Sequence record: NC_047885.1
Source: Escherichia phage chee24
Length of the DNA: 64,000 nucleotides
Strand: one strand, 5' to 3'
The notes beneath the pieces were generated by a model. That model had not been told where the DNA came from. It worked only from the letters and a program-made list of their open reading frames with translations, and ran no database searches. Of the stretch, positions 1-64,000 are shown piece after piece (within the stretch, counting starts at the first letter, position 1; every line of letters starts with the position of its first letter). The translations under genes were made by a program, and so were the position numbers.

Positions 1-132
1 AAAGATTTGCTACTAAAAATGCTTCGAACAGAAATTCACAAAATCCCGCTAAAAACATACCTATTGTAAAATCGGCAGAAAATACATAGGAATCTTTTAT
101 TTTCTGCTTCATTAAGTAAAACCAGATAGTCA

Positions 133-450
133 TTAAAATCTCTCCATTCTAAAGCCAATGAAGTAAGGTGCATTACACGGAACATGCTTAAGATCTTTAA
201 GAGTAATTTTACGTCCTAAGCGTCGTTCCATACAAGTGAAACATAGAACAATATCTTTGGGCTGCTCTTTTCTTATCTGATCCCAGACCCAATCTTCAAC
301 CATACACATTTCATGGTATTGTTCACAGTCTCGACAATAATGACACTGATGTTCTGGTACTTTTTGATTTTTAATACACAGTTCAGTAAAGCGTTTTCCG
401 GCTCTGCCAGACATTTCTGATATTGTTTCTAGAACTTTGTTAATATTCAT
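133..450 (-). CDS. hypothetical Cys/His-rich small protein (105 aa), possible zinc-binding
   Basis: ORF with ATG at 450 preceded by AAGGA; clustered Cys/His (HQCHYCRDC, CFTC). Confidence 0.55.
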   Translation of the reverse strand: MNINKVLETISEMSGRAGKRFTELCIKNQKVPEHQCHYCRDCEQYHEMCMVEDWVWDQIRKEQPKDIVLCFTCMERRLGRKITLKDLKHVPCNAPYFIGFRMERF

Positions 451-467
451 AACAAATTCCTTTAAAT

Positions 468-546
468 TGGTAGATCGCCTGGGACTCGAACCCAGAACCT
501 TCCGATTAAAAGTCGGATGCTACTAAACCTATTGAGCTAGCGACCT
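468..546 (-). tRNA. tRNA-Lys (anticodon UUU), CCA encoded
   Basis: Hand-folded cloverleaf: 7-bp acceptor stem, T-arm CTGGG-TTCGAGT-CCCAG, anticodon stem TCCGA/TCGGA with loop CTTTTAA. Confidence 0.6.
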
Positions 547-547
547 A

Positions 548-715
548 TTAGTAGCCATTATATACTTCTTTAATAGAATAGACTTTTAGGTAAGAATGAT
601 TAATCCCAAACTCCGCCATTACTTCTTTTTCATTTTTTCCATAATGTGCAAGTAAGAATCTTGAGGTATTATTACCTAAACGTTTGTCACTTACTACTAA
701 TCGAAATACTTTCAT
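548..715 (-). CDS. small hypothetical protein (55 aa)
   Basis: Unlisted ORF below the 60-aa track cutoff; ATG at 715 preceded by AGAGGA; fills the gap between two tRNAs. Confidence 0.35.
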   Translation of the reverse strand: MKVFRLVVSDKRLGNNTSRFLLAHYGKNEKEVMAEFGINHSYLKVYSIKEVYNGY

Positions 716-739
716 TTCGAAATCCTCTATTAAAAGGGA

Positions 740-812
740 AGCGGGTGCAGGAATCGAACCTACCTCTTTCTAGCTTATGAGACTAGCGATCTCTACCAGA
801 GATCTAACCCGC
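740..812 (-). tRNA. tRNA-Met or Ile2 (anticodon CAU), no encoded CCA
   Basis: T-arm GTAGG-TTCGATT-CCTGC, anticodon stem CTAGT/GCTAG with loop CTCATAA; acceptor stem has one terminal mismatch. Confidence 0.55.
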
Positions 813-819
813 AATTGTT

Positions 820-895
820 TGGTCAGTGCGGCAGGACTCGAACCTGCGACCCGAAGCATCCAAGGCTCCCACGCTACCAACTGCGCTACGCACTG
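820..895 (-). tRNA. tRNA-Pro (anticodon UGG), CCA encoded
   Basis: Acceptor CAGTGCG/CGCACTG, T-arm GCAGG-TTCGAGT-CCTGC, anticodon loop CTTGGAT. Confidence 0.65.
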
Positions 896-925
896 TTAAT
901 TTTGTTAACTCACTTTATAAGATAT

Positions 926-954
926 ATTATACAGAGAATTAAGTAAAATAGCAA
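926..954 (-). promoter_or_regulatory. sigma70-like early promoter (minus sense TTGCTA-17-TATAAT) driving the tRNA-Pro/Met/Lys cluster
   Basis: Plus-strand ATTATA at 926-931 and TAGCAA at 949-954, 17-bp spacer, A/T-rich upstream element. Confidence 0.6.
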
Positions 955-970
955 ATGAATTTTTAATAAA

Positions 971-1092
971 TTTACTTATTATGTAGGCCGCCTGGAGGCT
1001 ACCAACCCCACGGCTGACAAAGAAGTTTGCGAGACTTCTCTTAAAAGCCAGAATAGACCCGCCGGTCTATCGGAACCTACATAATAAGTAAA
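971..1092. repeat. perfect 17-bp inverted repeat (TTTACTTATTATGTAGG / CCTACATAATAAGTAAA) flanking an 88-bp core
   Basis: Arms at 971-987 and 1076-1092 are exact reverse complements; core contains a further hairpin AGAAGT-TTGCGAG-ACTTCT. Confidence 0.8.
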
Positions 1093-1104
1093 CTTTATAG
1101 TGTC

Positions 1105-1226
1105 ATTCTAGGCAGGACTCGAACCTGCTATCACTTGTGCGGACTTACGAGAACCATTCTTTCACTCGAATCGAACGAGCTTCTGCCCTCGCCAAGCTGG
1201 TTTCCCCCATCAACCACGCTAGAATG
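1105..1226 (-). ncRNA. tRNA-like element, possible pseudo-tRNA or disrupted tRNA
   Basis: Canonical T-arm GCAGG-TTCGAGT-CCTGC at 1111-1128 and 7-bp acceptor-like pairing between 1105-1111 and 1219-1225, but span is too long and no clean anticodon arm was found. Confidence 0.25.
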
Positions 1227-1347
1227 TTAGATTGTTTTCAGTGCAAGAGTCCGAGTCTTGGACACGACCGCTTCGCAAGTACATAGGCAGCTTATCATGA
1301 GTCAGCACTTCCGAATTGCTAGCTCCGTGTTCTGCACTGAAATTTTA

Positions 1348-1695
1348 TTAGTTTAATCGTAAAGTATTATCTACTTCACCATTAATTGTTCGGCATTCCT
1401 CTGGAATTGCCGGGGTGGCCTTGTATTCCCACCATTCAGCACCGTCATATTCCCCACGTTCTAGCCAAGTTCCATCGGCAAACCATACATTACCATAAAG
1501 TAATTGTCCGCCGTATCCAGAATCATATTCAAAGTCTAGGTTATTAAGAAAATCCTCAATATCTTCTTCTGTATAGCCTAAAGGTAATACCCAGACTTTT
1601 TTGTCCCCATAATACCCAAATTCTATTTTAATACACTTAACTTCAGAATTAGTATTTTTTAAGGCAAGTAACAGCTCTTCTTTAGCATTACGCAT
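1348..1695 (-). CDS. hypothetical protein (115 aa)
   Basis: ORF in the minus-strand gene series; protein-like composition. Confidence 0.5.
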   Translation of the reverse strand: MRNAKEELLLALKNTNSEVKCIKIEFGYYGDKKVWVLPLGYTEEDIEDFLNNLDFEYDSGYGGQLLYGNVWFADGTWLERGEYDGAEWWEYKATPAIPEECRTINGEVDNTLRLN

Positions 1696-1720
1696 AATAT
1701 ATTCTCATACTGAATTAATT

Positions 1721-1797
1721 TGGCGCGACCGATGGGATTTGAACCCACATTCTCTCCCGTGACAGGGGAGTACCATTACCAAGCCAGCCCCGGTCGC
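1721..1797 (-). tRNA. tRNA-Asp (anticodon GUC), CCA encoded
   Basis: Acceptor GCGACCG/CGGTCGC, T-arm ATGGG-TTCAAAT-CCCAT, anticodon stem CTCCC/GGGAG with loop CTGTCAC. Confidence 0.65.
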
Positions 1798-1806
1798 ATA
1801 ATTTAT

Positions 1807-1992
1807 TTACTCAGCTTTGAGTTTTTCAATAGCTGCATTAAGTTCTTTAAGAAACTCTTTTCGTACATTAAGACGATTGAGACTTACTAGTATATCATGT
1901 TTAAGTTCTTCGATGTATTTCTTCTCAACTTCAATATTGTTGATAGTACTATCACGATGAACTTCTAGCTGCGCAATCACATTCTTGGACAT
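1807..1992 (-). CDS. small hypothetical protein (61 aa), predicted coiled coil
   Basis: ORF between tRNA genes; heptad-like charged/hydrophobic pattern. Confidence 0.4.
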   Translation of the reverse strand: MSKNVIAQLEVHRDSTINNIEVEKKYIEELKHDILVSLNRLNVRKEFLKELNAAIEKLKAE

Positions 1993-2094
1993 GCTTGTTT
2001 CCTCAGTTATTAATGAAAATGGTATCTGTGGCTGAATTCGATGTCAGCAATGATAGCTGGTTGGCTACCGGTTTACTTAACTCTACACAGAATT

Positions 2095-2172
2095 TGGCGG
2101 TTCCTGCTGGATTCGAACCAGCAACCCTCAACTTAACAAGATGCCGCTCTAACCAATTAGAGCTAAGGAACC
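2095..2172 (-). tRNA. tRNA, probably Asn (anticodon GUU), CCA encoded
   Basis: Acceptor GGTTCCT/AGGAACC, T-arm GCTGG-TTCGAAT-CCAGC, D-arm GCTC..GAGC; anticodon stem weak so anticodon is tentative. Confidence 0.5.
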
Positions 2173-2667
2173 ATATAAGTCAGAACTAGAGTTAATACGT
2201 CCTAGATATTTACTAAGATCCCTAGAATTTATACTAAACCACTCATGTTCTTTTAAATCTTTGAAATACTGGTGAATTAGTTTTTCACCTTTTCGTTTGT
2301 CAAACCAAAAAGACCAATGCTCTAACTTATAATCCCTATAGGGGGAATAAGTCTGATATTGAGCTAATCTCTCTTTTGGATTTTGACTCATACCTATTTT
2401 ATACTGATTTTTCCATGCAGGATTACTAATACAGTATACAAAACCTTCGGAAATAGGAAGTTTATTTTCCTGCTTAAACTTTATAAAGGAAAGTGCAGCA
2501 AGTTTTCTTGAATACATAGTATTCGTATTCTTTTTGGTATTACCATTGGTTCCTGAAAGATTTATATATTCTTCTATAAATCTCTGGATTAGTTCTGCGG
2601 TTATATAGAAGGGCTCATTAGTAACAACGCCTTTCTTTACCAAACTATCAAAAACTTTTGTATGCAC
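2149..2667 (-). CDS. T5orf172-domain protein (GIY-YIG-like nuclease fold, 172 aa)
   Basis: Motif GFVYCISNPAWKNQYKIGMS...YSPYRDYKLEHW typical of the T5orf172 family; 3' end overlaps the tRNA at 2095-2172. Confidence 0.65.
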   Translation of the reverse strand: MHTKVFDSLVKKGVVTNEPFYITAELIQRFIEEYINLSGTNGNTKKNTNTMYSRKLAALSFIKFKQENKLPISEGFVYCISNPAWKNQYKIGMSQNPKERLAQYQTYSPYRDYKLEHWSFWFDKRKGEKLIHQYFKDLKEHEWFSINSRDLSKYLGRINSSSDLYGSLALIG

Positions 2668-2688
2668 TACTTCTTTCCTTTAGTAATT

Positions 2689-2764
2689 TGGACGACCGCA
2701 TGAGATTTGAACTCACATAAAAAGGATTTGCAATCCTTCGCCTAAGCCATTCAGCCAACGGTCG
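2689..2764 (-). tRNA. tRNA-Cys (anticodon GCA), CCA encoded
   Basis: Acceptor CGACCGT/GCGGTCG, anticodon stem AAGGA/TCCTT with loop TTGCAAA, T-arm GTGAG-TTCAAAT-CTCAT. Confidence 0.65.
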
Positions 2765-2942
2765 ATTTATCTTGTTTTTCGAGATCTTCAAATTCTAAAT
2801 CATTGAAGTTCCCTAGAGTACGGGAGTAGAACCCGTCTCCTACGTCATAGCCTGATTTACCACAATCACACATTTTAAACTCTCTATAACGAGTGAAAAT
2901 ATGTTCAGAACCACAACACTTAAATTTAACTAACATTTTCAT
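2751..2942 (-). CDS. small Cys-rich protein (63 aa), possible zinc ribbon
   Basis: ORF with CC..H and CDC motifs. Confidence 0.45.
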   Translation of the reverse strand: MKMLVKFKCCGSEHIFTRYREFKMCDCGKSGYDVGDGFYSRTLGNFNDLEFEDLEKQDKSTVG

Positions 2943-3181
2943 TTAACACGCTCCGGTAAATCTTCGAGTTTATATTGGGTAGCCACATTAGCAGCATCTA
3001 GTAACAAACCCATATGTTTAAGAATCCTGGTGATAGCCTCGCCTTCTGCTTCTTCTACAAAGCAACGTAGATTAACGAAGTCAATACCACCATCCATACC
3101 AGAGAAAATGTTTAGTAAGCGAAACATTACCAGCTTACGTTCTTTCAATTCTTGTTCTGTCATGTTGCTTCTCCAGTTCAA
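2939..3181 (-). CDS. hypothetical protein (80 aa)
   Basis: ORF start overlaps the stop of the upstream ORF (coupled pair). Confidence 0.5.
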   Translation of the reverse strand: MNWRSNMTEQELKERKLVMFRLLNIFSGMDGGIDFVNLRCFVEEAEGEAITRILKHMGLLLDAANVATQYKLEDLPERVK

Positions 3182-3213
3182 TTTATGTAATTATTATATA
3201 GAACTTTTGGAAA

Positions 3214-3501
3214 CTAAGCAACTACATTTTTTAGGAATTTGATCCCTTTCTTTTTCTTCTTATATTTCCACGTTAATGGATTCTGTCGATTATGAACGCT
3301 TGAGATCTTTGTCTCGTCAAAGTTCTTCAATATCATGTAATCACAGGATAATTGTTCTAGTGGAATGTGATCACCGTCAAAAGCGTATACATAAGGCTGT
3401 TGACTAGCACGATAATGATAGACTTTGTTAATTCTACGTTTCAGCGACTTATCCGCGCAGTAAATAAAGAAGTTTTCAGGATGCATCAGCATCTCCTTCA
3501 A
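3214..3501 (-). CDS. hypothetical protein (95 aa)
   Basis: ORF in the minus-strand series. Confidence 0.5.
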   Translation of the reverse strand: MKEMLMHPENFFIYCADKSLKRRINKVYHYRASQQPYVYAFDGDHIPLEQLSCDYMILKNFDETKISSVHNRQNPLTWKYKKKKKGIKFLKNVVA

Positions 3502-3503
3502 TT

Positions 3504-3578
3504 TGGTGCACCCTGTTCGTATCGAACGAACCTCTCAAGCTCTTCAGGCAAGCGCTAATCCATCTCAGCTAAAGGTGC
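3504..3578 (-). tRNA. tRNA, probably Phe (anticodon GAA), CCA encoded
   Basis: Acceptor GCACCTT/AGGGTGC, D-arm GCTG..TAGC, perfect T-arm GTTCG-TTCGATA-CGAAC; anticodon stem has two U-U mismatches. Confidence 0.5.
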
Positions 3579-3584
3579 AAATTT

Positions 3585-3665
3585 TGGCAAACCCACTAGG
3601 ACTCGAACCTAGACCGTACGGTTTTGGAGACCGACATGCTGTCCAGTAACACTCTAGGAATGCAG
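3585..3665 (-). ncRNA. tRNA-like element with Trp-like anticodon loop (CTCCAAA) but no acceptor-stem pairing
   Basis: T-arm CTAGG-TTCGAGT-CCTAG and 3' CCA present; no complementary 5' strand found within tRNA distance. Confidence 0.3.
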
Positions 3666-3669
3666 AAAT

Positions 3670-3763
3670 TGGTACACCCACGGAGAATTGAACTCCGATT
3701 CTCAGATTGAACTCCGATTCTCAGATTGAAATCCTGATGTCCTAGCCATTAGACGATAGGTGT
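3670..3763 (-). tRNA. tRNA-Glu-like gene (anticodon UUC) with a 19-bp tandem duplication at the variable-loop position
   Basis: Removing one repeat copy gives a 75-nt cloverleaf (acceptor ACACCTA/TGGGTGT, D-arm GTCT-AATGGCTA-GGAC, anticodon stem TCAGG/TCTGA, T-arm CGGAG-TTCAATT-CTCCG); as encoded it is 94 nt. Confidence 0.45.
3687..3730. repeat. perfect 19-bp tandem duplication (ATTGAACTCCGATTCTCAG x2) plus a 6-bp partial third copy
   Basis: Exact copies at 3687-3705 and 3706-3724. Confidence 0.85.
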
Positions 3764-3771
3764 ATTAAATT

Positions 3772-3859
3772 TGGTGGGCGTTAATGGAGTCGAACCACTC
3801 GAGTCGCAATGACCAGGGATTTACAATCCCCTCCGCTACCACTTACGGAATAAACGCCC
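3772..3859 (-). tRNA. tRNA-Tyr (anticodon GUA), long variable arm, CCA encoded
   Basis: Acceptor GGGCGTT/AACGCCC, anticodon stem GGGGA/TCCCT with loop TTGTAAA, 88-nt length with extra arm. Confidence 0.6.
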
Positions 3860-3987
3860 ATATTTAGAAGCATTCAAATACTTGTTTAAACACTTTTAAA
3901 TATGTTTCCGAATTAGATAACTATTATACCAAGTTTTAAGGCACTGAGCAAGTCAAATTTTAAAGAACTTGCTCAGTGCTGTATTAG

Positions 3988-4263
3988 TTAGTCGAACTTA
4001 GGAGTGATAGTTAAGGAGAACGGAAGTTCGAAAACTTCTTCGCCCTCATTACTAACGGTAACTACACGACCTTTAAGTTCAGACATTAAAATATCAATAT
4101 CAGCTTTTGCATCTGGAGCCATGCCAGCTTCAATACATTTAGCTTTAACTTCCGGTAAAAGCTCTACGTTATAGAGATAGAGCCACTCAATCTCACCTTC
4201 CCAGTCTTCCCAGGATTTGCAGATTGCACTTTCAATACCAGTTGCTACAACACGATTTTGCAT
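3988..4263 (-). CDS. hypothetical protein (91 aa)
   Basis: ORF with promoter-like TTGCCT-18-TATAAT (minus sense) at about 4290-4345 upstream. Confidence 0.55.
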   Translation of the reverse strand: MQNRVVATGIESAICKSWEDWEGEIEWLYLYNVELLPEVKAKCIEAGMAPDAKADIDILMSELKGRVVTVSNEGEEVFELPFSLTITPKFD

Positions 4264-4353
4264 TAATTAACTCCTTCATCAATTTATATAACTATTATAC
4301 CAGAAATTTAAAGTAAAAGGCAAGTACATTTTTAAAAATTCTGTTTGGAGGAG

Positions 4354-4560
4354 CTAAACTCCAGATTTTTCGGCCAAGTCTAGACTAATAAGAGTTATAG
4401 CCATAATTGCTGCACCGTGTTCTTTTTCTCCGGTGTTTTTAGCAGAGTCTATAATATCCTTAATCTGTTCGTAATAACTTTTTACTTCTTGTTCAATGCC
4501 TGCCTCGGCTATCATGCCTTTAGCCATGAATCGTTGCATGGTAATTTCAGGATTAGCCAT
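4354..4560 (-). CDS. hypothetical protein (68 aa)
   Basis: ORF; start overlaps the stop of the 4553-4720 ORF. Confidence 0.5.
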   Translation of the reverse strand: MANPEITMQRFMAKGMIAEAGIEQEVKSYYEQIKDIIDSAKNTGEKEHGAAIMAITLISLDLAEKSGV

Positions 4561-4720
4561 GTTGTTTCTCCAGTTTCATTTTTAATAGTTTACAGATGAA
4601 ATCAACGTCTTCATCTGTGCCTAAGTCTCTATCCTCAAGGGTCGCCTTGAAGTTTTTCGTCAATTCCATGAGGATGACTTCCCTAGAACGACGTGTTGGC
4701 GGAGGTGGATGTCTATACAT
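4553..4720 (-). CDS. small hypothetical protein (55 aa)
   Basis: Unlisted ORF below the track cutoff, coupled to the downstream gene. Confidence 0.35.
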   Translation of the reverse strand: MYRHPPPPTRRSREVILMELTKNFKATLEDRDLGTDEDVDFICKLLKMKLEKQHG

Positions 4721-4735
4721 CTTATTTCCTTAATT

Positions 4736-4812
4736 TGGTAGGGGTGGTGGGATTCGAACCCACAAAACCTGAATTTTAAGTCCAGTACCTATGCCAATTC
4801 GATTACACCCCC
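4736..4812 (-). tRNA. tRNA with anticodon UAA (Leu-like, but short variable loop)
   Basis: Acceptor GGGGGTG/CACCCCT, T-arm GTGGG-TTCGAAT-CCCAC, anticodon stem CTGGA/TTCAG with loop CTTAAAA. Confidence 0.5.
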
Positions 4813-5107
4813 ATGTAATCAGTTTATTAGTTGATACATATTATAGCCTAAAGAAAACCCTACTACTAATCCTACGAACCAACCAATATAATAATCTTTT
4901 AATTTCACGGGTGTCAACCTCGTTCAATATCTAGAGAAATACCACAGGTAGGATTAATGCCTGTGCCTTTGCACGTCGGACAAACCCAGATATTACAGAA
5001 TGTATCCCCTGCTTCTGCATCAGAACTTTTCCAACTCCTAGACAGTTAGGACAGGCACATTCTTCTAGCTCTTGCTTGAGTTCTTGAAACTTAGACATAT
5101 AGTTTCC

Positions 5108-5296
5108 TTATTCAATTACTTTTGAGGCTTCAAGGGAGTCGATATAGTGTACGTTTTCTACCATGATCATATAATCTGCCACTTTATCCATAGCCTGAGC
5201 TTCAGAGGTAGCCCTGGCTAACCTATATCCTTTTTTATATTCATCCGGGTATTCCCTATCTGGAATAAACACAACACAAACTAGGTATAGTTCCAC
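5108..5296 (-). CDS. hypothetical protein (62 aa)
   Basis: ORF in the minus-strand series. Confidence 0.4.
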   Translation of the reverse strand: MELYLVCVVFIPDREYPDEYKKGYRLARATSEAQAMDKVADYMIMVENVHYIDSLEASKVIE

Positions 5297-5317
5297 TTGT
5301 AACCTCTCTAATCAAGA

Positions 5318-5395
5318 TGGTGGCTCCCCGAGGATTCGAACCTACGTACCTTCCGGTTATGAGCCGGATGCTCATACCATATGAGCTTGAGAACC
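5318..5395 (-). tRNA. tRNA-Met or Ile2 (anticodon CAU), CCA encoded
   Basis: Acceptor GGTTCTC/GGGAGCC, anticodon stem TCCGG/CCGGA with loop CTCATAA; T-stem imperfect. Confidence 0.55.
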
Positions 5396-5401
5396 AGAAT
5401 T

Positions 5402-5490
5402 TGGCGGAAGAAGTGGGAATCGAACCCACAAGGCTATATTTCAAACCGACAGATTAGCAATCTGCTGCAATACCGTTATGCTATTCTTCC
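5402..5490 (-). tRNA. tRNA-Ser (anticodon GCU), long variable arm, CCA encoded
   Basis: Acceptor GGAAGAA/TTCTTCC, anticodon stem GCAGA/TCTGT with loop TTGCTAA, T-arm GTGGG-TTCGATT-CCCAC, 89 nt. Confidence 0.6.
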
Positions 5491-5505
5491 GAATTTATAA
5501 GATAT

Positions 5506-5534
5506 ATTATATTAGAAATTTAGCTTCATAGCAA
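5506..5534 (-). promoter_or_regulatory. sigma70-like early promoter (minus sense TTGCTA-17-TATAAT) upstream of tRNA-Ser
   Basis: Plus-strand ATTATA 5506-5511 and TAGCAA 5529-5534; same conserved promoter family. Confidence 0.55.
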
Positions 5535-6030
5535 GAAAATTTTTCAAGTTTTCGGTAGACATCTCATCCACATCTACAGGAGAAACAAATCCATTTAATT
5601 GTCTAGCAAATTTTTCACCAGCAGGATCATTATCCCCAACAGCTACCAATTTAAAAGGTAGTAATTTCAATTGCTTTAACAACGCTTTTCCTGGAGAAGA
5701 ACCCAACATTGCCAGGGCTGGATAACCAGCGTTATGTAATGCTACGGCCTTAAATACAGATTCCGCAACCAATACTACTTTTTCATCCCCATTGAGAGTT
5801 TCCAGCCCCCATACACACTGTGTAGTAGAATAAGTAAAATACTTAGCTTCAAAAGGAGATTTACCATGACCTTTTGGAGCAGAAGGATTATAAGTCTGAT
5901 AGCCTCTCAACATCCCAGAGAAGTCATACAATGGGACTGTTAGCCATCCTTCCGGACTTAACCAGCAATGATATTTATCTGTATCAAACCCTCTAGATAA
6001 GAGATGTTCTGTTAGTTCATCAACAGTCAT
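5512..6030 (-). CDS. TOPRIM-domain protein, primase-like paralog lacking a zinc finger (172 aa)
   Basis: VVLVAESVFKAVAL and VAVGDNDPAG motifs (Glu plus DxD) align with the TOPRIM region of the primase at 37630-38520. Confidence 0.55.
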   Translation of the reverse strand: MTVDELTEHLLSRGFDTDKYHCWLSPEGWLTVPLYDFSGMLRGYQTYNPSAPKGHGKSPFEAKYFTYSTTQCVWGLETLNGDEKVVLVAESVFKAVALHNAGYPALAMLGSSPGKALLKQLKLLPFKLVAVGDNDPAGEKFARQLNGFVSPVDVDEMSTENLKNFLAMKLNF

Positions 6031-6058
6031 ATTAGATTCCTCTCAAATTTATAAATAT

Positions 6059-6087
6059 ATTATACAGAGGATTTAGCATTCAAGCAA
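6059..6087 (-). promoter_or_regulatory. sigma70-like early promoter (minus sense TTGCTT-17-TATAAT) for 5512-6030
   Basis: Plus-strand ATTATA 6059-6064 and AAGCAA 6082-6087. Confidence 0.55.
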
Positions 6088-6165
6088 TTGAATTTTTTAA
6101 CTTTTTAGAGGAAAATCACAGGATGCTTACGGGTAGCAGGTAAGTGGTCAGGACCGAAATTTGTG

Positions 6166-6195
6166 ACCCCACTAAAAATCTGGGGTCAATTTTTA
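6166..6195 (+). terminator. rho-independent terminator-like hairpin at the 5' edge of the plus-strand cassette
   Basis: Stem GACCCCA/TGGGGTC with 9-nt loop, followed by AATTTTTA. Confidence 0.5.
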
Positions 6196-6203
6196 AAGAC
6201 CCC

Positions 6204-6232
6204 TTGACATTTTTGCCGGGGTAGTGTAAAGT
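6204..6232 (+). promoter_or_regulatory. sigma70-like promoter (TTGACA-17-TAAAGT) for the plus-strand cassette
   Basis: Consensus -35 at 6204-6209, 17-bp spacer, -10 TAAAGT 6227-6232, AGGAGG RBS at 6280. Confidence 0.6.
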
Positions 6233-6295
6233 ATATGTTATGGATGAGTGATCAAAGAGACACACATTTTCTATATACTAGGAGGTGTCAAAAAA

Positions 6296-7275
6296 TGACA
6301 GAAGAAGTAGCTAAGAGTCCTGAAACCGTCGCTAGCGTAGCAGCAGAACTGCATCGTCACGAGGAATCAGATAAGAAAAAGTGGGAGAAAGTCAAAGCCT
6401 ACGAAGAAGAACATCGTGAACACGATGATAAAGATGAAGAAGATGACGATGATGAACATTGTCATAAATATGGAAAACATAAAATGCAAGAACCAGTAAA
6501 CGTATTTACTAATGGCTTCCCTGGCATGGGTGCATTCCCAGCTAACGCAAGTGCTTTCGGTGGAGAAGGTATGGGTCTATTCGGAGCTATCCTAATCGGT
6601 GCTCTATTAACAGGCGGATTTGGTGGTTTTGGTGGTTTTGGCCGTGGTGCTGGCGTTGCCGCTGAAGGGACTGCTGTGGACGCGATCCTTTCTAACCAAG
6701 ATACTGCAAGTATTCTAGCTGCAATCAATACTACTCGTACAGAAGCTAACCAGGGCACTGGGGCTGTTCTAAGCGCAGTAAACGGTGTGGGAGCTGCTCA
6801 AGCTGCTAGCACTCAGCAAGTTCTGACTACTATCTACGGTACAGGTGCTAATCTGTCAAACCAGATCTGTGCTGAAACTCGTAACGTTATTCAGGGTCAG
6901 TTCGATCTTTCTCGTCAGATGGATCAATCTTTCGCTGCTAACCAGATCGCACGTGCTCAAGATAAGTTTGACTCTGCTCAGATTGCTTTCCAGCAGTCTA
7001 TTCAGACCAATAACCAGTTTGCCGCTGTTCAGGCTCAGATGTGTGCTAACCAGAATGCTATAGAGCGTCAGCTTGCTGAATGTTGCTGTGAACTTCAGAC
7101 TGCGATCGCTGGTGTAACTACTGCGCGTATCCAGGACGAACTGAATGAATGCCGTCTGCGTGAAGCAATCGCTCAAGGTAGTGGTGCTAACGGTCAGGTA
7201 ATTAACCAAATCGCTGTAAGTCTTGGTGCTATCACTCAGACTCTGGCTGGTCTGCAGGCTAAACTGCCGGCTTAA
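6296..7275 (+). CDS. hypothetical protein (326 aa): acidic N-terminus, Gly-rich hydrophobic segment, Gln/Ala-rich C-terminal half
   Basis: Track ORF 6235-7275 trimmed to the ATG at 6296 behind AGGAGG; segment GMGLFGAILIGALLTGGFGGFGGFG looks like a glycine-zipper membrane helix; codons look more GC-rich than neighbours. Confidence 0.6.
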
Positions 7276-7296
7276 AATTAAGGGGAGGAGCCCATT

Positions 7297-7713
7297 ATGA
7301 GTAAATATGGTTTTGTAAACAACGGATTTAATCAACAAATGGGCTCCCAGCAGCCCGTTCCGGGTCTGGATAATCCTTACCTACAACAGTTGCAACAGCG
7401 TTTAGCAGAAGCGCAACAGATGCAGCAACAACTCCAGCAAAACCCTGGAAGTGTGAGTCCTATGCAAATGATGCAGCAAATGAGCGGGCAGTCGCAAATG
7501 CCTCAACAAATGCAGCAACAGGTGCCTCAGCAGCAAGTTCAGCAACAAACCCAACAACCGCAGGTTTCTGCGGAAGGACAGGCAGTACTAGCTCTTTTCG
7601 AAGATTTCGCAAAGACAGAGGATGGGAAACAGCTTGTATCACTTATGGGTAAGTTTAATAGCTTCTGCCAAAGCCAGGTTGCAAAAGCTCAAAATGGTGA
7701 TAATAACTCCTAA
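7297..7713 (+). CDS. Gln-rich low-complexity protein (138 aa)
   Basis: ATG behind GGGGAGGAG RBS; long QQ(M/L)QQ tracts. Confidence 0.55.
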   Translation: MSKYGFVNNGFNQQMGSQQPVPGLDNPYLQQLQQRLAEAQQMQQQLQQNPGSVSPMQMMQQMSGQSQMPQQMQQQVPQQQVQQQTQQPQVSAEGQAVLALFEDFAKTEDGKQLVSLMGKFNSFCQSQVAKAQNGDNNS

Positions 7714-7722
7714 GGAGGAATT

Positions 7723-7917
7723 ATGTGTTGCAGAAAATCTGTTTCGTGCTGCCCAATGCCTGTAGCACGTTGTTGCTCTCCAGCAATGTTTACACAAATA
7801 CCGGCGTTCAATCCCTTTGCCTTTAAGCCTACTCTTATCCTGCCCCCTAGAGTAGATTTTCAGTCAAGATTGGCCTCCCGTATGGGTGGTTGCTGTAACA
7901 AGAGTATATGGTTCTAA
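7723..7917 (+). CDS. small Cys-rich protein (64 aa) with four Cys-Cys doublets
   Basis: ATG behind AAGGAGG RBS; sequence MCCRKSVSCC..RCCS..GGCCNK. Confidence 0.5.
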   Translation: MCCRKSVSCCPMPVARCCSPAMFTQIPAFNPFAFKPTLILPPRVDFQSRLASRMGGCCNKSIWF

Positions 7918-7933
7918 AGAACCAATAATAAAA

Positions 7934-7966
7934 AGCCCCTAGTCGAAAGACTTAGGGGCTTTTCTC
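7934..7966 (+). terminator. rho-independent terminator ending the plus-strand cassette
   Basis: Stem AGCCCCTAGTC / GACTTAGGGGCT with GAAA loop, followed by TTTTCTC. Confidence 0.7.
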
Positions 7967-7975
7967 TTATCTTAA

Positions 7976-8014
7976 ATACAGAAAAGCCCTGCGCTCTCCA
8001 GGGAACGCAGGGCT
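7976..8014 (-). terminator. rho-independent terminator downstream of the SPFH gene
   Basis: Stem AGCCCTGCG/CGCAGGGCT; minus-sense T-tract from plus AGAAAA. Confidence 0.6.
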
Positions 8015-8038
8015 TACTTCGAATATTACGTGTGGGTA

Positions 8039-8986
8039 TTACTTGTTACGCATATCCATAATCATCTGGCCATCATAACCAGTGCCAACCACAGTCTGCG
8101 GTACACCACCTTGATACTTCTGAGCACGAATCATTTCAACTTCTAGTTGCTTCCAGCGAATCATCTCAGGAGTAATGGTACGTTGCAGAGCAGCGTTAGC
8201 TTCAGCTTCTTTCTTAGCTGCATACAGTTTAGCATCTGCATCACGTTCGTTTGCAATAGCTTGGTTGTTACGAGCTTCACGATCTGCTTCTGCTTGTTTA
8301 ACCTTCTGCTGTGCTTCTTGTTCAACGCGAGCTAATTCAGCTTTCGCAGCATTAACTTGTTCTTCGCGAACTTTGGTATTCTGTACCTGTTCCATAATTA
8401 CCGGTGGCAATGTAATATCCTGAAGGAACACTTGCTTAACTGTGTAACCATAGGGGCGTGCATACTCTTCAACTTCCTGTTGAATTGCAGTTTGCAATTG
8501 TGCTTGAATTTTAGCATCAAACAAATCTTGTGCTTTAGGTACAGACTTACCAAACTCACGAATAGTAGACAGTAATTTTTCAGTTACATACTTATCTAGA
8601 GCCTGATCTTGAGTACCCGCATTAATACGGTTGATCGGTGCCTTAGAACCATCAAACTGCAACATAACAGTCAGGTCAACAGTGGATTTAAACTTATCCT
8701 GGCTAGGAACCTGAAGTTTATCTAATTTTACAGCAATATCTTTTGTACTAAAAGTATCGAAAGATGCAAATGGGTTTACAAGATGGAAACCAGGTAATAC
8801 TGGGTTAGGATCTACTTTACCTAGAAATGTTTGGGTTTTAACCGTACCATCAGAAACAATAGTATATGAATTAAAAGCTAGGATTAAACCTGCTAAACCA
8901 ACTACAGCACCAATACTCCAACGTTTAATAGTGCGAATTACTTTTTGCTCAGAAGTCAGTTCTTTCATATTTTTAGTATTAGACAT
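8039..8986 (-). CDS. SPFH/band-7 (prohibitin/HflC-like) membrane protein (315 aa)
   Basis: N-terminal membrane anchor (WSIGAVVGLAGLILAF), SPFH-like core, long Ala/Glu/Gln-rich coiled-coil C-terminus. Confidence 0.65.
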   Translation of the reverse strand: MSNTKNMKELTSEQKVIRTIKRWSIGAVVGLAGLILAFNSYTIVSDGTVKTQTFLGKVDPNPVLPGFHLVNPFASFDTFSTKDIAVKLDKLQVPSQDKFKSTVDLTVMLQFDGSKAPINRINAGTQDQALDKYVTEKLLSTIREFGKSVPKAQDLFDAKIQAQLQTAIQQEVEEYARPYGYTVKQVFLQDITLPPVIMEQVQNTKVREEQVNAAKAELARVEQEAQQKVKQAEADREARNNQAIANERDADAKLYAAKKEAEANAALQRTITPEMIRWKQLEVEMIRAQKYQGGVPQTVVGTGYDGQMIMDMRNK

Positions 8987-9020
8987 ATATTTCCTTTGTT
9001 TTAGTTACAGTTAATAAAAT

Positions 9021-9095
9021 TGGCCGAGGTGACAGGATTCGAACCTGCATAAAGGAATTTAGAAGACTCCTGCCTCTCCCTTAGACTACACCCCG
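9021..9095 (-). tRNA. tRNA-Arg (anticodon UCU), CCA encoded
   Basis: Acceptor CGGGGTG/CACCTCG, anticodon stem GGAGT/ATTCC with loop CTTCTAA, T-arm GCAGG-TTCGAAT-CCTGT. Confidence 0.6.
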
Positions 9096-9597
9096 TTTAA
9101 GTATTTTTAAGAACTCTCGTAAAAACTCTTAAAAATACAGACGATACCGGGAGAGTCATAAGTCTCACTCATTAAGTATTTCAAGACAAAATACAGTAAC
9201 GTCTATTATTTTCCAGTTTAAGTCAAGGTGACTTAGTGGTTATGTCCTGCGGTATACTGAGGACTAGGTTAGGTTAGGGTCATGACTCCCCACCTTTTTG
9301 CTGCTACTCAACAGGAGTTATCGCGAATTACCTGTGCTATTGTGCACCATTAGTGGCATCTCTCATGCCAGCATTTCCCACTTTGTGGATAGTTTGAAAA
9401 ACTACTCCGATATGGAGAAAGAACTTCACTATCCTAGAATACCTTCTAAAGTTCTTCTTTAGCCTGGACATAGTTAAATCGTAATAAAACTATTCAGCAG
9501 ACTGGTTGGTTAGTCTGGAACCAACTACCGCGTGGTTTAGGCAGTGCGCAACTAACCTCGGAAGCTTTTACATTAAAAGCACCAGTTATCCAGTTCT

Positions 9598-9670
9598 TAC
9601 CGACCGTAGGATTCGAACCTACATCTTCCACCAGTTACGGCTTGATAATACCGTTTTATACTAGATCGGC
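9598..9670 (-). ncRNA. tRNA-like element (canonical acceptor stem and T-arm, irregular core)
   Basis: Acceptor GCCGATC/GGTCGGT and T-arm GTAGG-TTCGAAT-CCTAC; no standard anticodon arm identified. Confidence 0.3.
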
Positions 9671-9893
9671 AGTGTTACTACATAAGTGATTTCCACACCC
9701 CACTATCAGTAAATTAGAGAAGAGTTTAGGGGAGAGGTTTCAGACGCCCCATTTTACACGTTCTAGCCACTAACCGGGATTGCCGCCCCCTGTGTACTAG
9801 TTTTCCAACTAACCCACCGACTCTATTCAATGCGCTCCGGTTGGGATTCTGCACTCAGCGTAATCGGCTCGCTGTTCTCTAATTTATGAATAT

Positions 9894-9922
9894 ATTATAC
9901 AGAATTTATAAGCATTTAGCAA
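9894..9922 (-). promoter_or_regulatory. sigma70-like early promoter (minus sense TTGCTA-17-TATAAT)
   Basis: Plus-strand ATTATA 9894-9899 and TAGCAA 9917-9922; points into the 9100-9700 region, tRNA-Arg and the SPFH gene. Confidence 0.55.
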
Positions 9923-9930
9923 ATAAATTT

Positions 9931-10374
9931 TTAATTAAATTCGCCAGCAATCTGAGCAGCAGTACCACCATCATAACGCCCAGGAAATTCTTCCTTAATC
10001 GCTTTCATCAGCATACCTTTTGTAATTCCAGGGTTTAGCTTAACTAATTCTGCAAAGTATTTACGAATCTCAGTATCAGATAACTGAGGAGGCAGATACT
10101 CCTGCAACCACTTATTTAGAATGTATTCATACTGAGTGGACTGCAAGCTATAACTATCAAGATCTTGACCATGAAGTTTAGCTTTCATCTGGTTAATGCT
10201 TTTTAGTTGAGCTTTGAGATAAGACACAAATTGTTCAGAAGTGATGAAATCTTTATCAATACGCTGAAGATCCCCGATTATGGTCTGATAGCTTTTAGCG
10301 ACTTCTTTATCAGAACCATTAAACTTAGAATCCTGCAAAGCTCTACGCAAAACATCTAAAATATTCTCTTCCAT
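9931..10374 (-). CDS. GatB/YqeY-domain protein (147 aa)
   Basis: C-terminal YLPPQLSDTEI...GRYDGGTAAQIA resembles the YqeY family signature. Confidence 0.55.
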   Translation of the reverse strand: MEENILDVLRRALQDSKFNGSDKEVAKSYQTIIGDLQRIDKDFITSEQFVSYLKAQLKSINQMKAKLHGQDLDSYSLQSTQYEYILNKWLQEYLPPQLSDTEIRKYFAELVKLNPGITKGMLMKAIKEEFPGRYDGGTAAQIAGEFN

Positions 10375-10544
10375 TATTTCATTCCTAACGCTTGGTTAAA
10401 AGATTGTTCTGTCATAACTGCTGAGACTTTGGCGAAATCAAACTTTTTAGGGTTCGTAGTGATCTCAGCAACGTTGGAAGTTTTAACAGTTTTCGTAGTA
10501 CGAATACCGCGAGTATTAACACCAATAATTACAACTGATTTCAT
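10374..10544 (-). CDS. small hypothetical protein (56 aa)
   Basis: Unlisted ORF; stop overlaps the next ATG as TAATG. Confidence 0.3.
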   Translation of the reverse strand: MKSVVIIGVNTRGIRTTKTVKTSNVAEITTNPKKFDFAKVSAVMTEQSFNQALGMK

Positions 10545-10575
10545 ATTTCGCTTCCTCTCATTAATTTATGAAAGT

Positions 10576-10604
10576 ATTATACAGAAGTTTAAGTATTTAA
10601 GCAA
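10576..10604 (-). promoter_or_regulatory. sigma70-like early promoter (minus sense TTGCTT-17-TATAAT)
   Basis: Plus-strand ATTATA 10576-10581 and AAGCAA 10599-10604. Confidence 0.55.
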
Positions 10605-10612
10605 ATAAATTT

Positions 10613-11080
10613 TTAAGTTTTAGTGACAACAGGCTTATAAAATGTATGTCCCTTAATCTTAGTTGTTTTCTTAAACTTCTTTGTCCAGTATGGTTTATCT
10701 TTACCACTATGGAAGTATAAAGCTCCATGTGTAGGATCTTGTGGTAAATCAACGTAGTATATCACTCTAGCTAAATTCTTGGCGGTTTGCCAAGCCTCAT
10801 CAGTTTTATCAACTTTTGGTCTCTTAGATACCCAAGAGAACTGGTTAGACTGATATACTACTTTACAGTAGGAATCTGGGAATTTACCGGAGTTTACACG
10901 GTTTTTAGTAACATGTGCAATCGCCGTCATTCCCTTTATGCCCTCACCACGACTTTCGAAATAGATATTTTTAGCAATGCAATCTATTTCTTTTGCATCG
11001 TGCGATGCCTGACTACTAAAGCTGAAGGTAAGGGCAGCTACTAAAAGCAAAGCTGCCTTCATTCTTTTTACTCCTGCCAA
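10613..11080 (-). CDS. secreted cell-wall hydrolase, SleB/Hydrolase_2-like (155 aa)
   Basis: Signal-peptide-like MKAALLLVAALTFSFSSQA, then IYFESRGEGIKGMTAIAHVTKNRV motif. Confidence 0.6.
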   Translation of the reverse strand: MAGVKRMKAALLLVAALTFSFSSQASHDAKEIDCIAKNIYFESRGEGIKGMTAIAHVTKNRVNSGKFPDSYCKVVYQSNQFSWVSKRPKVDKTDEAWQTAKNLARVIYYVDLPQDPTHGALYFHSGKDKPYWTKKFKKTTKIKGHTFYKPVVTKT

Positions 11081-11385
11081 TCATATTCAACACGATTGGG
11101 ATTTTCTTTATACCCTAAGTCAAGCAAATCATTACGCATAGTTTGCTTAGCTACGGGATTCGAGGTTACTAGTACCACTTTCTTTGGTCTCTGCCCAAAT
11201 TCTAAGAGTAAACGAAGAATTTGATAACCTTCCATACCATCTACAGCCAAGTCATTATCCATATAAACAAAGTGGCCTGTGGTATCAGTTTTATTCAGAA
11301 ACTCGACAGCGGCTTCTGGGGTTCGAATGATAATGTCCATTCCATGAAGATTACGCACATCATCAATCAAAATATGAAAAGTCAT
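11068..11385 (-). CDS. hypothetical protein (105 aa), possibly receiver-like fold
   Basis: ORF; weak resemblance to phage cyclic-phosphate-processing receiver domains (HILIDDVR...). Confidence 0.45.
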   Translation of the reverse strand: MTFHILIDDVRNLHGMDIIIRTPEAAVEFLNKTDTTGHFVYMDNDLAVDGMEGYQILRLLLEFGQRPKKVVLVTSNPVAKQTMRNDLLDLGYKENPNRVEYDWQE

Positions 11386-11415
11386 AATAGCCTCGTTTCA
11401 TCAATTTAAAAATAT

Positions 11416-11444
11416 ATTATACAGAAAACTTAATAAATTAGCAA
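11416..11444 (-). promoter_or_regulatory. sigma70-like early promoter (minus sense TTGCTA-17-TATAAT)
   Basis: Plus-strand ATTATA 11416-11421 and TAGCAA 11439-11444. Confidence 0.55.
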
Positions 11445-11827
11445 ATACATTTTTAAATTGTGAAACTAGTAAACCGATAAACAGCCTAGAGGCGCCACAG
11501 GCCATATCTTACGAGCCATGTACCTTTGATCTAGGGTTTGAATCATCAACGAATACTTTGCATCTTTTAGCTTTAGAAGTTTAGAAGTTTGAGTTCTTTA
11601 AACTTTTCAGCTTTCATACTTAAATGTTGATCTTTGAAGTTGTGTCGGTAATATCAACGACGCTTTGTTTTTACGTGTCAGATTAAATGTCTGATGTAAT
11701 AAACATAATCTCCAATAGATTATACTTTATAGTATGGTCAGCGGTCTTATTTAACCTCGTATTTCAACCGCTGCTGCGAGGTAAGATGCTTGGGCTTTCG
11801 TCTACCGATTTACTAGCTTTTAAATTA

Positions 11828-12466
11828 TTACTCTACTTCAATGAAGGTAGAGGCGTTAGACTCGGACAGAACAAAGTCAACATTTGTTGCAAAGTCCTGA
11901 TATTCCTCGTCATGCTGCTTAATCAGCTTCTCCAGTTCCAGCGGATCAATCAAGAATGGAGTATTCTTGAGTTCCAGCAGGTTGAGCTGCATTTTAACTT
12001 CATCTTCGGAAGTTTTCTTATCGCGGGTAGCCATGCTATCCTGCAAACGCTCATATTTAGCATCAAACTGTGCTTTCTGCGTATTAAACTTAACCGTAGC
12101 GGCATGGAACTGCTTACGCATGTTAGCCAGCAGCTGAGCTTTAAGCTCCATAGAACGCTTAGCTTCAATTGCTTCCGCAACAGTCATCTTACGAGAACCA
12201 ATCTCAACTACTGTTTCCGCATTGCTCTTAATCAGAGCAGCTTTGATACGATCACGCTTGGACATCATATCCATGAGAGATTGGAAATCTGCCTTAATAC
12301 GTGCAGACAGATCGTCTACTTCGATTGCAGCGCCAACTACAACCTTATTTTTATCCTTACCTTCACCAACAGCGATCAGAAGCTGTTGTTCAGTAGCTTT
12401 ACGGATTTTAGCTTCCAGAGATTTGATAGTTGCCAGAGCGCGAGTTTTAGAGATACGAGTAGTCAT
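11828..12466 (-). CDS. hypothetical protein (212 aa)
   Basis: Minus-strand ORF with protein-like composition; preferred over the overlapping plus ORF. Confidence 0.55.
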   Translation of the reverse strand: MTTRISKTRALATIKSLEAKIRKATEQQLLIAVGEGKDKNKVVVGAAIEVDDLSARIKADFQSLMDMMSKRDRIKAALIKSNAETVVEIGSRKMTVAEAIEAKRSMELKAQLLANMRKQFHAATVKFNTQKAQFDAKYERLQDSMATRDKKTSEDEVKMQLNLLELKNTPFLIDPLELEKLIKQHDEEYQDFATNVDFVLSESNASTFIEVE

Positions 12467-12519
12467 TATTTGCTTCCTTATATGAAGTTTGAGATTTGAA
12501 TTTGTTTAAATTTGGTATA

Positions 12520-12702
12520 TTACAGACCAATTGCCAGCAGAGTGCGCAGAACAGTATCATTACTGTTATCAATTTTAGGATTAGCACGATTTAACAGATC
12601 AAAGATTTTCTGGATACCTGATTGACGTTCAGCCATACGACGTATACCAAGATTACGAGTAGCTTTCTTACCATTTTTACGAACATTTTTAGATACTGGC
12701 AT
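12520..12702 (-). CDS. small basic hypothetical protein (60 aa)
   Basis: ORF directly downstream of the promoter at 12743-12771. Confidence 0.4.
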   Translation of the reverse strand: MPVSKNVRKNGKKATRNLGIRRMAERQSGIQKIFDLLNRANPKIDNSNDTVLRTLLAIGL

Positions 12703-12742
12703 ATTTGTTTTCCTTTTATTGTTTTCTCAAATTTATGAATAT

Positions 12743-12771
12743 ATTATACAGAATTTTGGAGCCGGAAGCAA
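12743..12771 (-). promoter_or_regulatory. sigma70-like early promoter (minus sense TTGCTT-17-TATAAT)
   Basis: Plus-strand ATTATA 12743-12748 and AAGCAA 12766-12771. Confidence 0.55.
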
Positions 12772-12772
12772 A

Positions 12773-13474
12773 TCAAATTTTCATTTTTTCGATCATAGCT
12801 GCAACACAATAGCTTTCAACTAAGGCATCAAATGCAGGATCATGCTTAACCGGATATATCCCATAACGAATGGTGTCCATCTTCTCCATTTTAGCTATTG
12901 CCCAGCTAACACCTTCGGTCTCTAGAGCCTTATAACTGTATCCAGCTTGCATCCAGAGATTACGAAGAGATCGAACATTACCCAAATTCCAGAATTTCCA
13001 CGGAACTACCTCTTCATTGGTTCCAGCATGGAACGTGTTTGCAGAGTAGATAGTCATATCAAACTCTGGGCCATTGCCATAATACAAAGCATTTTCGCCT
13101 AGAGCCAACTCCATAATATTTTGGGCCATAGAGAAGGCAGCATAGTTTGAGCCTAATTTATTAGTGCAATGATGTTTACCATTTTGGAAGGCAATCAGTT
13201 TTGGATTACGTTCCTTCATAGCTTCCATAATATGTAGAGCTGATGGGCTATTCTTAGCTTGATCCATCCAGAATGCTAGAGTAGATGCCGTAACTTTAGC
13301 TCCAGAATTAAGCTGATCCTGCACATCCAAAGTAACAAATACTAAGTCAGGGTCTTTATCAATCCCATGCATAGCCACAAAAGCGAAAGAAGGCATTGCG
13401 ATATGAGTAGTACCACAATCTCCTGGAGTTCCTAGAGATTCAATATCTAGCATACCAAATGGTTTTACTTTCAT
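12773..13474 (-). CDS. DEDDh-type 3'-5' exonuclease-like protein (233 aa)
   Basis: N-terminal MLDIESLG (DxE) and C-terminal HDPAFDA (H-x4-D) motifs. Confidence 0.55.
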   Translation of the reverse strand: MKVKPFGMLDIESLGTPGDCGTTHIAMPSFAFVAMHGIDKDPDLVFVTLDVQDQLNSGAKVTASTLAFWMDQAKNSPSALHIMEAMKERNPKLIAFQNGKHHCTNKLGSNYAAFSMAQNIMELALGENALYYGNGPEFDMTIYSANTFHAGTNEEVVPWKFWNLGNVRSLRNLWMQAGYSYKALETEGVSWAIAKMEKMDTIRYGIYPVKHDPAFDALVESYCVAAMIEKMKI

Positions 13475-13502
13475 AACTTATCCTTTATTGTGTAGAAAAC
13501 TA

Positions 13503-13739
13503 TTAAAGAGCTGTCTCTTTAATAGACTCCCACTTCTTGGGGTCTTTAAAACCAGGAAGCATATCCTCACTGACATCCCAGTTCTCTTCCATAGAGAAGT
13601 CGGGCCATTCATTCCAGCTACCTTCCAGCTCTTCATAACAGGTATCCATTACCTCATGACTAGAAAGTCGTGTATAATCCCTAGCTGACTTATGGGTGCT
13701 AGCACGGTTAAAATCATTCTTTGCTACAAAATTACGCAT
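13503..13739 (-). CDS. hypothetical protein (78 aa)
   Basis: ORF in the minus-strand series. Confidence 0.45.
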   Translation of the reverse strand: MRNFVAKNDFNRASTHKSARDYTRLSSHEVMDTCYEELEGSWNEWPDFSMEENWDVSEDMLPGFKDPKKWESIKETAL

Positions 13740-13744
13740 AGTTT

Positions 13745-13772
13745 CTCCAAATAAGAGGGGCTTTCGCCCCCT
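13745..13772 (-). terminator. terminator-like GC hairpin after 13781-13996
   Basis: Hairpin AGGGGGC-TTTC-GCCCCCT; minus-sense T-rich run follows. Confidence 0.45.
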
Positions 13773-13780
13773 GATTTAAA

Positions 13781-13996
13781 TTACTTGCCCAGCAGTTTAA
13801 GGATATTTTCCATAATAGTTTGGGCAGATTTTTCACTCTTGTTGGTTTCAGCCAACTTTAAAGCGAGTTCTTCCTGCTGTTTCTGAATATCCGCAGCAAT
13901 TTTTTGATCAGCCTCAATACGAGCTTGAAGCTCATCAGTGATAGTGGTAAAGGAAGCAACGATTTCAGTAACGGAACGTGGTTTCTTAGAGAACAT
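13781..13996 (-). CDS. hypothetical protein (71 aa), predicted coiled coil
   Basis: ORF. Confidence 0.45.
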   Translation of the reverse strand: MFSKKPRSVTEIVASFTTITDELQARIEADQKIAADIQKQQEELALKLAETNKSEKSAQTIMENILKLLGK

Positions 13997-14060
13997 AAAA
14001 AATATCCTTGATTAGTTAGAGAATCAGTAGATTCTAGGGGCTCTCGCCCCTATTTATCTA

Positions 14061-14576
14061 TTACTTCGCTTTACGCTTGCGAGCTGGTTTAGCAGATTTA
14101 CGAGCAGAATCACCCGTGAACTTAATGCCTACACCGTAACACAGAGCACGAACATTATCTTTACTATACTCTACGCCAAAGATATTTGGCTTAACAGAAC
14201 CAAACTGTCCACGAGTATCACGCAATACATCTGCTGTTGGTTTACGCTTCTGGTTAACTGCCTTCTCATAGTCTTTCATAGACATACCATTACGAGAGAA
14301 CAATTCAGCCCCAGCGTTGAAGCTCAGGGAAACTGGGACAGATTTGTGGCCGTAATTTTCTACATACATAACCATTTTGTAGGATTTACGGGTAGCATTT
14401 TTAGCTTTAGGCTTCTGACGAATCGGAGCCGGATTATTCAGTGCTTGCGCAGCCTGAGCATCGGTAGGATGCTTACGCAGGTGACGTTCCAGGCGAGCTT
14501 TGCGATTAGCCTCAGTCTTCGGGAAAGTTTTAACTGCCGGAGCTGCTTGAGTTTTTGCGTTTTTCTGCTTAGCCAT
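14061..14576 (-). CDS. basic Lys/Arg-rich protein (171 aa), possible nucleic-acid binding
   Basis: ORF with highly basic termini. Confidence 0.5.
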   Translation of the reverse strand: MAKQKNAKTQAAPAVKTFPKTEANRKARLERHLRKHPTDAQAAQALNNPAPIRQKPKAKNATRKSYKMVMYVENYGHKSVPVSLSFNAGAELFSRNGMSMKDYEKAVNQKRKPTADVLRDTRGQFGSVKPNIFGVEYSKDNVRALCYGVGIKFTGDSARKSAKPARKRKAK

Positions 14577-14614
14577 TATTTATTTTCCTTTTTGTTTATC
14601 AATTTATGAAGTAT

Positions 14615-14643
14615 ATTATACGAGAATTTGAAGCGTTTAGCAA
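14615..14643 (-). promoter_or_regulatory. sigma70-like early promoter (minus sense TTGCTA-17-TATAAT)
   Basis: Plus-strand ATTATA 14615-14620 and TAGCAA 14638-14643. Confidence 0.55.
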
Positions 14644-14659
14644 CTGAATTTTTTAAAAA

Positions 14660-14938
14660 TTATCTACCAACCATCTTGGCTTGTTCTGCATCGGAAACAT
14701 ATTGATACGCTCCTTTATTATACGCTGGAGCAGTACACATTTTCTTACGCTCAATCTCTTCTTGAGCTTTTCTTTCGCGTTCAGCTAATTCTTCATCCAG
14801 ATAAACTAAACGTTGTTCTGGAGGAGGTGGAAGACGTGTTTCTGGCTCACCAATATTAGCCTTTCTTATTTGACGAGGTGATTGTGCACGTTTTCTCAAC
14901 GGTTTAAATCCTAATGAATTTGAGTTATAAATTCGCAT
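14660..14938 (-). CDS. hypothetical protein (92 aa)
   Basis: ORF. Confidence 0.45.
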   Translation of the reverse strand: MRIYNSNSLGFKPLRKRAQSPRQIRKANIGEPETRLPPPPEQRLVYLDEELAERERKAQEEIERKKMCTAPAYNKGAYQYVSDAEQAKMVGR

Positions 14939-14965
14939 AAAGCCCTCCTCACTTTCAATACGAAT

Positions 14966-14994
14966 ATTATACTAAATTAGAGGGCTTTAAGCAA
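14966..14994 (-). promoter_or_regulatory. sigma70-like early promoter (minus sense TTGCTT-17-TATAAT)
   Basis: Plus-strand ATTATA 14966-14971 and AAGCAA 14989-14994. Confidence 0.5.
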
Positions 14995-15014
14995 GAAGAT
15001 TTTTAATTTATTTA

Positions 15015-15491
15015 TCACATCTCGGCCATTTCAGCTTCAGTAATAACTGTGTTACACAGTGCATCTACAGCTTCATTACCACTAATACCAGAATGTCCTT
15101 TAACCTTAATAAAGGTAGGATTAGTATTATGAAAGTTGATATACTTCTGTGTTAATTTAAATGCTTCCTGCCAAAGTTCTAGATTAAGAGGAACTTCACC
15201 ATCTGCTTTCTTCCAGCCTTTCCTTTGCCAAGAAAACATCCAACTTTCCATACCATTTTTGCAATAAGCAGAGTCAGTATAGATAATAATTGGTCTATTA
15301 TCTTTTTTAACGGACCAACGTAGAGCTTCTACAATAGCTGTGAGTTCCATCTCATTATTTGTAGTTTTAGGACTATAACCAGATTTAGAGCCTAAACGAT
15401 CATCGTTATCATCATAGACAATAAAGCCCCAAGCACCCGGGCCAGGGTTGGACTTACAAGCACCATCTGTGTAAATGTGGAAAACCGACAT
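15015..15491 (-). CDS. rnh: ribonuclease H (RNase HI-like)
   Basis: TDGACKSNPGPGAWG motif; start moved to the ATG at 15491 behind GGAGG (TAATG overlap with the upstream stop). Confidence 0.8.
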   Translation of the reverse strand: MSVFHIYTDGACKSNPGPGAWGFIVYDDNDDRLGSKSGYSPKTTNNEMELTAIVEALRWSVKKDNRPIIIYTDSAYCKNGMESWMFSWQRKGWKKADGEVPLNLELWQEAFKLTQKYINFHNTNPTFIKVKGHSGISGNEAVDALCNTVITEAEMAEM

Positions 15492-15772
15492 TATACCTCC
15501 CAACTAATTTTAAGACCCATGTCTACAAAGGCGGCTTCTCGGTAGTATTGTGAGAGATGATACCCCTTATCCGATAAGGTTTTTAGTACCGATTTAGCGG
15601 CTCCTGGCATTTCTCTAGGATTATATAGCCACCTAGCGTAAGGATTATCTCGAATAATTACTTCTGTATTTCCAGACTTAGCAGCTTCTACAATCTTTTC
15701 TTCTATAAACTTTAGAAATGCGGGTACTTCTGTTAATCCTGCAAGTTCTTGGGCTTCTTTGGCTGAAATCAT
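15491..15772 (-). CDS. hypothetical protein (93 aa)
   Basis: ORF coupled to the RNase H gene. Confidence 0.5.
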   Translation of the reverse strand: MISAKEAQELAGLTEVPAFLKFIEEKIVEAAKSGNTEVIIRDNPYARWLYNPREMPGAAKSVLKTLSDKGYHLSQYYREAAFVDMGLKISWEV

Positions 15773-15797
15773 TGTATACCTCCAATTTATAAAATAT

Positions 15798-15826
15798 ATT
15801 ATATTTAAATTTCACTAAATAAGCAA
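15798..15826 (-). promoter_or_regulatory. sigma70-like early promoter (minus sense TTGCTT-17-TATAAT)
   Basis: Plus-strand ATTATA 15798-15803 and AAGCAA 15821-15826. Confidence 0.5.
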
Positions 15827-15842
15827 ATGAAATTTAAATATA

Positions 15843-15860
15843 ATAGCCCCGAAGGGCTAT
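15843..15860 (-). terminator. terminator-like GC hairpin after the thymidylate synthase gene
   Basis: Hairpin TAGCCC-CGAA-GGGCTA just downstream of the stop. Confidence 0.4.
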
Positions 15861-15865
15861 TTAAG

Positions 15866-16705
15866 TTAAGAGGACATTTTAGCTTTAAGAGCTGGATGAG
15901 GATCGTACCCCTCTAAATGGAATGACCATGCTGCCGTATTATTTTCTAGTAAGTCGTAAAGATCTACAAACTCTGGCATTACTAGAGTTGGCAGAGGGCG
16001 TGGCTTGCGTTTTACCTGTTCTTCTACCTGTTCCATGTGGTCATTATAGATATGAGTATCACCGCCACTAAAGATAAGATAACGAGGTTTTAATCCTGTC
16101 AGTTTTGCTAATATATGCGTTAATAAAGCATAACTAGCAATATTGAAAGGTAAACCGAGGAAACAATCCACAGAGCGTTGTGTCCATTTAAGATCTAGGT
16201 ATCCATCGTTACTTACATAGCACTGGAAGCCATAGTGACACGGTGGTAGTGCCATTTTATCAAGTTCAGCTACGTTCCACGCAGAAACTAGGTGTCTACG
16301 ACCATGTGGATTATTCTTGAGTCCCTCAATGAGTTCTAAAATCTGATCTCGTCCGCCAAAGTTGCGCCATTGTTTACCATATACTGGTCCTAGATTACCA
16401 TTGTCATAACCCATGCTTATAGCTTGGTCTTCATAATTTGGGGTCCAGATAGTCCACTGTCCTTCGTCACGCCCAAATGTGAATATACGCAGATCATGGA
16501 GATTTGTAGACCCAGATAGGAACCATAAGAGTTCTCCAACTACCGATTTCCAAGCTAGACGTTTAGTGGTTACGGCAGGGAATCCCTCACGTAGATCGAA
16601 CTTAGCATAGGAATCAAAAATTGAAACTGTGCCTGTTCCTGTACGGTCATTACGGGGTTCACCTAGTAAAATTACATCTGTCAAAATTTTTAAGTATTGT
16701 TGCAT
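15866..16705 (-). CDS. thyA: thymidylate synthase
   Basis: N-terminal NDRTGTGT and active-site PPCH motifs. Confidence 0.9.
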   Translation of the reverse strand: MQQYLKILTDVILLGEPRNDRTGTGTVSIFDSYAKFDLREGFPAVTTKRLAWKSVVGELLWFLSGSTNLHDLRIFTFGRDEGQWTIWTPNYEDQAISMGYDNGNLGPVYGKQWRNFGGRDQILELIEGLKNNPHGRRHLVSAWNVAELDKMALPPCHYGFQCYVSNDGYLDLKWTQRSVDCFLGLPFNIASYALLTHILAKLTGLKPRYLIFSGGDTHIYNDHMEQVEEQVKRKPRPLPTLVMPEFVDLYDLLENNTAAWSFHLEGYDPHPALKAKMSS

Positions 16706-17238
16706 TAATAAGTAACCAATTCCTGTACAAATCGCAGGCTGTTATCACTGTTTGCGCCAACTGCATAGACTAATCGAGTGGATTCATAGTTATAATCCAG
16801 TATCATACTATCTAGGTATGTATCTGCCTCTAGCTTCTGTTCGCTAAAGATTGTAGATACAAAAGCACTTTCAATATGCCCATGTTGGTACATTTCTAGA
16901 AGAAGATTAGCTCCACCTAGAACTACTGTTTGCTGATCTTTTAGAAAAGTAGGTAATGTATCACCTATCATTGATATGGGAGTGTAAATATCGTGTGTAA
17001 TATCATCTGGCAGTGGACGATCAGCACGAATAAATAGGTCAGAAGCTCCAATCATACGTTCCCTAACGGCGTATGGAAGAGCTAAATAAGTACCTGCCCC
17101 AATAATAATATTATCAGGATTTAGTACATCTAATTGTGAATAAAAAGCATCTAGTTCTTCTTTAAAAGAACCCCAGGGAAGCTTACCTCGGAGGCCGAAC
17201 TCCCCATTCGGCCCAACTGCATACATTGCTGTAATCAT
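16705..17238 (-). CDS. frd: dihydrofolate reductase
   Basis: DHFR-like N-terminus (IGAGTYLALP); coupled between thyA and nrdB. Confidence 0.75.
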   Translation of the reverse strand: MITAMYAVGPNGEFGLRGKLPWGSFKEELDAFYSQLDVLNPDNIIIGAGTYLALPYAVRERMIGASDLFIRADRPLPDDITHDIYTPISMIGDTLPTFLKDQQTVVLGGANLLLEMYQHGHIESAFVSTIFSEQKLEADTYLDSMILDYNYESTRLVYAVGANSDNSLRFVQELVTY

Positions 17239-18380
17239 AGGAAATCTCCAAATTCATTGCCCAGATCTTTCAGAGTATCAGTAGAGGTCTCAGTTACCTG
17301 ACCTACACGGTAAGCTGCACCAATCTGGATTTCTTGTGGAGCAGGCTGTAGAGAAGTAGTATCCAACCAGTTCATGATCCACGGAATAGGGTTTTTGGTG
17401 ATTACTGGTAAGTGACTAGGCCATTCTACACCAATGTGCATAAATGCGTTACGTCCCACAAAGTACAAGTATTCTTCTAGAAGTTCTGCATTCAAACCAA
17501 TCAGACTACGACCTTTGAAGATGAAATGACCCCATTCAATTTCAGTTTTCAGAGTTTTCAGGAGCTGTGCTGGTGCTTTAGCCACTGCTTCATCTACCAG
17601 ATCTTTGTCAAACTGCTGGAACATAATCTGGATGATTGTTTTAGACATCTGAGTATGTAGGGCTTCATCTTTAGCAATCAATTGCAGATTTTTAGCAATA
17701 CCTTGCAGAATATCGTTCTCTGCTAACGCAAAGGTACATGCAAAGGATGCGTAGAACTGCATTGCTTCCAGACCGTAGATTGCAAAATAAGCATCTAACA
17801 GTTTAGCCTGAGTTTCACGCTTAACTTCAGGGAACTCAGTTTCTGGATATGTATTGTCACCACGATGATCACGTACTGCAATGAAATACTGACCTAACTG
17901 GTACAGTTCATCAAACAGTTCAACAGAATCTGCGATACGTGCAAATGCTTCTTGGTTTTTAGTTACAGAATCAATAAATTCTGCCGGATCAGTCAGCACA
18001 TTACGGATAATGTTGCTATACGCACGGCTATGCAGGTCTTCGAAGTAGCTCCACTGTTTTAGCATTCCTTCCAGTTCAGGGCGGCTTACAAGCGGCATAA
18101 TAGCTGCTTCAGGCGCTCGACTGATAAAGGAATCAGTTTGAGTCTGCCATGCTAAGTTCAGGAGTGTAATTTCCTGAATTTCACGTGGGAGGTTAGGCCA
18201 TTGTTTCTTATCTGCTTCCAGACTGATTTCAGTTTCAGTCCAAAATTGAGAGCGTTGCAGAAGTGCCAGACGCTCTAATTCTGGATGTGCTACACGTACA
18301 TAATCTGCGATACCTAGAGAATCGCCCAGGAAAAGATCAGCGTTAGTATGATCCCAATTCAGGTTTAGTAAAGTAGTCAT
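17235..18380 (-). CDS. nrdB: ribonucleotide reductase class Ia small subunit
   Basis: NrdB-like length and composition; ATGA overlap with the DHFR gene. Confidence 0.8.
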   Translation of the reverse strand: MTTLLNLNWDHTNADLFLGDSLGIADYVRVAHPELERLALLQRSQFWTETEISLEADKKQWPNLPREIQEITLLNLAWQTQTDSFISRAPEAAIMPLVSRPELEGMLKQWSYFEDLHSRAYSNIIRNVLTDPAEFIDSVTKNQEAFARIADSVELFDELYQLGQYFIAVRDHRGDNTYPETEFPEVKRETQAKLLDAYFAIYGLEAMQFYASFACTFALAENDILQGIAKNLQLIAKDEALHTQMSKTIIQIMFQQFDKDLVDEAVAKAPAQLLKTLKTEIEWGHFIFKGRSLIGLNAELLEEYLYFVGRNAFMHIGVEWPSHLPVITKNPIPWIMNWLDTTSLQPAPQEIQIGAAYRVGQVTETSTDTLKDLGNEFGDFL

Positions 18381-18411
18381 TGATTTTCCTCTTTCTCACT
18401 ATTTCAGGAAT

Positions 18412-18440
18412 ATTATAGCAAATCAGGTAGCGATTAGCAA
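18412..18440 (-). promoter_or_regulatory. sigma70-like promoter (minus sense TTGCTA-17-TATAAT) between nrdA and nrdB
   Basis: Plus-strand ATTATA 18412-18417 and TAGCAA 18435-18440. Confidence 0.5.
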
Positions 18441-18450
18441 GTAAAATTTC

Positions 18451-18478
18451 AAAGAAAAAGGAGACCCGAAGATCTCCT
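18451..18478 (-). terminator. terminator-like hairpin directly after nrdA
   Basis: Hairpin AGGAGA-CCCGAAGA-TCTCCT with T-rich runs on both sides. Confidence 0.5.
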
Positions 18479-18487
18479 TGTTTTTTA

Positions 18488-20818
18488 TTATAACTGGCAA
18501 CCACCAGAAGCACAACCCGCTGCTTCTTCACCAGCTCCTCCACCATTCGCAGTGTTAAAGTTAGCATAATACCAAGTTTTTATACCGTACTTAACAGCAG
18601 TCATGAAATCACGAACTACTACTGGGCCAGGGATGATTTCATTCTCGAATTTAGAGTAATCATAATACATCTGGAAACTTGATGACTGATTCAAGAATTT
18701 TTGGTAAACGGCGTTCCACTTGATCCACTCAGTGCGATCAATATCATAGGCCAGTTTATAGCTCATGAGAGTATCCCAATCGGTTGCACCTGGAGCAATT
18801 GCAATTACTTTATTCACTGCACTACCCTTGATAGATACAATCTTACGAGGTGGCTCAATTGAGTTGGTAACACCCAATAGTACAGAAGAGCTTTCTCCCG
18901 GCATCTGCGCAGTCAGAACAGAGTTACGCATACCGTATTTCAGAATATCTGCACGCAGAGATTCCCAGTCCATTTCTAGACCTACGGATACCAGTTCATC
19001 AACAGTTTTCTTGTACGTGTCGATTACCAGAGTTCCTTTAGATGGTTTAGTACGATCGAACCATTCACATGCACCTTGCTCTTTGGCTAGACGTACAGAG
19101 GCTTTATGCAGGAAGTAAGACAGTTTTTCAGCCTCACGATGAATCCAGTTACGTGCTTCAACACCTTCGTAGGCCAAACCTTCCGCCGCCATTGCACCTG
19201 CTGCGTTCATCAGACCAATACCAACATTACGACGTTTCTTAGCCGTATATTCCATAGTTGGGAACGGATAATCCTGAATTTCAATGATGGTATCAACGAA
19301 TTTCAGAAGAATATAGCAAGTCTTTTCCCACTCAGCCAGAGATTCCATGCGTCCTAGTACAACACCACCTAAGTTACACAGAGATACTTCCCCAATATCC
19401 TCCGGCTTCATTTGATCAAGTTGTTCTTTTGTTTTATACAGCTCTGTAATGTGGTGGAATGGGCGTGTAGGCTGAGTAATTTCAACACAAAGGTTTGTCA
19501 TACGGATTGGATCAAGGAAGTTACCGTGACGATTAGATTCCCCGATGTGGTGCGCATACATACGTCCTGTTTCCATTCGGATACGTAGCCAGGTATCTAG
19601 GATTTCTTTTGCAGAGACTTTAGGAGCTGCTGGAACTGTTTTTCCTTCGTGGTCGATCTTTGTAAGAGATGCCACACGTTTCTCCGCTGCCACATAAATT
19701 TCTTCAAATTTAGCCTCGTCATCACTATAAAACGCTTCATGAACTTCTGGAGCATAGAAGTATGACATTAGCGTAATATCTTCATTTTTCAGATAACGTT
19801 TTAACAAAAGATTGTTGAAGCTCAGAGAATAATCCATCTTATCGATTTTATTCTCGTCTGTAGCACGTTGTTGCTTAACCTGCATCAACTGGATGATTTC
19901 AGGGTCAAAGTAAGGATAGGATACAGTAGCAGAACCACCACGAGTTTGCTGAGTATTAGCCTTTACTGATCGGTCAATGTGTCGATAATATGGCAGTTTT
20001 CCGGAATGCGGGAATGCCCCATTTCGCACCGGATCAGCAATTGATCGGCTTTCAAGATGATACCCGATTCCCGCTCTGGCTGCGACCATTTTAAAAACGA
20101 TGTGCTCGGCTGTGTCGATTGAATCCAATGTGTCAGTGGAATCAACGAGGCAACAACTAGCAAATCCACGATCACTAGAGCGCAAGCCAACCAATGGCGG
20201 CGTAGGAACGTTGATCTTGTGGAGCGACATTGCATTGTAGAGATCGATTGCATCTAGAATTGTCCAGTTAGGTTGAGATAACATCGCCATTGCCATACCC
20301 ATATAGGCGAATTGCGGAGTTTCGTAAATTTCTCCAGTTGCTATATTACGGCGAGAATACTTATCAAAGAATTGTTTCAGTCCTCCACTAGTGAAAAGAC
20401 GGTCACGATCATGGTCAATAACCTGATTCAAAGCCTCAAACTGCTCATCGGTAATCCATGCACTCATGTCTTCCCATGCACCTACACTAACCATATGATC
20501 ATGGAAGAAGCGTAGAGAAGGTGGTTCAAAGGAATCATAAAGGCGTTTACGCATCTGCGCAAGACGTAATTCCTTTGCTGGCACGTCGTATGCTGGATTA
20601 TCTTTGATAAGACTTTCAGCAGCCTTAATTAAAGCATCCATCAGAGTGTCGGAATCTACAACCCCTTTGGGCAGAGTTTTTTGAGCAGCCATAGTAATGG
20701 CTGACCAACTTACATCAACTGTTTTGCAACCATACTCCGCCCAACCATTGAGTTTTTCAGGAGCAAAGTCTTCTACAGTACCGTCACGTTTAATTACTTT
20801 TTCAATGCGATGGCTCAT
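18488..20818 (-). CDS. nrdA: ribonucleotide reductase class Ia large subunit
   Basis: ATP-cone N-terminus (MSHRIEKVIKRDGTVEDF), active-site region, C-terminal Cys pair; start placed at the internal ATG behind AAGGAAA rather than the track start at 20923. Confidence 0.9.
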   Translation of the reverse strand: MSHRIEKVIKRDGTVEDFAPEKLNGWAEYGCKTVDVSWSAITMAAQKTLPKGVVDSDTLMDALIKAAESLIKDNPAYDVPAKELRLAQMRKRLYDSFEPPSLRFFHDHMVSVGAWEDMSAWITDEQFEALNQVIDHDRDRLFTSGGLKQFFDKYSRRNIATGEIYETPQFAYMGMAMAMLSQPNWTILDAIDLYNAMSLHKINVPTPPLVGLRSSDRGFASCCLVDSTDTLDSIDTAEHIVFKMVAARAGIGYHLESRSIADPVRNGAFPHSGKLPYYRHIDRSVKANTQQTRGGSATVSYPYFDPEIIQLMQVKQQRATDENKIDKMDYSLSFNNLLLKRYLKNEDITLMSYFYAPEVHEAFYSDDEAKFEEIYVAAEKRVASLTKIDHEGKTVPAAPKVSAKEILDTWLRIRMETGRMYAHHIGESNRHGNFLDPIRMTNLCVEITQPTRPFHHITELYKTKEQLDQMKPEDIGEVSLCNLGGVVLGRMESLAEWEKTCYILLKFVDTIIEIQDYPFPTMEYTAKKRRNVGIGLMNAAGAMAAEGLAYEGVEARNWIHREAEKLSYFLHKASVRLAKEQGACEWFDRTKPSKGTLVIDTYKKTVDELVSVGLEMDWESLRADILKYGMRNSVLTAQMPGESSSVLLGVTNSIEPPRKIVSIKGSAVNKVIAIAPGATDWDTLMSYKLAYDIDRTEWIKWNAVYQKFLNQSSSFQMYYDYSKFENEIIPGPVVVRDFMTAVKYGIKTWYYANFNTANGGGAGEEAAGCASGGCQL

Positions 20819-20962
20819 TTGGCTTTCCTTTTTATGGTTATCAGGATTTAAGGAATATTCTACTTTATTATTGGTCATTAGGCAAATAAAATTTTCTGAT
20901 AGAAAAGGCCCGAGTATTTTCATACCCAGGCCTTCTGTGTTGTCAGTCTAGTTTTTGGCCAC

Positions 20963-21160
20963 TTAAGTTCTCAGCAGAATATCTATTGAGGTACTTAGTT
21001 CATTATAATTGAAGGGCCGATTTGGATTTGAGGTTACAATTTTCCACGCTAGGGTAGTCTTAGGACTTTCTTCCCCTTCCTTACGTGTAATCATATTAGC
21101 AGCACTCAGTGAAGTACGATGTATTTTAGTTTTACGGTGTAGATGTACAACGTCTCCCAT
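20963..21160 (-). CDS. small hypothetical protein (65 aa)
   Basis: Track ORF 20963-21229 trimmed to the ATG just after the phoH stop, behind GGGGAAGG. Confidence 0.35.
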   Translation of the reverse strand: MGDVVHLHRKTKIHRTSLSAANMITRKEGEESPKTTLAWKIVTSNPNRPFNYNELSTSIDILLRT

Positions 21161-21161
21161 A

Positions 21162-21914
21162 TTACACCTTCCCCATGTCTTTAAAAATATCGTAGAATGC
21201 TTTAGACTCAACAGAACGAACGTTATCAATCAATTCGATCATTGAGAATGGAGCATTTTCATATTTCTCATAAACTTCCATAAGAAGTGCTAGACCTGAG
21301 TCACCTTTAATGTCTTTCTGAGCTATATCCCCGCAGATAATTAAACGGCAGTCTTGTCCTACACGAGTTAGGAGACAAATCATTGCCTCAACGGAAATAT
21401 TCTGAGCTTCATCGACAATTACATAGGAGTTGTTGAAAGTTCTGCCACGAGCATGTTCTATAGCCAAAAATTTAATTTTCTGACGTTCGACATACCCCTT
21501 ATAGGCATGATCACCGATGGCCCATTTCATACCATCAGCTATTGGCTCTAACCAAGGCTCTAGCTTTTCTGCTAGATCACCAGGAAGCATACCAAGAGAC
21601 TTACCTAGAGGTTCATTAGGACGTACGAGGATCACTTGCTCAATATCTGAGTGAATGTCTACGAGTTCCTGAGCTGCAAGAACAGACGGGATAAAGGTTT
21701 TACCAGTACCTGGCTCACCAATACCCACAGTCACTGTGTTGTTCTTGATCATATTGATATATGATTTTTGCTCTCGGTTTTTACCTACTAGGGATTTAGC
21801 AACTGGGTTAGCGTAATCATTAGAAAAATCAGCCTGAATTACGTTATTCTCATATTTGTTGCCACGCTTTCTTGAACCATTGCGGTTCTCTCTTTTTTGA
21901 CGTGCTTTTCCCAT
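21162..21914 (-). CDS. phoH: PhoH-like ATPase
   Basis: Walker A GEPGTGKT; start moved to the ATG at 21914 behind GGAG. Confidence 0.85.
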   Translation of the reverse strand: MGKARQKRENRNGSRKRGNKYENNVIQADFSNDYANPVAKSLVGKNREQKSYINMIKNNTVTVGIGEPGTGKTFIPSVLAAQELVDIHSDIEQVILVRPNEPLGKSLGMLPGDLAEKLEPWLEPIADGMKWAIGDHAYKGYVERQKIKFLAIEHARGRTFNNSYVIVDEAQNISVEAMICLLTRVGQDCRLIICGDIAQKDIKGDSGLALLMEVYEKYENAPFSMIELIDNVRSVESKAFYDIFKDMGKV

Positions 21915-21987
21915 AAATAACACTCCTATAGTGTACTTCGCTAACAGAGGATCAACAAAAAGATCTTGTTTATCAACTTACAAATAT

Positions 21988-22016
21988 ATTATACCAGTAT
22001 ATGCAGTAAAAAGCAA
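21988..22016 (-). promoter_or_regulatory. sigma70-like promoter (minus sense TTGCTT-17-TATAAT) for phoH
   Basis: Plus-strand ATTATA 21988-21993 and AAGCAA 22011-22016. Confidence 0.55.
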
Positions 22017-22128
22017 CTACAATTTTAAATAAGCCTATGATATTGCATTTAAATAAAAAATTTGCTTGCTTTTAACGGGAAATGTATGGTATTAGATAAT
22101 CATTTTATACCGCGTACATAGGCGCGTG

Positions 22129-22157
22129 ATTATACTATTTTAAGTACAAAATAGCAA
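22129..22157 (-). promoter_or_regulatory. second upstream sigma70-like promoter (minus sense TTGCTA-17-TATAAT)
   Basis: Plus-strand ATTATA 22129-22134 and TAGCAA 22152-22157. Confidence 0.5.
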
Positions 22158-22226
22158 ATAAATTTTTTAACAATTTGCTAACCTTTTAGCACAGATCAAA
22201 ATACAATATCTAAGAGAAAAATTATA

Positions 22227-22255
22227 TTGACATTTGCCCTTGAATAAGCTATAAT
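22227..22255 (+). promoter_or_regulatory. sigma70 consensus promoter (TTGACA-17-TATAAT) for nrdD
   Basis: Exact consensus hexamers with 17-bp spacer; AGAAGGAGAG RBS follows. Confidence 0.7.
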
Positions 22256-22284
22256 AGTAGTCTTAGTTAGAGAAGGAGAGTATA

Positions 22285-24159
22285 ATGAATCGTAATGAAG
22301 AACTAAAGTATAAAGAAATGCAGGCGTTAATTAGAAACTGCAAAGAGATTATCGAAGGATCAGCAGATGAAGAGCTGCTGTTTAATAATGCCAATAAACC
22401 CTCAGAACGTTTCCCTACACAAAGGGATATGCTTGCAGGTGAATTGAGTAAGTATCTGATTCTAGAAGAAATGCCAATTCAGATTCGAAATGCTCATATG
22501 ATTGGGGATATTCATTTCCATGATGCTGATTATGCCGCGTTAGGCATGACTAACTGTTGTCTGGTAGCTCTGGAAGATATGTTGAAGAATGGTATGAAGG
22601 TTGGTAATGCTGAAATTAGCACTCCAAACTCTATCACTACTGCTGCTGCTATTACAGCTCAGATTATCACACAGGTTAGCTCCCATCAGTATGGTGGTAC
22701 TTCTGTAGACCGATTAGATGAAGTATTAGCCCCTTATGTTCGTAAGTCCTATGATAAAAATCATGCGTTTGCAAAACGTTGGACTAAGGATGAAGCCAAA
22801 GCATCCGTAATGGCTACGGAGATGACTGAAAAAGAAGTCTATGACGCTTGTCAGGGTTTAGAATATGAAATCAATACCATGTTCAACTCTAATGGTCAGA
22901 GTCCATTTATTACCTTTGGTTTTGGTCTAGGAACTTCTTGGGAAGCACGTCTAGTACAGAGGGCAATACTGAAAGTACGCATGGATGGTTTAGGTATCAA
23001 TAAACGTACAGCTATCTTTCCTAAACTGGTATTTGTACTTCGTGATGGCGTAAATATGAAACCAGGAGATGTTAATTATGACATCAAGAAGTTAGCTATG
23101 AAATGTACTGCTGAACGTATGTATCCAGATTATATCAGCTATGACAAAGTTGTAGAAGTTACTGGAGACTACAAAGTTTCTATGGGCTGCCGTTCATTCC
23201 TAGCTGCTGCAGAAGATGGTGAAACTGCTGGCCGTAATAACTTAGGTGTTGTTTCTGTAAACTTGCCTAGAATTGCTATCGAAGCTGAAGGAAATATTGA
23301 TCTATTCTTTGATTTGCTTGAGCTACGTGTGGATACAGCGTTAAAAGCATTGGAGTGGAGAGTTGATCGCTTAAAATACATCCAAGCTAAAGCTGCACCC
23401 ATCCTCTATATGTCAGGAGCCTTTGGGTTACGCTTGGAGCCTGATGAATATGTATTTGATCATTTTTATAACCGTGCTTCTGTATCTCTGGGGTATATTG
23501 GTTGCCATGAAATGCTACAGTTCATGTTTGGCAAAGATGTAGACACAATGTCCGAGACCTGCATCAAGTTTGTTCAGCGTGTATTGCAGTACATGCGGGA
23601 TAGAGTCGATCAGAAGAAGGAAGAAACTAAGTTAGGTTATAGCCTGTATGCTACACCATCAGAATCCCTATGTGACCGTTTTTGTCGTCTAGACCGTGAA
23701 TATTTCCCGGAGCATGAAGATATTCTGTCCAAAGGATACTACACTAACTCTCACCACCTTGATGTGGAACGTAAAGTTGCTCCTAACGTGAAATTTGATT
23801 ATGAATCTAATTTTACTCCAATTGCATCTGGTGGGTGTATTTCCTACGTGGAATTACCAGACATGAAACGATTCCCGGATGCACTGGAATGGGTTATTAA
23901 CTATGCTGCTAGTAAGGTTCATTACTTTGGTATTAATACTCCAGTGGATTCTTGTGGTAAATGTGGATTCTTGGGTGAGACAGTAGCATCCGAAGATGGA
24001 TTTAAGTGCCCTATCTGTGGTAATCATGACCCTGAAACTCTTGAAGTAACTCGTCGAGTTTGTGGGTATCTTGGAAATCCAGGCGCTCGTCCGTTTAACC
24101 CAGGCAAACAACATGAGGTTATGGGCAGGGTGAAACATCAGGATATTCGAGCTAAATAA
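22285..24159 (+). CDS. nrdD: anaerobic ribonucleoside-triphosphate reductase (class III)
   Basis: C-terminal zinc ribbon (CGKCG..CPICG) and glycyl-radical motif RVCGYLG. Confidence 0.9.
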   Translation: MNRNEELKYKEMQALIRNCKEIIEGSADEELLFNNANKPSERFPTQRDMLAGELSKYLILEEMPIQIRNAHMIGDIHFHDADYAALGMTNCCLVALEDMLKNGMKVGNAEISTPNSITTAAAITAQIITQVSSHQYGGTSVDRLDEVLAPYVRKSYDKNHAFAKRWTKDEAKASVMATEMTEKEVYDACQGLEYEINTMFNSNGQSPFITFGFGLGTSWEARLVQRAILKVRMDGLGINKRTAIFPKLVFVLRDGVNMKPGDVNYDIKKLAMKCTAERMYPDYISYDKVVEVTGDYKVSMGCRSFLAAAEDGETAGRNNLGVVSVNLPRIAIEAEGNIDLFFDLLELRVDTALKALEWRVDRLKYIQAKAAPILYMSGAFGLRLEPDEYVFDHFYNRASVSLGYIGCHEMLQFMFGKDVDTMSETCIKFVQRVLQYMRDRVDQKKEETKLGYSLYATPSESLCDRFCRLDREYFPEHEDILSKGYYTNSHHLDVERKVAPNVKFDYESNFTPIASGGCISYVELPDMKRFPDALEWVINYAASKVHYFGINTPVDSCGKCGFLGETVASEDGFKCPICGNHDPETLEVTRRVCGYLGNPGARPFNPGKQHEVMGRVKHQDIRAK

Positions 24160-24166
24160 GCTAATC

Positions 24167-24200
24167 AGCCGGGTTGCTAGTCGACCTGGCTTTTATTTTA
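24167..24200 (+). terminator. rho-independent terminator after nrdD
   Basis: Stem AGCCGGGT/ACCTGGCT followed by TTTTATTTTATTT. Confidence 0.65.
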
Positions 24201-24201
24201 T

Positions 24202-24230
24202 TTGCTTTCAGCTAAAAATATATGTATAAT
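24202..24230 (+). promoter_or_regulatory. sigma70-like early promoter (TTGCTT-17-TATAAT) with conserved leader
   Basis: -35 24202-24207, -10 24225-24230, leader AGATTTATAAATTTGAGAGGAGGG. Confidence 0.65.
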
Positions 24231-24257
24231 AGATTTATAAATTTGAGAGGAGGGTAT

Positions 24258-24617
24258 ATGGAACTAAAACCATTTATTGTTGTATCTAAGTTAGGACATT
24301 ATCACTTAGGAGTAGATACTATTCAGGAAGCTATTTTTGCTGCTACAGGTGATTACTCATTACTAGAAGGTATTGGATATCCTACATTACTAGGTGACTT
24401 TGTAGAGCAAGAATTAGATATTACTGTCTATAATCCTATATATGAAGAACCTGAAGACTTAAAAGAGACTCTAGAATTTGTATATTGGAACCACTTACAA
24501 GTATTTAATGTTACCACCAATGGCACAGAGGATTTCTCTTCTGCTATTAAATATCATATTAAGCAAGTTTACTACGATTACTTCTATGAGGATATTGGAG
24601 CGGAGCTAAAAGTATGA
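24258..24617 (+). CDS. hypothetical protein (119 aa)
   Basis: Track ORF 24222 starts inside the promoter -10; moved to the ATG behind GAGAGGAGGG. No Cys cluster, so not an NrdG activase. Confidence 0.5.
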   Translation: MELKPFIVVSKLGHYHLGVDTIQEAIFAATGDYSLLEGIGYPTLLGDFVEQELDITVYNPIYEEPEDLKETLEFVYWNHLQVFNVTTNGTEDFSSAIKYHIKQVYYDYFYEDIGAELKV

Positions 24618-24844
24618 AAAACGTAAAACATCTTAAATATCGCTTAATCTATAACGGACGTATGGAAACTGAAGAGCTAGCTCAATTAGCTATTAACTCT
24701 AATGAGGTTATGGTGCGTGCGCTGGCAATTGAAAAGTTGCGGGCTTCTTATGAAAGCCGTATTATGCGGCTGGAGGAAACCCTTTATGGACTTCTTGAAT
24801 CAGAAGCTAAAAGCAACCCAGAGGACAGGCCTACTAAGCAATAG
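24614..24844 (+). CDS. hypothetical protein (76 aa)
   Basis: ATGA coupling with the upstream gene. Confidence 0.5.
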   Translation: MKNVKHLKYRLIYNGRMETEELAQLAINSNEVMVRALAIEKLRASYESRIMRLEETLYGLLESEAKSNPEDRPTKQ

Positions 24845-24898
24845 AAGGTATGCATATAGGGAATAATTTTACTCCCAAAACATTATCGAAGGATTTAA

Positions 24899-25738
24899 GT
24901 GAGGAATTGTACAGTGCGTAGATTAATTATTATCAGTGGTGCAGGTTTGAGTGTTGAAAGTGGTGTACGAGCCTTCCGTACTGATACTGCTAGTGGTAAA
25001 GCATTGTGGGATGATTATGACTTAGAAGAGGTATGTAATATTCATGCCTTTCGTGGTAACTTTTATCATAAAACCCATATGTTTTACAACAAGCGACGTG
25101 AAGAGCTAGAAACTGTTGAACCTAACCTTGCGCATCTTCGTATTGGTGAGTGGTATAAGAAATATCCGGGTCAAGTAGTAAATTTGACTACTAACGTTGA
25201 TGACCTTATTGAGCGTGCTGGTGTTCCCCATAATGATATTCTCCACATTCATGGATACTTAAAGGAGGTTGTTGTAGCTGATAGCTATAATAGTAGCAAT
25301 AAACGAGTTATTGATGTTGGGTATAGCTCTATTGACCCAGATGATTATAAATGGGTTAAACCTAATGTAATCTTCTTTGGTGAGCATGCTCCAGCGTACG
25401 CAGAAATGTACAATATTTTTGATGGTATTACTAGTCAAGATATGATCGTTGTAGTTGGTTGCTCTAACCAAGTAATTAATTTCTACTGGGAATTATTTCC
25501 TATTCTTAACCGTACTGCTGCGAAACTTATGGTGGTTAACTACTACGATAGTGCCCTAGCGGCAGAACCAGGCTATCAAGGTATGACTCGTAGTGATATG
25601 TACCAGTTGGAAGATCGTGGTATTCCTTACTGGAGTAAAGGTGCGGTAGATGCTTTCAGTGATCCTGGTTTTATTGCTCGTGTAGAAGCTCATCTAGAGG
25701 GTAGACCTTATATGCCGGGAAAACAAATATGTCCATAG
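24899..25738 (+). CDS. Sir2-family (sirtuin-like NAD-dependent) protein
   Basis: SGAGLSVESGVRAFR (GAGIS-like), TTNVDDL and HIHG motifs; GTG start, second GTG at 24914 also possible. Confidence 0.65.
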   Translation: MRNCTVRRLIIISGAGLSVESGVRAFRTDTASGKALWDDYDLEEVCNIHAFRGNFYHKTHMFYNKRREELETVEPNLAHLRIGEWYKKYPGQVVNLTTNVDDLIERAGVPHNDILHIHGYLKEVVVADSYNSSNKRVIDVGYSSIDPDDYKWVKPNVIFFGEHAPAYAEMYNIFDGITSQDMIVVVGCSNQVINFYWELFPILNRTAAKLMVVNYYDSALAAEPGYQGMTRSDMYQLEDRGIPYWSKGAVDAFSDPGFIARVEAHLEGRPYMPGKQICP

Positions 25739-25911
25739 TTAAATCTGTATATACACATCCCGATGATATATTTGTATGGGCGGATGGTAGTTGGTGCTAT
25801 CGATGTGAGCTATGGGAAATGGACTATAAATCCGATGACTATGGTGTCATATATGTTGATACGGTTGAGTATGATACGTTCTTAGAAAGGGACAAAAATG
25901 GAAATAAGTAA
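25729..25911 (+). CDS. small hypothetical protein (60 aa)
   Basis: ORF overlapping both neighbours' ends. Confidence 0.4.
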   Translation: MSIVKSVYTHPDDIFVWADGSWCYRCELWEMDYKSDDYGVIYVDTVEYDTFLERDKNGNK

Positions 25912-26404
25912 TACTCCAATTATTTTTCTAGATATTGATGGGGTGCTCAACTCTAGCATCTCCCATCACCATGCACCTGATGATGAGAAGATTTTCTTCG
26001 GAAGTGACTGGGTTTTTAAGCCGCTTCTCAAGGCTTTTCAGGACTTTATTCGTCCTTCTCCAATAATGATTGTTGGGGTATCTTCATGGTTCTCTGTCAG
26101 GAATGAGATGGAGAACGTTCAGATTATGACCGGATTAGATCTTATCGATCGTTTTCTTGGTACAACGGATTTTACTGGTGGTGGGCTATCTAGGGGTAAT
26201 TCTGTTCTTCGCTTCGTTGAAAAGCATAAGCTCAAACATTGGTGTGTGCTGGATGACGCTGGTGCTATGATGTATCAGTATCCAACGGTTATAGTCAACG
26301 GTAGAACTGGAATAAATCTTCAAGATTTAAGAGCTGTTAGCTATATGTTAGAATTTAGTCCAGATCTTGAAATGTGTAAAGCCCTACAACAATTTAAGGT
26401 GTAA
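25898..26404 (+). CDS. HAD-superfamily phosphatase-like protein (168 aa)
   Basis: N-terminal IFLDIDGVLN (DxDG[TV]L motif I). Confidence 0.55.
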   Translation: MEISNTPIIFLDIDGVLNSSISHHHAPDDEKIFFGSDWVFKPLLKAFQDFIRPSPIMIVGVSSWFSVRNEMENVQIMTGLDLIDRFLGTTDFTGGGLSRGNSVLRFVEKHKLKHWCVLDDAGAMMYQYPTVIVNGRTGINLQDLRAVSYMLEFSPDLEMCKALQQFKV

Positions 26405-26406
26405 AT

Positions 26407-26835
26407 ATGTTCAATAATGTATTTTCTAAAGAAGCTAACCCAATATTGGTTAATTTTTGGCGTACTCTTCCAGCCAATCTGTACAATGAGGCTATTAACT
26501 CCTTGAAAATATGGTGTGAGAATAACGAAATCTCCTTTGCTTTTAAAGATGATATTGATGAGGCTCCCTGTATTGGTTTAATTGTTCAGGTAGAGGAGGG
26601 TCTTGAAGAAATTGTCGGTTGGAAAGAGTTAGATGAAATGGGCTTAGTTTTTGCGTTAAACTATAAGCTGTTTATGCCTGCTAAGCATCGCCTCGTTGTT
26701 AACTATAAAACTAGTGAATCTCCTGGTTTTCAGGTTAATGAACGTTATGGTTGGTCTTACTCACCGGAAGAAGTAAATGAGGGGATTCAGAAACTTCGAC
26801 ATTTCGGGTATATGATCCCAGGTTTAACTGCTTAA
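26407..26835 (+). CDS. hypothetical protein, paralog A of a tandem pair (142 aa)
   Basis: Shares CIG, W..L..MGL..ALN..LF.P and G(Y/I)..PGL motifs with 26845-27237. Confidence 0.55.
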   Translation: MFNNVFSKEANPILVNFWRTLPANLYNEAINSLKIWCENNEISFAFKDDIDEAPCIGLIVQVEEGLEEIVGWKELDEMGLVFALNYKLFMPAKHRLVVNYKTSESPGFQVNERYGWSYSPEEVNEGIQKLRHFGYMIPGLTA

Positions 26836-26844
26836 GGAGGCAGA

Positions 26845-27237
26845 ATGGAACAAGTATATTGGCGTCAGATTGACCCTAGTTTGGTGAAACGTGCGGAGAA
26901 GCTGCTACAACGTTGGTTGGGGGTAAGACAAGTCTCCTTCACTTTTCCGGAGCAGCAAACGGATGATCCATGCATTGGCGTTTTCCTGTCTGGATATGCC
27001 GGGGAATGGGAATTGGATTGGAATGAATTGTCTGCTATGGGCTTGATTGTTGCCCTAAACTTCTCTTTGTTCCATCCACGTGGTTTGGCCATATGTCGTG
27101 TGCCTGATGATGGTTGTTCGCCCCATCTTTTACAGGTGGAAGATGATATTTGGGAGTACACTCCAGATATTCTCACAGAAGCTAAAGAACAATTAAATCG
27201 TGTTGGGATTTATGTTCCGGGCTTAAATGATGAATGA
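26845..27237 (+). CDS. hypothetical protein, paralog B of a tandem pair (130 aa)
   Basis: GGAGG RBS; paralogous to 26407-26835. Confidence 0.55.
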   Translation: MEQVYWRQIDPSLVKRAEKLLQRWLGVRQVSFTFPEQQTDDPCIGVFLSGYAGEWELDWNELSAMGLIVALNFSLFHPRGLAICRVPDDGCSPHLLQVEDDIWEYTPDILTEAKEQLNRVGIYVPGLNDE

Positions 27238-27260
27238 TTTTTATTAGCTGAACTCTGATT

Positions 27261-27286
27261 ACCGAGTCATTTTGGCTCGGTTTTAT
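27261..27286 (+). terminator. weak terminator-like hairpin after the paralog pair
   Basis: Stem ACCGAG/CTCGGT followed by TTTTA. Confidence 0.4.
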
Positions 27287-27328
27287 CCGTACTCAAGACC
27301 AATGATAGCACCATCCGGAAAATTTTAC

Positions 27329-27357
27329 TTGCATGATGCCCAAAATCTTGATATAAT
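27329..27357 (+). promoter_or_regulatory. sigma70-like promoter (TTGCAT-17-TATAAT)
   Basis: -35 27329-27334, -10 27352-27357. Confidence 0.55.
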
Positions 27358-27856
27358 ATTTATATTGAATTGAGAGACATTAGTAAAAATTGATTTTGCT
27401 AATTTTTCTTGTTTACAATCCGCGATACGGAACAGTTAGGCTGCCCCATTAAGGGTTGTTTTAACTGTTACGTGTTAGTTTTTAAACAAATAGTTAATAG
27501 AATACTTAGCGATCTGCGTCCCGTAGGAACCCTGGTAAGGCCTCGAAGCAACCTAGATAGAGGTGGTTGTGAAGTGAGACGGGAGGAGTGAAAAACTCCG
27601 AGACGTGATTCTGTAAGTTATATTGCATCTAGTATGAGCTAGTATATGAAGCATTAGGTGAGCAAATCTGGCTTAGCGGCCATCCTCAAGGATTTGTGCG
27701 GTATAGCAAAGCAGCAGCGCAGCGTGAAAGTGGAAGTTGCCACCCCACTTCAGTATTTGCGATTAATTTGTTGAGAAATTGACAGTAACAGTTGTTCTAT
27801 TCTTTCTGAATAGTCCTAAAGAAAACTTATTTCATTTCCAACACAGGAGTATTGTT

Positions 27857-30646
27857 GTGTTTTCAATCCTACAAGGTCATGCAGGATTTCATCGCGATTT
27901 AGCCACAGGCAATTGGCGAGAAGTTAAAGCAGAAGATTATCTTTTTGCTAAAAGATTTTCCTCAAAGCATCCTGAAGGTAAACCAGCTTCAATGCCCTTC
28001 AAGTTTGATGTAATTGACGAAGTTGATCCTCAAACCCTAGTAGAAATGCTTCCTCTTATGAGACGTTTAACGTCTGACCCTCATATCGTTGCGGTACGAG
28101 GTCGATGTCTTGCACCTAAAAATAATGTGCGACGTAAGAAGGGCAACTTTAATGTATCTAATCCAAGTCATATAATCGCAATGGATGTGGATGGTATTGT
28201 AGATACAGGAGGTTGTAACAAGTTTGATCTTGTTGGCATGGCGCGTCATATTATTAGGATGTTGAATAGTATTAGTGAGGATATGTTTCCTCTTGATGCA
28301 GGGTTTATTGCTCATGCATCATCTTCGGCTGGACTAAAACCAGGTATCCGAATGCACTTAATACTAGAATCTAATGTTAAAGTTACACAGGGCCAGATCA
28401 AGTTCTTATTTACATCTATCAACGAAAGTAGTAGACAAAAGTATGGTTTTGATATTGCCGACTTAGCTTATTACTCTTCCGTACAGCTCCACTATTTTGC
28501 AGATCCTTTATTTACTGATGGTATAGTTGATCCGTTTAAAGCGGAGAGTGCTTCACGTCTGGTATTTGTTAAAGGCTCAAAAGTAAATTTACCTAATAAT
28601 CTAGTTGACTATGAAACAACTAGAGGAGAGTTTAAAGAGGAATTCTACTCTTTACTCGATCAAATTAAAGGTAAAAAAGCTGCCTCTGATAAAGTAGAGG
28701 AAACTATCAGTGAGCTAGAAGAGGCTGATGATGGGGTATACTTACGTATTATTCCAAAGCTATATCACCGAGCGTTAGAGGATGGGGTAGATTTTGGTTG
28801 GCTAGAGAAAGAAATCCGCCCAGCTTTATCAGAATATATTGCAACTAAAGATAATAGCCGTAATATTCAGGATTATTTCAATAACGGACGGAAGCAGGCA
28901 TTAAAAGCCTTTGTGAATAACTCTAAGCGTGAGATCCCTGAAGTATTAAAAGGTATCCCCCTTAAAAAGCTAGAAACTAACTCACTAGAGACCGACAACT
29001 TCTTGAAATTAAATACTGTACCACCAGAAGGCTATATGACTTTTGTAAAAGCAAGTCTAGGTACAGGTAAAACCACGGCTGTTGTTCGTTGGCTGGATTC
29101 AGGGGTTATTAAAGGTAATTTCTTAGCAATTACCAATACTAGGGCACTAGTGTCTTCAAATGCTAAGAAATTTAGCGCAGGTCAATATGATAAATCTGTA
29201 GATATGCTCAACTTTAAACGTGGGGCTATTGATCGTATGTCCACAACCATTCACTCTTTGCATAAGTTTAAGAGTTTTATTGGTCAAATTGATGCAATCT
29301 TTATAGATGAATGTGATGCAGTAATGAATGACCTATTATTCGCCCCGGTTGTTAAGCAACGTCGCGAGTGTATTCAGGTTCTTCGAGATATTCTTGCAAC
29401 TGCAAAAATAATTATATTATCTGATGGAGATATTAGTGCAGAAACAATTGAAGCATATGGTTCTTTGATTGAGTTTGATAAACCAGTTGCATTTTACAAT
29501 CACCACCGTAAAATGTTATCAAAGGCTCATGCTTATGAGTTTCCTGATGAATCCAGTATTTGGGTTGCACTTCAAACATCACTAGAGATGGGTGAGAAAT
29601 CTATTCTAGTATCTGATTGTGGCCCTGATGAGCTGAATGAGAAGGGTATGGCACTACGTCGTAATACTGGTGCGTTAGTTAAGGAAATCCATTCAAACTC
29701 TACCTCAGATGTGGATATTCGACGTATTCTGGATTATACAACTAATGAGCTAATTGATCAACAAATTGATTGCTTATTATGTAGTCCATCCGTAACGAGT
29801 GGTGTTGACTTCAACTATTTTGATAACGTATTCGTTATTACTAGAACCAGTAATCAAGCGCCAAACATGCGTTTTCAAGCAATCAGGCGCGACCGTGGTG
29901 CTCAGAACATCTATTATTTTATTGATAAATCCACTAGTGGATTCTCCGCAGGTTCTGAACAATATAATATTGATGAAGGTTGGCTGGAGTTAGCACAGCA
30001 ATTATACGCACGTCGCAGGGAGCTGGAATCTAGAAACTATACTAGTACCTTACGTTATTACTTGCTTGATCAGGGTGCAACTATTGATATTTTCAGCGAA
30101 AGCTGGGGAACTATTGAAGGTGCTGGTAAAGAGTACACAGAAGAGCGAATCAAAGCTATTCTACATTCAACCCCGGATTATTGTGCTCCACGTCATGCGG
30201 ATGCGTATGAAGCTAAACTACTTCTTGTTCGCTATTATCATCTTGAGTCTATTAAAGATGTAACAGTTGAGCATGTTGAACAATATATCAAAGATAAACC
30301 GAATGATCGAGCTGCATTCTTCCATAAGATGCACGAGATGTTCTGGGAAGATATTAAGAAGTGTTCAAATATAACCATTAAACCATTCATAGAAGCTCTA
30401 AAAGGTAAGAAAAAGGACTTCTTCCTTAAAACAGGTCAGAGTGCTAACCCAAAATATGCTAGAATGTATCTTGGTATGATGGGTATCGGTAAGGATATGA
30501 ACACTGAAAATATCGTAGACTGGTATAGAACCTACTGCAAAATCGAGTGTATGCCAATTCCTTATAAGTTCATGACTGATGAGGAAAAACATATGCACGA
30601 TGAAGCAATGTCAGAACTAGGTGCTAGAAATGACAGTGAAGAATAA
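27857..30646 (+). CDS. large P-loop NTPase, helicase-like (about 929 aa)
   Basis: Walker A SLGTGKTT and Walker B-like IFIDECD; start set at GTG 27857 behind ACAGGAG because the track start 27779 is a TTG inside a TTGACA-like motif. Confidence 0.65.
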   Translation: MFSILQGHAGFHRDLATGNWREVKAEDYLFAKRFSSKHPEGKPASMPFKFDVIDEVDPQTLVEMLPLMRRLTSDPHIVAVRGRCLAPKNNVRRKKGNFNVSNPSHIIAMDVDGIVDTGGCNKFDLVGMARHIIRMLNSISEDMFPLDAGFIAHASSSAGLKPGIRMHLILESNVKVTQGQIKFLFTSINESSRQKYGFDIADLAYYSSVQLHYFADPLFTDGIVDPFKAESASRLVFVKGSKVNLPNNLVDYETTRGEFKEEFYSLLDQIKGKKAASDKVEETISELEEADDGVYLRIIPKLYHRALEDGVDFGWLEKEIRPALSEYIATKDNSRNIQDYFNNGRKQALKAFVNNSKREIPEVLKGIPLKKLETNSLETDNFLKLNTVPPEGYMTFVKASLGTGKTTAVVRWLDSGVIKGNFLAITNTRALVSSNAKKFSAGQYDKSVDMLNFKRGAIDRMSTTIHSLHKFKSFIGQIDAIFIDECDAVMNDLLFAPVVKQRRECIQVLRDILATAKIIILSDGDISAETIEAYGSLIEFDKPVAFYNHHRKMLSKAHAYEFPDESSIWVALQTSLEMGEKSILVSDCGPDELNEKGMALRRNTGALVKEIHSNSTSDVDIRRILDYTTNELIDQQIDCLLCSPSVTSGVDFNYFDNVFVITRTSNQAPNMRFQAIRRDRGAQNIYYFIDKSTSGFSAGSEQYNIDEGWLELAQQLYARRRELESRNYTSTLRYYLLDQGATIDIFSESWGTIEGAGKEYTEERIKAILHSTPDYCAPRHADAYEAKLLLVRYYHLESIKDVTVEHVEQYIKDKPNDRAAFFHKMHEMFWEDIKKCSNITIKPFIEALKGKKKDFFLKTGQSANPKYARMYLGMMGIGKDMNTENIVDWYRTYCKIECMPIPYKFMTDEEKHMHDEAMSELGARNDSEE

Positions 30647-30863
30647 AAAATGGGAAACAAGGAAGTTTCCAGTGAAAGAGCGTAAAGTTCCTGTTTATGA
30701 TACTTCGGAAAAGCTATGTAGGGTGGTACCACATAGATTAGCTGGTATCCCTAACATATCCGAGTGGTTACTTAAACAACGGAGGACTAACGTATCTCTT
30801 CGCATAGGGTTTGAGTTAGATAAAGTATATGCTGAACTTTCTTCTTTGCTCAAGGAATCGTAA
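30630..30863 (+). CDS. small hypothetical protein (77 aa)
   Basis: ATG behind AGGTG; overlaps the end of the NTPase gene. Confidence 0.4.
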   Translation: MTVKNKKWETRKFPVKERKVPVYDTSEKLCRVVPHRLAGIPNISEWLLKQRRTNVSLRIGFELDKVYAELSSLLKES

Positions 30864-30871
30864 AAATTTAT

Positions 30872-30900
30872 TTGCTTTCAGGAAAATTTTTCTGTATAAT
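30872..30900 (+). promoter_or_regulatory. strong early promoter matching the classic T5 P_N25 sequence from memory
   Basis: AAAAATTTATTTGCTTTCAGGAAAATTTTTCTGTATAATAGATTCATAAATTTGAGAGAGGAG; -35 30872-30877, -10 30895-30900. Confidence 0.85.
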
Positions 30901-30931
30901 AGATTCATAAATTTGAGAGAGGAGTTTAAAT

Positions 30932-31636
30932 ATGGCTGGTTCTCGCAGAAAGAAACATATCCATGAAATCCCTGATGAAGTCTTTAAAAAAGTTATAGAG
31001 CATCTGGAGAACGGTGGTACCAAGAAAGCAGCTTGTGAAATGCTCGGCGTATCATCCAATCCAACTATGGAAAGGATGATTGAAGAATGGCAAGATCGCC
31101 AAATTCAAGTTGCCGAGATGAAGAAAAAGAAACGTGGTACACTCATTGAAGGTATTGAGTTGGCCAACGTTATTGAACAGTATCTATCTGGCGATTCTTT
31201 TGAAGAGATTGCCGATCGTAATTACCGCTCTGTAGCAATGGTTAAATCTGTTCTGGAACGATATGGTGCTCTACTTCGTTTGAACGATATTGTAGACCCA
31301 TTGAATCCTCCAATTATCCCTGACGATGCTGTAGCAGAAGAATTTGAAGTTGGAGAACTAGTTTGGGTTCCTGGATACCAGTGTATCGGTGAAATCAAAA
31401 AAGCAATGGATAATCCTGTTGGTTGTTATCGAGTCTGGTTACTATCGGAAGGAAAACAACAGAACGTTCATTATATGAATTACGAGCTGGCTTCTGTTAA
31501 ACATCTGGAAAAGTTAGGGGTTGACGTAAAATCTCTGGGGTACAAGTGGACTCGTGAAGAAGTTATTACGTTGATTAATGAAGCTGTTAAGGCTGCCTTG
31601 AAACTTGATAAAGAAAAAGGAAAACGCCGTGAGTAG
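30932..31636 (+). CDS. helix-turn-helix domain protein (234 aa), putative regulator
   Basis: HTH-like GGTKKAACEMLGVS near the N-terminus; first gene behind the P_N25-like promoter. Confidence 0.6.
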   Translation: MAGSRRKKHIHEIPDEVFKKVIEHLENGGTKKAACEMLGVSSNPTMERMIEEWQDRQIQVAEMKKKKRGTLIEGIELANVIEQYLSGDSFEEIADRNYRSVAMVKSVLERYGALLRLNDIVDPLNPPIIPDDAVAEEFEVGELVWVPGYQCIGEIKKAMDNPVGCYRVWLLSEGKQQNVHYMNYELASVKHLEKLGVDVKSLGYKWTREEVITLINEAVKAALKLDKEKGKRRE

Positions 31637-31880
31637 ACTAACTGATTTACTTAAAGATGGAGAAGTAAAAACTCTGTATCGTAGAAGCTGGGATAATGAT
31701 AATAATGGCTTAGTGTTACTAACTTTAGATGCTGACTCGGATGTAGCTACTCAGCATACCTGGGTAGCCGGTAACTATCCATATAGCGAGGTTGTTTCAT
31801 TAACAGTATGCGAAGCTATTGCAGACGATTGGGAGGTTGCCAGCATCGAGGATATGCTCGCTGTTGGCCTGGTGGAGTAA
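31629..31880 (+). CDS. hypothetical protein (about 83 aa)
   Basis: Start at GTG 31629 behind AAGGAAAA; track start 31605 is a TTG. Confidence 0.4.
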   Translation: MSRLTDLLKDGEVKTLYRRSWDNDNNGLVLLTLDADSDVATQHTWVAGNYPYSEVVSLTVCEAIADDWEVASIEDMLAVGLVE

Positions 31881-31897
31881 CTACTTAAAAATTTCAG

Positions 31898-31926
31898 TTG
31901 CTTAATCCTATAATTCTTGATATAAT
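31898..31926 (+). promoter_or_regulatory. sigma70-like early promoter (TTGCTT-17-TATAAT)
   Basis: -35 31898-31903, -10 31921-31926. Confidence 0.6.
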
Positions 31927-31983
31927 ATTCTCATAGTTTGAAAGAACTATTCTGTTTAATTCTTAATTAAGGAAATATAAAAT

Positions 31984-32394
31984 ATGACTACTCCAACTCA
32001 GTGGACTGATGAACTGTTCGAAAAAATGTCTTCCGAATACGTTGCTCGTATGGAGCAATTCCCAGAGGATGAACGTCCGGGTGTTAGCATGGAAATTGTT
32101 AGCGAAATTGCCCAGGAAAACGGTGTAACTCCGAACGGTTTTCGTATGAAGCTAACTAAAGCAGGTATGTATATCAAGAAAGCTGCTGGCTCCGCTTCTA
32201 AATCTAGCGCATCTGCTGGAGAAAAAGCTTCTGGTGGTTCTCGTACTTCCAAAGCCCAAGCTCATGCCGATCTTCGTTCAGCATTCTCTGATGCTGGCCT
32301 AGCACCAGATTTTCTGGATGATGCAATTATCGACAAACTGACCGGTAAAGCGGCTGCCCATCTTGCAGAAGCAATCCGAGCTATCACTAAGTAA
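31984..32394 (+). CDS. hypothetical protein (136 aa) with Ser/Ala-rich linker
   Basis: ORF behind AAGGAAA. Confidence 0.5.
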   Translation: MTTPTQWTDELFEKMSSEYVARMEQFPEDERPGVSMEIVSEIAQENGVTPNGFRMKLTKAGMYIKKAAGSASKSSASAGEKASGGSRTSKAQAHADLRSAFSDAGLAPDFLDDAIIDKLTGKAAAHLAEAIRAITK

Positions 32395-32430
32395 TTTTTA
32401 GATAAATCCACCAACAAAAGGAACACAGTT

Positions 32431-32727
32431 ATGACCAAAGCTGAAATTATCGCACAATGTGAAAAATTTGGTGAGTTTTATCTTCATTACGAGAAACTTC
32501 GTCAGAAAGGAACCACGTACCTTCAGGGTACGATGGAATTTGATCCAGCCCAAGATAAATATCTGGCTGAGCGTATTAAACGTGAACGTATTCGTAAAGC
32601 GAAAGATGATGAAATCCTTGTCTTCTCTCGTACTAATGATAGTTTCCGTTTTATTCCTGTCGAGAAAGTCCGTCGTGTGACTAGCCTCCAATCAGAGTTA
32701 GATCGTGCTTCTCCAGTAGGCCGATAA
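32431..32727 (+). CDS. hypothetical protein (98 aa)
   Basis: ORF behind AAAGGAA. Confidence 0.5.
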   Translation: MTKAEIIAQCEKFGEFYLHYEKLRQKGTTYLQGTMEFDPAQDKYLAERIKRERIRKAKDDEILVFSRTNDSFRFIPVEKVRRVTSLQSELDRASPVGR

Positions 32728-32777
32728 GAAACCAATTAGCCCCTATATGGGGCTTTTTGTGTATTTGGGATATGTAA

Positions 32778-33086
32778 ATGAGCGAACAGGTAAATCAAAA
32801 CTATGAAGGACACGTTGATGACCAGTCCATCATACTTTGGGAGAAGGAGGGAGAACAAGTAAGATTAACAGTATCTGAATTTCGTGGGAATCTATACATG
32901 GGTATTCGTTACTGGCTTCTTGATATTAATGATGAATGGTTTCCAACGAAATCTGGCTTCTCTTTTCCTTACACCCTAGAAACAACATCACAGCTTTTCT
33001 ATGCGTTTACACAGATTCTTAGCGAATCTGAGGTTTTACATGAAGTACAGAAACGAGCTGAAGAACTCAAAGCCAAGAATGCCTAG
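32778..33086 (+). CDS. hypothetical protein (102 aa), possibly PC4-like ssDNA-binding fold
   Basis: ORF; product call rests on weak resemblance only. Confidence 0.45.
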   Translation: MSEQVNQNYEGHVDDQSIILWEKEGEQVRLTVSEFRGNLYMGIRYWLLDINDEWFPTKSGFSFPYTLETTSQLFYAFTQILSESEVLHEVQKRAEELKAKNA

Positions 33087-33104
33087 TTCTTGGCTTTTTC
33101 TTTA
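33071..33104 (+). terminator. rho-independent terminator overlapping the stop of 32778-33086
   Basis: Stem AGCCAAGAA/TTCTTGGCT followed by TTTTTCTTT. Confidence 0.6.
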
Positions 33105-33113
33105 TAAATGTAT

Positions 33114-33142
33114 TTGCTTTCAACTCAGTTTTGTTATATAAT
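33114..33142 (+). promoter_or_regulatory. sigma70-like early promoter (TTGCTT-17-TATAAT)
   Basis: -35 33114-33119, -10 33137-33142. Confidence 0.6.
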
Positions 33143-33171
33143 ATTTATATAAATTAATGAGAGGATCAATC

Positions 33172-33372
33172 ATGGCAATGACAATAACACTTCCCAAGAT
33201 TCAAGCAAAACTTAATCTACTTTCCACAGCACGCATTAATTATCAAGATAGCATAGGCACAGTAAATCAAAAGGTGTACAAAGATGCGTTCCTGAAAGAA
33301 TCTGCTGATTTGATGGATATGGTTACACAATATAATAAAGAACTCAAGATGGAAATCGCCGATGATGAATAA
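33172..33372 (+). CDS. small hypothetical protein (66 aa)
   Basis: ATG behind GAGAGGA; track start 33157 lies in the leader. Confidence 0.4.
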   Translation: MAMTITLPKIQAKLNLLSTARINYQDSIGTVNQKVYKDAFLKESADLMDMVTQYNKELKMEIADDE

Positions 33373-34336
33373 TGTAAAAGGCTTTATTAAGCGTTGTCAA
33401 GAAGCATATTATCAGGGTATGTCTTTAATCTCTGATGAGGAGTATGATTGCCTGGTAAAACGCTTCCCGTTAGAAGAAGAGATCGGGCCTAAGGGTGATA
33501 TTCCACATCTGTATCGTATGTATTCTTTACAGAAAGTTTATTATAATCGTGGAGATAAACCCCCGTTTAACCCGTTAGGTCAAGTAGAAACTGATAAGTT
33601 AGATGGTTGTGCAATTTCTCTGCTATATATTAATGGCGAATTTGTTCAAGCACTAACTCGTGGTAACGGTATTCTGGGAAATGATGTCACAAGCAACGTA
33701 AGATTGCTGAACATCCCTAAAAAGATTTCCCAAAAAGTACCTACTCAAATCACTGGTGAAGTTCTAATTACAAAAGAAGTAGAAAATAAACGTAATTTTG
33801 CCTCTGGCGCTATTAACCTCAAAGATAGTGATGATTTCGTACAACGCATTGGAGAAGGCGGTTTAATCTTTGTTGCTTACGGTATCCAATGTTCTGCTGA
33901 ATCTGTAGGTATTACAGAAGCATATTTAAAAGATATGCTTTGGCTAGAGAATGAGAACTTCTTAACAGTTGTTAATGTGCGTTCCTTTTTTAAATGGATT
34001 CCGACGGACGGTAAAGTTGTTCGTATTAATGACAACAACAAATTCTTCCGTGAAGGCTGGACTAATAAATTCCCTCGTGGAGCATTCGCCATTAAAGAGG
34101 ATGAAGAAGGCGAGATTACAACTCTTACTAAAGTTGAATGGCAGGTAGGGGCTTCTGGTAAAGTAACTCCAGTCGGTTATTTTGAACCAGTAATTATTGA
34201 TGATGCTACAATTGTTAAAGCGACTCTTAATAACGTTGATTATATTAACTCTCTTGATCTAGAGATCGGTTGCCAGATTCGAGTGATTCGTGCTGGTGGT
34301 GTAATCCCGTGCATAGTAGAGCGAGTATACGATTAA
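33362..34336 (+). CDS. NAD-dependent DNA ligase, N-terminal part (adenylation domain with KxDG)
   Basis: Active-site KLDG motif; ORF ends before any zinc-finger/HhH/BRCT region. Confidence 0.75.
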   Translation: MMNNVKGFIKRCQEAYYQGMSLISDEEYDCLVKRFPLEEEIGPKGDIPHLYRMYSLQKVYYNRGDKPPFNPLGQVETDKLDGCAISLLYINGEFVQALTRGNGILGNDVTSNVRLLNIPKKISQKVPTQITGEVLITKEVENKRNFASGAINLKDSDDFVQRIGEGGLIFVAYGIQCSAESVGITEAYLKDMLWLENENFLTVVNVRSFFKWIPTDGKVVRINDNNKFFREGWTNKFPRGAFAIKEDEEGEITTLTKVEWQVGASGKVTPVGYFEPVIIDDATIVKATLNNVDYINSLDLEIGCQIRVIRAGGVIPCIVERVYD

Positions 34337-34479
34337 TACATAACCCTTTGCTACCCATCTACCATATCGGAATTATAAAGTGGTTATTGACATTTCCGCC
34401 GCTTAGGTATATACTATTATCATTCAGTTGAGGGATAGAAAGTTATGGCGAGGGTAAGCAAAGTTAGTTAAAATTGTAG

Positions 34480-34508
34480 TTGCTAAATGCTTAAATACTT
34501 GCTATAAT
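34480..34508 (+). promoter_or_regulatory. sigma70-like promoter (TTGCTA-17-TATAAT) between the two ligase ORFs
   Basis: -35 34480-34485, -10 34503-34508. Confidence 0.6.
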
Positions 34509-34538
34509 ATTTATATAAATTGATAAGGAAGAAATTTG

Positions 34539-35318
34539 ATGAAAATCGAAATTCCAACACAATGTCCCTCTTGTGGTTCTAAGCTAGATCTTGTCAACGG
34601 ACAATTATTCTGTCGTAATAAGTCCAACTGTCCAGCGCAATCAAGTAAGTTAATTGAGAACTTCTGTACAAAAATGAAGTTAAAGGGCTTTGGCCCAAAA
34701 ACTATTGAGAAGCTGGAGCTGACGAAGATTTCAGAACTATTTTACCTAACCGAAGAAGATTTGGTTAGAGCCGTGGGTAGCAAGGTTGCCGCTAAGTTAA
34801 TTAGCGAATTAAATAATAAAGTTCGCGGAGACATTGACTTTGGTTCAGTTCTCGGTTCTTTAGGAATCCCTCTAATCGGAGAGGTTGCAGCAAAGAAATT
34901 GTCCCAAAATTGCACCAGTTTTCAAGATGTGAGAGCTGATGGCAGAGCTGGAGAAAATTATAAAGCCTGGCTAAATTCCCCACAAGGCAAGGATGTTATC
35001 GAATTACCGTGGAAATTCACAACTGGTATTAAAGGTGCTAAAGCTGAGGTCATCATCACTGATGGTCTAGTAGCCCAACCAAACGGAATAACGGTATGTA
35101 TTACCGGATCTTTGCAAGATTTTGCAAATAGAACGGATGCAACAAACTATTTAGAAGGTCTAGGATATACGGTTAAGAAATCCGTTACCAAAGACGTCAA
35201 ATACCTAATCTGTGAGGATGAATCGAAGCGTTCTTCCTCATCTTATAAGAAAGCCGAAACGAATGGGATAGAAATCCTGTCGATTAAAGAACTATTGGAG
35301 AAAAATAATAATGTCTAA
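34539..35318 (+). CDS. NAD-dependent DNA ligase, C-terminal part (zinc finger, HhH, BRCT-like)
   Basis: CPSCGS...CRNKSNCPAQ zinc-finger motif; ATG at 34539 behind AAGGAAGAAA. Confidence 0.7.
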   Translation: MKIEIPTQCPSCGSKLDLVNGQLFCRNKSNCPAQSSKLIENFCTKMKLKGFGPKTIEKLELTKISELFYLTEEDLVRAVGSKVAAKLISELNNKVRGDIDFGSVLGSLGIPLIGEVAAKKLSQNCTSFQDVRADGRAGENYKAWLNSPQGKDVIELPWKFTTGIKGAKAEVIITDGLVAQPNGITVCITGSLQDFANRTDATNYLEGLGYTVKKSVTKDVKYLICEDESKRSSSSYKKAETNGIEILSIKELLEKNNNV

Positions 35319-36078
35319 ACTGAACTGGAACGTAGAAGGTGTAACCGAGTCTCTGAAAGCAAAAGCCACTGCTCTGGGTGTTGCTGTAATCTCTCAAGAA
35401 CAAGTAGCTGCTATCGCTGCTGAACTGGCTGCTGAAACTGGCAAAGACGTTACCGCTCGCTCTGTTGGCTCTAAGCTGCGTAAAGAAGGTTTCGAAGTAC
35501 AGAAAGCTAACGAAGTACAGAAATCCCCATGGACTCCTGAGCAGGAAGCTGAACTGGTTGATTTCCTGAACGCTCATGCTGGTCAGTATACTTATGCTGA
35601 AATCGCTGCTGCTGTAGCTGGTGGTCAGTTCGGTGCTAAGCAGGTACAGGGTAAAATCTTGAGTCTGGAAATGACCGCATCTGTTAAGCCGACCGAAAAA
35701 GCTGCTGCTGTTCGTTCCTTCACTCCGGATGAAGAAACTGACTTTGTTAATCAGGTTGTTGCTGGAGCTACTATTGAAGCTATCGCTGCTCACTTCGGTC
35801 GTAATATCAAGCAGATCCGTGGTAAAGCTCTGAGTCTGCTTCGTGAAGGTCGTATCGCTGCTATGCCGGTACAGGAAACTTCAAGTGCTAAAACTCGTGA
35901 AGATCTGTTAGAAGGTCTGGATCTGGCTAACATGACTGTTGCTGAGATCGCTGAGAAAACTGGTAAGTCTGAGCGCGGTGTTAAATCTATGCTGTCTCGT
36001 CGTGGTCTGGTTGCTAAGGACTATGATGGTGCCGCTAAGCGTGCTAAACTGGATGCAAAAGCTGCGGCTGCTGAATAA
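35311..36078 (+). CDS. abundant-type protein with three internal HTH-like repeats (255 aa), putative DNA-binding
   Basis: Three repeats (TYAEIAAA...GKILSL, IEAIAAHFG...GKALSLL, TVAEIAEKTG...KSML); codon choice looks strongly host-optimal. Confidence 0.55.
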   Translation: MSKLNWNVEGVTESLKAKATALGVAVISQEQVAAIAAELAAETGKDVTARSVGSKLRKEGFEVQKANEVQKSPWTPEQEAELVDFLNAHAGQYTYAEIAAAVAGGQFGAKQVQGKILSLEMTASVKPTEKAAAVRSFTPDEETDFVNQVVAGATIEAIAAHFGRNIKQIRGKALSLLREGRIAAMPVQETSSAKTREDLLEGLDLANMTVAEIAEKTGKSERGVKSMLSRRGLVAKDYDGAAKRAKLDAKAAAAE

Positions 36079-36095
36079 TCTGGTAAATTAAACCT

Positions 36096-36130
36096 AAGGG
36101 GAGGGGGCTATGCTCCTTCCCCTTTTTGCA
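36096..36130 (+). terminator. rho-independent terminator after 35311-36078
   Basis: Stem AAGGGGAGG/CCTTCCCCTT followed by TTTTG. Confidence 0.6.
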
Positions 36131-36160
36131 TTTAGAAGGCACGAAAGCGTGCAAAGGAGA

Positions 36161-37633
36161 ATGACCTTGTTTAACGTGCAAGCTGTAGTGTTGAAGATGC
36201 TTCTAGCTTCCGAACAGAAGCAAATAGCATTGGAAACATTCTCAAAACTGCATAAAGATCATTTTAATGACGCTTTCTCCTCAATTTACCAAGCCGTCCA
36301 GAATTATTATAAAAAATATAACACAATGCCGTCCATTGACGCACTGATGCTTGAGGCTAATAGGAACGCCCGCCTTTCTCAAGCTCTAGTCGTTTTAGCT
36401 AACACTCAAATTCCAGAAGTTAGCATGGAACAGGCACTTGAAGTCCTAGAAGCCGAGTATACACAGGATTTATTCCTGAAGCTTCTAGAAACAGACGTGC
36501 TTCAAGATTTAACAATGCTGGATCAGGGAGAAATTCTTAACCGAGTTGCCTCCCTTCACTTAAAATTAGAAGAGAAAGTAACGAATACTGGAAAAGTATT
36601 CAACGCAGATAACATGCGTATTTTCCAGAGAGAAGAAGATACCAAACTGAACTTAATCGCTCTTGGTATTTGTAATGAGTTCGACGCTCAAATTGGTTTA
36701 GCTCGCACAGAAACGTTACTGCTTGGTGGTTGGCGTGGTACTGGTAAATCCATTATCTGTTCAAACATACAGGTTCAGCAATATTTGAATGGAGATATTG
36801 CTCCATACTTCTCAATTGAGATGAAAGAACATGAAGTATTTAGACGTAATCTAGCTATGTTAGCTGGTGTATCAGCACTAGCAATGCGTAATAATACTCT
36901 AGAAGGTGCAGCTCTGTTGAGATTAGCCAGAACTAGAGCTAGGATGTTTAACGGTGGTGAAGAGCTTTTCGATAACTTCGTTAAACAGTACACAATGGCT
37001 AAGATGAGTGATTTCTACGATATGGAAAGTAAGCTAATAGAAGGGTATGAATTACATACTCCTATGATTATTGTTTATGATCCTGAGCTGTCTATTACAA
37101 CAGTTGACGTAGAATTAAATAAATTAGTTGCTAGATATGGGGATAAAGTTACAGTAGCTTTACTGGACTATATTAACCAAACCCGACTTCCAGATTCTAA
37201 AACCATTGATATGTATGACTGGAAAGAACAGATGGTTGTTAGCTCGTCTTTCAAATCTATCTGCCAGAAACATAACGTGGCTGGTGTAGCTCCTTACCAG
37301 ATTGATCAAGATGGTAGAACACGTATGTCAAAGGGGATTCTTGATTCCGCAGACATGGCTGCTAATCTTAATGCTGCAAAAGCGGATAATGGTCAAGGTG
37401 CTATTATGTTTGACTTCGTTAAGACTCGTTCTTCTGATAGCGTGAAGTTTATGCCTAAAATGAACTGGGAAACCCTGCGGATGGATAACACTACCAACCT
37501 AGCAATGGAAGATATATCTCAAATGGAAGCTGAGTTCGTTATCCCTATTGAGAAGGATAAGCCGGCTCAATCTAAACGTGCTAAGAAAGACAAAGCTGAA
37601 AATTCAACAGGTGAACAGGCCAGCGATATATGA
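36161..37633 (+). CDS. DnaB-family replicative helicase-like protein
   Basis: Walker A GWRGTGKS and SIEM (DnaB SLEM-like) motif; start moved to the ATG behind AAAGGAGA, past the terminator. Confidence 0.65.
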   Translation: MTLFNVQAVVLKMLLASEQKQIALETFSKLHKDHFNDAFSSIYQAVQNYYKKYNTMPSIDALMLEANRNARLSQALVVLANTQIPEVSMEQALEVLEAEYTQDLFLKLLETDVLQDLTMLDQGEILNRVASLHLKLEEKVTNTGKVFNADNMRIFQREEDTKLNLIALGICNEFDAQIGLARTETLLLGGWRGTGKSIICSNIQVQQYLNGDIAPYFSIEMKEHEVFRRNLAMLAGVSALAMRNNTLEGAALLRLARTRARMFNGGEELFDNFVKQYTMAKMSDFYDMESKLIEGYELHTPMIIVYDPELSITTVDVELNKLVARYGDKVTVALLDYINQTRLPDSKTIDMYDWKEQMVVSSSFKSICQKHNVAGVAPYQIDQDGRTRMSKGILDSADMAANLNAAKADNGQGAIMFDFVKTRSSDSVKFMPKMNWETLRMDNTTNLAMEDISQMEAEFVIPIEKDKPAQSKRAKKDKAENSTGEQASDI

Positions 37634-38520
37634 GTAGAATAACAGAACTACTTGATCTGAAAGGCATTGAATATAAAGACACAGGTGGGGACATCCTCAT
37701 CTGTTGTCTCAATCCAGATCATGATGATAAACACCCAAGTTTGCGTATTGACCCTGAAACAGGTATTATGCACTGCTTGAGTTGTGGCTTCGGTAAAGGT
37801 ATACCGAGCATTTACCATTATTTTAATGAGACTCAGTACCGACAGTCCCCAAGGCTATCGCAAGTACGTAAAAAGATTTCAGAGATTAGGAATGGATCAA
37901 CGAATCTTGCAATTCCTGAATCTGCTTGCCTTTTCGAAGGTGATTTCCGAGGTATAAGTTCTAAGACCTTGAAGAAATATTTTGCTTTCCAACACCAAGC
38001 AGACTGGGAAGGCAGAATTGTATTCCCAATCACAGATGCTGTTGGACGCAATATCCTATTTTTGGGTCGTTCTATAAACAGTTCTGCCCCTCCTAAATAC
38101 TTAGTAAAACCAAAACAAGTTTCACCACCAATTTTTCCTGTACGATATAATACTCCAGTTCTTATTCTAGTTGAAGGCATCTTTGATATGCTGAACCTAG
38201 AGGATAATGGTATAGACTATACTTCTTGCTGCTTTGGTACACATCAGTTTACTTCGGATAACATTGCAGATAAGTTCAGTCCTTATATTATTGCCGGTGT
38301 AAAAGTTGTTGTTATCTTACTAGATAATGATGCTTCTGGTAGTAAAGCTGCACAAGCATTGGCCAAGCTAATTCGTACAAAAACGCGTTTAACACCTGTA
38401 GTTGCTAACTTTCTTCTGCCTGAAGGTAAAGACCCTGGTGACTTAAATAAAGAAGAGATTGATATGTTAGCAAAACGTATTGAAATTTTAGTTGCTGAAT
38501 CGCTTAAAGATTTGGTATAA
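37630..38520 (+). CDS. DNA primase (zinc-binding domain plus TOPRIM)
   Basis: CLNPDHDDKHPS...HCLSCG zinc motif; TOPRIM LVEGIFDML...LLDNDASG; ATGA coupling. Confidence 0.75.
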   Translation: MSRITELLDLKGIEYKDTGGDILICCLNPDHDDKHPSLRIDPETGIMHCLSCGFGKGIPSIYHYFNETQYRQSPRLSQVRKKISEIRNGSTNLAIPESACLFEGDFRGISSKTLKKYFAFQHQADWEGRIVFPITDAVGRNILFLGRSINSSAPPKYLVKPKQVSPPIFPVRYNTPVLILVEGIFDMLNLEDNGIDYTSCCFGTHQFTSDNIADKFSPYIIAGVKVVVILLDNDASGSKAAQALAKLIRTKTRLTPVVANFLLPEGKDPGDLNKEEIDMLAKRIEILVAESLKDLV

Positions 38521-38582
38521 TATATTGGTAAGTTAGAGAAGAAACACTGAAGTTATACTTGCTTACCAAGAGGAGATTAAAT

Positions 38583-41150
38583 TTGAAAATCGCAGTAGTT
38601 GATAAAGCTCTAAATAATACTCGTTATGATAAACATTTCCAGCTATACGGCGAGGAAGTTGATGTATTCCATATGTGTAACGAGAAGTTATCCGGTCGTT
38701 TGCTCAAAAAGCATATTACTATCGGGACTCCGGAAAACCCATTTGACCCGAATGATTATGATTTTGTTATACTGGTAGGTGCCGAACCTTTTCTGTACTT
38801 TGCAGGTAAGAAAGGTATTGGTGATTATACCGGTAAACGTGTAGAGTATAATGGATATGCTAACTGGATTGCGAGTATCAGCCCAGCCCAGCTACACTTT
38901 AAACCTGAAATGAAACCAGTTTTTGATGCAACAGTAGAGAATATCCACGATATTATTAATGGTCGTGAGAAGATTGCAAAAGCTGGTGATTACCGTCCTA
39001 TTACTGACCCTGATGAGGCAGAAGAATATATCAAGATGGTGTATAATATGGTTATCGGACCTGTCGCATTCGACTCCGAAACCTCAGCACTATACTGTCG
39101 AGATGGTTATCTGCTTGGTGTTTCTATTTCTCACCAAGAGTATCAGGGTGTATATATCGATTCTGATTGTCTCACAGAGGTTGCAGTATACTATCTCCAG
39201 AAAATTCTGGATAGTGAAAACCATACTATTGTTTTTCACAACTTGAAGTTTGATATGCACTTTTATAAGTACCATCTGGGACTTACTTTTGATAAAGCGC
39301 ATAAAGAACGCAGGCTCCATGATACCATGTTGCAGCACTATGTTCTAGATGAACGTCGGGGTACTCATGGCTTGAAATCTCTAGCAATGAAGTATACCGA
39401 TATGGGTGACTATGACTTCGAACTAGATAAGTTCAAAGATGATTACTGCAAAGCACATAAAATCAAGAAAGAAGATTTCACCTATGATTTAATTCCGTTT
39501 GATATTATGTGGCCTTATGCTGCGAAAGATACAGATGCTACCATACGTTTGCACAACTTCTTCTTACCAAAAATTGAGAAGAATGAAAAACTTTGCAGTC
39601 TGTACTACGATGTTTTGATGCCTGGTTGCGTATTCTTGCAACGTGTTGAGGATCGTGGAGTACCTATCTCTATTGATCGTTTGAAAGAAGCTCAGTATCA
39701 ACTGACTCATAATTTGAATAAAGCCCGTGAGAAACTGTACACTTATCCAGAAGTTAAACAGCTAGAACAAGATCAGAATGAAGCATTTAACCCGAACTCT
39801 GTTAAACAACTTCGTGTTCTTCTGTTCGATTATGTTGGTTTGACTCCAACTGGTAAGTTAACAGATACTGGTGCAGATTCTACAAACGCAGAAGCTCTGA
39901 ATGAACTGGCTACGCAGCATCCAATTGCTAAAACTCTACTAGAGATTCGTAAGCTTACTAAGCTAATCTCTACTTATGTTGAGAAGATTCTTCTGAGTAT
40001 TGATGCAGATGGTTGCATTCGTACTGGTTTCCATGAACATATGACTACTTCTGGTCGTCTGAGTTCTTCTGGTAAGCTGAACTTACAACAGCTACCCCGT
40101 GATGAATCTATCATTAAGGGTTGTGTAGTTGCACCACCTGGATACCGTGTAATCGCATGGGACTTAACAACTGCGGAAGTTTATTATGCTGCTGTTCTAT
40201 CTGGTGATAGAAATATGCAACAAGTATTTATCAACATGAGAAATGAACCTGATAAATACCCTGACTTCCACTCTAACATCGCCCACATGGTATTTAAATT
40301 GCAATGTGAACCTCGTGATGTTAAGAAGCTGTTCCCAGCTCTACGTCAGGCAGCTAAGGCAATTACCTTTGGTATTTTGTACGGTTCTGGCCCGGCTAAA
40401 GTAGCACATTCTGTTAACGAAGCATTGCTAGAACAAGCAGCCAAAACTGGTGAACCGTTTGTTGAATGTACTGTTGCAGATGCTAAAGAGTACATTGAGA
40501 CTTACTTTAGTCAATTCCCACAGCTTAAGCGTTGGATTGATAAGTGCCACGATCAGATCAAGAATCATGGGTTTATCTATAGTCACTTTGGTCGTAAACG
40601 TCGTCTGCATAATATCCATTCCGAAGACCGTGGCGTTCAGGGTGAAGAAATTCGTTCTGGATTTAACGCAATCATTCAGTCTGCTTCTTCTGATAGTCTC
40701 CTTTTAGGTGCTGTAGATGCAGATAATGAAATCATTTCTCTTGGTTTAGCACAAGAGATGAAGATTGTTATGCTGGTTCATGACTCCGTAGTTGCTATTG
40801 TTCGTGAGGATTTGATCGACCAATACAATGAAATTCTGATTCGTAATATTCAGAAAGACCGGGGTATCAGTATTCCTGGCTGTCCGATTGGTATTGATTC
40901 AGATTCTGAAGCTGGAGGTTCTCGTGACTATTCTTGTGGTAAGATGAAGAAACAGCACCCATCAATCGCTTGTATTGATGATGATGAATATACTCGTTAC
41001 GTTAAAGAAATGCTTCTTGATTCTGAATTCGAGTATAAGAAGTTAGCAGCAATGGATAAAGAGCATCCAGACCACAGCAAGTACAAGGATGATAAGTTTA
41101 TTGCTGTATGCAAAGATCTGGATAACGTGAAAAGGATTCTCGGTGCTTAA
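38583..41150 (+). CDS. DNA polymerase, family A, with 3'-5' exonuclease domain; TTG start
   Basis: N-terminus (M)KIAVVDKALNN matches remembered T5 polymerase; TTG at 38583 lies 7 nt after AAGAGGAG; 855 aa. Confidence 0.9.
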   Translation: MKIAVVDKALNNTRYDKHFQLYGEEVDVFHMCNEKLSGRLLKKHITIGTPENPFDPNDYDFVILVGAEPFLYFAGKKGIGDYTGKRVEYNGYANWIASISPAQLHFKPEMKPVFDATVENIHDIINGREKIAKAGDYRPITDPDEAEEYIKMVYNMVIGPVAFDSETSALYCRDGYLLGVSISHQEYQGVYIDSDCLTEVAVYYLQKILDSENHTIVFHNLKFDMHFYKYHLGLTFDKAHKERRLHDTMLQHYVLDERRGTHGLKSLAMKYTDMGDYDFELDKFKDDYCKAHKIKKEDFTYDLIPFDIMWPYAAKDTDATIRLHNFFLPKIEKNEKLCSLYYDVLMPGCVFLQRVEDRGVPISIDRLKEAQYQLTHNLNKAREKLYTYPEVKQLEQDQNEAFNPNSVKQLRVLLFDYVGLTPTGKLTDTGADSTNAEALNELATQHPIAKTLLEIRKLTKLISTYVEKILLSIDADGCIRTGFHEHMTTSGRLSSSGKLNLQQLPRDESIIKGCVVAPPGYRVIAWDLTTAEVYYAAVLSGDRNMQQVFINMRNEPDKYPDFHSNIAHMVFKLQCEPRDVKKLFPALRQAAKAITFGILYGSGPAKVAHSVNEALLEQAAKTGEPFVECTVADAKEYIETYFSQFPQLKRWIDKCHDQIKNHGFIYSHFGRKRRLHNIHSEDRGVQGEEIRSGFNAIIQSASSDSLLLGAVDADNEIISLGLAQEMKIVMLVHDSVVAIVREDLIDQYNEILIRNIQKDRGISIPGCPIGIDSDSEAGGSRDYSCGKMKKQHPSIACIDDDEYTRYVKEMLLDSEFEYKKLAAMDKEHPDHSKYKDDKFIAVCKDLDNVKRILGA

Positions 41151-41640
41151 TTTCAAATTGCCCGTCTATGCGTTACGGGCGTTTGTATCAATTGAGCAAG
41201 AAGGTGATTATTCCGTAATTACAACAAGATATAATAAATATGTGCTAGATAACAGGAAGTTGCCTGGCACGTTTTCTCAGCGTAGGCTTATTCTATTTGA
41301 GAAACGGAAAGAATTACCATACAAGCTCTATCCTATTAGGGGTAGAATATCAATGTTGTCTCAATTAGTTGGGTCAAAGCGTAACCAATTTATAGATTCT
41401 GATGGAAATCTTATTAATTGGAAGAAAACTACGTTCTATGATGTTGTCACCTCTAAAGTTTTGCATTCAGCTAGAATTTATAATGGAAAATACCAATGCT
41501 ATGTGGCTAAAGTTCCTTATCCATTTGTATTATCCTATGTTCCAGCTTATATAAGCTATATTCTGGTAAATAATAGCCCTGTTATTTATCAAGTCCATCA
41601 AGAGGAGCCTGAAATTCCTAGACTTAGAATAAAATTATGA
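41143..41640 (+). CDS. hypothetical protein (165 aa)
   Basis: ORF with GTG start overlapping the polymerase stop; start uncertain. Confidence 0.45.
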   Translation: MLNFKLPVYALRAFVSIEQEGDYSVITTRYNKYVLDNRKLPGTFSQRRLILFEKRKELPYKLYPIRGRISMLSQLVGSKRNQFIDSDGNLINWKKTTFYDVVTSKVLHSARIYNGKYQCYVAKVPYPFVLSYVPAYISYILVNNSPVIYQVHQEEPEIPRLRIKL

Positions 41641-42989
41641 AGGTTGTTATATCTAATAAAGCCTATTTCAAGCCCGATGATGAACTTTGGGATTATTGTA
41701 GTAAGCAAACCACTTATCACATAGAGACAATGACTAGTAAATACCCTATTATGTATAAGAATAGTGGTGTTGTTGCCAAAGAGATTAAGTGGATTCCTAT
41801 TACGCGTCTGGACTTACTAGATGCTAAAGGAGTAAAATACGAATTAGTCGATAAACGCACATTAGCTCCGGTAGATATACCAAAACCTAAGTTCAAGCTG
41901 CGTGAAGAAGATCAGCTTCCAATATATGAAGAATGCGATGATACCTGTATTATTAATGGTAAGCCTGGGTTTGGTAAAACTATCCTAGCTCTTGCACTTG
42001 CATATAAATTTGGCCAGAAAACTTTGGTAATCTGTACGAATACATCCATTCGTGAAATGTGGGCGGCAGAAGTTCGTAAATGGTTTGGGTTTGAACCAGG
42101 CATCATAGGTTCTGGGAAATACAATATTGATCCACCAATTGTAGTCAGTAATATTCAAACAGTGAATAAACATGCGAATAATCTTTCTAAAGTATTCGGT
42201 ACTGTTATAGTTGATGAAGTTCACCATTGTGTGGCTACAACTTTCACTAATTTCCTAGAAATATCATGTGCTCGCTATAAAATTGGACTATCCGGTACAC
42301 TAAAACGAAAAGATGGTTTACAAGTTATGTTCAAAGATTTCTTTGGATATAAGATATTTAGCCCGCCGGTTAATAATACTGTTGCACCTACAATCCATAG
42401 GTACTCAGTGCCTGTTGAACTATCGGGAAACCAAAACGTACCGTGGGCATTACGTGCTAACGATGTGTATAATCATCCTGAATATCGAGAGACTATTGTA
42501 AACCTAGCACATTTATATGTGAATATGGGACATAAAGTACTCATTGTAAGTGATAGAACAGAGTTAATCCAAACAGTACTAGAAGCACTATCTCAGCGAG
42601 GCGTCACAACCTATGAGATTATTGGCGCAACCCCACTTGATGATCGATTAAAAATTCAGGAAGATATAGCAAAAGGTGGGCCTTGCGTACTTGCAGCCGC
42701 TCAAAGTATCTTCTCTGAAGGTATTTCCCTTAATGAGCTGTCTTGTTTAATAATGGGAAGTCTTATTAATAATGAATCTCTCATTGAACAGCTTGCAGGT
42801 CGTGTTCAACGTATTGTCGATGGTAAACTCGACCCTATTGTTGTAGATCTAATTATGAAAGGTGGTACTGGGCTAAGACAGGCTTCTGGACGTATGGCAG
42901 TATATCGTAACAACGGGTGGAAAACTATTACTATGACTCCGGAAAAAGCAGTTCAGTTAGCTAAAATTGCATTTGGCAACAGCTCATAA
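41637..42989 (+). CDS. SF2 DNA helicase (T5 D10-like)
   Basis: Walker A GKPGFGKT, DEVH box (IVDEVHH), helicase C-terminal motifs. Confidence 0.8.
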   Translation: MKVVISNKAYFKPDDELWDYCSKQTTYHIETMTSKYPIMYKNSGVVAKEIKWIPITRLDLLDAKGVKYELVDKRTLAPVDIPKPKFKLREEDQLPIYEECDDTCIINGKPGFGKTILALALAYKFGQKTLVICTNTSIREMWAAEVRKWFGFEPGIIGSGKYNIDPPIVVSNIQTVNKHANNLSKVFGTVIVDEVHHCVATTFTNFLEISCARYKIGLSGTLKRKDGLQVMFKDFFGYKIFSPPVNNTVAPTIHRYSVPVELSGNQNVPWALRANDVYNHPEYRETIVNLAHLYVNMGHKVLIVSDRTELIQTVLEALSQRGVTTYEIIGATPLDDRLKIQEDIAKGGPCVLAAAQSIFSEGISLNELSCLIMGSLINNESLIEQLAGRVQRIVDGKLDPIVVDLIMKGGTGLRQASGRMAVYRNNGWKTITMTPEKAVQLAKIAFGNSS

Positions 42990-43001
42990 ATGATGTATAA
43001 T
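42973..43001 (+). promoter_or_regulatory. sigma70-like promoter (TTGGCA-17-TATAAT), first of a tandem pair
   Basis: -35 42973-42978, -10 42996-43001, conserved leader ATATATACATAAATTTGAGAG. Confidence 0.55.
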
Positions 43002-43063
43002 ATATACATAAATTTGAGAGAGAAAGTTTAGGATTGATAAGAAAGTCCGAAGCAGAAAAATAA

Positions 43064-43093
43064 AAATTTTAGTTGCTAAATTCTCTCGAAATC
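43064..43093 (+). promoter_or_regulatory. sigma70-like promoter (TTGCTA-18-TATAAT), second of the pair
   Basis: -35 43064-43069, -10 43088-43093, same conserved leader. Confidence 0.55.
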
Positions 43094-43209
43094 TAGTATA
43101 ATATATACATAAATTCGAGGAGAAAACAAAAATTAAATTCTTCGATTATGAAAAGCTATACTTACTAGCTAGAGGAAATTCCGACTTAATTATTAAGCTA
43201 TTCAAAAGA

Positions 43210-43494
43210 ATGCTTACAGAGCCTGATGCTCACCAATTACTGGTCGGTTCCTCATTCATTTTGAATGAATCAACAATAGTTGATAATCCAAATAAATTGT
43301 CTAATAGACAACTGGCAGAATATCTAGGAATTTTAAGTCTACGAAATTATGCCGAATACAAGTTTACAAACGATCCTAGTTTGGACATACAATATGTTCC
43401 AGTATGGATACCACGTTTAGTAATCGACACTAACCCACTAATCGCAATTAACAAATCGAAATTAATCTTTAAAGAGGAAATAAAATATGGCTAA
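43210..43494 (+). CDS. hypothetical protein (94 aa)
   Basis: ORF with weak RBS. Confidence 0.4.
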   Translation: MLTEPDAHQLLVGSSFILNESTIVDNPNKLSNRQLAEYLGILSLRNYAEYKFTNDPSLDIQYVPVWIPRLVIDTNPLIAINKSKLIFKEEIKYG

Positions 43495-44260
43495 GTCTTG
43501 GGGCGAAACTACTGGCGGTTCTAACGATAAAATCGAATTCCTGAAGTTCAACAACGGTATCACTCGTGTTCGTATCGTTTCTGGTGTTCTTCCACGTTAT
43601 GTCTACTGGCTGACTAATAAAGAGGGTAGCGTAGCTCCTTTCGAATGTCTCCGTTTTAACCGCGACAAAGAGAGCTTTGTTCGTGGTAAAGCTGATCCGG
43701 TTCATGAGATGGGCTTCTTTGAGAAAGAGCTGGATAAAGATGGTAATCGCGTTCCGCTGAAACCGAAGAAAAACTATATCGCTTTTGTTATCGACCGTTC
43801 TGATAACAAACTGAAAGTAATGGAAGTCAAAGCTACTATTCTGAAAGGCATCCAGTCTATCATGAAGCAGTTGAATCTGGCAACTCCGTTTGATATTGAT
43901 ATTTCTATTGAGAAAAAAGGCAAAGGTTTCGATACTGAGTATGATGTACAGCAGATTGCTGCTATGCAGTTCCAGATTAAGCTGCAAGATCCTAACAGTG
44001 CAGAATCTAAGCAATATGCTGCGGATGTAGATCTGATTGGTGAAGCTATGTGTGACGAAGATGGCGACATCATTAAGTTCGAAAAAGTTCCTTCTCTGGA
44101 ACAAACCTATCCGGTTCCTACCTATGAAGAGCAGAAAGAAGCAATTCAAGCCTTCATGGAAGGTCGTGAGAATAAAGATGATGATGCCAAATCTGGTAAC
44201 AGCAATGCTGGTTCCCAGAAAGGTATTGACCAAGAAGCTGCAAGCGATCTGGACGATTAA
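43487..44260 (+). CDS. acidic-tailed protein (257 aa), possible ssDNA-binding protein
   Basis: AAGAGGA RBS; host-optimal codons; acidic C-terminal tail (..EAASDLDD); function is inferred. Confidence 0.5.
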   Translation: MAKSWGETTGGSNDKIEFLKFNNGITRVRIVSGVLPRYVYWLTNKEGSVAPFECLRFNRDKESFVRGKADPVHEMGFFEKELDKDGNRVPLKPKKNYIAFVIDRSDNKLKVMEVKATILKGIQSIMKQLNLATPFDIDISIEKKGKGFDTEYDVQQIAAMQFQIKLQDPNSAESKQYAADVDLIGEAMCDEDGDIIKFEKVPSLEQTYPVPTYEEQKEAIQAFMEGRENKDDDAKSGNSNAGSQKGIDQEAASDLDD

Positions 44261-44266
44261 TAAATA

Positions 44267-44292
44267 GAGGGGCCGAAGCCCCTTTCTTTTTA
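44267..44292 (+). terminator. rho-independent terminator
   Basis: Hairpin AGGGGC-CGAA-GCCCCT followed by TTCTTTTT. Confidence 0.65.
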
Positions 44293-44296
44293 ACCA

Positions 44297-45274
44297 ATGA
44301 GAATATTATTTAGTGCTGATCATCATATCAAACTAGGACAAGATAAAGTTCCAAAGGAATGGCAGAAGCGTCGCTTCCTGATGCTAGGAGAACGGTTAAA
44401 TGATATATTCCATAATCATAACTGTGATCTTCATATTGCTGGTGGTGATATACTTGATGTTGCCGACCCGTCGTCAGAAGAAATAGAACTGCTTGAACAG
44501 TTCATGTCAAGACTTGACCATCCAGGCAAAATCTTTACTGGAAATCATGAAATGTTAACTAAAACCATTTCATGTCTGTACCATTATGCGGGAGTTATTA
44601 ATAAAGTAACTAGTGGGAAGTGGGAAGTAATTACCAAACCATATCGTTCCCCTGAATTTGATATTGTTCCGTATGATGAGATTCATAAACCCAAGTGGAA
44701 ACCTGCTGAATCAAAACTATGTTTCACGCATGTTCGTGGTGAAATCCCTCCACATGTAAAACCAGAAATTGATCTAACTAAGTACAACTGTTATGATACT
44801 GTAATTGCTGGTGATTTACATTCTTATACTAATAGCCAGACTATCGGGTCTACTAGACTCCTCTACCCAGGGTCTCCATTAACTACATCGTTCCATAGAG
44901 AACGTACAAAAGGTACAAATGGTTGTTTCATTGTTGATACCGATACATTAAAAGTAGAATGGATTGAACTTGGCGATCTACCTCAGTTGATTCGTAAGAC
45001 AATCGAGGTTGGAGAAGAAATGGAACCGAGTGATTATGATCGTGTAGTCTACGAAGTTACTGGTGACGTTGTTCAATTAAAGTCTATCAAAGACTCTGAT
45101 TTATTAGACAAGAAGATTAACCATCGAGTTACTAAAGATGCTAAGTTAAATCTTGTTGATCTTGATATGTTGGGCGAACTTGAACTTTACTTCCATGAAG
45201 TCGAGAAGCTATCTCAAGGCGACATTGATAGAATCTTGGCTAGAGCTGCGAAATATGTCAAAGATTATAATTAA
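44297..45274 (+). CDS. Mre11/SbcD-like nuclease (calcineurin-like phosphoesterase)
   Basis: Phosphoesterase motifs DHH, GGDILD, GNHE. Confidence 0.75.
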   Translation: MRILFSADHHIKLGQDKVPKEWQKRRFLMLGERLNDIFHNHNCDLHIAGGDILDVADPSSEEIELLEQFMSRLDHPGKIFTGNHEMLTKTISCLYHYAGVINKVTSGKWEVITKPYRSPEFDIVPYDEIHKPKWKPAESKLCFTHVRGEIPPHVKPEIDLTKYNCYDTVIAGDLHSYTNSQTIGSTRLLYPGSPLTTSFHRERTKGTNGCFIVDTDTLKVEWIELGDLPQLIRKTIEVGEEMEPSDYDRVVYEVTGDVVQLKSIKDSDLLDKKINHRVTKDAKLNLVDLDMLGELELYFHEVEKLSQGDIDRILARAAKYVKDYN

Positions 45275-47093
45275 GACACTAAAATTTAGTAACGTTATGT
45301 CTTACGGTAAGGACATCGTAATTCATTTCGATAAGAATCCAGTTACTCAACTAATTGGGGGCAATGGGCTAGGGAAATCCACCATCGCTACGGTTATCGA
45401 GGAATTGTTTTATAACAAGAACTCTCGAGGTATCAAGAAGGATGCATTATTCTCTTGGAATGCCCCTAAGAAAGAATACGATATGCACGCTTACTTTTCA
45501 AAAGATGATGATGAGTATGAGCTGCATAAAGTTGTCAAGTCAACTGCTAAAGTAACGTTGATTAAGAACGGGGAAGATATTAGCGGGCATACTGCAACCC
45601 AAACATACAAGATGATTGAAGAGATTATGGGTGGTGACTTTCAAACATTCACCAAACTGATTTATCAATCAGTGGGTTCCAACCTAGACTTTCTAAAAGC
45701 AACGGATGCAACACGTAAAGCGTTTCTTGTTAACCTGTTTAACCAGGAACAGTACAAAGAAATGTCTGAGACTATCAAAGCTGATCGTAAAGAAGTGGCA
45801 GCCACATTAAGTAATCTGCAGGGCCAAATGGCTGTAATTACGAAAATCCTTAATGGAAAGAATAATCTGGGAACTTTGCAGGAACCTGTAGAAGTACCGG
45901 AGTTTGATGAAGAGCCATTAGCACAAGAACTTACTGAATCGAAAATTAAGGCGGCATTAGCCAAGTCTCAAGAGGCTAATATTACTAAATTGCGTAATTT
46001 GGACAAAGCTGTACAAGTTGCCGAACAATCTTTCGAGCCTTTCAAAAATTTGCCCGCGCCCACTGACCAAAACGAAGAGATCTCAAGTGTTACGCGTGAC
46101 CTAACGATTGTGACCTCACGTGCGGGCGAAGTTAAGAAACGTTATCAGAAGTTCAAGCAAGAGGCTTCAAATACTGAATGCCCTACTTGTGGTACTCATC
46201 TGGATACAACTGCTGCTCAAAAAGCAATGGATATGGCTAGAATAGAATATGATCCTCTGTTCAAAGAGAAGCAATCTCTTGAAGCTAAGCTAGAACAGTT
46301 GAAGAAAGAACAACTTGAGTACGTTGCGTATACTAGAGCAAAGGATGCTTTGGATAAAGCGGTGGTAGCTAGAGACGAGTTCAAAAATTCAATGAGTGAT
46401 GCTTCTTTTGAAGAACTCAATGTGCAAATCCTACAGGTGCAAATCCGACAATTAGAACAGGCAATCGCTGATGGACGTTCTAAGGTTGCAATTGCCAAAG
46501 AGCATAATGCAAATGTCGAATTAGCTAATGCAAAATATAAAGCGAAACTAGAACAGATTGAGAAAGCTGAAGCAGAAATGTCTGAGATTACTTCCAAACT
46601 GAATGGAGTATCAGAAGCTGTAGCTGATCTTGATATTCTAATTGCTGCTTTGAAAAATCTGGTGGGATATAAATTAGAGCATAGTGTGAAAGTATTTGAA
46701 GAACTAATTAATAAATACCTTTCCATTATGACTGGAGGTAAATTCGCACTTGGATTTGAACTTGATGAAACAAAATTACAAGTAGTAATCTTCAATGATG
46801 GAAACCGTACCAGTATGGAGAACTGCTCTACTGGTCAGCAAAGTCGAATTAATTTAGCAACATTGTTAGCGATTCGTATGCTGTTAACATCTATTAGTAA
46901 AGTTAATATTAATCTTCTATTCCTTGATGAAGTAATTAGCTTTATTGATACGAAAGGACTTGATACTCTCGTTGAACTATTAAATGAGGAAGAAAGTCTA
47001 AATTCTATCATTGTTTCTCATGGGCATACGCATCCATTAGCTCATAAGATTACTGTCAAAAAAGATGCAGAAGGATTTTCCTACTTAGAATAA
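45255..47093 (+). CDS. SbcC/Rad50-like ATPase
   Basis: Walker A GGNGLGKST, central zinc-hook-like CPTCG in a coiled coil; start moved to ATG 45255 (track 45153). Confidence 0.75.
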   Translation: MSKIIIKTLKFSNVMSYGKDIVIHFDKNPVTQLIGGNGLGKSTIATVIEELFYNKNSRGIKKDALFSWNAPKKEYDMHAYFSKDDDEYELHKVVKSTAKVTLIKNGEDISGHTATQTYKMIEEIMGGDFQTFTKLIYQSVGSNLDFLKATDATRKAFLVNLFNQEQYKEMSETIKADRKEVAATLSNLQGQMAVITKILNGKNNLGTLQEPVEVPEFDEEPLAQELTESKIKAALAKSQEANITKLRNLDKAVQVAEQSFEPFKNLPAPTDQNEEISSVTRDLTIVTSRAGEVKKRYQKFKQEASNTECPTCGTHLDTTAAQKAMDMARIEYDPLFKEKQSLEAKLEQLKKEQLEYVAYTRAKDALDKAVVARDEFKNSMSDASFEELNVQILQVQIRQLEQAIADGRSKVAIAKEHNANVELANAKYKAKLEQIEKAEAEMSEITSKLNGVSEAVADLDILIAALKNLVGYKLEHSVKVFEELINKYLSIMTGGKFALGFELDETKLQVVIFNDGNRTSMENCSTGQQSRINLATLLAIRMLLTSISKVNINLLFLDEVISFIDTKGLDTLVELLNEEESLNSIIVSHGHTHPLAHKITVKKDAEGFSYLE

Positions 47094-47096
47094 AAC

Positions 47097-47579
47097 ATGG
47101 CTGTAGATAGTAGAGAGAAAGGTAAACGTGGTGAATATCAGGTAAGAGATATTCTACGTGAGCGTACAGGTCTTGAGTGGGAACGTGTTCCTGGCTCTGG
47201 TGCTTTTGGCCAGAGCCACGGACTGAAGGGTGACATCTACCTTCCACCACAAAGCGGACACATTAGTAAATACTGCTTCGAGGTTAAGTGGTATAAAGAT
47301 GATAATATATCAAGTAATTTATTTAATGTTGGTGAATCCACTCTAGAGAAGTGGTGGCAGCAGTGCTCACGTGAAGGCGAGCAGATGAACTCCAAGCCTG
47401 CATTAATATTCAAAAAAGACAGAGGACAGTGGTTAATAGCTTTAGATAGCTCAGACCCGATGGTTGACAACTTAATGAGTCGTACCCATATGGTGTTAAA
47501 TAAGAAAGGCATGGAAATCGTAATCGGTTTATTTGAGCCGTGGCTACATAATGCATCTGTTGAGGACTTAATTAAATAA
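47097..47579 (+). CDS. hypothetical protein (160 aa), possible PD-(D/E)xK nuclease or resolvase
   Basis: GKRGE...D...EVK pattern; weak. Confidence 0.45.
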   Translation: MAVDSREKGKRGEYQVRDILRERTGLEWERVPGSGAFGQSHGLKGDIYLPPQSGHISKYCFEVKWYKDDNISSNLFNVGESTLEKWWQQCSREGEQMNSKPALIFKKDRGQWLIALDSSDPMVDNLMSRTHMVLNKKGMEIVIGLFEPWLHNASVEDLIK

Positions 47580-48454
47580 TGAGCAAATCCTGGGGAAAAT
47601 TTATTGAAGAAGAGGAAGCTGAAATGGCTTCCCGTCGTAACCTAATGATTGTCGATGGAACTAACTTAGGCTTTCGCTTCAAACATAACAACAGTAAAAA
47701 ACCATTTGCCTCAAGTTATGTTTCAACTATTCAATCTTTAGCAAAATCCTACTCCGCAAGAACTACGATTGTTCTAGGTGATAAGGGGAAATCTGTATTT
47801 CGTCTAGAACATCTACCAGAGTATAAAGGTAATCGTGATGAAAAGTATGCACAACGTACAGAAGAAGAGAAAGCACTGGACGAACAGTTCTTTGAGTATT
47901 TGAAAGATGCTTTCGAGTTGTGTGAAACTACATTCCCAACTTTTACCATTCGTGGTGTAGAAGCAGATGATATGGCAGCTTATATTGTTAAGCTCATCGG
48001 GCATCTTTATGATCACGTTTGGTTGATTTCTACCGATGGTGACTGGGATACGTTATTAACGGATAAAGTTTCTCGTTTTTCTTTCACAACACGTCGTGAA
48101 TACCATCTTCGTGATATGTATGAGCATCATAATGTGGATGATGTTGAGCAGTTTATCTCTCTGAAAGCAATTATGGGAGATCTAGGGGATAATATTCGTG
48201 GCGTTGAAGGTATTGGGGCAAAACGCGGATATAATATTATTCGTGAGTTTGGTAACGTACTAGATATTATTGATCAGCTTCCCCTGCCTGGAAAACAGAA
48301 ATATATACAGAATCTGAATGCATCGGAAGAACTACTTTTCCGAAACTTGATTCTGGTTGATTTACCGACGTATTGTGTAGATGCTATTGCTGCCGCAGGG
48401 CAAGATGTATTAGATAAATTTACAAAAGATATTTTGGAGATTGCAGGACAATGA
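47579..48454 (+). CDS. D15: flap endonuclease / 5'-3' exonuclease (T5 D15)
   Basis: Sequence MSKSWGKFIEEEEAEMASRRNLMIVDGTNLGFRF... matches the remembered T5 D15 protein; 291 aa. Confidence 0.9.
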   Translation: MSKSWGKFIEEEEAEMASRRNLMIVDGTNLGFRFKHNNSKKPFASSYVSTIQSLAKSYSARTTIVLGDKGKSVFRLEHLPEYKGNRDEKYAQRTEEEKALDEQFFEYLKDAFELCETTFPTFTIRGVEADDMAAYIVKLIGHLYDHVWLISTDGDWDTLLTDKVSRFSFTTRREYHLRDMYEHHNVDDVEQFISLKAIMGDLGDNIRGVEGIGAKRGYNIIREFGNVLDIIDQLPLPGKQKYIQNLNASEELLFRNLILVDLPTYCVDAIAAAGQDVLDKFTKDILEIAGQ

Positions 48455-48897
48455 TTAAAATTAAATTAACTCACCCAGATTGTATGCCTAAGATTGGCTC
48501 TGAAGATGCCGCAGGTATGGATCTGCGAGCATTCTTTGGTACTAACCCTGCCGCAGATTTACGTGCTATTGCACCAGGCAAATCCTTAATGATTGACACC
48601 GGTGTCGCGGTGGAAATTCCGCGAGGTTGGTTCGGTTTGGTAGTTCCGCGTAGTTCTTTAGGAAAGCGCCATTTGATGATTGCAAACACCGCAGGTGTGA
48701 TCGACTCAGATTATCGTGGGACTATTAAGATGAACCTGTTTAACTACGGTTCTGAAATTCAAACATTAGAAAATTTCGAGAGACTTTGTCAGCTAGTGGT
48801 ACTACCACACTATTCAACTCATCATTTTGAAATCGTTGACGAACTAGAGGAGACTGTACGTGGAGAAGGTGGATTTGGAAGCTCAGGAAGTAAATAA
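48451..48897 (+). CDS. dut: dUTP pyrophosphatase
   Basis: dUTPase motifs AAGMDLRA and IDSDYRGTI; ATGA coupling. Confidence 0.85.
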   Translation: MIKIKLTHPDCMPKIGSEDAAGMDLRAFFGTNPAADLRAIAPGKSLMIDTGVAVEIPRGWFGLVVPRSSLGKRHLMIANTAGVIDSDYRGTIKMNLFNYGSEIQTLENFERLCQLVVLPHYSTHHFEIVDELEETVRGEGGFGSSGSK

Positions 48898-48919
48898 GCA
48901 TGATTATTCAGATCCTAAA

Positions 48920-49129
48920 ATGATAGGTAACTTTGAACATTCAAAAAACTACCACATTGCGGTTGCTGAACCTAACCTAAATAATGTAGTTCTGAAAGTA
49001 GATAATGAAGGCAATGTAATCCATTGGAATGAAGAAGCTTTTGTTGAGCTATGTAGCAAGTCTCAAGATCCTACGCTTAGAGCTATGTTAGCAGTATTTA
49101 ACTTAGGTATTATTGCTGGAAACAGATAA
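48920..49129 (+). CDS. hypothetical protein (about 69 aa)
   Basis: ORF trimmed to the first ATG after the dut stop; weak RBS. Confidence 0.3.
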   Translation: MIGNFEHSKNYHIAVAEPNLNNVVLKVDNEGNVIHWNEEAFVELCSKSQDPTLRAMLAVFNLGIIAGNR

Positions 49130-49136
49130 TAGTAAA

Positions 49137-49168
49137 CCCCAGTGGATTGCCCACTGGGGTTTTCTTTT
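49137..49168. terminator. bidirectional rho-independent terminator at the early/late boundary
   Basis: Perfect 9-bp stem CCCCAGTGG/CCACTGGGG with T-runs on both strands; the minus-strand fibre stop codon lies in the T-tract. Confidence 0.7.
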
Positions 49169-51254
49169 ATTTATCAAGTAACTGTTTTACCAGTTTCTTA
49201 AGCTCATCAATCTCTTGTTGCTGCTTTTCAACAACTTCATTAAGCTCGTTAAAAGCATTAACTAGAAGAGCATTGACACCTGCATGGGAGACACCAAGCA
49301 TACTGTCTTCTTTTTGTGGCTCAATCTTGTACACTGCTTCTGGGAGGACAGATTGCACATCTTGAGCGATAACACCAGCCTCAGTACTGTAAACAGTATC
49401 TTTTTCCTCTTTAAGAGTATTTCTCTTATAATATGTATAGCCTACTAGAGATTTAACCTTATCACGAGCATTCTCAATTTCCTTAAGATCGGCTTTCATG
49501 CGAATATCAGAACTGCTTACCCAGTTACCACCAACAGCATTACCAGCGCTATCAAAACGAAACTCAGCCCCCCTGCAATACATGTTTAACTGTGCACCGC
49601 CGGCACTCCAGCCTACTACATCCATACCGGCTAACCAGTCTACACCCCACATTACGCTTTTAAATACAGAAGATGCAGCATCCAATCCAGTATGTTCTAC
49701 TAGCATTCCTGTAGGTCTTGATCTCCAATCAGTAAATGAACCACCACTAATAGCACCGCTTATTAGTGACCCAGATTCCCCACTTGCAGCCCCCTGTACT
49801 CTAATGGCACCTCGATTAGATATTGCATTAACTAATTGCCCCAAAGCTCCATGAGCTTGCTGCCATACACCCCAAGTACCACCCTCCATAATGCGTACGC
49901 TTACTGAACCTTTCCAAGTTCCTGTAAACATGGTGGCTCTTTGCATTCTATAGTTAGGATCTGGGTGTACTAGAGTCTCTAGGAAAAACCAAGCGTCTTC
50001 CAACCCGTTTATTTGTTGGTATGGTCGGGTACCAACAATATTTCCTCCAGTAGGTGGAACAGTAAACCTACAAGTTACAGCAAGAGTATCAAAGTTAAAT
50101 CCATTTGGGTACTTACCATCCATAGAGGACAAGAGGTCCCACTCTGTTAATTCTAGATTTTTTCTAGCTTGGCCAGCAGAATTAGCCCCCGTACCCCCAG
50201 CTGCAATAGCCAAAGGAACCCAAGTATCAGTATCCTCTTTCCAGCTACCCCATTCCCCATTAGGCCTAGCAGTGATTCTGAATCCAGACCCTGGAGCATA
50301 CATCATAGTCTCAGTAGCACTTTGTTTGAATCTGTCAATATCTAGGTTAGTTCTGGCACCATCCTTAGAATTTGCCCCCGTACCACCGTTAGAGAATTGA
50401 ACAGTAGTTTGATCATTGAACTGCTCCTGCCAGCCCCTCCAGTTGCCTGTACCGTCAAGAACGTTAACCCAAGAACTACCAGACGAGCCAACCGCATGTA
50501 GTACCCCGTATTGGGCAGCACCATTTATATCTATACCGTGGCAGTGAAAATTATATGTCCACCAACCTTCTTGCTTAGAAGGCCCGTTAACTATTAATCC
50601 ACCAGATGAATAATACCCGCTTTGACCTGCAACTGCAACATGGTTTAGAACATCTTCTCCATCAGCTATTTTTTCAGCTAAGGCACCAACCGGAACATTA
50701 AGATTTTTTCTTGCTACTTTTGGAGTAGTTCCTCCAGTACCACCAAATGCAACTTTTAGTGATTGTACTACTGTCGTAGAACTGTCAATTAGACCAAAAT
50801 CCCCATTATCATATATAAATAAAGAATACTTACCATTTGGAGAAGTAACAAAAGTTCCACTATCTTGCTGCCGTAGGCGTTCAACTTGTAAGGCTTTCTT
50901 AGCACCCTCTAACGTAGTAGCACCAGTACCACCCTGAGCAATAGTAATAGCTTTAGTCAGTGCATTTAATTCTGTAATATCGTTATTAGCACCTTTAGCA
51001 GCTTTAGTACCTAAAGTAGTATTAATACCACCTAATGCAGTATTAATATTACCAATTGATTCATTAATACTATTAATAGATGCATCAGTAGCAGCTTTAT
51101 CAGTAGTATATTTAGAAATTTGTAGATATTTGGAAGTTAGTACAACAGCACCAGCCTCTCCATCGACAGAGAAAACACCAGCAACTGCAGCGTCTCTGTT
51201 AACTACTACGTAAGGCGCCATTGCGCCAGATTTAGGCATTAAATTACGTGACAT
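49167..51254 (-). CDS. tail fibre protein with C-terminal intramolecular chaperone domain (LtfB-like, 695 aa)
   Basis: C-terminus SSSDIRMKADLKEIENARDKVKSLVGYTYYKR...GVIAQDV resembles the S74-type auto-cleaving chaperone domain. Confidence 0.7.
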   Translation of the reverse strand: MSRNLMPKSGAMAPYVVVNRDAAVAGVFSVDGEAGAVVLTSKYLQISKYTTDKAATDASINSINESIGNINTALGGINTTLGTKAAKGANNDITELNALTKAITIAQGGTGATTLEGAKKALQVERLRQQDSGTFVTSPNGKYSLFIYDNGDFGLIDSSTTVVQSLKVAFGGTGGTTPKVARKNLNVPVGALAEKIADGEDVLNHVAVAGQSGYYSSGGLIVNGPSKQEGWWTYNFHCHGIDINGAAQYGVLHAVGSSGSSWVNVLDGTGNWRGWQEQFNDQTTVQFSNGGTGANSKDGARTNLDIDRFKQSATETMMYAPGSGFRITARPNGEWGSWKEDTDTWVPLAIAAGGTGANSAGQARKNLELTEWDLLSSMDGKYPNGFNFDTLAVTCRFTVPPTGGNIVGTRPYQQINGLEDAWFFLETLVHPDPNYRMQRATMFTGTWKGSVSVRIMEGGTWGVWQQAHGALGQLVNAISNRGAIRVQGAASGESGSLISGAISGGSFTDWRSRPTGMLVEHTGLDAASSVFKSVMWGVDWLAGMDVVGWSAGGAQLNMYCRGAEFRFDSAGNAVGGNWVSSSDIRMKADLKEIENARDKVKSLVGYTYYKRNTLKEEKDTVYSTEAGVIAQDVQSVLPEAVYKIEPQKEDSMLGVSHAGVNALLVNAFNELNEVVEKQQQEIDELKKLVKQLLDK

Positions 51255-51297
51255 AGTATTTCCTTAGTAAATAGGGGAGAATTACTCCCCTATACTC

Positions 51298-54200
51298 TTA
51301 CTTATTTACCAGAGTAGCCACTAGAGCTTTTAACTCTGCCAGCTCTGCCTTAACGGATTTCAGTTCTTCCTGGGACTCTTCGAACTTTAGAGATAAGTAA
51401 CGAACTGCTAAAGCTGTATCAATAGCAATTGGGTTGATATCTAAGGCTAGAGTATCATCATTGTAATCAATGATCTTACCTTCTACGTTCTCAGTTTCTT
51501 CGTCACAGCAATGATGTTCTGAAGTTTCTATGATAGGAGAACCAGGAACCAGTTTTACGTACTCAGGGTCAATTTTATAAAGATCTTGAGCAATAACACC
51601 ACGGCGTACACGATTATACTTATCTAGTTTATAGATAAATGTGGTAGGTTTAAATTGCTTTATATTCTCATAGGAGGCTAACCCATCATCATAATTAATA
51701 TCTCTTTTGATATCTCTATCTGAAGAAGGGTTCATAGCAATGTCATAGTTACCTCCCCAAGGATCATTACCCCAAGTATATATGCTACCATTTGTTCTAA
51801 AGGTGAATGAACGGTGGAACTGGCCATCCCCATTTAACTTAAGAGCAGCATCAGGCCATGCAGCGTTACCATTAGAAATACATCCAAGCCCAACACGTAG
51901 TGAGTAGCCTCCTGTAGATACAGTACCACCAGAAACAAATGGAGACCAACCACCATCATTATTTATTACAGACTCTGCATGAAATGGGGCACCCATGTAA
52001 TTCCACTCTAAGCCCCAAGATCCTTGGATACACTGACCACGAAAACCTCTTTGAGCAGTTATGTGCCCACCGAAAGAGTTATAGAAGTTAAACTCTTTCC
52101 AATCTGTACCACTATTATTAACTCCAATACGGAGGCAGTCTAAGTCCGGTCCACTACCACGGATACCACCTACTTGCCAGTAACCGTTATACCAGTTACC
52201 CTGTAGTAAGTTAACCCAAGAACCAGCACCAGGGTCATTATTAGGAGTAGGTACAACCATACTAATTTCCCTGTTGCCCCCACCTGTTTGCTGTATATAG
52301 ATTTTTTCCCCGCCTTTGATCCATCCCTGGGCTGTAACATAACCACTTGCAAGGTAGTTAACTGCATGTACATTCTGTAGCCCAGTTAAATCACCATTTT
52401 CTACAAACTGTATATAACGGTTTGCACCATTTAAAGTATTGTTAATATGAAGGGTAATTTTAGCCAAGCCTGATTGCATCTCATGATAGATTCTACCCTG
52501 AGTAATAACATTTTGATCAGATTCCTTTAGCCTATTTAGGTTAAGGATACCACTATAGGGTATACTTTCGGGGTTAGATAGATCTACCCCAGTAAATCTA
52601 GTAGTATTATGATACCCCAATCCAAAGTTATCACGTGCAGCAACTTTATCAGTAGCTCCCGTACCTCCAGAGCCTATAGGCAACGCAGCTACCGTTTCTT
52701 CACCCCTCTTCCAGACACCCCATGTTCCATCATTAGTTATTCTAAACTCATGAATACCAGCAGGGCTCTGGAGGGAATTGAAAGCAGCATCAGCGGGACT
52801 ATCATTACAGAAAACTCCACCAACTTCTAAAGCTTTCTTAGCGGCACCAACTGTGGTAGCTCCAGTACCGCCTTTAGCTAGACTTAAGACACCTTGAGTA
52901 TCCCCATTTAAATCCGGCTTATTAACAGTACCATAAAGAATATTAGTATGAACAGTAGGGTTTTCACCATCTAAACCACCATCATTGATTGCGGCTACAA
53001 ATACTGAGGCACTACCATACGCTGGACAGATAAATGAGTTAGTATCTGCTACTCTGGAATAGAAACCTGCAGCATATGCAGGCAAGCCGTCAAATCCAGT
53101 GTCATTGCGATAATACCCAGAACCAAAGGCTCTCATAGCCTTGAAAAATGATACTATATCAGGTTCATTTAATGCAATACCAGTACCACCTAAACCAAAA
53201 GCACCTCTTAATAAAACCTCGCCATCAGTACCATTCCAAACGTTTTTAGTTACTACATTACCTAGTGCAAGATTTCCATTCTCATCAGGTATAATAGCAC
53301 CATTAACCATCGCTACGTAAGGAAGTTTAATAGCACCAGTATCATCAGCAGGACCAACCCCATTCACAGTAGTAATATAAGGGATTTGTTCTTTGATAGC
53401 ACCAGCATCTTCTTCACCTTTAGTTGGTGCACGGAATGCCTGTCCTTGCATCATATCTGGTAGACGGAAGGTTGTGGAACCATCACCGGTGGAGAAGTAG
53501 AGTGTTGCACCAGCCTGCCATTGTTCTTCCGTAACAGAGGGGATTAAGCCAGCCTCAATAGCTTCCCAAGTATCTGGATAGTCTACACGAAGAACTTCAC
53601 GGCCATCAGCAGGTAGAACACCAGGGTAACCAACACCTGAATCCTTGTTATAAGGGAACCAAGTAACTTCACCTAGCCATAGAGATGGGTTACCACCAGG
53701 AAGGGTGATCTGTACGTTACCTGCATCGTCTGCATGAACGTTGTTAATAGAAACTAGCTTTTGCTCTATTTCTACTAACTCTAGAACAGGAGCTTCAGCA
53801 GTACCAGCAACTTTATACCAACCGTACTTTGAATCAGTTTGATTCCAGACTAGAACCTTTTCGTCTAGCACACGGTTTACAACATCAGCATCAGCTTCTG
53901 CTTTAGTCTTATAAACTTTGATAAAACCAGAAATATCTACTTTATCAAGTTTACTATCAACAATCTGAGTTGCACGATCTGCCTCAGCTTTAGCACGATC
54001 TGCCTCAGTAGTAGCATCGATAGCTTTATCACCGGCTTCAGTAGCAGAACCAGCAGCATTAGTTTCAGAAATCTTAGCGTTTAGTTCTGATTGCTTTGCA
54101 GCAGCAGCATGTTCGCCAGCAGTGGTAGCAGCAGCATCAGCTCCATCTTTAGCTGTTTCAGCACCAGTCTTAGCAGCTTCTGCAGCTGTTTGAGCTTGTT

Positions 54201-54648
54201 GCGCAGCTGTTTTAGCTTGTTCTGCAAGTCTACGACTAGTTTCAGCATTTTGAGCCGCTAATTCAGCAGAATCTCTAAATCCTTTAGACTCTTCCGCCGA
54301 TGTAGCAGATGCTTCAGCACTCTTTTGAGATAAACCAGCTTGTTTTTTAGCTTCGGCCGCAGATGCCGCTGATTGGGTTGCAGATGTTTCAGAAGAAGTA
54401 GCATAGATACTAGCCATGTTTTCTGAATCTTTTGCCTTATTCTCAGAATCTTTAGCAGCAATTTCAGAACCTTTTGCTGCTGCCGCAGAAGCAGCGGTGG
54501 CTTCTACAGCAGCAGTTAATTCACCAGCAGTAATAGAACTAATAGAACTTCCTAAAACTACTGTATATTTAGGATACTTACTAGCAGTAGTTGTAGTGTC
54601 ATCTATGTTCAGGATCTGCTGTACAATAATTTTAGTTTTAAGTGCCAT
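51298..54648 (-). CDS. L-shaped tail fibre protein (pb1/LtfA-like, 1116 aa) with C-terminal chaperone domain
   Basis: Ala-rich coiled-coil N-terminus, Gly/Thr-rich shaft, C-terminal SDRDIKRDI...RGVIAQDLYKIDPEYV. Confidence 0.75.
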   Translation of the reverse strand: MALKTKIIVQQILNIDDTTTTASKYPKYTVVLGSSISSITAGELTAAVEATAASAAAAKGSEIAAKDSENKAKDSENMASIYATSSETSATQSAASAAEAKKQAGLSQKSAEASATSAEESKGFRDSAELAAQNAETSRRLAEQAKTAAQQAQTAAEAAKTGAETAKDGADAAATTAGEHAAAAKQSELNAKISETNAAGSATEAGDKAIDATTEADRAKAEADRATQIVDSKLDKVDISGFIKVYKTKAEADADVVNRVLDEKVLVWNQTDSKYGWYKVAGTAEAPVLELVEIEQKLVSINNVHADDAGNVQITLPGGNPSLWLGEVTWFPYNKDSGVGYPGVLPADGREVLRVDYPDTWEAIEAGLIPSVTEEQWQAGATLYFSTGDGSTTFRLPDMMQGQAFRAPTKGEEDAGAIKEQIPYITTVNGVGPADDTGAIKLPYVAMVNGAIIPDENGNLALGNVVTKNVWNGTDGEVLLRGAFGLGGTGIALNEPDIVSFFKAMRAFGSGYYRNDTGFDGLPAYAAGFYSRVADTNSFICPAYGSASVFVAAINDGGLDGENPTVHTNILYGTVNKPDLNGDTQGVLSLAKGGTGATTVGAAKKALEVGGVFCNDSPADAAFNSLQSPAGIHEFRITNDGTWGVWKRGEETVAALPIGSGGTGATDKVAARDNFGLGYHNTTRFTGVDLSNPESIPYSGILNLNRLKESDQNVITQGRIYHEMQSGLAKITLHINNTLNGANRYIQFVENGDLTGLQNVHAVNYLASGYVTAQGWIKGGEKIYIQQTGGGNREISMVVPTPNNDPGAGSWVNLLQGNWYNGYWQVGGIRGSGPDLDCLRIGVNNSGTDWKEFNFYNSFGGHITAQRGFRGQCIQGSWGLEWNYMGAPFHAESVINNDGGWSPFVSGGTVSTGGYSLRVGLGCISNGNAAWPDAALKLNGDGQFHRSFTFRTNGSIYTWGNDPWGGNYDIAMNPSSDRDIKRDINYDDGLASYENIKQFKPTTFIYKLDKYNRVRRGVIAQDLYKIDPEYVKLVPGSPIIETSEHHCCDEETENVEGKIIDYNDDTLALDINPIAIDTALAVRYLSLKFEESQEELKSVKAELAELKALVATLVNK

Positions 54649-55070
54649 TATTGAGTTACCCCGTCACTTACATAAACCTTTCCTTCCATAATACGGAAAG
54701 AACTGACTTCTGAACCAATAACATCGCGAGTCATTAGAATATCGTAATAACCTGCGAAACGTTGTCTTGGGTTATATTTATCACGCTCTTTGGATGCCTT
54801 AATACCGATATTATTAACATCTCCAACACTAAGGCTAATAGCAGCAGCTCCTTGAGCCGCATCGATTATACGAGTTTTAAAAGTAGCTAAAGTTTCCGCA
54901 TCCTCGTCAAGACTTGCTTTAATCGTTCCACGGAGTGAATAACCTGTTAGATTAACAGGTATTTCAGAGGGAGGGTATACACTATCATCAACATCCATAA
55001 ACTGCATGATAAGACCATAAGGCACTTTCTCATCAACAACAATATCAATTACTCTATTTTCTGTACTCAT
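54648..55070 (-). CDS. p132: tail collar protein (T5 p132-like, 140 aa)
   Basis: Length and position match remembered T5 p132; TAATG coupling. Confidence 0.55.
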
Positions 55071-55076
55071 TATTTA

Positions 55077-57134
55077 TTACCTTATATGGATATACCCACT
55101 ATTTAGGTCTATCTTCATCTTGTAGTATGCCTCAGGATTCCCGGATAGCGCAGCATTTCTATCATAAATGATATTAACACCAATTTGAGACAAGAAAGCA
55201 TTTCCGGCTACAATTTTATCCGCCGTCACCGTCCCATTAACAATCATGTTCCCATGAAGAACCATTGCAGGGTTAACCCACCCAGATCCATTCCATTGTC
55301 TGGTAAATGCTGATTGTGGAGAATTACTATTAAATTCGGTTAATACATCATATCTAACAGGAGGACTACCAAAGTTATTCTGGAAGAAGGCATTAGCCTG
55401 CCCATCATCCCAGCCTCCAAGACCAGGAATACCTAAGGAGTACATTCCAGGACCACGTTGTCCATCATGTCCTATAGTACCTTCAGTACCACTCCACTGA
55501 ACTACATCAGACCAGCTAGTACCTTCAAGAAGTTTGTTAGTAACGGGATCAAGTGTACCCGTAGTCGCATAGATATTTTGAGTCATATCTGTACGATTAG
55601 GTGGAGTTTTCGACCAACCAGGAGGCGGATAATCTTGCTCTAGTGGTTTTGCTGGAAGTGAGGTTGCTAACTTATAAACAAATACTGTCTGTTTACCTTG
55701 TAATCCAGTTCCAATATCTACGTCACCATTTGGTGTTCCAATGACTACACCACTAGAGATACGCAAAGTAGTACCATCATAACGTATCCATTGTGTAGCG
55801 TTACCAATGTCTAATTTAGCTTTGGCAGAGGTATTATCCATACCCATCCAAATACCAGAGTTATTATCCCCCCAAGATTTACCTTGAGTATAAATTGCTG
55901 GATTATCCTTACCAGATAAATTAGTCATGATAAAGTTCGCAGCATTAATATCTCTAGTAATTACTTTACCGTCAACGTTAACAACACGGTTTATAGGGTC
56001 AAAAGAAATAGGTGCTTTTCCTTCTTCATCTAGCAGACCAATGTTAATAGCACCAGTAGCTGCGTCGATTAAGAATGTCTGTCTCCAGATTTCTCCATCT
56101 TTCATACTGCCCTTAATAAAGGCGTAATTAACATCAATACCCGTCTCATTGACAAAGCTGTTGTCTAGAGGAGTATCTTCATTCAATATAAATGTTACAG
56201 GAGCTGATTCTGTTATATCTTGCTTATTTGGTCCCCAGGCAATTGATGATACCTTAAAAGTATGCTCAACTTTCCATGGGAATGATATAATTGTTGCAGC
56301 TCTAGCCGCCCCAACGTTTATCTTTTGAGCTTTAGCCCAACCAGTCTTAGCGTATTCTTCAGAGTTTATATAAGTAACCAGAAATTCACGGACATTAGCA
56401 CCAGCACCACGTTCCCAGTCCCATTCTATTCTAACATCATATCGTTCCTTACCGTCTGCGATTCGTGCAGCTTTAAAGGCAATGTTAGTAGGTGCAGTAG
56501 GCGGTACGAAATTATAAGCTACAGTGAAAACGCTAGGATATTCATAATATCCAGATGAGTCAACTGTAACACCATCTGGCATCGTAACTTGACCAGATAT
56601 TCTGATCTTATAGTCTCCAACAGGAACACCACCAAATTTGATAGTAGGTCCCAGCGCACCTATATAATACTTAACCCATTCACTTTCTTCTGATGCAGTA
56701 CTTTTTAATTCAATAGTGCAGTAACTAGCTTCACCAGCAGTCTCTACAACAACTATTGGAGCACCAACACCAACATCAACGGGTTCTGATTCAGATCTTG
56801 CTGCAGTAATTATTGGCTTTTCCTTTGTTCTAAAATTAGTTTCATTAGAGAGGTTGATACCAATTTTTGCATTTAAAAGCTCTGAGTCAATAATTGAGTC
56901 ATAGAAAGCCCCCTGAATCTCATAGGAGGTAGAGGGGGTTAGATTATTAATCATTACGAAGAAAGTATCTATACCGGTGTAATCACGTCTATCTATACTT
57001 TCTCCTATTTTTAACCAAAAAGATCTACCAATAACATCATAATCAGTATAAATGGAGTGCTGGACATAAGCCAAAGTATATCCAGTCATTATACTATTTA
57101 AGACCATTTTGGCTGGTGCATTATTTGAAATCAT
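55077..57134 (-). CDS. pb4: baseplate tube / tail tip protein (T5 pb4-like)
   Basis: Position and size match remembered pb4; start set at the ATG overlapping the pb3 stop (track 57149 is a GTG). Confidence 0.6.
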   Translation of the reverse strand: MISNNAPAKMVLNSIMTGYTLAYVQHSIYTDYDVIGRSFWLKIGESIDRRDYTGIDTFFVMINNLTPSTSYEIQGAFYDSIIDSELLNAKIGINLSNETNFRTKEKPIITAARSESEPVDVGVGAPIVVVETAGEASYCTIELKSTASEESEWVKYYIGALGPTIKFGGVPVGDYKIRISGQVTMPDGVTVDSSGYYEYPSVFTVAYNFVPPTAPTNIAFKAARIADGKERYDVRIEWDWERGAGANVREFLVTYINSEEYAKTGWAKAQKINVGAARAATIISFPWKVEHTFKVSSIAWGPNKQDITESAPVTFILNEDTPLDNSFVNETGIDVNYAFIKGSMKDGEIWRQTFLIDAATGAINIGLLDEEGKAPISFDPINRVVNVDGKVITRDINAANFIMTNLSGKDNPAIYTQGKSWGDNNSGIWMGMDNTSAKAKLDIGNATQWIRYDGTTLRISSGVVIGTPNGDVDIGTGLQGKQTVFVYKLATSLPAKPLEQDYPPPGWSKTPPNRTDMTQNIYATTGTLDPVTNKLLEGTSWSDVVQWSGTEGTIGHDGQRGPGMYSLGIPGLGGWDDGQANAFFQNNFGSPPVRYDVLTEFNSNSPQSAFTRQWNGSGWVNPAMVLHGNMIVNGTVTADKIVAGNAFLSQIGVNIIYDRNAALSGNPEAYYKMKIDLNSGYIHIR

Positions 57135-59983
57135 TAAATGGATGCCCACTCCACAGACTGTTCTCCATCATCTCCTTCAGCCCTAATACGAAAATACAAT
57201 TTTCTATTTATACCTAGAGCACCACTGTTGTGGAGAGCAAAATCTGCCTTATTATATGTTAGTAAATAGTCATAAGTATACTGATTTTCAATACGTACAC
57301 TTCTTAACATCCTATTTTGTGAATCGTGTATTTCAAGGGTATAAAATATACTCTCTATTATATCTTCTTCCGGTATCCTATCCCAAGCTAGTTTTACATC
57401 TGGGCCGACAAACTCAGTTACATCCCCAGAGGCCGTATTAGTTACTCTAAAATTAGATACTACGCTTAGGTTTTTAGCAGAGTTAAGCTCTATAGATAAT
57501 GTTACTGGAGAACTTCTTCTACCATTAATATCTACTGCCCTTATCTCAAATATAGCCAGACCTGCTGGTTCCCCAATTATTTCTTGGATCATACGTTCGT
57601 TAGGATTGGTCTCTAACTGTTGTATTATGTAAGGTTCGGCATGGCCTGAGTGCACAATAGAGTAGTAAACTACATTATTGGTTAGACTCGGAAGCCAGGA
57701 TAACTCACCATTTTTACCTATAGAACCAACTAAGCCGCCGGGTGTAGGAGTATACTTAAAATCTCTAGGAGGAAGAACATTGTTACTAATATCTGGTATA
57801 TCATTACCGCTATTATCAACCTGCTCAGAGTTGATGAATACATCTTCTCCATACTCCTGTAGAGTAACATTAATCTTACCCTCTCTAGAGTTTTCAACCT
57901 CATCAACTAGGAAATACTTTTTGTCCCATCCATAACGATCATATGTGAATGCAATAGCATCATTAGGCTCAATACCAATGAATTGATATGGCAATGAGAA
58001 AGAAAGTGTTCTTGAGTATCTGGATTTCTTAAGTTCTCTATCCGCAAAACTTCTTGCAGTATAGTAATTAGTAATATTAGCAAAAGATAGTTGTAATTTT
58101 TTATCCAGGTTCTTGTCCTGTTCCTTATACCTGGAGTTATAGAATGTAATGGAATTAGTTTTCCAGCTAAGGGCTGGATCTACGATAGATGCTTGAACTG
58201 AGTTGAATTTATTTCTACCAGTAGTATCAGATAGCTCCAAATCACCGTAAGTATCTAGAAAATTAATCTCTAATGGAGTATTAGAGTATTTTTCTACAGT
58301 AACCCTGTACTGGCCAGATAAGTTGTTAATAGCCCCACCGTAGGACTCTAATAAACCTTGCACATTTTTAAATACTGATTCAGATGTATCCAGAATAGTA
58401 TTCATTTGTACTATTTGTCTATTTTCTGCTAGTGGATCAGTCCACCCAACGTATCTCCAATATGGCTGCCAAGATACCTGATAGGATTCATCTATAATAT
58501 CTAAAATAGCTGCTTCCTGTATTAATTGCTGAAGGGGGAACTGATCAATGGTAATACTAGCGCCATATCTATCAGAGGTTAAGTAATCAAGTGTTTGCCA
58601 AATACCATTTAAACTAGTACTATTAGCAGTTACTCTACCATCAGAATGATAGACTTTTACTTTTTTACCTTGAATTTCAGCACTAACTTCAGGAATCTCA
58701 GTCCTATTTTCATTAATAGTGAAGCGCACCACTGCGTATGCAGTATCTAGTAGTTTATACCTAGCATCCCAGTACTCCGGTCCATTGCCATTCATATTCT
58801 GAAGGTAGAACCCACGTTCTTTAGCTATATCTACTAGTACTTCAGAAGCCGTTTGGTCAGGTTTTCCATGATACGTCCAAATTCTTATATCACCATTACC
58901 ATCATTATATTTATATTCCTGGCCATGCACAGAAGGACTACTAGAAGATATTCCTGATGCTATTCTTTGCATGGTGTCTCCGGCTACTTTTTTAACACCG
59001 AAACAGGTTCTAGCAGAGCTATCATTAGAGTCCATACAAATCATAGGGTTATCCCCAAAGGAAAAGTCAAGAAAACCGTCTATCTCTCCTTCAGCAAAAG
59101 CATATACTACGTAAACTATATTAGGATTGTGTAATTCCGTATCCGCAAAAATAGGTATTCCCGGTACTTTCTGTACACCATAAACTACTGGTAGATACTT
59201 AGCAGCAAGGTTAAAATCTATATCTACTTCTTTAGTAACAGTCTCATAATACTTTTTAAGACTATAACTTCTAGATAGTCCAAATAGCTTTTTCTTAGAC
59301 TTTAGCTTGTATCTTTCTTCCTGTACCTGATACTTTGCTAGAATAGAGATACTTTTATTGGCATGAAAGAAACCGTAGTCTTCTTGGTACTCAAGTCTTT
59401 TAGCCCCGTTAGATGGAAGTAATTGTCCTGCTACAACTTCAAGCCCTCTATGAGAAGCATCATCAGTAAATCTACCATTAACCCTATCAAAATCATAGAA
59501 TTGGTTAGAACAATTCCAAGTAATTGTGGAGGTTCCAACTCCCGAAGTGCTAATATTATCCTTAATACCTCCACCAGTAATTCTACCTCTAAAGTATAAT
59601 AAAGGCCCATTTGTGTCTGGGTCTACAGGTAAAATAGAACCATCTTCTGTAATAATTGCTTGGTGAATTGATACTAATCTATCTAAAAAAGACACACCAT
59701 TCTGCACTAATTTCAGTACTTCATCCTGCGCTGTACCTGTAATAGTAAAAGATAGGCTGCCAATAGATAAATCTCTATTTTGTTTATGTGTGCTAATAGA
59801 CTTAACTTTACCGGCCTGGTACAAAATACCATTATATAGTACATCTCTAAAATAGTCAGTTAAGTAAATAAAAGCAGTACTAGTACCAGTAGAGCCGGGT
59901 AATTCTAGAGAAATTAGACTAGCAGTTTTTATTCTGCTATTATTTTTTAAGTAGTTTCTAGCACTATCTAATATTTTTTTCAT
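57134..59983 (-). CDS. pb3: baseplate hub protein (T5 pb3-like, 949 aa)
   Basis: Length equals remembered pb3; ATGA coupling with the distal tail protein gene. Confidence 0.65.
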   Translation of the reverse strand: MKKILDSARNYLKNNSRIKTASLISLELPGSTGTSTAFIYLTDYFRDVLYNGILYQAGKVKSISTHKQNRDLSIGSLSFTITGTAQDEVLKLVQNGVSFLDRLVSIHQAIITEDGSILPVDPDTNGPLLYFRGRITGGGIKDNISTSGVGTSTITWNCSNQFYDFDRVNGRFTDDASHRGLEVVAGQLLPSNGAKRLEYQEDYGFFHANKSISILAKYQVQEERYKLKSKKKLFGLSRSYSLKKYYETVTKEVDIDFNLAAKYLPVVYGVQKVPGIPIFADTELHNPNIVYVVYAFAEGEIDGFLDFSFGDNPMICMDSNDSSARTCFGVKKVAGDTMQRIASGISSSSPSVHGQEYKYNDGNGDIRIWTYHGKPDQTASEVLVDIAKERGFYLQNMNGNGPEYWDARYKLLDTAYAVVRFTINENRTEIPEVSAEIQGKKVKVYHSDGRVTANSTSLNGIWQTLDYLTSDRYGASITIDQFPLQQLIQEAAILDIIDESYQVSWQPYWRYVGWTDPLAENRQIVQMNTILDTSESVFKNVQGLLESYGGAINNLSGQYRVTVEKYSNTPLEINFLDTYGDLELSDTTGRNKFNSVQASIVDPALSWKTNSITFYNSRYKEQDKNLDKKLQLSFANITNYYTARSFADRELKKSRYSRTLSFSLPYQFIGIEPNDAIAFTYDRYGWDKKYFLVDEVENSREGKINVTLQEYGEDVFINSEQVDNSGNDIPDISNNVLPPRDFKYTPTPGGLVGSIGKNGELSWLPSLTNNVVYYSIVHSGHAEPYIIQQLETNPNERMIQEIIGEPAGLAIFEIRAVDINGRRSSPVTLSIELNSAKNLSVVSNFRVTNTASGDVTEFVGPDVKLAWDRIPEEDIIESIFYTLEIHDSQNRMLRSVRIENQYTYDYLLTYNKADFALHNSGALGINRKLYFRIRAEGDDGEQSVEWASI

Positions 59984-60594
59984 AGACTTTCCCGTAAATT
60001 TAATGAGATGTTGGAATATGTTCCGTTATTATTTAGTGTAGATCCAAAAGCATCACCATTCATGAGTTTTGTTCTAAATAGTATTCCATTAAATACTGGC
60101 TTCTCCGCTCCAGTAGTAGTTATAAATAAATCAGGATATAAGTTTATAGACCATGTATTACCTGATTTGTTAAATGATGTTATTTTATATACTTTTGGGT
60201 GGTTAGACAGCTTAAATAGATCCCCCGGTTTTGGAGTACCTGTAAGAAGTCCTTTTGTATCCATAGTTATATTAGAACCCTTCTGTCCAGCAGGTATATT
60301 TACTAGACTAGTATTACCTCTAACTCTAAAAGCTTCGTATTGGGGTAATATAACATCTATATAACCACCAGTCCTTTTGTATTCTAGAATAAAAGCATCT
60401 AGAACACTATATTCATCTGGAAATAATTCTGGATAAGAAATATTTATACCCCAGTATTGAGCAGATACCTTAACTTCGTTAACTTTACCATTTGGTAACT
60501 CATCACGAATTACTGGGTCATTATCAATCAGGTTAACACTTTCGAATCCTAAGCCTGAAAGTTCTGGATTCGTGTATGGGTCTGGTAATCTCAT
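59980..60594 (-). CDS. pb9: distal tail protein (T5 pb9-like, 204 aa)
   Basis: Length and position; RBS AAAGAGGAGAAATTAACT-ATG. Confidence 0.6.
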   Translation of the reverse strand: MRLPDPYTNPELSGLGFESVNLIDNDPVIRDELPNGKVNEVKVSAQYWGINISYPELFPDEYSVLDAFILEYKRTGGYIDVILPQYEAFRVRGNTSLVNIPAGQKGSNITMDTKGLLTGTPKPGDLFKLSNHPKVYKITSFNKSGNTWSINLYPDLFITTTGAEKPVFNGILFRTKLMNGDAFGSTLNNNGTYSNISLNLRESL

Positions 60595-60622
60595 AGTTAA
60601 TTTCTCCTCTTTAATAACAATA

Positions 60623-60650
60623 TTATAATAGTATTAGAAAATTTTATCAA
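60623..60650 (-). promoter_or_regulatory. sigma70-like promoter (minus sense TTGATA-16-TATAAT) ahead of the pb9-like gene
   Basis: Plus-strand ATTATA 60623-60628 and TATCAA 60645-60650. Confidence 0.45.
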
Positions 60651-60660
60651 GAAATTTTTA

Positions 60661-60697
60661 TTTTTCCATAAAGAAAAGGAGGACTCAAAGTCCTCCT
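60661..60697 (-). terminator. rho-independent terminator after the tape measure gene
   Basis: Stem AGGAGGACT/AGTCCTCCT with CAA loop; minus-sense TTTCTTTATGG follows. Confidence 0.6.
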
Positions 60698-60703
60698 CCA
60701 GTT

Positions 60704-63700
60704 TTAAGAATTTCCTAATGTTTTCAGACTAGCACCGTTCTCATTCAGAGCTAATTCTACTGCGTCTCTTAGAGCACCACTATTACTAGAAGCAAACTCT
60801 CTAAAACTTGCAGCATCCATAGCACTAATATTCAAGATGATAGGTCTTCCTGAAGTTGAGTTAGATGAGGTTTTTAGCTCATCATTAGGTGTAGCTTTCA
60901 TAGGAACCATAGGGGTAACTACTTCTGTACCATGCTCACCCATTTGATAGCTAACCCCAGGGTACATATTACCACCCTCAGCACGAGGAACGAAAGAGTT
61001 AGCACCGCCTATGCCTTTATCACCACGGATATAAGATAATTCACCAGCATTAGCAGACATAGACACATCTATATTCTTCTGACGCTCTCCTAAGGTTAGG
61101 TAACTAGTTGTATCCGCTCCAGAATCAGCAATACTTGACATACCAGATGCAGAAGATGCTTGTGCTAATGCCAATGCACCCGCTAAACCTGCCGCAACCA
61201 TTAGTGGAATAGAGAACGGATATGGAACAGCGGTGGCTGCCTGCATTACAGCTACTGCAGTTTGGATGATAATCTGCTTCTTAGCTGCGTCTTGTTGAAT
61301 CTTCAGCTTTTCAGCTTCCAACTTCTTCAACTTAGCTTTAGATGCTTCTGATTTACCATCACGCTTCTGTTCAGCTGCAATAGCCTGATCAATTGCACTA
61401 ACCTGCTGACTAGCACTATACTGAATCACAGAAGATACAGCTTGCATACCTGCTGCGATCGTGGAAGTAGTATCTAGTGATTTCATTGAGAACTGAATCA
61501 TAGCATTAGTTAAATTACCCATGCTTTGAGCCACAGCAGTTGCTTCGGAGTTTAGCTCAGATAACTTAGAGATTGCCTGATCATAAGAAGCCATTCTATT
61601 TCCCATATCAGCAAAATCTTTATCTTCTCCAGATAGTCCAGTTGTAGGAGTGTACACAGCACCTAAAGAAGATCCAACAGAAGCTTGCATCTCCGCATTT
61701 CTCTGTGCCCTTAAACCTGCTAGTTGTGCCCTAGTTTCAGCTATCTTTTTATTATATTCTGCTTGTGCCGCAGCATTACCTAATGTTTTCTGCTTTAAGT
61801 CTTCATATAATTTTAGCTGTTCCTGTAAGCGCTCCGCATTTCCCATTAATGGTTTAGTAGTAAATTGTCTTTGCTGTTCTTCCTCTCTACCAGCAGCCAT
61901 TGAAGCAATCTGATCTTGGCGGAATTTCCAGATTTCACGTTCAATTTGGGCTTGAGCACGTCTAGACTGTTCCGCCTCCTTCTGTTTATCAGCTTGTTTT
62001 GTATACCATTCGTACTTCTCTTTTTCAATGGTCAATTCAAGATTTAACTGTGCTAGACGATACTGAGTATCTGTCATAGTACGGTTATTTAAGAGAGCTA
62101 TCTCACGATCTACACCCAGGATTTTATCTGTATAATCCTTAACCTTCTTCTGGGCCTCCATACCCTGATTGGTAAGTTTAAGTTTCTCCAGCTGAATTTT
62201 TTCAATTTCTTTCTCAACAGCTTTATTTCCCTGGTTTGTTTGAAGAACACGGCGTAAAGCAGCTTCTTGCTCTTCTAACTGTTGGAGTTCTAAACGCCTA
62301 CCGGCTTCCTGTGCTTTTTCTTTATCCTTAGTTTGGTTATATACATCAGCTATCTTCTGTTGAACTGCTAACTGGTTCTTAGTCTCATTACCGGTTAGTT
62401 TAACGTACTCAGATAAGGCCTGAGACGCAGTTTTCATTTCGGACAGAGTATTGTAGCCTAGGTTAAGATTTTTAACGTATTCATCAGCACTCTTACCAGT
62501 ACCTAGAGATAGAGATTCTATATTTTTTATAGCATCTGCTAAAGTAGCACTAGTTTTAGCAGCAGTATCTGTATTCTGAGCAACGTTCTGTATGTCATTA
62601 GCTAAGTCACTAGCCGTTTTCTTAGTCTGATTGTACGCTTTCTGCTGCTCAGTTAGTCCTTTTAATACAGTAGAGTTAAAATCGTATACAGCATCAGGAT
62701 CAGTAGTATCTCTCTGTAGATTAATTTGCTTCTGAAACTCTGGACTAGCCTTTGCAGCAGCGGCACCAGCAGCTTGATACGCTGATTTCCAAGCATTGAG
62801 ATTCTCTGTAGAATCCTCTACTTCCTTACCAAGTCTAGTTACTTGTAGACCCATAGCTGCAGTTTCTGCTACAAATTGCTTATTGGCCTCCGAAGCACCT
62901 GCTGCTGCAAGACCAACAGGAATACCTTCACCAACTTGACGTATAGCTAATTTTGTATAGAAATCTGCTTGTTCCATTCGTTTATCAAACTCAGATTTTA
63001 GCTTATTACGCTTATCAAGAGATTCCTTATACATATCTAGAGCTTTATTATAGCCTTCTTCAGAAGCAGCTAAACTTAAAGCAACAGCACCAACGTTGGT
63101 AGGGTCTATCTGTCTATTAGTTTTTTCTTGAGCTCTAGCTGCTTCGGCAGATATAGAAGCCTGAGATGTATAAAATACTGTGTTGATAGCGTCAATTACT
63201 GGCCCTAAATACTTAGCAGCAGCTTGTTGTATTTTTCTTAGTGCAGCATCTGCATTAGCAGCAAATTGCTCCCATGGAGTTGCACGTAGTACTTCGTCTA
63301 GGTAGCCAAACCGCTTAGTAGATTCAGCAATTACCGCGTTAGCGTATGCTTGTTGTTTCTGGAAAGTGGTAAGACTATTAACATTATATGTTATACCTGT
63401 GTTTGCAGCATTTAACTGTTTAACATAATCAGCGTATGCGTCATTAAGACGGATGGTGACACCAAGTTCATCCAGAAGTTCGATTTCTTGTTTAGATACA
63501 CCCTTAATTACACGGTTAAGTGCATCAGTCATATCAACGCCAAGAACAGCAGCAGCACGACGAGCTACTAAACCAAATTTATTAAGTTGTTCGGCATCAA
63601 ATCCATAAGCAGATGCTGAAGATGCCTGTCTCATTGCTTCCTCAAAAGAAATAGCATATCCAGCAGCTTCTTGTAGTGATCTAGCAAGGGTCTGAACAGG

Positions 63701-64000
63701 AGTACCTGTCTGAGTACCTACTATAACACCAAATTTTTCTAGACGATTTAGCTGATCACCTAGTTTAAGTTGTTCAAATGCTGATTGCAAAACGAAGATG
63801 TTGGAAGCAAGAGCTGCGTACATAATAGGTAGACTACCACCGATCTTAGCCATTGCCGCAAAATCACGAGTTGCACCACGTGCTGAACCAGAAGTATTAC
63901 CAATAGCTCTAGAAGCTCTACCAGCGGCACCAGCAGTATCATTAAAACCTCTAGCTGTACCGCCTAAAACTCTATTGGTGTCATACAATCTATCTTGAAC
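60704..64000 (-). CDS. pb2: tail tape measure protein (T5 pb2-like), partial: N-terminus beyond window end
   Basis: Over 1090 aa of coiled-coil-rich sequence with a Gly/Ala hydrophobic segment; reading frame still open at the window edge. Confidence 0.75.
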   Translation of the reverse strand, partial: VQDRLYDTNRVLGGTARGFNDTAGAAGRASRAIGNTSGSARGATRDFAAMAKIGGSLPIMYAALASNIFVLQSAFEQLKLGDQLNRLEKFGVIVGTQTGTPVQTLARSLQEAAGYAISFEEAMRQASSASAYGFDAEQLNKFGLVARRAAAVLGVDMTDALNRVIKGVSKQEIELLDELGVTIRLNDAYADYVKQLNAANTGITYNVNSLTTFQKQQAYANAVIAESTKRFGYLDEVLRATPWEQFAANADAALRKIQQAAAKYLGPVIDAINTVFYTSQASISAEAARAQEKTNRQIDPTNVGAVALSLAASEEGYNKALDMYKESLDKRNKLKSEFDKRMEQADFYTKLAIRQVGEGIPVGLAAAGASEANKQFVAETAAMGLQVTRLGKEVEDSTENLNAWKSAYQAAGAAAAKASPEFQKQINLQRDTTDPDAVYDFNSTVLKGLTEQQKAYNQTKKTASDLANDIQNVAQNTDTAAKTSATLADAIKNIESLSLGTGKSADEYVKNLNLGYNTLSEMKTASQALSEYVKLTGNETKNQLAVQQKIADVYNQTKDKEKAQEAGRRLELQQLEEQEAALRRVLQTNQGNKAVEKEIEKIQLEKLKLTNQGMEAQKKVKDYTDKILGVDREIALLNNRTMTDTQYRLAQLNLELTIEKEKYEWYTKQADKQKEAEQSRRAQAQIEREIWKFRQDQIASMAAGREEEQQRQFTTKPLMGNAERLQEQLKLYEDLKQKTLGNAAAQAEYNKKIAETRAQLAGLRAQRNAEMQASVGSSLGAVYTPTTGLSGEDKDFADMGNRMASYDQAISKLSELNSEATAVAQSMGNLTNAMIQFSMKSLDTTSTIAAGMQAVSSVIQYSASQQVSAIDQAIAAEQKRDGKSEASKAKLKKLEAEKLKIQQDAAKKQIIIQTAVAVMQAATAVPYPFSIPLMVAAGLAGALALAQASSASGMSSIADSGADTTSYLTLGERQKNIDVSMSANAGELSYIRGDKGIGGANSFVPRAEGGNMYPGVSYQMGEHGTEVVTPMVPMKATPNDELKTSSNSTSGRPIILNISAMDAASFREFASSNSGALRDAVELALNENGASLKTLGNS

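What the first reader, a model, noticed from the sequence alone, without database searches (positions are those of the whole stretch)
971..1092. 88-bp element flanked by perfect 17-bp inverted repeats inside the tRNA cluster
TTTACTTATTATGTAGG (971-987) and its exact reverse complement (1076-1092) enclose an 88-bp, relatively GC-rich core with an internal hairpin. It lies between a tRNA-like element and an early promoter and has no ORF or tRNA fold. Candidates are a miniature inverted-repeat insertion, a structured small RNA or processing site, or a nuclease target.
Basis: seen in the sequence. Interest (0 to 1): 0.5.

Follow-up and report, generated by a model that had tools for sequence, protein, structure and literature searches.

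The report
T5 stable RNA IV gene
The inverted repeats are the two strands of the closing helix of "RNA IV", a small structured non-coding RNA gene already annotated in phage T5 and its relatives, whose function is still unknown.

Summary
TTTACTTATTATGTAGG (971-987) and its exact reverse complement (1076-1092) enclose an 88-bp core of 54.5% GC. The window is a T5-like phage, 100% identical here to the pork27/chee24 subgroup.

The element is the gene rnaIV ("RNAIV, stable RNA with unknown functions", 103 nt). It is annotated in T5 (AY543070), BF23 (AJ604530) and Salmonella phage 5 (AJ604531), and maps to window 980-1082 on the minus strand. It lies between the tRNA-like RNA2 and early promoter P13a.

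The arms form the terminal helix of the RNA precursor. The annotated mature ends fall inside that helix, so the arms most likely act as a processing stalk, probably for RNase III.

Across 31 distinct homologues the fold is a long stem closing a four-way junction with three hairpins. It is 98.9% paired, and 20 of 49 pairs show compensatory changes. Two loops, GGCG and CUCGCAA, are essentially invariant, including in a distant homologue in Pectobacterium phage DU_PP_V.

It is single-copy, absent from the 5,426 E. coli genomes searched, not in Rfam, and not a tRNA. It is dispensable in the laboratory, since the T5Mos deletion removes it. The MITE and nuclease-target readings are rejected. The gene is already known; its function is an old open question.

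The parts
980..1082 (-). Mature RNA IV (103 nt), 5'-AUGUAGGUUCC...GGCCUACAUA-3', placed by homology to annotated rnaIV
   Evidence: rnaIV is annotated in BF23 AJ604530 5371-5473, T5 AY543070 32838-32940 and phage 5 AJ604531 5465-5567. Coordinates were transferred through alignment A1. The covariance model scores 162.6 bits on the minus strand.
1076..1095 (-). 5' arm of the precursor helix (RNA sense AAGUUUACUUAUUAUGUAGG). The outer 13 bp (1083-1095) lie outside the mature RNA
   Evidence: AAAGUUUACUUAUU is invariant in 32 of 32 homologues.
968..987 (-). 3' arm of the precursor helix (RNA sense CCUACAUAAUAAGUAAAUUU). The outer part overlaps the A/T-rich region upstream of the P13a -35 box
   Evidence: AAUAAGUAAAUUUAU is identical in 31 of 32 homologues. 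The DU_PP_V version keeps pairing through G-U pairs.
981..982 (-). 3' half of the variable 2-bp site. Together with 1081-1082 it marks where the annotated mature ends lie. Fully paired here, mismatched in 29 of 32 relatives
1052..1071 (-). Hairpin H1: 8-bp stem with an invariant GGCG tetraloop (1060-1063)
   Evidence: Five of 8 pairs show compensatory changes. The GGCG loop is present in 32 of 32 homologues.
1014..1051 (-). Hairpin H2: 5 bp, an A/U-rich internal loop, 8 bp, and a 7-nt loop CUCGCAA (1027-1033)
   Evidence: Eight of 13 pairs show compensatory changes. The CUCGCAA loop is present in 31 of 32 homologues; DU_PP_V has CUCGCAC.
995..1009 (-). Hairpin H3: short stem and loop, variable in sequence but kept as a hairpin
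   Evidence: Four of 6 pairs show compensatory changes. Loop variants are listed.
926..954 (-). Adjacent early promoter P13a (-35 TTGCTA, 17-nt spacer, -10 TATAAT), driving tRNA-Pro and tRNA-fMet. Context, not part of the RNA
   Evidence: Best promoter match in the scan, 10 of 12. It coincides with the annotated P13a of BF23 and T5.

Best explanation
The element is the gene for RNA IV, a roughly 103-nt stable non-coding RNA of T5-like phages. It is transcribed from the minus strand as the last gene of an early polycistronic tRNA/ORF transcription unit, immediately upstream of promoter P13a.

The two 17-bp arms are not transposon ends. In the transcript they pair to form a helix of about 24 bp that closes a four-way junction carrying three hairpins.

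The outer 13 bp act as a processing stalk. A double-strand-specific cut, most likely by host RNase III followed by slight 3' trimming, at the variable 2-bp site inside the arms releases RNA IV. The inner 7 bp of the arms remain as its terminal helix, which, together with the compact junction, would make it exonuclease-resistant and so 'stable'.

The trans function is unknown. The invariant GGCG tetraloop and CUCGCAA heptaloop are the probable contact surfaces for a protein or RNA partner.

Shown here: identity with rnaIV, strand, fold, covariation, loop invariance, single copy, and distribution. Inferred: RNase III as the enzyme, the stalk role, and the loops as a binding surface. Sub-confidences: about 0.95 for 'is the rnaIV gene and the arms are its terminal helix', and about 0.5 for RNase III specifically.
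For: Identity and synteny:
- The window is 100% identical to T5-like pork27 and its siblings, and 97% to BF23.
- rnaIV is annotated at the homologous position in BF23, T5 and phage 5, between RNA2 and P13a (alignment).

Strand:
- All 15 tRNA genes are on the minus strand.
- The minus-strand fold is -57.6 kcal/mol against -48.0 for the plus strand.
- The covariance model scores 162.6 bits on the minus strand against 30.7 on the plus strand.
- There are nine conserved G-U pairs that would be C-A on the other strand.

Structure:
- RNAalifold on a MAFFT alignment gives 49 pairs, 11 of them with compensatory changes.
- On 31 distinct sequences, 98.9% of cells are paired and 20 of 49 pairs have double changes. 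None of 500 shuffles reaches this, and slid controls give 6 or fewer.

Processing:
- The annotated mature ends fall inside the continuous precursor helix, leaving a 1-nt 3' overhang.
- The sibling T5 RNAs, RNA III and RNA2H, also have long closing helices that extend beyond their annotated ends, with exactly 2-nt 3' overhangs. That is the RNase III geometry.

Functional constraint:
- The GGCG loop is present in 32 of 32 homologues and CUCGCAA in 31 of 32.
- Both loops and the 5' arm are retained in the distant Pectobacterium phage DU_PP_V, where the stems differ (E = 1.5e-7).

Distribution: 405 phage records carry the element at 76-100% identity.
Against: - No expression or end-mapping data could be examined here. 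The mature ends rest on GenBank annotation, and I could not read its experimental basis.
- The RNA IV ends give a 1-nt rather than a 2-nt 3' overhang, so RNase III alone does not account for them.
- The invariance of the outer 3' arm could owe something to its overlap with the A/T-rich upstream region of P13a rather than to RNA function.
- The T5Mos deletion 30661-38625 removes rnaIV and the phage still grows (PMC11464382), so any trans function is conditional.
- No Rfam family and no open-access paper describing RNA IV was found.
Confidence: 0.85

Rival explanations
1. The element works only in cis, as a boundary or insulator at the end of the upstream transcription unit. It would be a large hairpin that pauses or terminates RNA polymerase, or that separates processing of the upstream RNAs from the P13a unit. 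The stable RNA would then be a by-product without any function in trans.
For: - It is the last element before promoter P13a, and no other terminator is annotated there.
- It is a very stable helix.
- It is dispensable in T5Mos.
- The 3' arm abuts the promoter's upstream A/T tract.
Against: - The closing helix is A/U-rich and is followed by AUUAAAAAUU, not a U-run. The terminator scan flags only H1, and weakly; 2 sites were found in the region against 1.4 expected.
- A pure roadblock hairpin would not need two sequence-invariant apical loops or three covarying internal hairpins.
- In DU_PP_V the element is not followed by the same promoter, yet the loops are kept.
Confidence: 0.12
2. RNA IV is a degenerate tRNA or tRNA mimic. 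Its inner 7 bp plus the single 3' A would be an acceptor stem with discriminator base, cut by RNase P and extended with CCA. H2, with its 7-nt loop C-U-CGC-A-A, would mimic an anticodon arm, for example as a decoy for a tRNA-targeting host nuclease.
For: - The junction is cloverleaf-like, with four helices.
- The annotated ends leave about 7 bp plus a 1-nt 3' overhang.
- The H2 loop fits the anticodon-loop pattern Y-U-NNN-R-N and is invariant.
- It sits among tRNA and 'tRNA-like' RNA genes.
- T5 tRNAs are known counter-defence factors (PMC11464382; PMC10644984).
Against: - ARAGORN and the Rfam tRNA model at E<=10 do not recognise it.
- H1 is an 8-bp stem with a tetraloop, not a D arm.
- The H2 stem is 13 bp with an internal loop, not 5 bp.
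- The H3 loop does not fit the T-loop consensus in most variants.
- There are no linker nucleotides at positions 8-9 or 26.
- The leader and trailer are fully base-paired for 13 bp, which is a poor RNase P substrate (established knowledge of RNase P).
- No CCA is encoded.
Confidence: 0.1
3. The element is a miniature inverted-repeat mobile element or other insertion, with the 17-bp arms as terminal inverted repeats.
For: Perfect terminal inverted repeats enclose a short non-coding core. A 209-bp indel carrying tRNA-Gly(GCC) lies immediately next to one arm in relatives.
Against: - There is a single copy in the window and in T5.
- The arm 8-mer is not enriched, 8 found against 5.7 expected.
- There is no copy in 5,426 E. 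coli genomes or in bacterial species genomes.
- Seventy-nine IMG/VR contigs with arm-like 16-mers are chance matches.
- The position is the same in every Markadamsvirinae relative examined.
- The arms show RNA-type covariation with G-U pairs.
- No flanking target-site duplication is visible.
- The neighbouring indel does not include the element.
Confidence: 0.02
4. The element is a DNA-level site, such as a cruciform, a protein operator or a homing-endonuclease target formed by the palindromic arms.
For: - The tRNA region of T5-like phages carries HNH homing endonucleases; hegB lies just downstream of P13a in phage 5.
- Relatives carry a true 22-bp palindrome, TAAGTAAAC-GAAA-GTTTACTTA, at the 5' arm.
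Against: - Most relatives have a mismatch in the arms, and DU_PP_V keeps pairing only through G-U pairs, which do not pair in DNA.
- The covarying internal hairpins have no DNA-level rationale.
- The palindrome's left half is missing in this window and in T5.
Confidence: 0.03

Closest known systems
rnaIV (RNA IV) of phage T5, BF23 and Salmonella phage 5, annotated in GenBank as 'stable RNA with unknown functions'
   Same: The same gene. About 96-97% identity to T5 and BF23 over the 138-nt model region, with the same neighbours (RNA2 upstream, P13a and tRNA-Pro downstream), the same strand and the same predicted fold.
   Different: In this phage subgroup a single C-to-U difference in the 3' arm closes the A-C mismatch found in T5 and BF23, making the arms a perfect 17-mer. 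There are also three further substitutions relative to BF23 in H1, H3 and the inner stem.
Other T5 stable RNAs in the tRNA region (RNA III, RNA2H; outside this window)
   Same: The same architecture. A multi-branch core is closed by a long helix made from flanking inverted repeats, and the annotated mature ends lie inside that helix.
   Different: There is no detectable sequence or covariance-model homology; model R1 finds only RNA IV in the 7-kb T5 segment. Their ends give 2-nt 3' overhangs, whereas RNA IV gives 1 nt.
RNase III processing stalks of bacterial rRNA operons and phage T7 early RNA sites (established knowledge)
   Same: Flanking complementary sequences form a double-stranded stem of about 20 bp or more. 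The stem is cut to release the structured RNA it encloses, and an internal mismatch at the cut site is common in phage sites.
   Different: RNase III dependence is untested here. The annotated overhang is 1 nt, and the released RNA is a small 103-nt species of unknown function.
Phage T4 species 1 and species 2 RNAs (rnaC, rnaD) in the T4 tRNA cluster (from memory; not tested here)
   Same: Small stable RNAs of unknown function, co-transcribed and co-processed with phage tRNAs.
   Different: No sequence comparison was made here. It is a different phage family, and the T4 RNAs are, as I recall, processed through the tRNA pathway.
tRNA
   Same: Four-helix junction, a 7-nt loop fitting the Y-U-NNN-R-N pattern, location in a tRNA cluster, and a terminal helix of about 7 bp in the mature form.
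   Different: It fails the tRNA detectors, and its arm lengths and loops are not those of a tRNA.

Membership tests
T5-group rnaIV stable RNA gene | Sequence homology to the annotated rnaIV of T5, BF23 and phage 5 | tested here: met
   Pairwise alignment with BF23 is near-identical across the annotated 103 nt. A covariance model built from 19 homologues scores 162.6 bits in the window and 162.4 bits in T5.
T5-group rnaIV stable RNA gene | Synteny: between RNA2 and promoter P13a/tRNA-Pro, on the same strand as the tRNA genes | tested here: met
T5-group rnaIV stable RNA gene | Accumulates as a discrete RNA of about 103 nt in infected cells | not testable with these tools
   Only the GenBank annotation states this. 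No RNA data were available.
Conserved structured RNA | Base pairs maintained by compensatory substitutions beyond controls | tested here: met
   Twenty of 49 pairs have double changes and 98.9% of cells are paired. None of 500 shuffles matches this, and slid controls give 6 or fewer. A MAFFT/RNAalifold alignment made independently of the model gives 11 compensatory pairs.
RNase III processing stalk | Helix of about 20 bp or more formed by sequences flanking the mature RNA | tested here: met
   13 bp, a 2-bp site and 9 bp; the mature ends lie inside the helix.
RNase III processing stalk | Staggered ends with a 2-nt 3' overhang | tested here: inconclusive
   The annotated RNA IV ends give 1 nt. 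The sibling RNAs, RNA III and RNA2H, give exactly 2 nt.
RNase III processing stalk | Cleavage depends on RNase III | not testable with these tools
   Requires an rnc mutant host or an in vitro assay.
MITE / mobile insertion | Multiple dispersed copies sharing terminal inverted repeats | tested here: not met
   One copy in the window and in T5. The motif is not enriched. None in E. coli genomes. Arm-like matches elsewhere are chance.
MITE / mobile insertion | Target-site duplication, and presence/absence polymorphism with an empty site | tested here: not met
   No direct repeat flanks the arms. Every T5-like locus examined (about 30) carries the element at the same site.
tRNA | Canonical cloverleaf recognised by tRNA models (D arm, 5-bp anticodon stem, T loop) | tested here: not met
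   No ARAGORN call. No match to Rfam RF00005 at E<=10. Arm geometry differs.
Intrinsic terminator | G+C-rich hairpin immediately followed by a U tract | tested here: not met
   The closing helix is A/U-rich and is followed by AUUAAAAAUU. The scan flags only internal hairpin H1, at background frequency.
Any Rfam family | Score above the gathering threshold, or a credible E-value | tested here: not met
   Only two chance-level hits appear nearby, at E = 3 and E = 6, and neither overlaps the element.

The most novel reading that the evidence does not exclude
RNA IV is a trans-acting phage regulatory or counter-defence RNA. Its two invariant apical loops (GGCG and the anticodon-loop-like CUCGCAA), displayed on a rigid four-way junction, would dock onto a host or phage factor. 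Examples would be a decoy or inhibitor for a tRNA-directed nuclease or a tRNA-processing or modification enzyme. That would explain its conservation from Tequintavirus to a Pectobacterium phage even though it is dispensable on laboratory E. coli.
Probability: 0.15. Interest if true: 0.65.

Novelty: already known. Interest (0 to 1): 0.28.

Why it matters
The gene has been annotated in T5-family GenBank records since the 2000s, so the finding does not reveal a new kind of element.

Its value is modest but real. RNA IV and its sibling T5 'stable RNAs' have no Rfam family, are left unannotated in most of the modern T5-like genome records examined here (one search lists no feature under the match in almost all), and have no known function.

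The analysis here gives three things:
- a covariation-supported secondary structure;
- two invariant loops that can be mutated;
- a distant homologue in a Pectobacterium phage.

These make the old question of what the T5 tRNA-region RNAs do directly testable. That is timely, because this same genome region is now known to hold counter-defence tRNAs.

Tried and rejected
- Rfam at gathering threshold on the whole window, and at E<=10 on 880-1400: no family.
- ARAGORN: no tRNA or tmRNA at the site.
- Literature searches for T5 stable RNAs, RNA IV, RNase III and ncRNA. No open-access description of RNA IV was found. They yielded only context: the origin of the chee24/pork27 phages (PMC5816814), the T5Mos deletion (PMC11464382) and the BF23 genome (PMC10644984). 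One query failed on term length.
- IMG/VR scan with both arms returned only known isolates. A scan with the 5' arm alone returned a capped set of chance matches; model R1 found nothing in the 79 unrelated contigs searched.
- Metagenome scan returned 9 further T5-like copies and no new lineage.
- Bacterial species genomes: 4 chance matches.
- E. coli complete genomes: no match.
- Covariance-model search of 12-kb tRNA regions of a Sugarlandvirus and a Novosibvirus, including with filters off: nothing.
- Antisense target of the H2 loop within the window: only the gene's own opposite strand.
- Paralogy with T5 RNA I, RNA III and RNA2H: none detectable with model R1.
- An intramolecular GCG/CGC kissing interaction between the H1 and H2 loops was considered. 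It was left as speculation because H2 length is not conserved in DU_PP_V.
- Similarity to Y RNA/YrlA, 6S, 4.5S and 5S was considered from memory. None is supported by the Rfam scan.

Full report
**Observation.** The sequence shows TTTACTTATTATGTAGG at 971-987 and its exact reverse complement CCTACATAATAAGTAAA at 1076-1092. The pattern search confirms both copies with no mismatch. The repeat finder extends the arms to 968-987 and 1076-1095 (20 nt, 95% complementary, 88 nt apart). The 88-bp core is 54.5% G+C, against 39.4% for the window and 23.5% for the arms. No ORF of 20 aa or more overlaps 947-1130. ARAGORN finds no tRNA there. Rfam finds nothing at gathering threshold or at E<=10. In the whole 64-kb window only one other perfect inverted repeat of 17 nt or more within 250 nt exists, an all-A/T hairpin. 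The region folds far better than shuffles: -57.6 kcal/mol on the minus strand, z = -7.8.

**What the window is.** The 1.1 kb around the element is 100% identical to five 'T5-like' phages from food (pork27, pork29, saus47N, saus111K, poul124) and about 97% identical to BF23 and other Tequintaviruses. These phages are the chee24 subgroup described in PMC5816814. All 15 tRNA genes found in the window are on the minus strand.

**Identification.** Three curated GenBank records annotate the homologous stretch as misc_RNA gene rnaIV, product 'RNAIV', note 'stable RNA with unknown functions', 103 nt:
- BF23 tRNA region, AJ604530, 5371-5473;
- T5, AY543070, 32838-32940;
- Salmonella phage 5, AJ604531, 5465-5567.

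In all three the gene lies on the tRNA strand, directly downstream of 'RNA2' (a tRNA-like stable RNA) and directly upstream of promoter P13a, which precedes tRNA-Pro and tRNA-fMet. Pairwise alignment with BF23 transfers the annotation to window 980-1082 on the minus strand: 5'-AUGUAGGUUCC...GGCCUACAUA-3'. The promoter scan finds P13a as the best site in the region (-35 TTGCTA at 954-949, 17-nt spacer, -10 TATAAT at 931-926). RNA2 corresponds to 1101-1226.

**Anatomy.** On the minus strand the arms pair and close a four-way junction. In window coordinates:
- outer stem: 1083-1095 with 968-980 (13 bp);
- a 2-bp site: 1081-1082 with 981-982;
- inner stem: 1072-1080 with 983-992;
- hairpin H1: 1052-1071, an 8-bp stem with tetraloop GGCG;
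- hairpin H2: 1014-1051, made of 5 bp, an A/U-rich internal loop, 8 bp, and the 7-nt loop CUCGCAA at 1027-1033;
- hairpin H3: 995-1009.

Its 5' end lies at arm position 11, and its 3' end is one nucleotide beyond the partner of that position.

**Strand.** The RNA strand is the minus strand, on four grounds:
- the fold energy is -57.6 against -48.0 kcal/mol;
- the covariance-model score is 162.6 against 30.7 bits;
- there are nine conserved G-U pairs;
- gene order agrees.

**Comparative evidence.**
- blastn finds the element in 405 phage records at 76-100% identity, mostly Tequintavirus and Epseptimavirus. Only the two partial tRNA-region records listed there (BF23 AJ604530 and phage 5 AJ604531) carry an rnaIV annotation; a few other rows show only a promoter, repeat or hypothetical-protein label.
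- From fetched loci I collected 24 distinct variants and aligned 19 with MAFFT. RNAalifold gives 49 pairs, 11 of them with compensatory double changes.
- A covariance model (R1) then found a distant homologue in Pectobacterium phage DU_PP_V (Hongcheonvirus, subfamily Mccorquodalevirinae): 40.2 bits, E = 1.5e-7. Its stems differ, but the 5' arm AAAGUUUACUUAUUAAG, the H1 apex CGGCGG and the H2 loop CUCGCA are retained.
- The model found nothing in the 12-kb tRNA regions of a Sugarlandvirus and a Novosibvirus, even with filters off.
- With nine further metagenomic copies, the model alignment of 31 distinct sequences is 98.9% paired. Twenty of 49 pairs show changes on both sides. None of 500 shuffles reaches the observed values, and slid controls give at most 6 such pairs.
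- Every internal helix covaries. The outer arms barely vary.
- The GGCG loop is present in 32 of 32 sequences and CUCGCAA in 31 of 32.

**The 'perfect' arms are a local peculiarity.** In T5, BF23 and most relatives, arm position 11 is an A-C mismatch. Other lineages have A-A, A-G or A-C at position 12. Only this phage, one metagenomic contig and DU_PP_V are paired at both positions (3 of 32). These two positions are the most variable in an otherwise invariant helix, and they are exactly where the annotated mature ends lie.

**Mechanism.** The helix is best explained as the terminal helix and processing stalk of the RNA IV precursor. Three points support a double-strand-specific cut, with RNase III as the obvious host enzyme (established knowledge of rRNA and T7 early-RNA processing):
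- the helix is about 24 bp and is formed by sequences that flank the mature RNA;
- the mature ends lie opposite each other inside it;
- the two sibling T5 RNAs with the same build, RNA III and RNA2H, have annotated ends inside continuous helices with exactly 2-nt 3' overhangs.

RNA IV's own ends give 1 nt, so either one nucleotide is trimmed afterwards or another enzyme acts. I put RNase III at about 0.5.

RNase P (the tRNA-mimic rival) is less likely. The leader and trailer are fully paired, no CCA is encoded, and the RNA fails every tRNA test.

An intrinsic-terminator role is unlikely. The helix base is A/U-rich and has no U tract after it.

Part of the outer 3' arm's invariance may reflect its overlap with the A/T-rich tract upstream of the P13a -35 box (inference). 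However, DU_PP_V keeps the helix through G-U pairs without that promoter context.

**Function of the released RNA.** It remains unknown. The invariant loops on covarying stems argue for a sequence-specific partner. I found no antisense target for the H2 loop within the window. The RNA is dispensable on laboratory E. coli: T5Mos carries a deletion of 30661-38625, which includes rnaIV at 32838-32940, and it still plaques on cells without PARIS (PMC11464382). The same genome region encodes tRNAs that defeat host tRNA-targeting defences. A conditional, host-dependent role is therefore plausible but untested.

**Rejected readings.**
- A MITE or other mobile insertion is excluded for practical purposes:
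  - it is single-copy;
  - the arm motif is not enriched;
  - nothing is found in 5,426 E. coli genomes;
  - matches in bacterial genomes and in unrelated viral contigs are chance;
  - the position is fixed in the roughly 30 relatives examined;
  - no target-site duplication is visible.
- The indel next to the element does not involve the element. It is a 209-bp segment carrying tRNA-Gly(GCC) in BF23 and Epseptimavirus, absent here and in T5.
- A DNA-level nuclease or protein site is not supported, because what is conserved is RNA-type pairing.

**Novelty and score.** The gene is already known and annotated, so the finding is 'already known'. It is nonetheless an orphan. It has no Rfam family, almost none of the modern genome records listed annotate it, and I found no accessible functional study. 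Interest is 0.28.

Noticed in passing
window 1101-1226 (-): Homologue of T5/BF23 'RNA2', annotated as a tRNA-like stable RNA of unknown function. It has a clear T-arm-like hairpin (GCAGGTTCGAGTCCTGC) and an acceptor-like stem. ARAGORN does not call it, and Rfam tRNA does not match even at E<=10.
   Followed up: partly
window 1231-1336: A second inverted-repeat-flanked non-coding segment (arms TTTCAGTGCA... / ...TGCACTGAAA) lies between RNA2 and the ORF at 1348-1695. It is identical in BF23 and unannotated in T5. Its fold is not better than shuffles (z = -1.3), so it may not be a structured RNA.
   Followed up: partly
L001 (BF23) about 1985-2010; L031 (DU_PP_V) 3378-3400; Epseptimavirus loci L005-L007: Relatives carry a 22-bp palindrome, TAAGTAAAC-GAAA-GTTTACTTA, immediately 5' of RNA IV. 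Its right half is the 5' arm, so it could form an alternative hairpin with a GNRA loop. This 35-nt block is 94% or more identical between a Pectobacterium phage and Salmonella Epseptimaviruses, although the rest of the RNA has diverged. The left half was lost in T5 and in this window, together with a 209-bp tRNA-Gly(GCC) segment. The MFE still favours the RNA IV helix.
   Followed up: partly
L009 (T5 AY543070) 1285-1390, 2809-2980 and 1395-1501: T5 RNA III and RNA2H have annotated ends inside long continuous helices with 2-nt 3' overhangs, which is the RNase III geometry. T5 RNA I ends in ...GAGCC-GCCA, an acceptor-like stem with an encoded CCA. None of these RNAs has an Rfam family.
   Followed up: partly
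window 10751-10864 (-): A 19-nt inverted repeat (89% complementary) closes a four-way-junction-like fold (-40.7 kcal/mol, z = -4.75). The architecture resembles RNA IV, but it lies inside a 155-aa ORF (10613-11080, minus strand). Its nature is unresolved.
   Followed up: partly
window 9597-9671 (-) and about 9096-9815: ARAGORN's odd 'tRNA-Ser (anticodon ACT)', a weak Rfam tRNA hit at 34.5 bits, lies next to tRNA-Arg. That is where T5 annotates a 719-nt 'RNAX, stable RNA with unknown functions'. I did not align the two.
   Followed up: no
L003 (Salmonella phage 5) 604-937; T5 32593-32751: The slot between P13a and tRNA-Pro is variable. It is empty in this window, holds a small two-TM ORF (T5.066) in T5, and holds the HNH endonuclease F-TflIII (hegB) in phage 5. 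Several relatives have a roughly 209-bp insert there, annotated 'Rz-like spanin'.
   Followed up: no

What the first reader, a model, noticed from the sequence alone, without database searches (positions are those of the whole stretch)
1105..1226. tRNA-like elements with canonical T-arms but broken cores
Three elements (1105-1226, 3585-3665, 9598-9670) carry perfect TTCGA-type T-arms, and two of them a 3' CCA, in the same orientation and spacing as the real tRNAs. Hand folding found no canonical acceptor or anticodon arms in them. They could be decaying tRNA pseudogenes, tRNAs with inserts, or tRNA-derived RNAs with new roles.
Basis: partly seen in the sequence, partly recalled or inferred. 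Interest (0 to 1): 0.45.

Follow-up and report, generated by a model that had tools for sequence, protein, structure and literature searches.

The report
Known T5 tRNA-like stable RNAs
The three tRNA-looking stretches in this T5-like phage are already-annotated features: one working-looking tRNA-Trp and two "tRNA-like stable RNAs" of unknown function. One of these, RNA2, proves to be a conserved, widespread tRNA-shaped RNA whose anticodon arm is replaced by a three-way junction.

Summary
The window is a T5-like phage, 100% identical to "T5-like pork27". All three elements lie on the minus strand in the early tRNA gene region and match features annotated in T5 reference records since about 2004.

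- **Element 1 (1101-1225)** is T5 "RNA2, tRNA-like stable RNA with unknown functions".
- **Element 2 (3585-3661)** is tRNA-Trp(CCA). ARAGORN and Rfam both call it, so the "broken core" was a hand-folding problem caused by two conserved U·U mismatches in the acceptor stem.
- **Element 3 (9598-9670)** is a tRNA-shaped module inside the ~0.7-0.8 kb "RNAX" stable RNA. It passes the Rfam tRNA threshold only because the model skips its irregular, fast-diverging anticodon arm.

None is a decaying pseudogene.

New here: RNA2 belongs to a family absent from Rfam. It occurs in Demerecviridae, in ~165-kb Acinetobacter-type phages and in large tRNA arrays on 0.9-1.5 Mb contigs. Covariation is very strong (24 of 30 pairs change on both sides). 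The fold has acceptor, D and T arms, with the anticodon arm replaced by a sequence-conserved three-way junction carrying a second T-loop hairpin.

Function remains unknown. I favour a non-decoding tRNA mimic that is matured like a tRNA.

The parts
1101..1225 (-). Element 1 = RNA2 (rna2), a 125-nt tRNA-shaped stable RNA. Orthologous to T5 AY543070 misc_RNA 'RNA2, tRNA-like stable RNA with unknown functions'.
   Evidence: Alignment to T5 and BF23 records. Covariance model R1 scores it 154 bits. Covariation counts.
1219..1225 (-). RNA2 acceptor stem, 5' strand AUUCUAG. It pairs with 1105-1111 (CUAGAAU), followed by discriminator G (1104) and ACA (1101-1103) instead of CCA.
   Evidence: All 7 pairs change on both sides across the family, 95% paired. 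3' ends listed.
1198..1216 (-). RNA2 D arm: UGGUU / AACCA with loop GAUGGGGGA containing GG.
   Evidence: All 5 pairs covary, 96% paired.
1133..1197 (-). RNA2 replacement for the anticodon arm. Stem GCUUG (1193-1197) / CAAGU (1133-1137) encloses a three-way junction: J1 GCGAGGGCAGAA (1181-1192); hairpin A GCUCG[UUCGAUU]CGAGU (1164-1180), a second T-loop hairpin; J2 GAAAGAA (1157-1163); and hairpin B UGG[UUCUCGUAAGU]CCG (1140-1156).
   Evidence: Outer stem 5/5 pairs covary, 100% paired. Hairpin A 4/5 covary. Interior ambiguous: hairpin B (3 bp, no double changes) versus J1 GGGY / RUCC (C-G<->U-A covariation, 3 exceptions). Junction sequence conserved in all lineages.
1112..1128 (-). RNA2 T arm GCAGG[UUCGAGU]CCUGC.
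   Evidence: 3/5 pairs covary, 98.5% paired. Motif scan.
3585..3661 (-). Element 2 = tRNA-Trp(CCA) with encoded CCA, G73, A1-U72 and conserved tandem U2.U71/U3.U70 mismatches.
   Evidence: ARAGORN. Rfam 34.1 bits with alignment. Annotated tRNA-Trp in the deposited record. Klebsiella-phage homolog keeps both U.U mismatches while 6:67, 7:66 and the T stem covary.
9598..9670 (-). Element 3 = tRNA-shaped module (acceptor, D and T arms; irregular anticodon arm; no CCA) inside the RNAX stable RNA.
   Evidence: Rfam 34.5 bits with the anticodon arm skipped. T stem covaries with Epseptimavirus homologs. 9/18 differences fall in the anticodon arm versus 9/55 elsewhere, p=0.009.
9096..9887 (-). RNAX region: a long non-coding transcript running from a strong sigma-70 promoter to the 5' end of tRNA-Arg(UCU). 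Annotated in T5 and DT571/2 as 'stable RNA with unknown functions'. The 5' boundary is approximate.
   Evidence: T5 and DT571/2 annotations. Promoter TTGCTA-17-TATAAT at 9894-9922, minus strand. No Rfam family other than the tRNA hit.
Acceptor UCUGUG/CACAGA, T-like arm GCUGA[CAUCGAAU]UCAGC, 3' U-ACCA, directly 3' of tRNA-Asn.
   Evidence: T5 and BF23 annotation 'putative tRNA-like RNA'. Fold z=-2.5. G-C to A-U compensatory change in the T-like stem in L035. Not detected by ARAGORN or Rfam.
980..1082 (-). RNAIV, a 103-nt cloverleaf-like stable RNA immediately 3' of RNA2. It has a 10-bp closing stem and three hairpins, the middle one with the 7-nt loop CUCGCAA.
   Evidence: T5 annotation. Fold z=-3.35, 0/200 shuffles as stable. 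Compensatory changes among T5-like phages.

Best explanation
The three loci are three different, already-catalogued products of the T5-family early tRNA operons. They are not decaying genes.

**Element 2** is a functional-looking tRNA-Trp(CCA). Its acceptor stem carries a conserved tandem U.U mismatch.

**Element 1** is RNA2, a tRNA-shaped RNA occupying a normal 'tRNA slot' in the array.
- Shown: it has covarying acceptor, D and T arms. The anticodon arm is replaced by a 5-bp stem capped by a sequence-conserved three-way junction that contains a second T-loop hairpin.
- Inferred: it is cut out of the polycistronic transcript by the tRNA maturation machinery. RNase P would act at the 5' end, 3' trimming would follow, and the CCA-adding enzyme would act where CCA is not encoded.
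- Inferred: this gives a stable RNA that cannot decode. It acts as a tRNA mimic, with the acceptor/T-arm shell supplying processing, stability and entry to tRNA-binding partners. The conserved junction would be the specific effector surface, binding or titrating a conserved host tRNA-handling or tRNA-targeting factor.

**Element 3** is a similar tRNA-derived structural module inside the long RNAX transcript. It has lost decoding constraint on its anticodon arm. It most likely serves as a processing or stability (or protein-binding) module of RNAX.

**How the confidence splits.** The 0.75 given applies to the identities and to the RNA2 architecture (about 0.9 for those alone). The decoy/titration function on its own deserves only about 0.25.
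For: **Identity.**
- The window is 100% identical to pork27.
- Base-for-base alignment places element 1 on T5/BF23 'rna2'.
- T5, T5 st0, DT571/2 and BF23 records annotate RNA2, RNAIV, rna3, tRNAW and RNAX at the matching positions.

**Element 2.** Supported.

**RNA2 structure.**
- Manual alignment shows complete acceptor covariation: AUUCUAG/CUAGAAU, AGACAAU/AUUGUCU, UACGGGG/UCCCGUA, GACUUUG/CAAAGUC, ACUGACC/GGUCAGU and GGGGCGG/UCGCUCC.
- Model R1 separates 17 lineages at 57-157 bits from ordinary tRNAs at <=33 bits.
- 97.6% of cells are paired and 24/30 pairs change on both sides. The covariation score is 0.515 against 0.149 for shuffles (0/500 reach it) and <=0.10 for slid controls.
- RNAalifold on an unfitted MAFFT alignment recovers the acceptor, the replacement stem and the T arm.

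**tRNA-slot context.**
- RNA2 is followed after 6 nt by tRNA-Gly in BF23.
- It is preceded after 3 nt by tRNA-Leu in the Klebsiella phage, and follows directly after a tRNA's CCA in L012 and L045.
- It sits inside a 47-tRNA array in L045 and between tRNA-Asp and tRNA-Cys in L044.
- CCA is encoded in the Pantoea and Klebsiella versions.

**Not host-derived.** There is no match in 5,426 E. coli genomes.

**Element 3.** Supported.
Against: **No expression, processing or binding data were available here.** The 'stable RNA' status rests on the GenBank annotations.

**Arguments against a tRNA-like 3' end.**
- The T5-type RNA2 ends in G-ACA, whereas 12 of 13 ordinary tRNAs in the window encode CCA.
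- The 3' triplet is not conserved across the family.
- The acceptor sequence and discriminator vary freely. G3.U70 appears only in L044. No single aminoacylation identity is conserved.

**Weak points in the structure.**
- Acinetobacter-type members (L007, L012, L039) have only weak, AU-rich acceptor pairing.
- The interior of the junction is not resolved.
- The structural alignment was fitted to the model, which inflates pairing percentages.

**Dispensability.** T5 variants lacking this whole region are viable (PMC11464382), and DT571/2 lacks RNA2. Any function is therefore accessory.

**The proposed target is pure inference.** No partner gene is consistently linked. No antisense target exists in the window.
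Confidence: 0.75

Rival explanations
1. Decaying tRNA pseudogenes: remnants of tRNA genes that have lost function and persist only because they are young.
For: tRNA finders miss element 1. Element 3's anticodon arm is irregular and diverges about five times faster than the rest. The region is deletion-prone and dispensable. BF23's copy of the Trp slot has a changed anticodon loop and is not called as a tRNA (PMC10644984).
Against: RNA2 shows compensatory changes in 24/30 pairs and a sequence-invariant junction across Demerecviridae genera, ~165-kb phages and Mb-scale contigs. Element 2's mismatches are conserved while neighbouring pairs covary. Element 3's T stem covaries and its acceptor and D arms are conserved between genera.
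Confidence: 0.05
2. Ordinary decoding tRNAs that merely carry an insert or intron. After removal of the insert, element 1 (and element 3) would become normal tRNAs.
For: The tRNA-slot position and the canonical acceptor, D and T arms. Epseptimavirus copies of element 3 are annotated tRNA-Sec(UCA)/tRNA-OTHER. Hairpin B contains a CUCGUAA stretch that looks like an anticodon loop.
Against: In RNA2 the 55 nt inside the replacement stem are far too short for a group I intron, and removing them leaves no 7-nt loop. Position '33' of the CUCGUAA-like stretch is U/C/A/G across lineages, which is incompatible with the universal U33. The insert itself is the most sequence-conserved part of the RNA, the opposite of an intron. 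Rfam's tRNA model gives no hit even at E<=10. Element 3's anticodon stem has 2 of 5 mismatches in the window and a 6-7 nt irregular loop in Epseptimavirus.
Confidence: 0.05
3. Pure cis-acting punctuation. The tRNA-like folds exist only to recruit RNase P or 3' processing, cutting the polycistronic early transcripts and stabilising neighbouring mRNA or tRNA ends. The excised RNAs would have no trans function.
For: All elements sit at junctions between ORFs, tRNAs and other stable RNAs in long operons. Element 3 lies ~215 nt from the RNAX start and lacks CCA. Precedents from my own knowledge: the mitochondrial tRNA punctuation model and mascRNA.
Against: A processing signal needs only the acceptor/T minihelix. 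That does not explain the near-invariant junction sequence of RNA2 in phages of unrelated hosts and in cellular tRNA arrays. It also does not explain why RNA2 occurs between tRNAs that need no extra punctuation.
Confidence: 0.2
4. RNA2 and the element 3 module are ligands of a phage YqeY-like (GatB-tail-like, tRNA-binding) protein, forming a dedicated RNP.
For: The gene immediately upstream of the RNAX promoter (window 9931-10374) hits Pfam YqeY at E=1.8e-5. It is 29% identical to a clear YqeY protein (E=1e-15) lying ~200 nt upstream of the RNA2-like gene of L010. A 151-aa ORF two genes from the L039 member hits GatB_Yqey at E=1e-4. In Vibrio phage River4 the YqeY gene sits inside the tRNA array.
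Against: Both weaker Pfam hits are below the curated cut-off. ORFs flanking other members (L007, L012, L055) show no YqeY signal. YqeY neighbourhoods in Brevundimonas, Pseudomonas, Aeromonas and Vibrio phages contain no RNA2-like RNA. T5 st0 keeps RNA2 although its deletion removes RNAX and disrupts the neighbouring T5.081 region.
Confidence: 0.1

Closest known systems
Bacteriophage T5/BF23 'RNA2' (rna2) misc_RNA, GenBank AY543070, AY692264, AJ604530
   Same: Orthologous. About 97% identical, at the same position between ORF T5.067 and RNAIV, with the same 125-nt extent. It is annotated 'tRNA-like stable RNA with unknown functions'.
   Different: The window copy has one extra G in the D loop and a few substitutions. 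In BF23 a tRNA-Gly(GCC) plus ~140 nt is inserted right after it. The records give no structure, family distribution or function.
Canonical tRNA (Rfam RF00005), specifically phage and bacterial tRNA-Trp
   Same: Element 2 has every tRNA feature, plus A1-U72, G73 and a CCA anticodon. From my own knowledge, that is the bacterial TrpRS identity set. Elements 1 and 3 share the acceptor, D and T arms.
   Different: Element 2 has conserved U2.U71/U3.U70 and is a different allele from T5's own tRNA-Trp. Element 1 has a 65-nt three-way-junction domain instead of a 17-nt anticodon arm. Element 3 has an irregular anticodon arm and no CCA.
Phage T4 stable RNAs species 1 and 2 (rnaC, rnaD)
   Same: Small stable RNAs of unknown function encoded at the end of a phage tRNA cluster, next to tRNA-Arg, with tRNA-like 3' parts (sequence).
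   Different: Not homologous by the RNA2 covariance model: there is no hit to rnaC or rnaD in L036. They lack the conserved junction motif.
tmRNA tRNA-like domain
   Same: Acceptor stem and T arm are kept, and the anticodon arm is replaced by other RNA.
   Different: RNA2 has no ORF, no pseudoknots and a full D stem. G3.U70 occurs in only one lineage (L044). ARAGORN and the Rfam tmRNA models give no hit.
Bacterial Y RNA-like YrlA tRNA mimics
   Same: Non-decoding RNAs that mimic the tRNA fold, with conserved D/T elbow nucleotides (own knowledge).
   Different: In YrlA the 5' and 3' ends lie in the Ro-binding stem on the anticodon side and the acceptor is closed. RNA2 has free acceptor ends and the novelty is on the anticodon side. 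No Rfam hit.
RNase P-processed tRNA-like regulatory RNAs of phages (P1/P7 C4, P4 CI)
   Same: A precedent, from my own knowledge, for phage RNAs that use a tRNA-like acceptor/T helix for RNase P maturation and other loops as effectors.
   Different: Those act by antisense pairing to phage mRNAs. No complementary target for RNA2's conserved segments exists in this 64-kb window, and there is no sequence similarity.

Membership tests
Canonical tRNA (RF00005) - element 2 | Covariance-model score above the Rfam gathering cut-off, and a call by a tRNA finder | tested here: met
   34.1 bits against a cut-off of 29. ARAGORN calls tRNA-Trp(cca).
Canonical tRNA (RF00005) - element 2 | 7-bp acceptor stem, 7-nt anticodon loop with U33 and R37, T loop, 3' CCA | tested here: met
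   Loop CUCCAAA, T loop UUCGAGU and G73-CCA are present. The acceptor has 5 standard pairs plus conserved U2.U71/U3.U70.
Canonical tRNA (RF00005) - element 2 | Aminoacylation and use in translation | not testable with these tools
   The T5 record notes only that a CUA-anticodon version of T5's own (different) tRNA-Trp allele is not an amber suppressor. That is uninformative, because TrpRS reads the anticodon.
Canonical tRNA (RF00005) - element 1 | Covariance-model or ARAGORN detection | tested here: not met
   No tRNA hit even at E<=10 on a 391-nt slice. No ARAGORN call.
Canonical tRNA (RF00005) - element 1 | 5-bp anticodon stem with a 7-nt loop | tested here: not met
   The 5-bp stem encloses 55 nt forming a three-way junction.
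Canonical tRNA (RF00005) - element 3 | Score above the gathering cut-off | tested here: met
   34.5 bits against 29.
Canonical tRNA (RF00005) - element 3 | Regular anticodon arm and 3' CCA | tested here: not met
   The model skips the arm as an 18-nt insert. Only 3/5 pairs are possible. The 3' end is A-AGA.
T5-family RNA2 (tRNA-like stable RNA) | Orthology to the annotated rna2 of T5/BF23 (sequence, position, extent) | tested here: met
T5-family RNA2 (tRNA-like stable RNA) | Accumulates as a discrete stable RNA in infected cells | not testable with these tools
   Only the depositors' annotation says so. No paper in the searchable library describes it.
RNA2 structural family as defined here (model R1) | Acceptor, D arm, replacement stem, second T-loop hairpin, GAAAGAAUGG..GUAA..CC block and T arm | tested here: met
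   154 bits. All helices covary.
tmRNA | G3.U70 acceptor, tag ORF, pseudoknots, detection by ARAGORN or Rfam | tested here: not met
   The window's acceptor has U3-A70.
T4 rnaC/rnaD | Homology detectable by the covariance model or a shared motif | tested here: not met
   No R1 hit to L036 4909-5172. Motif absent.
T5 RNAX | Long non-coding stretch between promoter P16-17 and tRNA-Arg(UCU) containing the tRNA-like module | tested here: met

The most novel reading that the evidence does not exclude
RNA2 is the founding member of an uncurated, widespread class of tRNA-shaped RNAs in which the anticodon arm is replaced by a conserved three-way junction carrying a second T-loop ('double-elbow' tRNA mimic). 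The class is embedded as a regular slot in phage tRNA clusters of unrelated families and in giant cellular tRNA arrays. It would have a conserved non-decoding role, for example titrating or guiding a universal tRNA-handling or tRNA-targeting factor during infection. The structure and distribution are supported here. The function, and the claim that nobody has described the family, are not established.
Probability: 0.4. Interest if true: 0.65.

Novelty: already known. Interest (0 to 1): 0.4.

Why it matters
T5 is a model phage, and its tRNA region has recently been shown to carry anti-defence tRNAs: tRNA-Lys against PARIS and tRNA-Tyr against retron Eco7 (PMC11464382). The stable tRNA-like RNAs in the same operons have been listed as 'unknown function' for two decades.

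RNA2 turns out to be a strongly covarying family with an invariant junction, spread well beyond T5-like phages. That makes it a concrete, testable candidate for a new kind of tRNA mimic.

For annotation, the result is practical. These loci should be labelled RNA2, RNAIV, rna3 and RNAX, not 'hypothetical protein', 'tRNA-OTHER', 'tRNA-Sec' or 'pseudo-tRNA' as many records now do.

Tried and rejected
1. **Rfam.** Searched at permissive thresholds on small slices for RNA2, RNAIV, the upstream conserved stretch and RNAX. Nothing appeared but the tRNA hit in element 3.
2. **Homology of RNA2 to T4 rnaC/rnaD.** Rejected by the covariance model and a motif search.
3. **tmRNA or intron-containing tRNA readings.** Rejected.
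4. **Minimum-free-energy fold of RNA2 alone.** Not significant (z=-1.17), and its interior pairing was contradicted by homologs. Comparative analysis was needed.
5. **YqeY-protein linkage.** Real in L010 and suggestive in T5-likes and L039, but absent near other members. No RNA2-like RNA lies near YqeY genes of four other phage groups. The search for related loci reached only close T5-like relatives.
6. **Antisense-target search in the window.** Only self matches.
7. **Host origin or a host copy in E. coli.** None.
8. **Literature searches.** No paper in the library describes these RNAs. The CRISPRi-ART, Azam et al., BF23 and Erwinia-phage papers do not mention them.
9. **Pattern false positives.** L038/L059, L040/L051, L041 and L042/L047/L058 were discarded by eye. 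L037 and L043 score only 19-27 bits and are left as uncertain.

Full report
**What the window is.** A 500-nt slice around element 1 is 100% identical to five "Bacteriophage T5-like" isolates (pork27 and others) and 96-98% identical to some 200 Tequintavirus and related genomes. The first 10 kb is the minus-strand early tRNA gene region.

**Checking the observation.**
- The T-arm motif GGTTCRANTCC occurs 13 times, all on the minus strand, against 0.13 expected.
- ARAGORN calls 3585-3661 tRNA-Trp(CCA) and 9597-9671 an odd "tRNA-Ser(ACT)". It calls nothing at 1105-1226.
- Rfam's tRNA model scores 34.1 and 34.5 bits (cut-off 29) for elements 2 and 3. It gives nothing for element 1, even at E<=10 on a short slice.
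- Only element 2 carries a correctly placed CCA. Element 1 ends G-ACA and element 3 ends A-AGA, whereas 12 of 13 ordinary tRNAs in the window encode CCA.

**These are already annotated in reference records.**
- The T5 records AY543070 and AY692264, the BF23 tRNA-region record AJ604530 and DT571/2 carry misc_RNA features placed by the group that studied this region.
- Alignment puts element 1 exactly on "rna2 / RNA2, tRNA-like stable RNA with unknown functions" (125 nt).
- Element 2 occupies the slot of "tRNAW (CCA)". The deposited pork27 record itself calls it tRNA-Trp.
- Element 3 lies inside "rnaX / RNAX, stable RNA with unknown functions". That feature is 719 nt in T5 and 636 nt in DT571/2, running from promoter P16-17 to tRNA-Arg(UCU).
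- The equivalent promoter in the window is TTGCTA-17-TATAAT at 9894-9922.
These are rna3 ("putative tRNA-like RNA", window 2020-2092) and RNAIV (window 980-1082).
- I found no paper in the searchable library that describes these RNAs.

**Element 2.**
- The Rfam alignment shows a canonical anticodon loop (CUCCAAA), D and T arms, G73 and CCA.
- The acceptor reads A1-U72, U2.U71, U3.U70, C4-G69, C5-G68, U6.G67, A7-U66.
- A Klebsiella-phage homolog, only 80% identical, keeps A1-U72 and both U.U mismatches. Meanwhile 6:67 and 7:66 change to C-G, and the T stem changes CUAGG/CCUAG to AGGAG/CUCCU. The mismatches are therefore maintained, not decay.
- From my own knowledge, A1-U72, G73 and the CCA anticodon are the bacterial TrpRS identity elements.
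- T5's own tRNA-Trp is a different allele in the same slot. BF23's copy has the loop CUACAAA and is not called a tRNA.

**Element 1 (RNA2): structure.**
- Single-sequence folding is not significant (z=-1.17), and its interior pairs are contradicted by homologs. Comparative data were needed.
- blastn found homologs in Epseptimavirus, Klebsiella (Sugarlandvirus), Pantoea, Pectobacterium and Acinetobacter phages.
- Pattern scans of IMG/VR, GTDB genomes and metagenomes added ~165-170-kb viral contigs (L010, L012, L027, L039), a 10-kb contig (L055) and two very large contigs: L044 at 882 kb and L045 at 1.46 Mb.
- The acceptor stem is different in every lineage yet always complementary. The stem directly after the D arm pairs with the segment just before the T arm and also covaries: GCUUG/CAAGU, GCCUG/CAGGU, CCCAU/AUGGG, AGACCA/UGGUCU and UCACU/AGUGA.
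- I built covariance model R1 from four cleanly aligned sequences with this structure. It scores 17 lineages at 57-157 bits and ordinary tRNAs at <=33 bits.
- On the resulting alignment of 27 distinct sequences:
  - 97.6% of cells are paired;
  - 24 of 30 pairs change on both sides;
  - the covariation score is 0.515, against 0.149 for shuffles (0/500 reach it) and <=0.10 for slid controls.
- That alignment is fitted to the model. RNAalifold on the unfitted MAFFT alignment nevertheless independently recovers the acceptor, the replacement stem and the T arm.
- Inside the junction two mutually exclusive options remain:
  - a 3-bp hairpin B (UGG/CCG), always pairable but with no double changes;
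  - a helix between J1 GGGY and RUCC, whose terminal pair switches C-G to U-A in four lineages with three exceptions.
- Either option leaves one conserved GG free to dock on the second T loop. That docking is inference only.
- The unpaired junction nucleotides are the most conserved part of the RNA. They are GC.AGGG.AG, the loop UUCGAUU, UGAAAGAAUGG, the loop UUCNCGUAANN, and CCGCA.

**Element 1: context and what it implies.**
- Members always sit like tRNA genes:
  - 3-8 nt from neighbouring tRNAs;
  - within a 19-tRNA cluster in L012;
  - within a 47-tRNA array in L045;
  - between tRNA-Asp and tRNA-Cys in L044.
- CCA is encoded in the Pantoea and Klebsiella versions but not in others. Acceptor identity and discriminator are not conserved.
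- The 55-nt interior cannot be an intron leaving an anticodon loop. The anticodon-like CUCGUAA has a variable "U33".
- The RNA is thus tRNA-shaped and very probably tRNA-processed, but it cannot decode.
- T5 variants lacking the whole region are viable (PMC11464382), and DT571/2 lacks RNA2. The role is therefore accessory.
- It has no counterpart in 5,426 E. coli genomes, no Rfam family and no detectable homology to T4 rnaC/rnaD.

**Element 3.**
- Across Tequintavirus it is 92-100% conserved.
- Epseptimavirus homologs are annotated tRNA-Sec(UCA) or tRNA-OTHER and score 33 bits in Rfam. They keep the D arm and show a compensatory T-stem change (GUAGG/CCUAC to GUGGG/CCCAC).
- They differ at 9 of 18 anticodon-arm positions against 9 of 55 elsewhere (Fisher p=0.009).
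- The anticodon arm is irregular in both groups.
- I read this as a tRNA-derived structural module of RNAX that has lost decoding constraint. It would plausibly act as an RNase P, stability or protein-binding module. That last step is inference.

**Search for a mechanism.**
- Gene neighbourhoods gave one lead.
  - A clear YqeY-like protein lies ~200 nt upstream of the L010 member. From my own knowledge, this is the tRNA-binding GatB tail-domain family.
  - The window ORF immediately upstream of the RNAX promoter (9931-10374) is its homolog, at 29% identity and Pfam YqeY E=1.8e-5, just under the cut-off.
  - A weak GatB_Yqey hit lies near the L039 member.
- The link is not general.
- No antisense target exists in the window.
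- I therefore commit only to a non-decoding tRNA mimic whose shell provides maturation and stability and whose conserved junction is the effector. A decoy or titration role against a host tRNA-handling or tRNA-targeting factor is the most plausible but untested function. It is motivated by the proven anti-defence roles of neighbouring T5 tRNAs.

**Verdict.** The loci are known and annotated, so novelty is low for the finding as stated. One element is simply a tRNA. The family-level structure and distribution of RNA2, and its unknown function in a model phage, give it moderate interest.

Noticed in passing
window 2020-2092 (-): rna3: a 73-nt tRNA-like RNA directly 3' of tRNA-Asn. It has acceptor UCUGUG/CACAGA, an 8-nt T-like loop CAUCGAAU and an encoded U-ACCA end.
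   Followed up: partly
window 980-1082 (-): RNAIV: a 103-nt cloverleaf-like RNA with a closing stem and three hairpins (fold z=-3.35). The middle hairpin has an anticodon-like 7-nt loop CUCGCAA. There are compensatory changes among T5-like phages, and hairpin 3 is replaced in Epseptimavirus.
   Followed up: partly
window 1227-1345 (-): An unannotated ~119-nt stretch between the T5.067-like ORF and RNA2. It is 97-100% conserved across T5-like phages and closed by a 10-bp stem UUUCAGUGCA/UGCACUGAAA. No Rfam match. It may be another stable RNA or a structured 3' UTR.
   Followed up: partly
window 3670-3763 (-): tRNA-Glu(UUC) is 94 nt instead of 77 nt as in T5/BF23. A 19-nt tandem duplication (GATTGAACTCCGATTCTCA x2 on the + strand) spans the variable region and T-stem 5' side. 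Rfam still scores it 47.5 bits, treating the copy as a variable-region insert.
   Followed up: partly
window 9931-10374 (-): The ORF just upstream of the RNAX promoter is labelled 'recombination related exonuclease' in the pork27 record. It instead resembles YqeY/GatB-tail tRNA-binding domains (Pfam E=1.8e-5; 29% identity to a clear YqeY protein in L010).
   Followed up: partly
window 9727-9875 (-): The window's RNAX carries ~149 nt right after its promoter that T5 and DT571/2 lack. RNAX length is variable between close relatives (636-~790 nt), and in Epseptimavirus a 510-nt ORF sits between the tRNA-like module and tRNA-Arg.
   Followed up: no
L045 1-8283 (contig Ga0308158_10000004, 1.46 Mb): An 8.3-kb array of 47 tRNA genes, with many duplicated isoacceptors, on a Mb-scale contig. 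One slot (6023-6141) is occupied by an RNA2-family member. The organism was not identified.
   Followed up: no
L039 7053-7127; L012 5451-5523; L027 6751-6823; L007 3108-3338: The ~165-170-kb phages carrying RNA2-like RNAs also encode a CUA-anticodon (amber-suppressor-type) tRNA, directly adjacent to the RNA2-like gene in L039. Acinetobacter phage W16 has a 76-aa RF-1-domain protein immediately downstream of its RNA2-like gene.
   Followed up: no
L084 5881-5982 (+) (Vibrio phage River4): An unannotated 102-nt tRNA-like gene with acceptor AGUCGGG/CCCGACU, A-CCA, anticodon loop CUUAUAC (UAU) and a long extra arm. It is not an RNA2 family member.
   Followed up: no
L001 5667-5752 / L005 3178-3248 vs window 3585-3661: The slot between tRNA-Phe and tRNA-Glu holds two unrelated-looking tRNA-Trp alleles in different T5-like phages. 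Each has its own acceptor irregularity (T5 has U1.U72 and G3.U70). BF23's copy has its anticodon loop changed to CUACAAA.
   Followed up: partly

What the first reader, a model, noticed from the sequence alone, without database searches (positions are those of the whole stretch)
3670..3763. tRNA-Glu-like gene carrying a perfect 19-bp tandem duplication at the variable-loop position
ATTGAACTCCGATTCTCAG occurs twice back to back (3687-3705, 3706-3724) with a 6-bp partial third copy. Deleting one copy restores a textbook 75-nt cloverleaf with anticodon UUC. The duplication spans the anticodon-stem/T-arm junction, so the encoded RNA has a roughly 23-nt variable region. It may be a recent slippage event that inactivated the tRNA, a tRNA turned into a long-variable-arm species, or a tRNA-derived regulatory RNA.
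Basis: seen in the sequence. Interest (0 to 1): 0.6.

Follow-up and report, generated by a model that had tools for sequence, protein, structure and literature searches.

The report
Recent 19-bp duplication inside phage tRNA-Glu
One near-clonal lineage of T5-like phages carries a fresh 19-base copy-slip duplication inside its glutamate tRNA gene, which probably cripples a dispensable tRNA: a real but ordinary mutation.

Summary
The window is T5-like phage pork27 (MF431731.1, bases 32000-95999). On the minus strand at 3670-3763 lies a 94-nt tRNA-Glu(UUC) gene containing a perfect 19-bp tandem duplication plus 6 further bases in register (3687-3730). Removing one copy gives a 75-nt cloverleaf.

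In RNA sense the repeat reads TTCAAT-13nt-TTCAAT-13nt-TTCAAT. The hexamer is U34-U39 (anticodon UUC plus AAU) and also U54-U59 (T loop). Every single-copy relative already has these two hexamers 19 bp apart, which is the signature of slippage between short direct repeats.

A query that only a duplicated allele can seed hits just the five near-clonal chee24-group records out of 50,697 phage records. The junction is absent from IMG/VR, JGI metagenomes and GTDB genomes. Close relatives carry the 75-nt form and differ by one base.

The extra 19 nt can be read as a 23-nt variable arm, a 26-nt anticodon loop or a 26-nt T loop. Each reading disrupts something the host Glu-tRNA synthetase or the tRNA fold needs, and the predicted minimum-energy fold is no longer a cloverleaf. 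T5 mutants lacking the whole tRNA region are viable.

Verdict: a recent, lineage-specific, probably inactivating or neutral mutation. There is no evidence of a conserved new RNA. Interest is low.

The parts
3670..3763 (-). tRNA-Glu(UUC) gene, 94 nt, with encoded CCA end. The 75-nt ancestral form carries a 19-nt internal tandem duplication.
   Evidence: ARAGORN. Rfam RF00005 scores 47.5 bits. GenBank annotates it as tRNA-Glu, P27_t0021.
3687..3730 (-). 44-bp period-19 run: two perfect 19-bp units (3687-3705, 3706-3724) plus a 6-bp partial third unit.
3725..3730 (-). Hexamer TTCAAT number 1 (RNA positions 34-39: anticodon UUC at 3728-3730, then A37, A38, U39).
   Evidence: Coordinate map; sequence.
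3706..3711 (-). Hexamer TTCAAT number 2 (RNA positions 53-58). This is the novel junction copy created by the duplication.
   Evidence: The junction 24-mer is absent from all other collections.
3687..3692 (-). Hexamer TTCAAT number 3 (RNA positions 72-77), the start of the T loop (U54-U59 of the ancestral tRNA).
3702..3717 (-). Predicted new hairpin (5-bp stem UCGGA/UCUGA with loop GUUCAA). It is formed by the first copy of the T-stem 5' strand and the second copy of the anticodon-stem 3' strand, and is the 'variable arm' in ARAGORN's model.
   Evidence: ARAGORN drawing. Helix probability 0.77 in the Boltzmann ensemble.
3681..3697 (-). T arm (CGGAG-UUCAAUU-CUCCG) in the ARAGORN and Infernal register.
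3772..3859 (-). tRNA-Tyr(GUA), 8 nt upstream of tRNA-Glu in the same gene block.
   Evidence: Nearly identical (at most one base difference) to the close relatives.
3585..3661 (-). tRNA-Trp(CCA), 8 nt downstream of tRNA-Glu.
3504..3578 (-). tRNA-Phe(GAA), the last tRNA of the Tyr-Glu-Trp-Phe block.
3895..3969 (-). Homologue of T5 promoter P14a, with extended -10 TGGTATAAT at 3923-3931. It is the likely promoter of the Tyr-Glu-Trp-Phe block.
   Evidence: T5 annotates P14a upstream of tRNAY. The alignment shows the core nearly identical. The simple sigma-70 scan missed it.

Best explanation
This is an ordinary T5-type phage tRNA-Glu(UUC) gene that suffered a recent tandem duplication mediated by short direct repeats.

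In the ancestral 75-nt gene the hexamer TTCAAT occurs twice, 19 bp apart. One copy is U34-U39 (anticodon UUC plus AAU) and the other is U54-U59 (T loop). During replication the nascent strand, having copied the second hexamer, re-paired with the first and copied the intervening 19 bp again. Unequal exchange between the hexamers would give the same product. The result is TTCAAT-13-TTCAAT-13-TTCAAT.

The event happened once, in the ancestor of the near-clonal chee24 group, and the copies have not diverged since.

The gene probably still sits in a strongly transcribed Tyr-Glu-Trp-Phe block, so a 94-nt product is probably made. That product has three competing cloverleaf registers and a non-cloverleaf minimum-energy fold. 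Each register damages a feature needed for charging by E. coli-type GluRS or for the tRNA elbow. The most likely consequence is loss or strong reduction of tRNA-Glu function. The phage tolerates this because its tRNA genes are dispensable and the host supplies tRNA-Glu(UUC).

Shown: the duplication, the repeats in the ancestral allele, its restriction to one lineage and the promoter conservation. Inferred: the slippage mechanism, transcription, misfolding and loss of charging.
For: Structure of the repeat:
- Two perfect 19-bp copies plus 6 bp in register; the hexamers sit at RNA positions 34-39, 53-58 and 72-77.
- Single-copy orthologues all contain TTCAAT...TTCAAT 19 bp apart. IrisVonRoten, HildyBeyeler and MET_P1 differ from the window's gene by the 19-bp gap plus one base, the others (VAH1, OSYSP, S124, SSP1) by up to three bases.

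Census:
- A 44-nt query that only a duplicated allele can seed hits 5 of 50,697 phage records, all from the chee24 group.
- About 64 other records match a longer query only as a single copy.
- The junction 24-mer has 0 hits in IMG/VR, JGI metagenomes and GTDB genomes.

Provenance and age:
- The chee24-group isolates differ by 2-5 SNPs and were each sequenced by Illumina 2x150 and assembled with SPAdes (PMC5816814).
- The nearest non-clonal relatives are 95.6-97% identical over the tRNA region.

Function:
- The Rfam tRNA score drops from 53.6-54.7 bits (single copy) to 47.5 bits.
- Fold energies: non-cloverleaf MFE -26.5 kcal/mol, against -24.7, -24.2 and -22.5 for the three cloverleaf registers. 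The summed cloverleaf fraction is about 2.4%, against 6.4% for the single-copy RNA.
- The single-copy form has the E. coli Glu identity set: U34 U35 C36 A37, U11-A24, U13-G22, A46 and a 4-nt variable loop lacking residue 47. Its D stem is identical to host tRNA-Glu.
- Absence of residue 47 and the augmented D helix are major GluRS determinants (PMC9976931). The variable-arm register removes this feature.
- T5Mos, with deletion 30661-38625 that includes tRNAE at 35257-35333, is viable, and deletions in the tRNA region are described as non-essential (PMC11464382; coordinates).
- E. coli carries a median of 4 tRNA-Glu genes.
- The P14a promoter core is conserved upstream, and the tRNA-Tyr promoter of a T5-like phage is reported to be very strong (PMC11555353).
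Against: - No read-level data were available, so an assembly artefact or a mixed population cannot be formally excluded.
- The five records come from one laboratory and one pipeline and are almost identical, so they represent one evolutionary event and only weakly independent observations.
- Loss of function is not shown. ARAGORN and Rfam still accept the RNA as a tRNA.
- The acceptor stem, D arm, anticodon arm and T arm can all still form, with a tidy 5-bp extra arm resembling a class II tRNA.
- Nearest-neighbour energies predict real tRNA folding poorly: even the intact form has only a 6% predicted cloverleaf fraction.
- The lineage was recovered from foods from three countries, so the allele is at least not strongly deleterious.
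Confidence: 0.78

Rival explanations
1. The 94-nt RNA is still a working tRNA-Glu. It folds as a cloverleaf with a class-II-like long variable arm, or with the extra 19 nt looped out of the T loop so that the native 4-nt variable loop is kept. It is processed, charged by GluRS and used in translation, making the duplication effectively neutral.
For: ARAGORN and Rfam still call a tRNA. All four canonical arms remain formable, and the extra segment makes a stable 5-bp hairpin with probability 0.77. The anticodon loop AUUUCAA with U34 U35 C36 A37 is unchanged in two of the three registers. The allele persists in isolates from several foods and countries.
Against: A long variable arm removes the 'no residue 47' / augmented-D-helix determinant, which is a major GluRS identity element (PMC9976931). 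The T-loop register is the least stable, at -22.5 kcal/mol and 0.05% of the ensemble. The predicted MFE is not a cloverleaf. No relative has adopted this form.
Confidence: 0.12
2. The duplication is a sequencing or assembly artefact, or a laboratory-passage variant, and the natural phage carries the 75-nt gene.
For: All carriers come from a single study and pipeline and differ by only 2-5 SNPs. The junction is found nowhere else.
Against: Five separately deposited assemblies of slightly different length all contain it. The 44-bp repeat is much shorter than the 150-nt reads and shorter than SPAdes' larger k-mers, so collapse or expansion is unlikely (inference). The product has the exact form expected from real slippage between pre-existing hexamers.
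Confidence: 0.04
3. The altered gene has gained a new role as a stable tRNA-like RNA made from the strong tRNA-Tyr promoter. It might be a decoy or sponge for a tRNA-targeting defence nuclease or a modification enzyme, or a regulatory RNA.
For: The T5 tRNA region encodes several stable 'tRNA-like' RNAs of unknown function, larger than tRNAs (T5 annotation; homologues in this window). T5 tRNAs are known anti-defence tools: tRNA-Lys against PARIS (PMC11464382) and tRNA-Tyr against retron-Eco7 (PMC11555353). The promoter is conserved.
Against: There is no conservation beyond one clone, no divergence or compensatory change, and no similar duplication in other tRNA genes of the T5 or chee130_1 regions. 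The two T5 anti-defence papers opened contain no mention of tRNA-Glu, and two further literature searches surfaced no anti-phage system reported to target it. The T5 stable RNAs are unrelated sequences located elsewhere.
Confidence: 0.04
4. The extra 19 nt is an intron-like insertion in the anticodon loop (position 37/38) that is removed after transcription.
For: The sequence can formally be written as an insertion after A37 within a 26-nt anticodon loop. That register is nearly as stable as the variable-arm one, -24.2 against -24.7 kcal/mol.
Against: The insert is an exact copy of the adjacent tRNA sequence, not foreign sequence. At 19 nt it is far too short for a self-splicing group I intron, and enterobacteria lack a tRNA splicing endonuclease (established knowledge). 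ARAGORN run with intron search still models it without an intron. Orthologues have no insert.
Confidence: 0.01

Closest known systems
Single-copy 75-nt tRNA-Glu(UUC) of T5-like phages (e.g. IrisVonRoten bas32_0095, HildyBeyeler bas33_0096, MET_P1_100_107, OSYSP, S124, SSP1)
   Same: Same locus between tRNA-Tyr and tRNA-Trp. The sequence is identical apart from the duplication and one base: position 1 (A versus G) or one D-loop base.
   Different: The window's gene has 19 extra bases. Its Rfam score is 6-7 bits lower, and the cloverleaf is no longer the predicted MFE.
Microhomology-mediated (replication-slippage) tandem duplications between short direct repeats
   Same: The ancestral allele has two 6-bp direct repeats 19 bp apart. 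The product is repeat-unit-repeat-unit-repeat with perfect copies.
   Different: Nothing mechanistically different. The only curiosity is that the two repeats are the anticodon segment (UUC-AAU) and the T-loop motif (UUC-AAU) of the same tRNA.
tRNA pseudogenes and tRNA-like stable RNAs of phage T5 (pseudo tRNA-Gln2; RNA1, RNA2, RNA3)
   Same: Same genomic region. T5 annotation already records a defective tRNA and oversize tRNA-like stable RNAs of unknown function.
   Different: Those RNAs are unrelated in sequence. They are conserved across T5-like phages, and homologues lie at window 982-1226 and 2020-2092. ARAGORN does not recognise them as tRNAs. The duplicated tRNA-Glu is lineage-specific and is still recognised as a tRNA.
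Class II (long-variable-arm) bacterial tRNAs (Leu, Ser, Tyr)
   Same: The predicted extra stem-loop lies between the anticodon and T arms: a 5-bp stem and 6-nt loop within a 23-nt variable region.
   Different: The isotype is Glu, whose synthetase requires a short variable loop lacking residue 47. The arm is not conserved in any relative and arose by duplication of flanking arm sequence.
T5-family anti-defence tRNAs (tRNA-Lys against PARIS, tRNA-Tyr against retron-Eco7)
   Same: Same tRNA-rich region. The gene lies immediately downstream of the anti-retron tRNA-Tyr and its strong promoter.
   Different: The papers opened or surfaced here report no defence role or host nuclease target for tRNA-Glu. 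Anti-defence tRNAs differ from host tRNAs by point substitutions, not by internal duplications.

Membership tests
tRNA (Rfam RF00005, canonical cloverleaf) | Score above the curated gathering threshold of the covariance model | tested here: met
   47.5 bits against a threshold of 29, covering model positions 1-71.
tRNA (Rfam RF00005, canonical cloverleaf) | 7-bp acceptor stem, 4-bp D stem, 5-bp anticodon stem with a 7-nt loop (U33, anticodon at 34-36), 5-bp T stem with a UUCRA loop, discriminator base plus CCA | tested here: met
   ARAGORN drawing and parsed arms. These hold in the variable-arm register.
tRNA (Rfam RF00005, canonical cloverleaf) | Class I variable region of 4-5 nt, as in all orthologues of this gene | tested here: not met
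   The variable region is 23 nt in the ARAGORN register. Infernal shows a 20-nt insertion there.
tRNA-Glu accepted by E. coli-type GluRS (identity set, PMC9976931) | U34, U35, C36, A37 in the anticodon loop | tested here: met
   The anticodon loop is AUUUCAA. The loop is kept at 7 nt only in registers A and C.
tRNA-Glu accepted by E. coli-type GluRS (identity set, PMC9976931) | U11-A24 pair and U13-G22:A46 triple (augmented D helix) | tested here: met
   The D stem GUCU/GGAC is identical to E. coli tRNA-Glu, and A46 is present in the variable loop GAAU of the single-copy form. Whether the triple forms in the 94-nt RNA is unknown.
tRNA-Glu accepted by E. coli-type GluRS (identity set, PMC9976931) | Absence of residue 47 (4-nt variable loop) | tested here: not met
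   Met in the 75-nt orthologues and lost in the variable-arm register of the 94-nt form. It is kept only if the extra 19 nt sits in the anticodon loop or the T loop instead.
tRNA-Glu accepted by E. coli-type GluRS (identity set, PMC9976931) | G1-C72 and U2-A71 (weak determinants) | tested here: not met
   The window has A1-U72 and C2-G71; most relatives have G1.U72. This is also true of the presumably functional single-copy forms.
tRNA-Glu accepted by E. coli-type GluRS (identity set, PMC9976931) | Actual aminoacylation with glutamate | not testable with these tools
   Needs charging assays or charged-tRNA sequencing.
Slippage / microhomology-mediated tandem duplication | Short direct repeats flanking the duplicated unit in the unduplicated allele | tested here: met
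   TTCAAT occurs twice, 19 bp apart, in the seven close single-copy orthologues fetched (IrisVonRoten, HildyBeyeler, MET_P1, VAH1, OSYSP, S124, SSP1).
Slippage / microhomology-mediated tandem duplication | Head-to-tail identical copies ending in a partial copy equal to the repeat | tested here: met
   A 44-bp run made of 19 + 19 + 6 bp with 100% period-19 identity.
Slippage / microhomology-mediated tandem duplication | Derived state restricted to one lineage | tested here: met
   Only 5 clonal records of 50,697 carry it, and there are 0 hits in three other collections.
Class II long-variable-arm tRNA | Base-paired variable arm between the anticodon and T arms | tested here: inconclusive
   A 5-bp stem is predicted with probability 0.77. 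It competes with non-cloverleaf helices, and no probing data exist.
Class II long-variable-arm tRNA | Isotype Leu, Ser or Tyr (bacteria) and conservation of the arm among orthologues | tested here: not met
   The anticodon is UUC (Glu), and orthologues have a 4-nt variable loop.
Intron-containing tRNA | Foreign insert in the anticodon loop with a self-splicing (group I) fold or a bulge-helix-bulge motif | tested here: not met
   The insert is an exact copy of neighbouring tRNA sequence and only 19 nt long. ARAGORN's intron mode does not invoke an intron.

The most novel reading that the evidence does not exclude
The 94-nt product is a stable, correctly end-processed tRNA-like RNA made at high level from the strong tRNA-Tyr (P14a) promoter, and it has a use. 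It could be a natural class-I-to-class-II conversion in which a long-variable-arm tRNA-Glu is born in a single slippage step and still functions. Alternatively it could act as a decoy for a tRNA-targeting host defence or modification enzyme.
Probability: 0.05. Interest if true: 0.5.

Novelty: new member of a known kind. Interest (0 to 1): 0.15.

Why it matters
It matters little for biology at large. It is one more example of short-repeat slippage, here hitting a dispensable phage tRNA gene.

Three modest points of value:
- It flags a likely non-functional or altered tRNA that the GenBank records list as a plain tRNA-Glu, which affects tRNA counts for the chee24 group.
- The anticodon segment UUC-AAU of this tRNA-Glu allele duplicates its own T-loop motif, creating a built-in slippage hotspot.
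- A single slippage step yields a predicted class-II-like extra arm. This gives a cheap natural test case for how much variable-region expansion GluRS, RNase P and the ribosome tolerate, should anyone compare the isogenic alleles.

Tried and rejected
- An IMG/VR scan for the conserved 5' half returned only three contigs, all known isolates (S124, SSP1, OSYSP). The census therefore had to rest on the annotated phage collection.
- A 'distant' search with the Trp-Glu-Tyr block was swamped by unrelated phage tRNA-Tyr hits and was not useful for the census.
- My guess of MF431730.1 as the accession for chee24 itself matched no record in the collection. That chee24 carries the duplication is only inferred from its genome length, which equals that of pork29 and saus47N.
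- The simple sigma-70 scan found no minus-strand promoter upstream of tRNA-Tyr. Alignment to T5's annotated P14a showed the promoter is there but has a weak -35 and an extended -10.
- I tested whether T5's 'tRNA-like stable RNAs' are precedents for duplicated tRNAs. ARAGORN does not call them, they are unrelated in sequence, and there are no tandem repeats inside the tRNA genes of the T5 or chee130_1 regions.
- A literature search for internal tandem duplications in tRNA genes returned mainly mitochondrial whole-gene duplications and no direct precedent.
- In the two T5 anti-defence papers opened, tRNA-Glu is not mentioned, and two further literature searches surfaced no anti-phage system reported to target it.
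- The intron reading was rejected.
- Limitation: older duplications with diverged copies would escape the exact-seed census.

Full report
**What is there**

Over its first 12 kb the window is 100% identical to five deposited T5-like phages of the 'chee24' subgroup: pork27, pork29, saus47N, saus111K and poul124. The offset shows it is MF431731.1 (pork27) from base 32000. Bases 1-10,000 form the T5-type tRNA-rich region, with 15 tRNA genes, all on the minus strand.

At 3670-3763 (minus) ARAGORN calls a 94-nt tRNA-Glu with anticodon UUC. The GenBank record annotates the same 94-nt feature simply as tRNA-Glu. Rfam's tRNA model scores it 47.5 bits against a threshold of 29.

**Checking the observation**

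The unit ATTGAACTCCGATTCTCAG occurs only at 3687 and 3706, back to back. Period-19 identity continues for six more bases, giving a 44-bp run at 3687-3730. It is the highest-scoring tandem repeat in the 64-kb window. The chance expectation is about 2e-7.

Removing one copy gives a 75-nt sequence that ARAGORN again calls tRNA-Glu(UUC). Its minimum-energy fold is exactly the cloverleaf. The only correction is that the gene lies on the minus strand.

**Anatomy**

In RNA sense the region reads TTCAAT-CTGAGAATCGGAG-TTCAAT-CTGAGAATCGGAG-TTCAAT.
- The first hexamer is U34-U39: the anticodon UUC followed by A37, A38 and U39.
- In the ancestral gene the second hexamer is U54-U59, the start of the T loop.
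- The duplicated unit therefore carries the 3' strand of the anticodon stem, the 4-nt variable loop, the 5' strand of the T stem and part of a loop.

Because of the flanking hexamers, the position of the insertion is not defined by the sequence. The extra 19 nt can equally be described in three ways:
- (A) A 23-nt variable region. ARAGORN and Infernal choose this register.
- (B) A 26-nt anticodon loop.
- (C) A 26-nt T loop.

**Comparison with relatives**

I fetched the orthologous locus from 14 other phages and extracted tRNA-Glu from each.

The seven close relatives with the same allele (IrisVonRoten, HildyBeyeler, MET_P1_100_107, VAH1, OSYSP, S124, SSP1) have a 75-nt gene. The closest three (IrisVonRoten, HildyBeyeler, MET_P1) differ from the window's gene only by a clean 19-bp gap plus one base, and the others by up to three bases. 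The neighbouring Tyr and Phe genes are nearly identical in the four relatives aligned, and Trp in three of them (VAH1 diverges there). All seven already contain the two TTCAAT hexamers 19 bp apart.

The census gave these results:
- A 44-nt query made only of the repeat run, which a single-copy allele cannot seed in megablast, hits just the five chee24-group records among 50,697 phage records.
- A longer query shows about 64 further records matching only as a single copy.
- The junction-specific 24-mer is absent from IMG/VR, from the JGI metagenome contigs and from 185,579 GTDB genomes.

The source paper states that the six chee24-group isolates differ by 2-5 SNPs. Each was sequenced with 2x150 Illumina reads and assembled with SPAdes. 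The paper does not comment on this tRNA (PMC5816814). The nearest non-clonal genomes are 95.6-97% identical over the tRNA region and are single-copy.

**Origin**

Four facts together are the textbook signature of one recent slippage, or unequal exchange, between short direct repeats:
- The two copies are identical.
- The direct repeats pre-exist in the ancestral allele.
- The product has the repeat-unit-repeat-unit-repeat form.
- The duplication is restricted to one near-clonal lineage.

An assembly artefact is unlikely. The repeat is far shorter than the reads, and five separately assembled genomes of slightly different length share it. Without the reads, however, an artefact cannot be excluded.

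**Consequence (inferred)**

The single-copy form carries the E. coli glutamate identity set. It has U34, U35, C36, A37, U11-A24, U13-G22 with A46, and a 4-nt variable loop lacking residue 47. Its D stem is identical to the host tRNA-Glu, whose sequence I verified against 5,394 E. coli genomes. [quoted passage not shown]

Each register damages something:
- Register A destroys the short variable loop.
- Register B expands the anticodon loop that carries the strongest determinants.
- Register C expands the T loop that builds the tRNA elbow.

The energy model gives these values:

| Fold of the 94-nt RNA | Energy (kcal/mol) |
|---|---|
| Non-cloverleaf MFE | -26.5 |
| Register A | -24.7 |
| Register B | -24.2 |
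| Register C | -22.5 |

The three cloverleaf registers sum to about 2.4% of the ensemble, against 6.4% for the intact tRNA. The new 5-bp hairpin, formed by the first copy of the T-stem 5' strand and the second copy of the anticodon-stem 3' strand, is the most probable new helix at 0.77. The Rfam score falls by 6-7 bits relative to the single-copy orthologues. These figures suggest impaired folding and charging but do not prove it.

**Expression context and dispensability**

T5's curated record places promoter P14a just upstream of tRNA-Tyr, at the head of the Tyr-Glu-Trp-Phe block. The window conserves that region almost base for base, including an extended -10 TGGTATAAT at 3923-3931. A T5-like phage's tRNA-Tyr promoter was shown experimentally to be very strong (PMC11555353). 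The altered gene, 8 nt downstream of tRNA-Tyr, is therefore probably still transcribed.

T5 variants with large deletions of this region are viable, and these deletions are called non-essential. One example is T5Mos, with deletion 30661-38625, which covers tRNAE at 35257-35333 (PMC11464382). The host carries a median of four tRNA-Glu(UUC) genes. Loss of this phage tRNA should therefore be tolerated in ordinary hosts.

**Rivals**

- A still-functional long-arm tRNA-Glu cannot be excluded (about 0.12).
- An artefact has about 0.04.
- A new decoy or regulatory RNA has about 0.04. Nothing supports it: there is no conservation or covariation, no similar duplication in other tRNA genes of the T5 or chee130_1 regions, and no mention of tRNA-Glu in the two T5 anti-defence papers opened, with no system reported to target it surfacing in two further searches.
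- An intron is effectively refuted. The insert is a copy of adjacent tRNA sequence, it is only 19 nt long, and ARAGORN's intron mode does not use one.

**Verdict**

This is a real, recent, lineage-specific 19-bp slippage duplication in a dispensable phage tRNA-Glu gene. It most likely reduces or abolishes the tRNA's function. It is a new instance of a well-known kind of mutation in a well-known kind of gene, and interest is low (0.15). The mildly curious points are that this tRNA's anticodon segment repeats its own T-loop motif, and that one slip yields a predicted class-II-like extra arm.

Noticed in passing
window 3670-3763, compared with L007 7258-7334 (T5), L005 6517-6593 (chee130_1), L011, L012 and L015: Two unrelated tRNA-Glu(UUC) genes occupy the same slot between tRNA-Trp and tRNA-Tyr in different T5-like phages. 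One is a 75-nt 'GCACCTATCGTC...' type whose D stem is identical to E. coli tRNA-Glu. The other is a 77-nt 'GTCCTGTTAGAC...' type found in T5, chee130_1, GEC_vB_N3, NBSal005 and 8sent1748. This looks like cassette-like allele replacement at a fixed locus.
   Followed up: partly
window 3941-3979 (stems at 3941-3953 and 3967-3979), minus strand: A perfect 13-bp-stem hairpin lies immediately upstream of the extended -10 element of the P14a-type promoter. It is conserved in T5, IrisVonRoten and HildyBeyeler, with differences only in the loop. It could be a terminator or processing site for the upstream ORF, or a promoter-overlapping regulatory element.
   Followed up: no
window 9597-9671 (-): ARAGORN calls an odd 'tRNA-Ser(ACU)' with an 8-bp acceptor stem and a weak D arm. 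Rfam's tRNA model scores it 34.5 bits. It lies inside the homologue of T5's 719-nt 'RNAX' stable RNA of unknown function, and ARAGORN finds the same element in T5.
   Followed up: partly
window 982-1082, 1101-1226 and 2020-2092 (-): These are homologues (96-100% identity) of the T5 stable RNAs RNAIV, RNA2 ('tRNA-like') and RNA3 ('putative tRNA-like'). They are not annotated in the pork27 record, and ARAGORN does not recognise them as tRNAs.
   Followed up: partly
L009 (VAH1) about 480-565; L011 (GEC_vB_N3) 638-1129: The block around tRNA-Glu is mosaic. VAH1 has a diverged, unannotated sequence in place of tRNA-Trp. GEC_vB_N3 and its relatives have a 492-nt ORF inserted between tRNA-Glu and tRNA-Tyr, and no tRNA-Trp or tRNA-Phe is annotated there.
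   Followed up: no
window 3772-3859 (-): In the permissive Rfam scan the phage tRNA-Tyr is reported only as a sub-threshold tRNA-Sec match (33.2 bits against a threshold of 47), not as a generic tRNA. This reflects its long variable arm. Some records label the orthologue 'tRNA-OTHER' or 'tRNA-Pseudo-GTA'.
   Followed up: no
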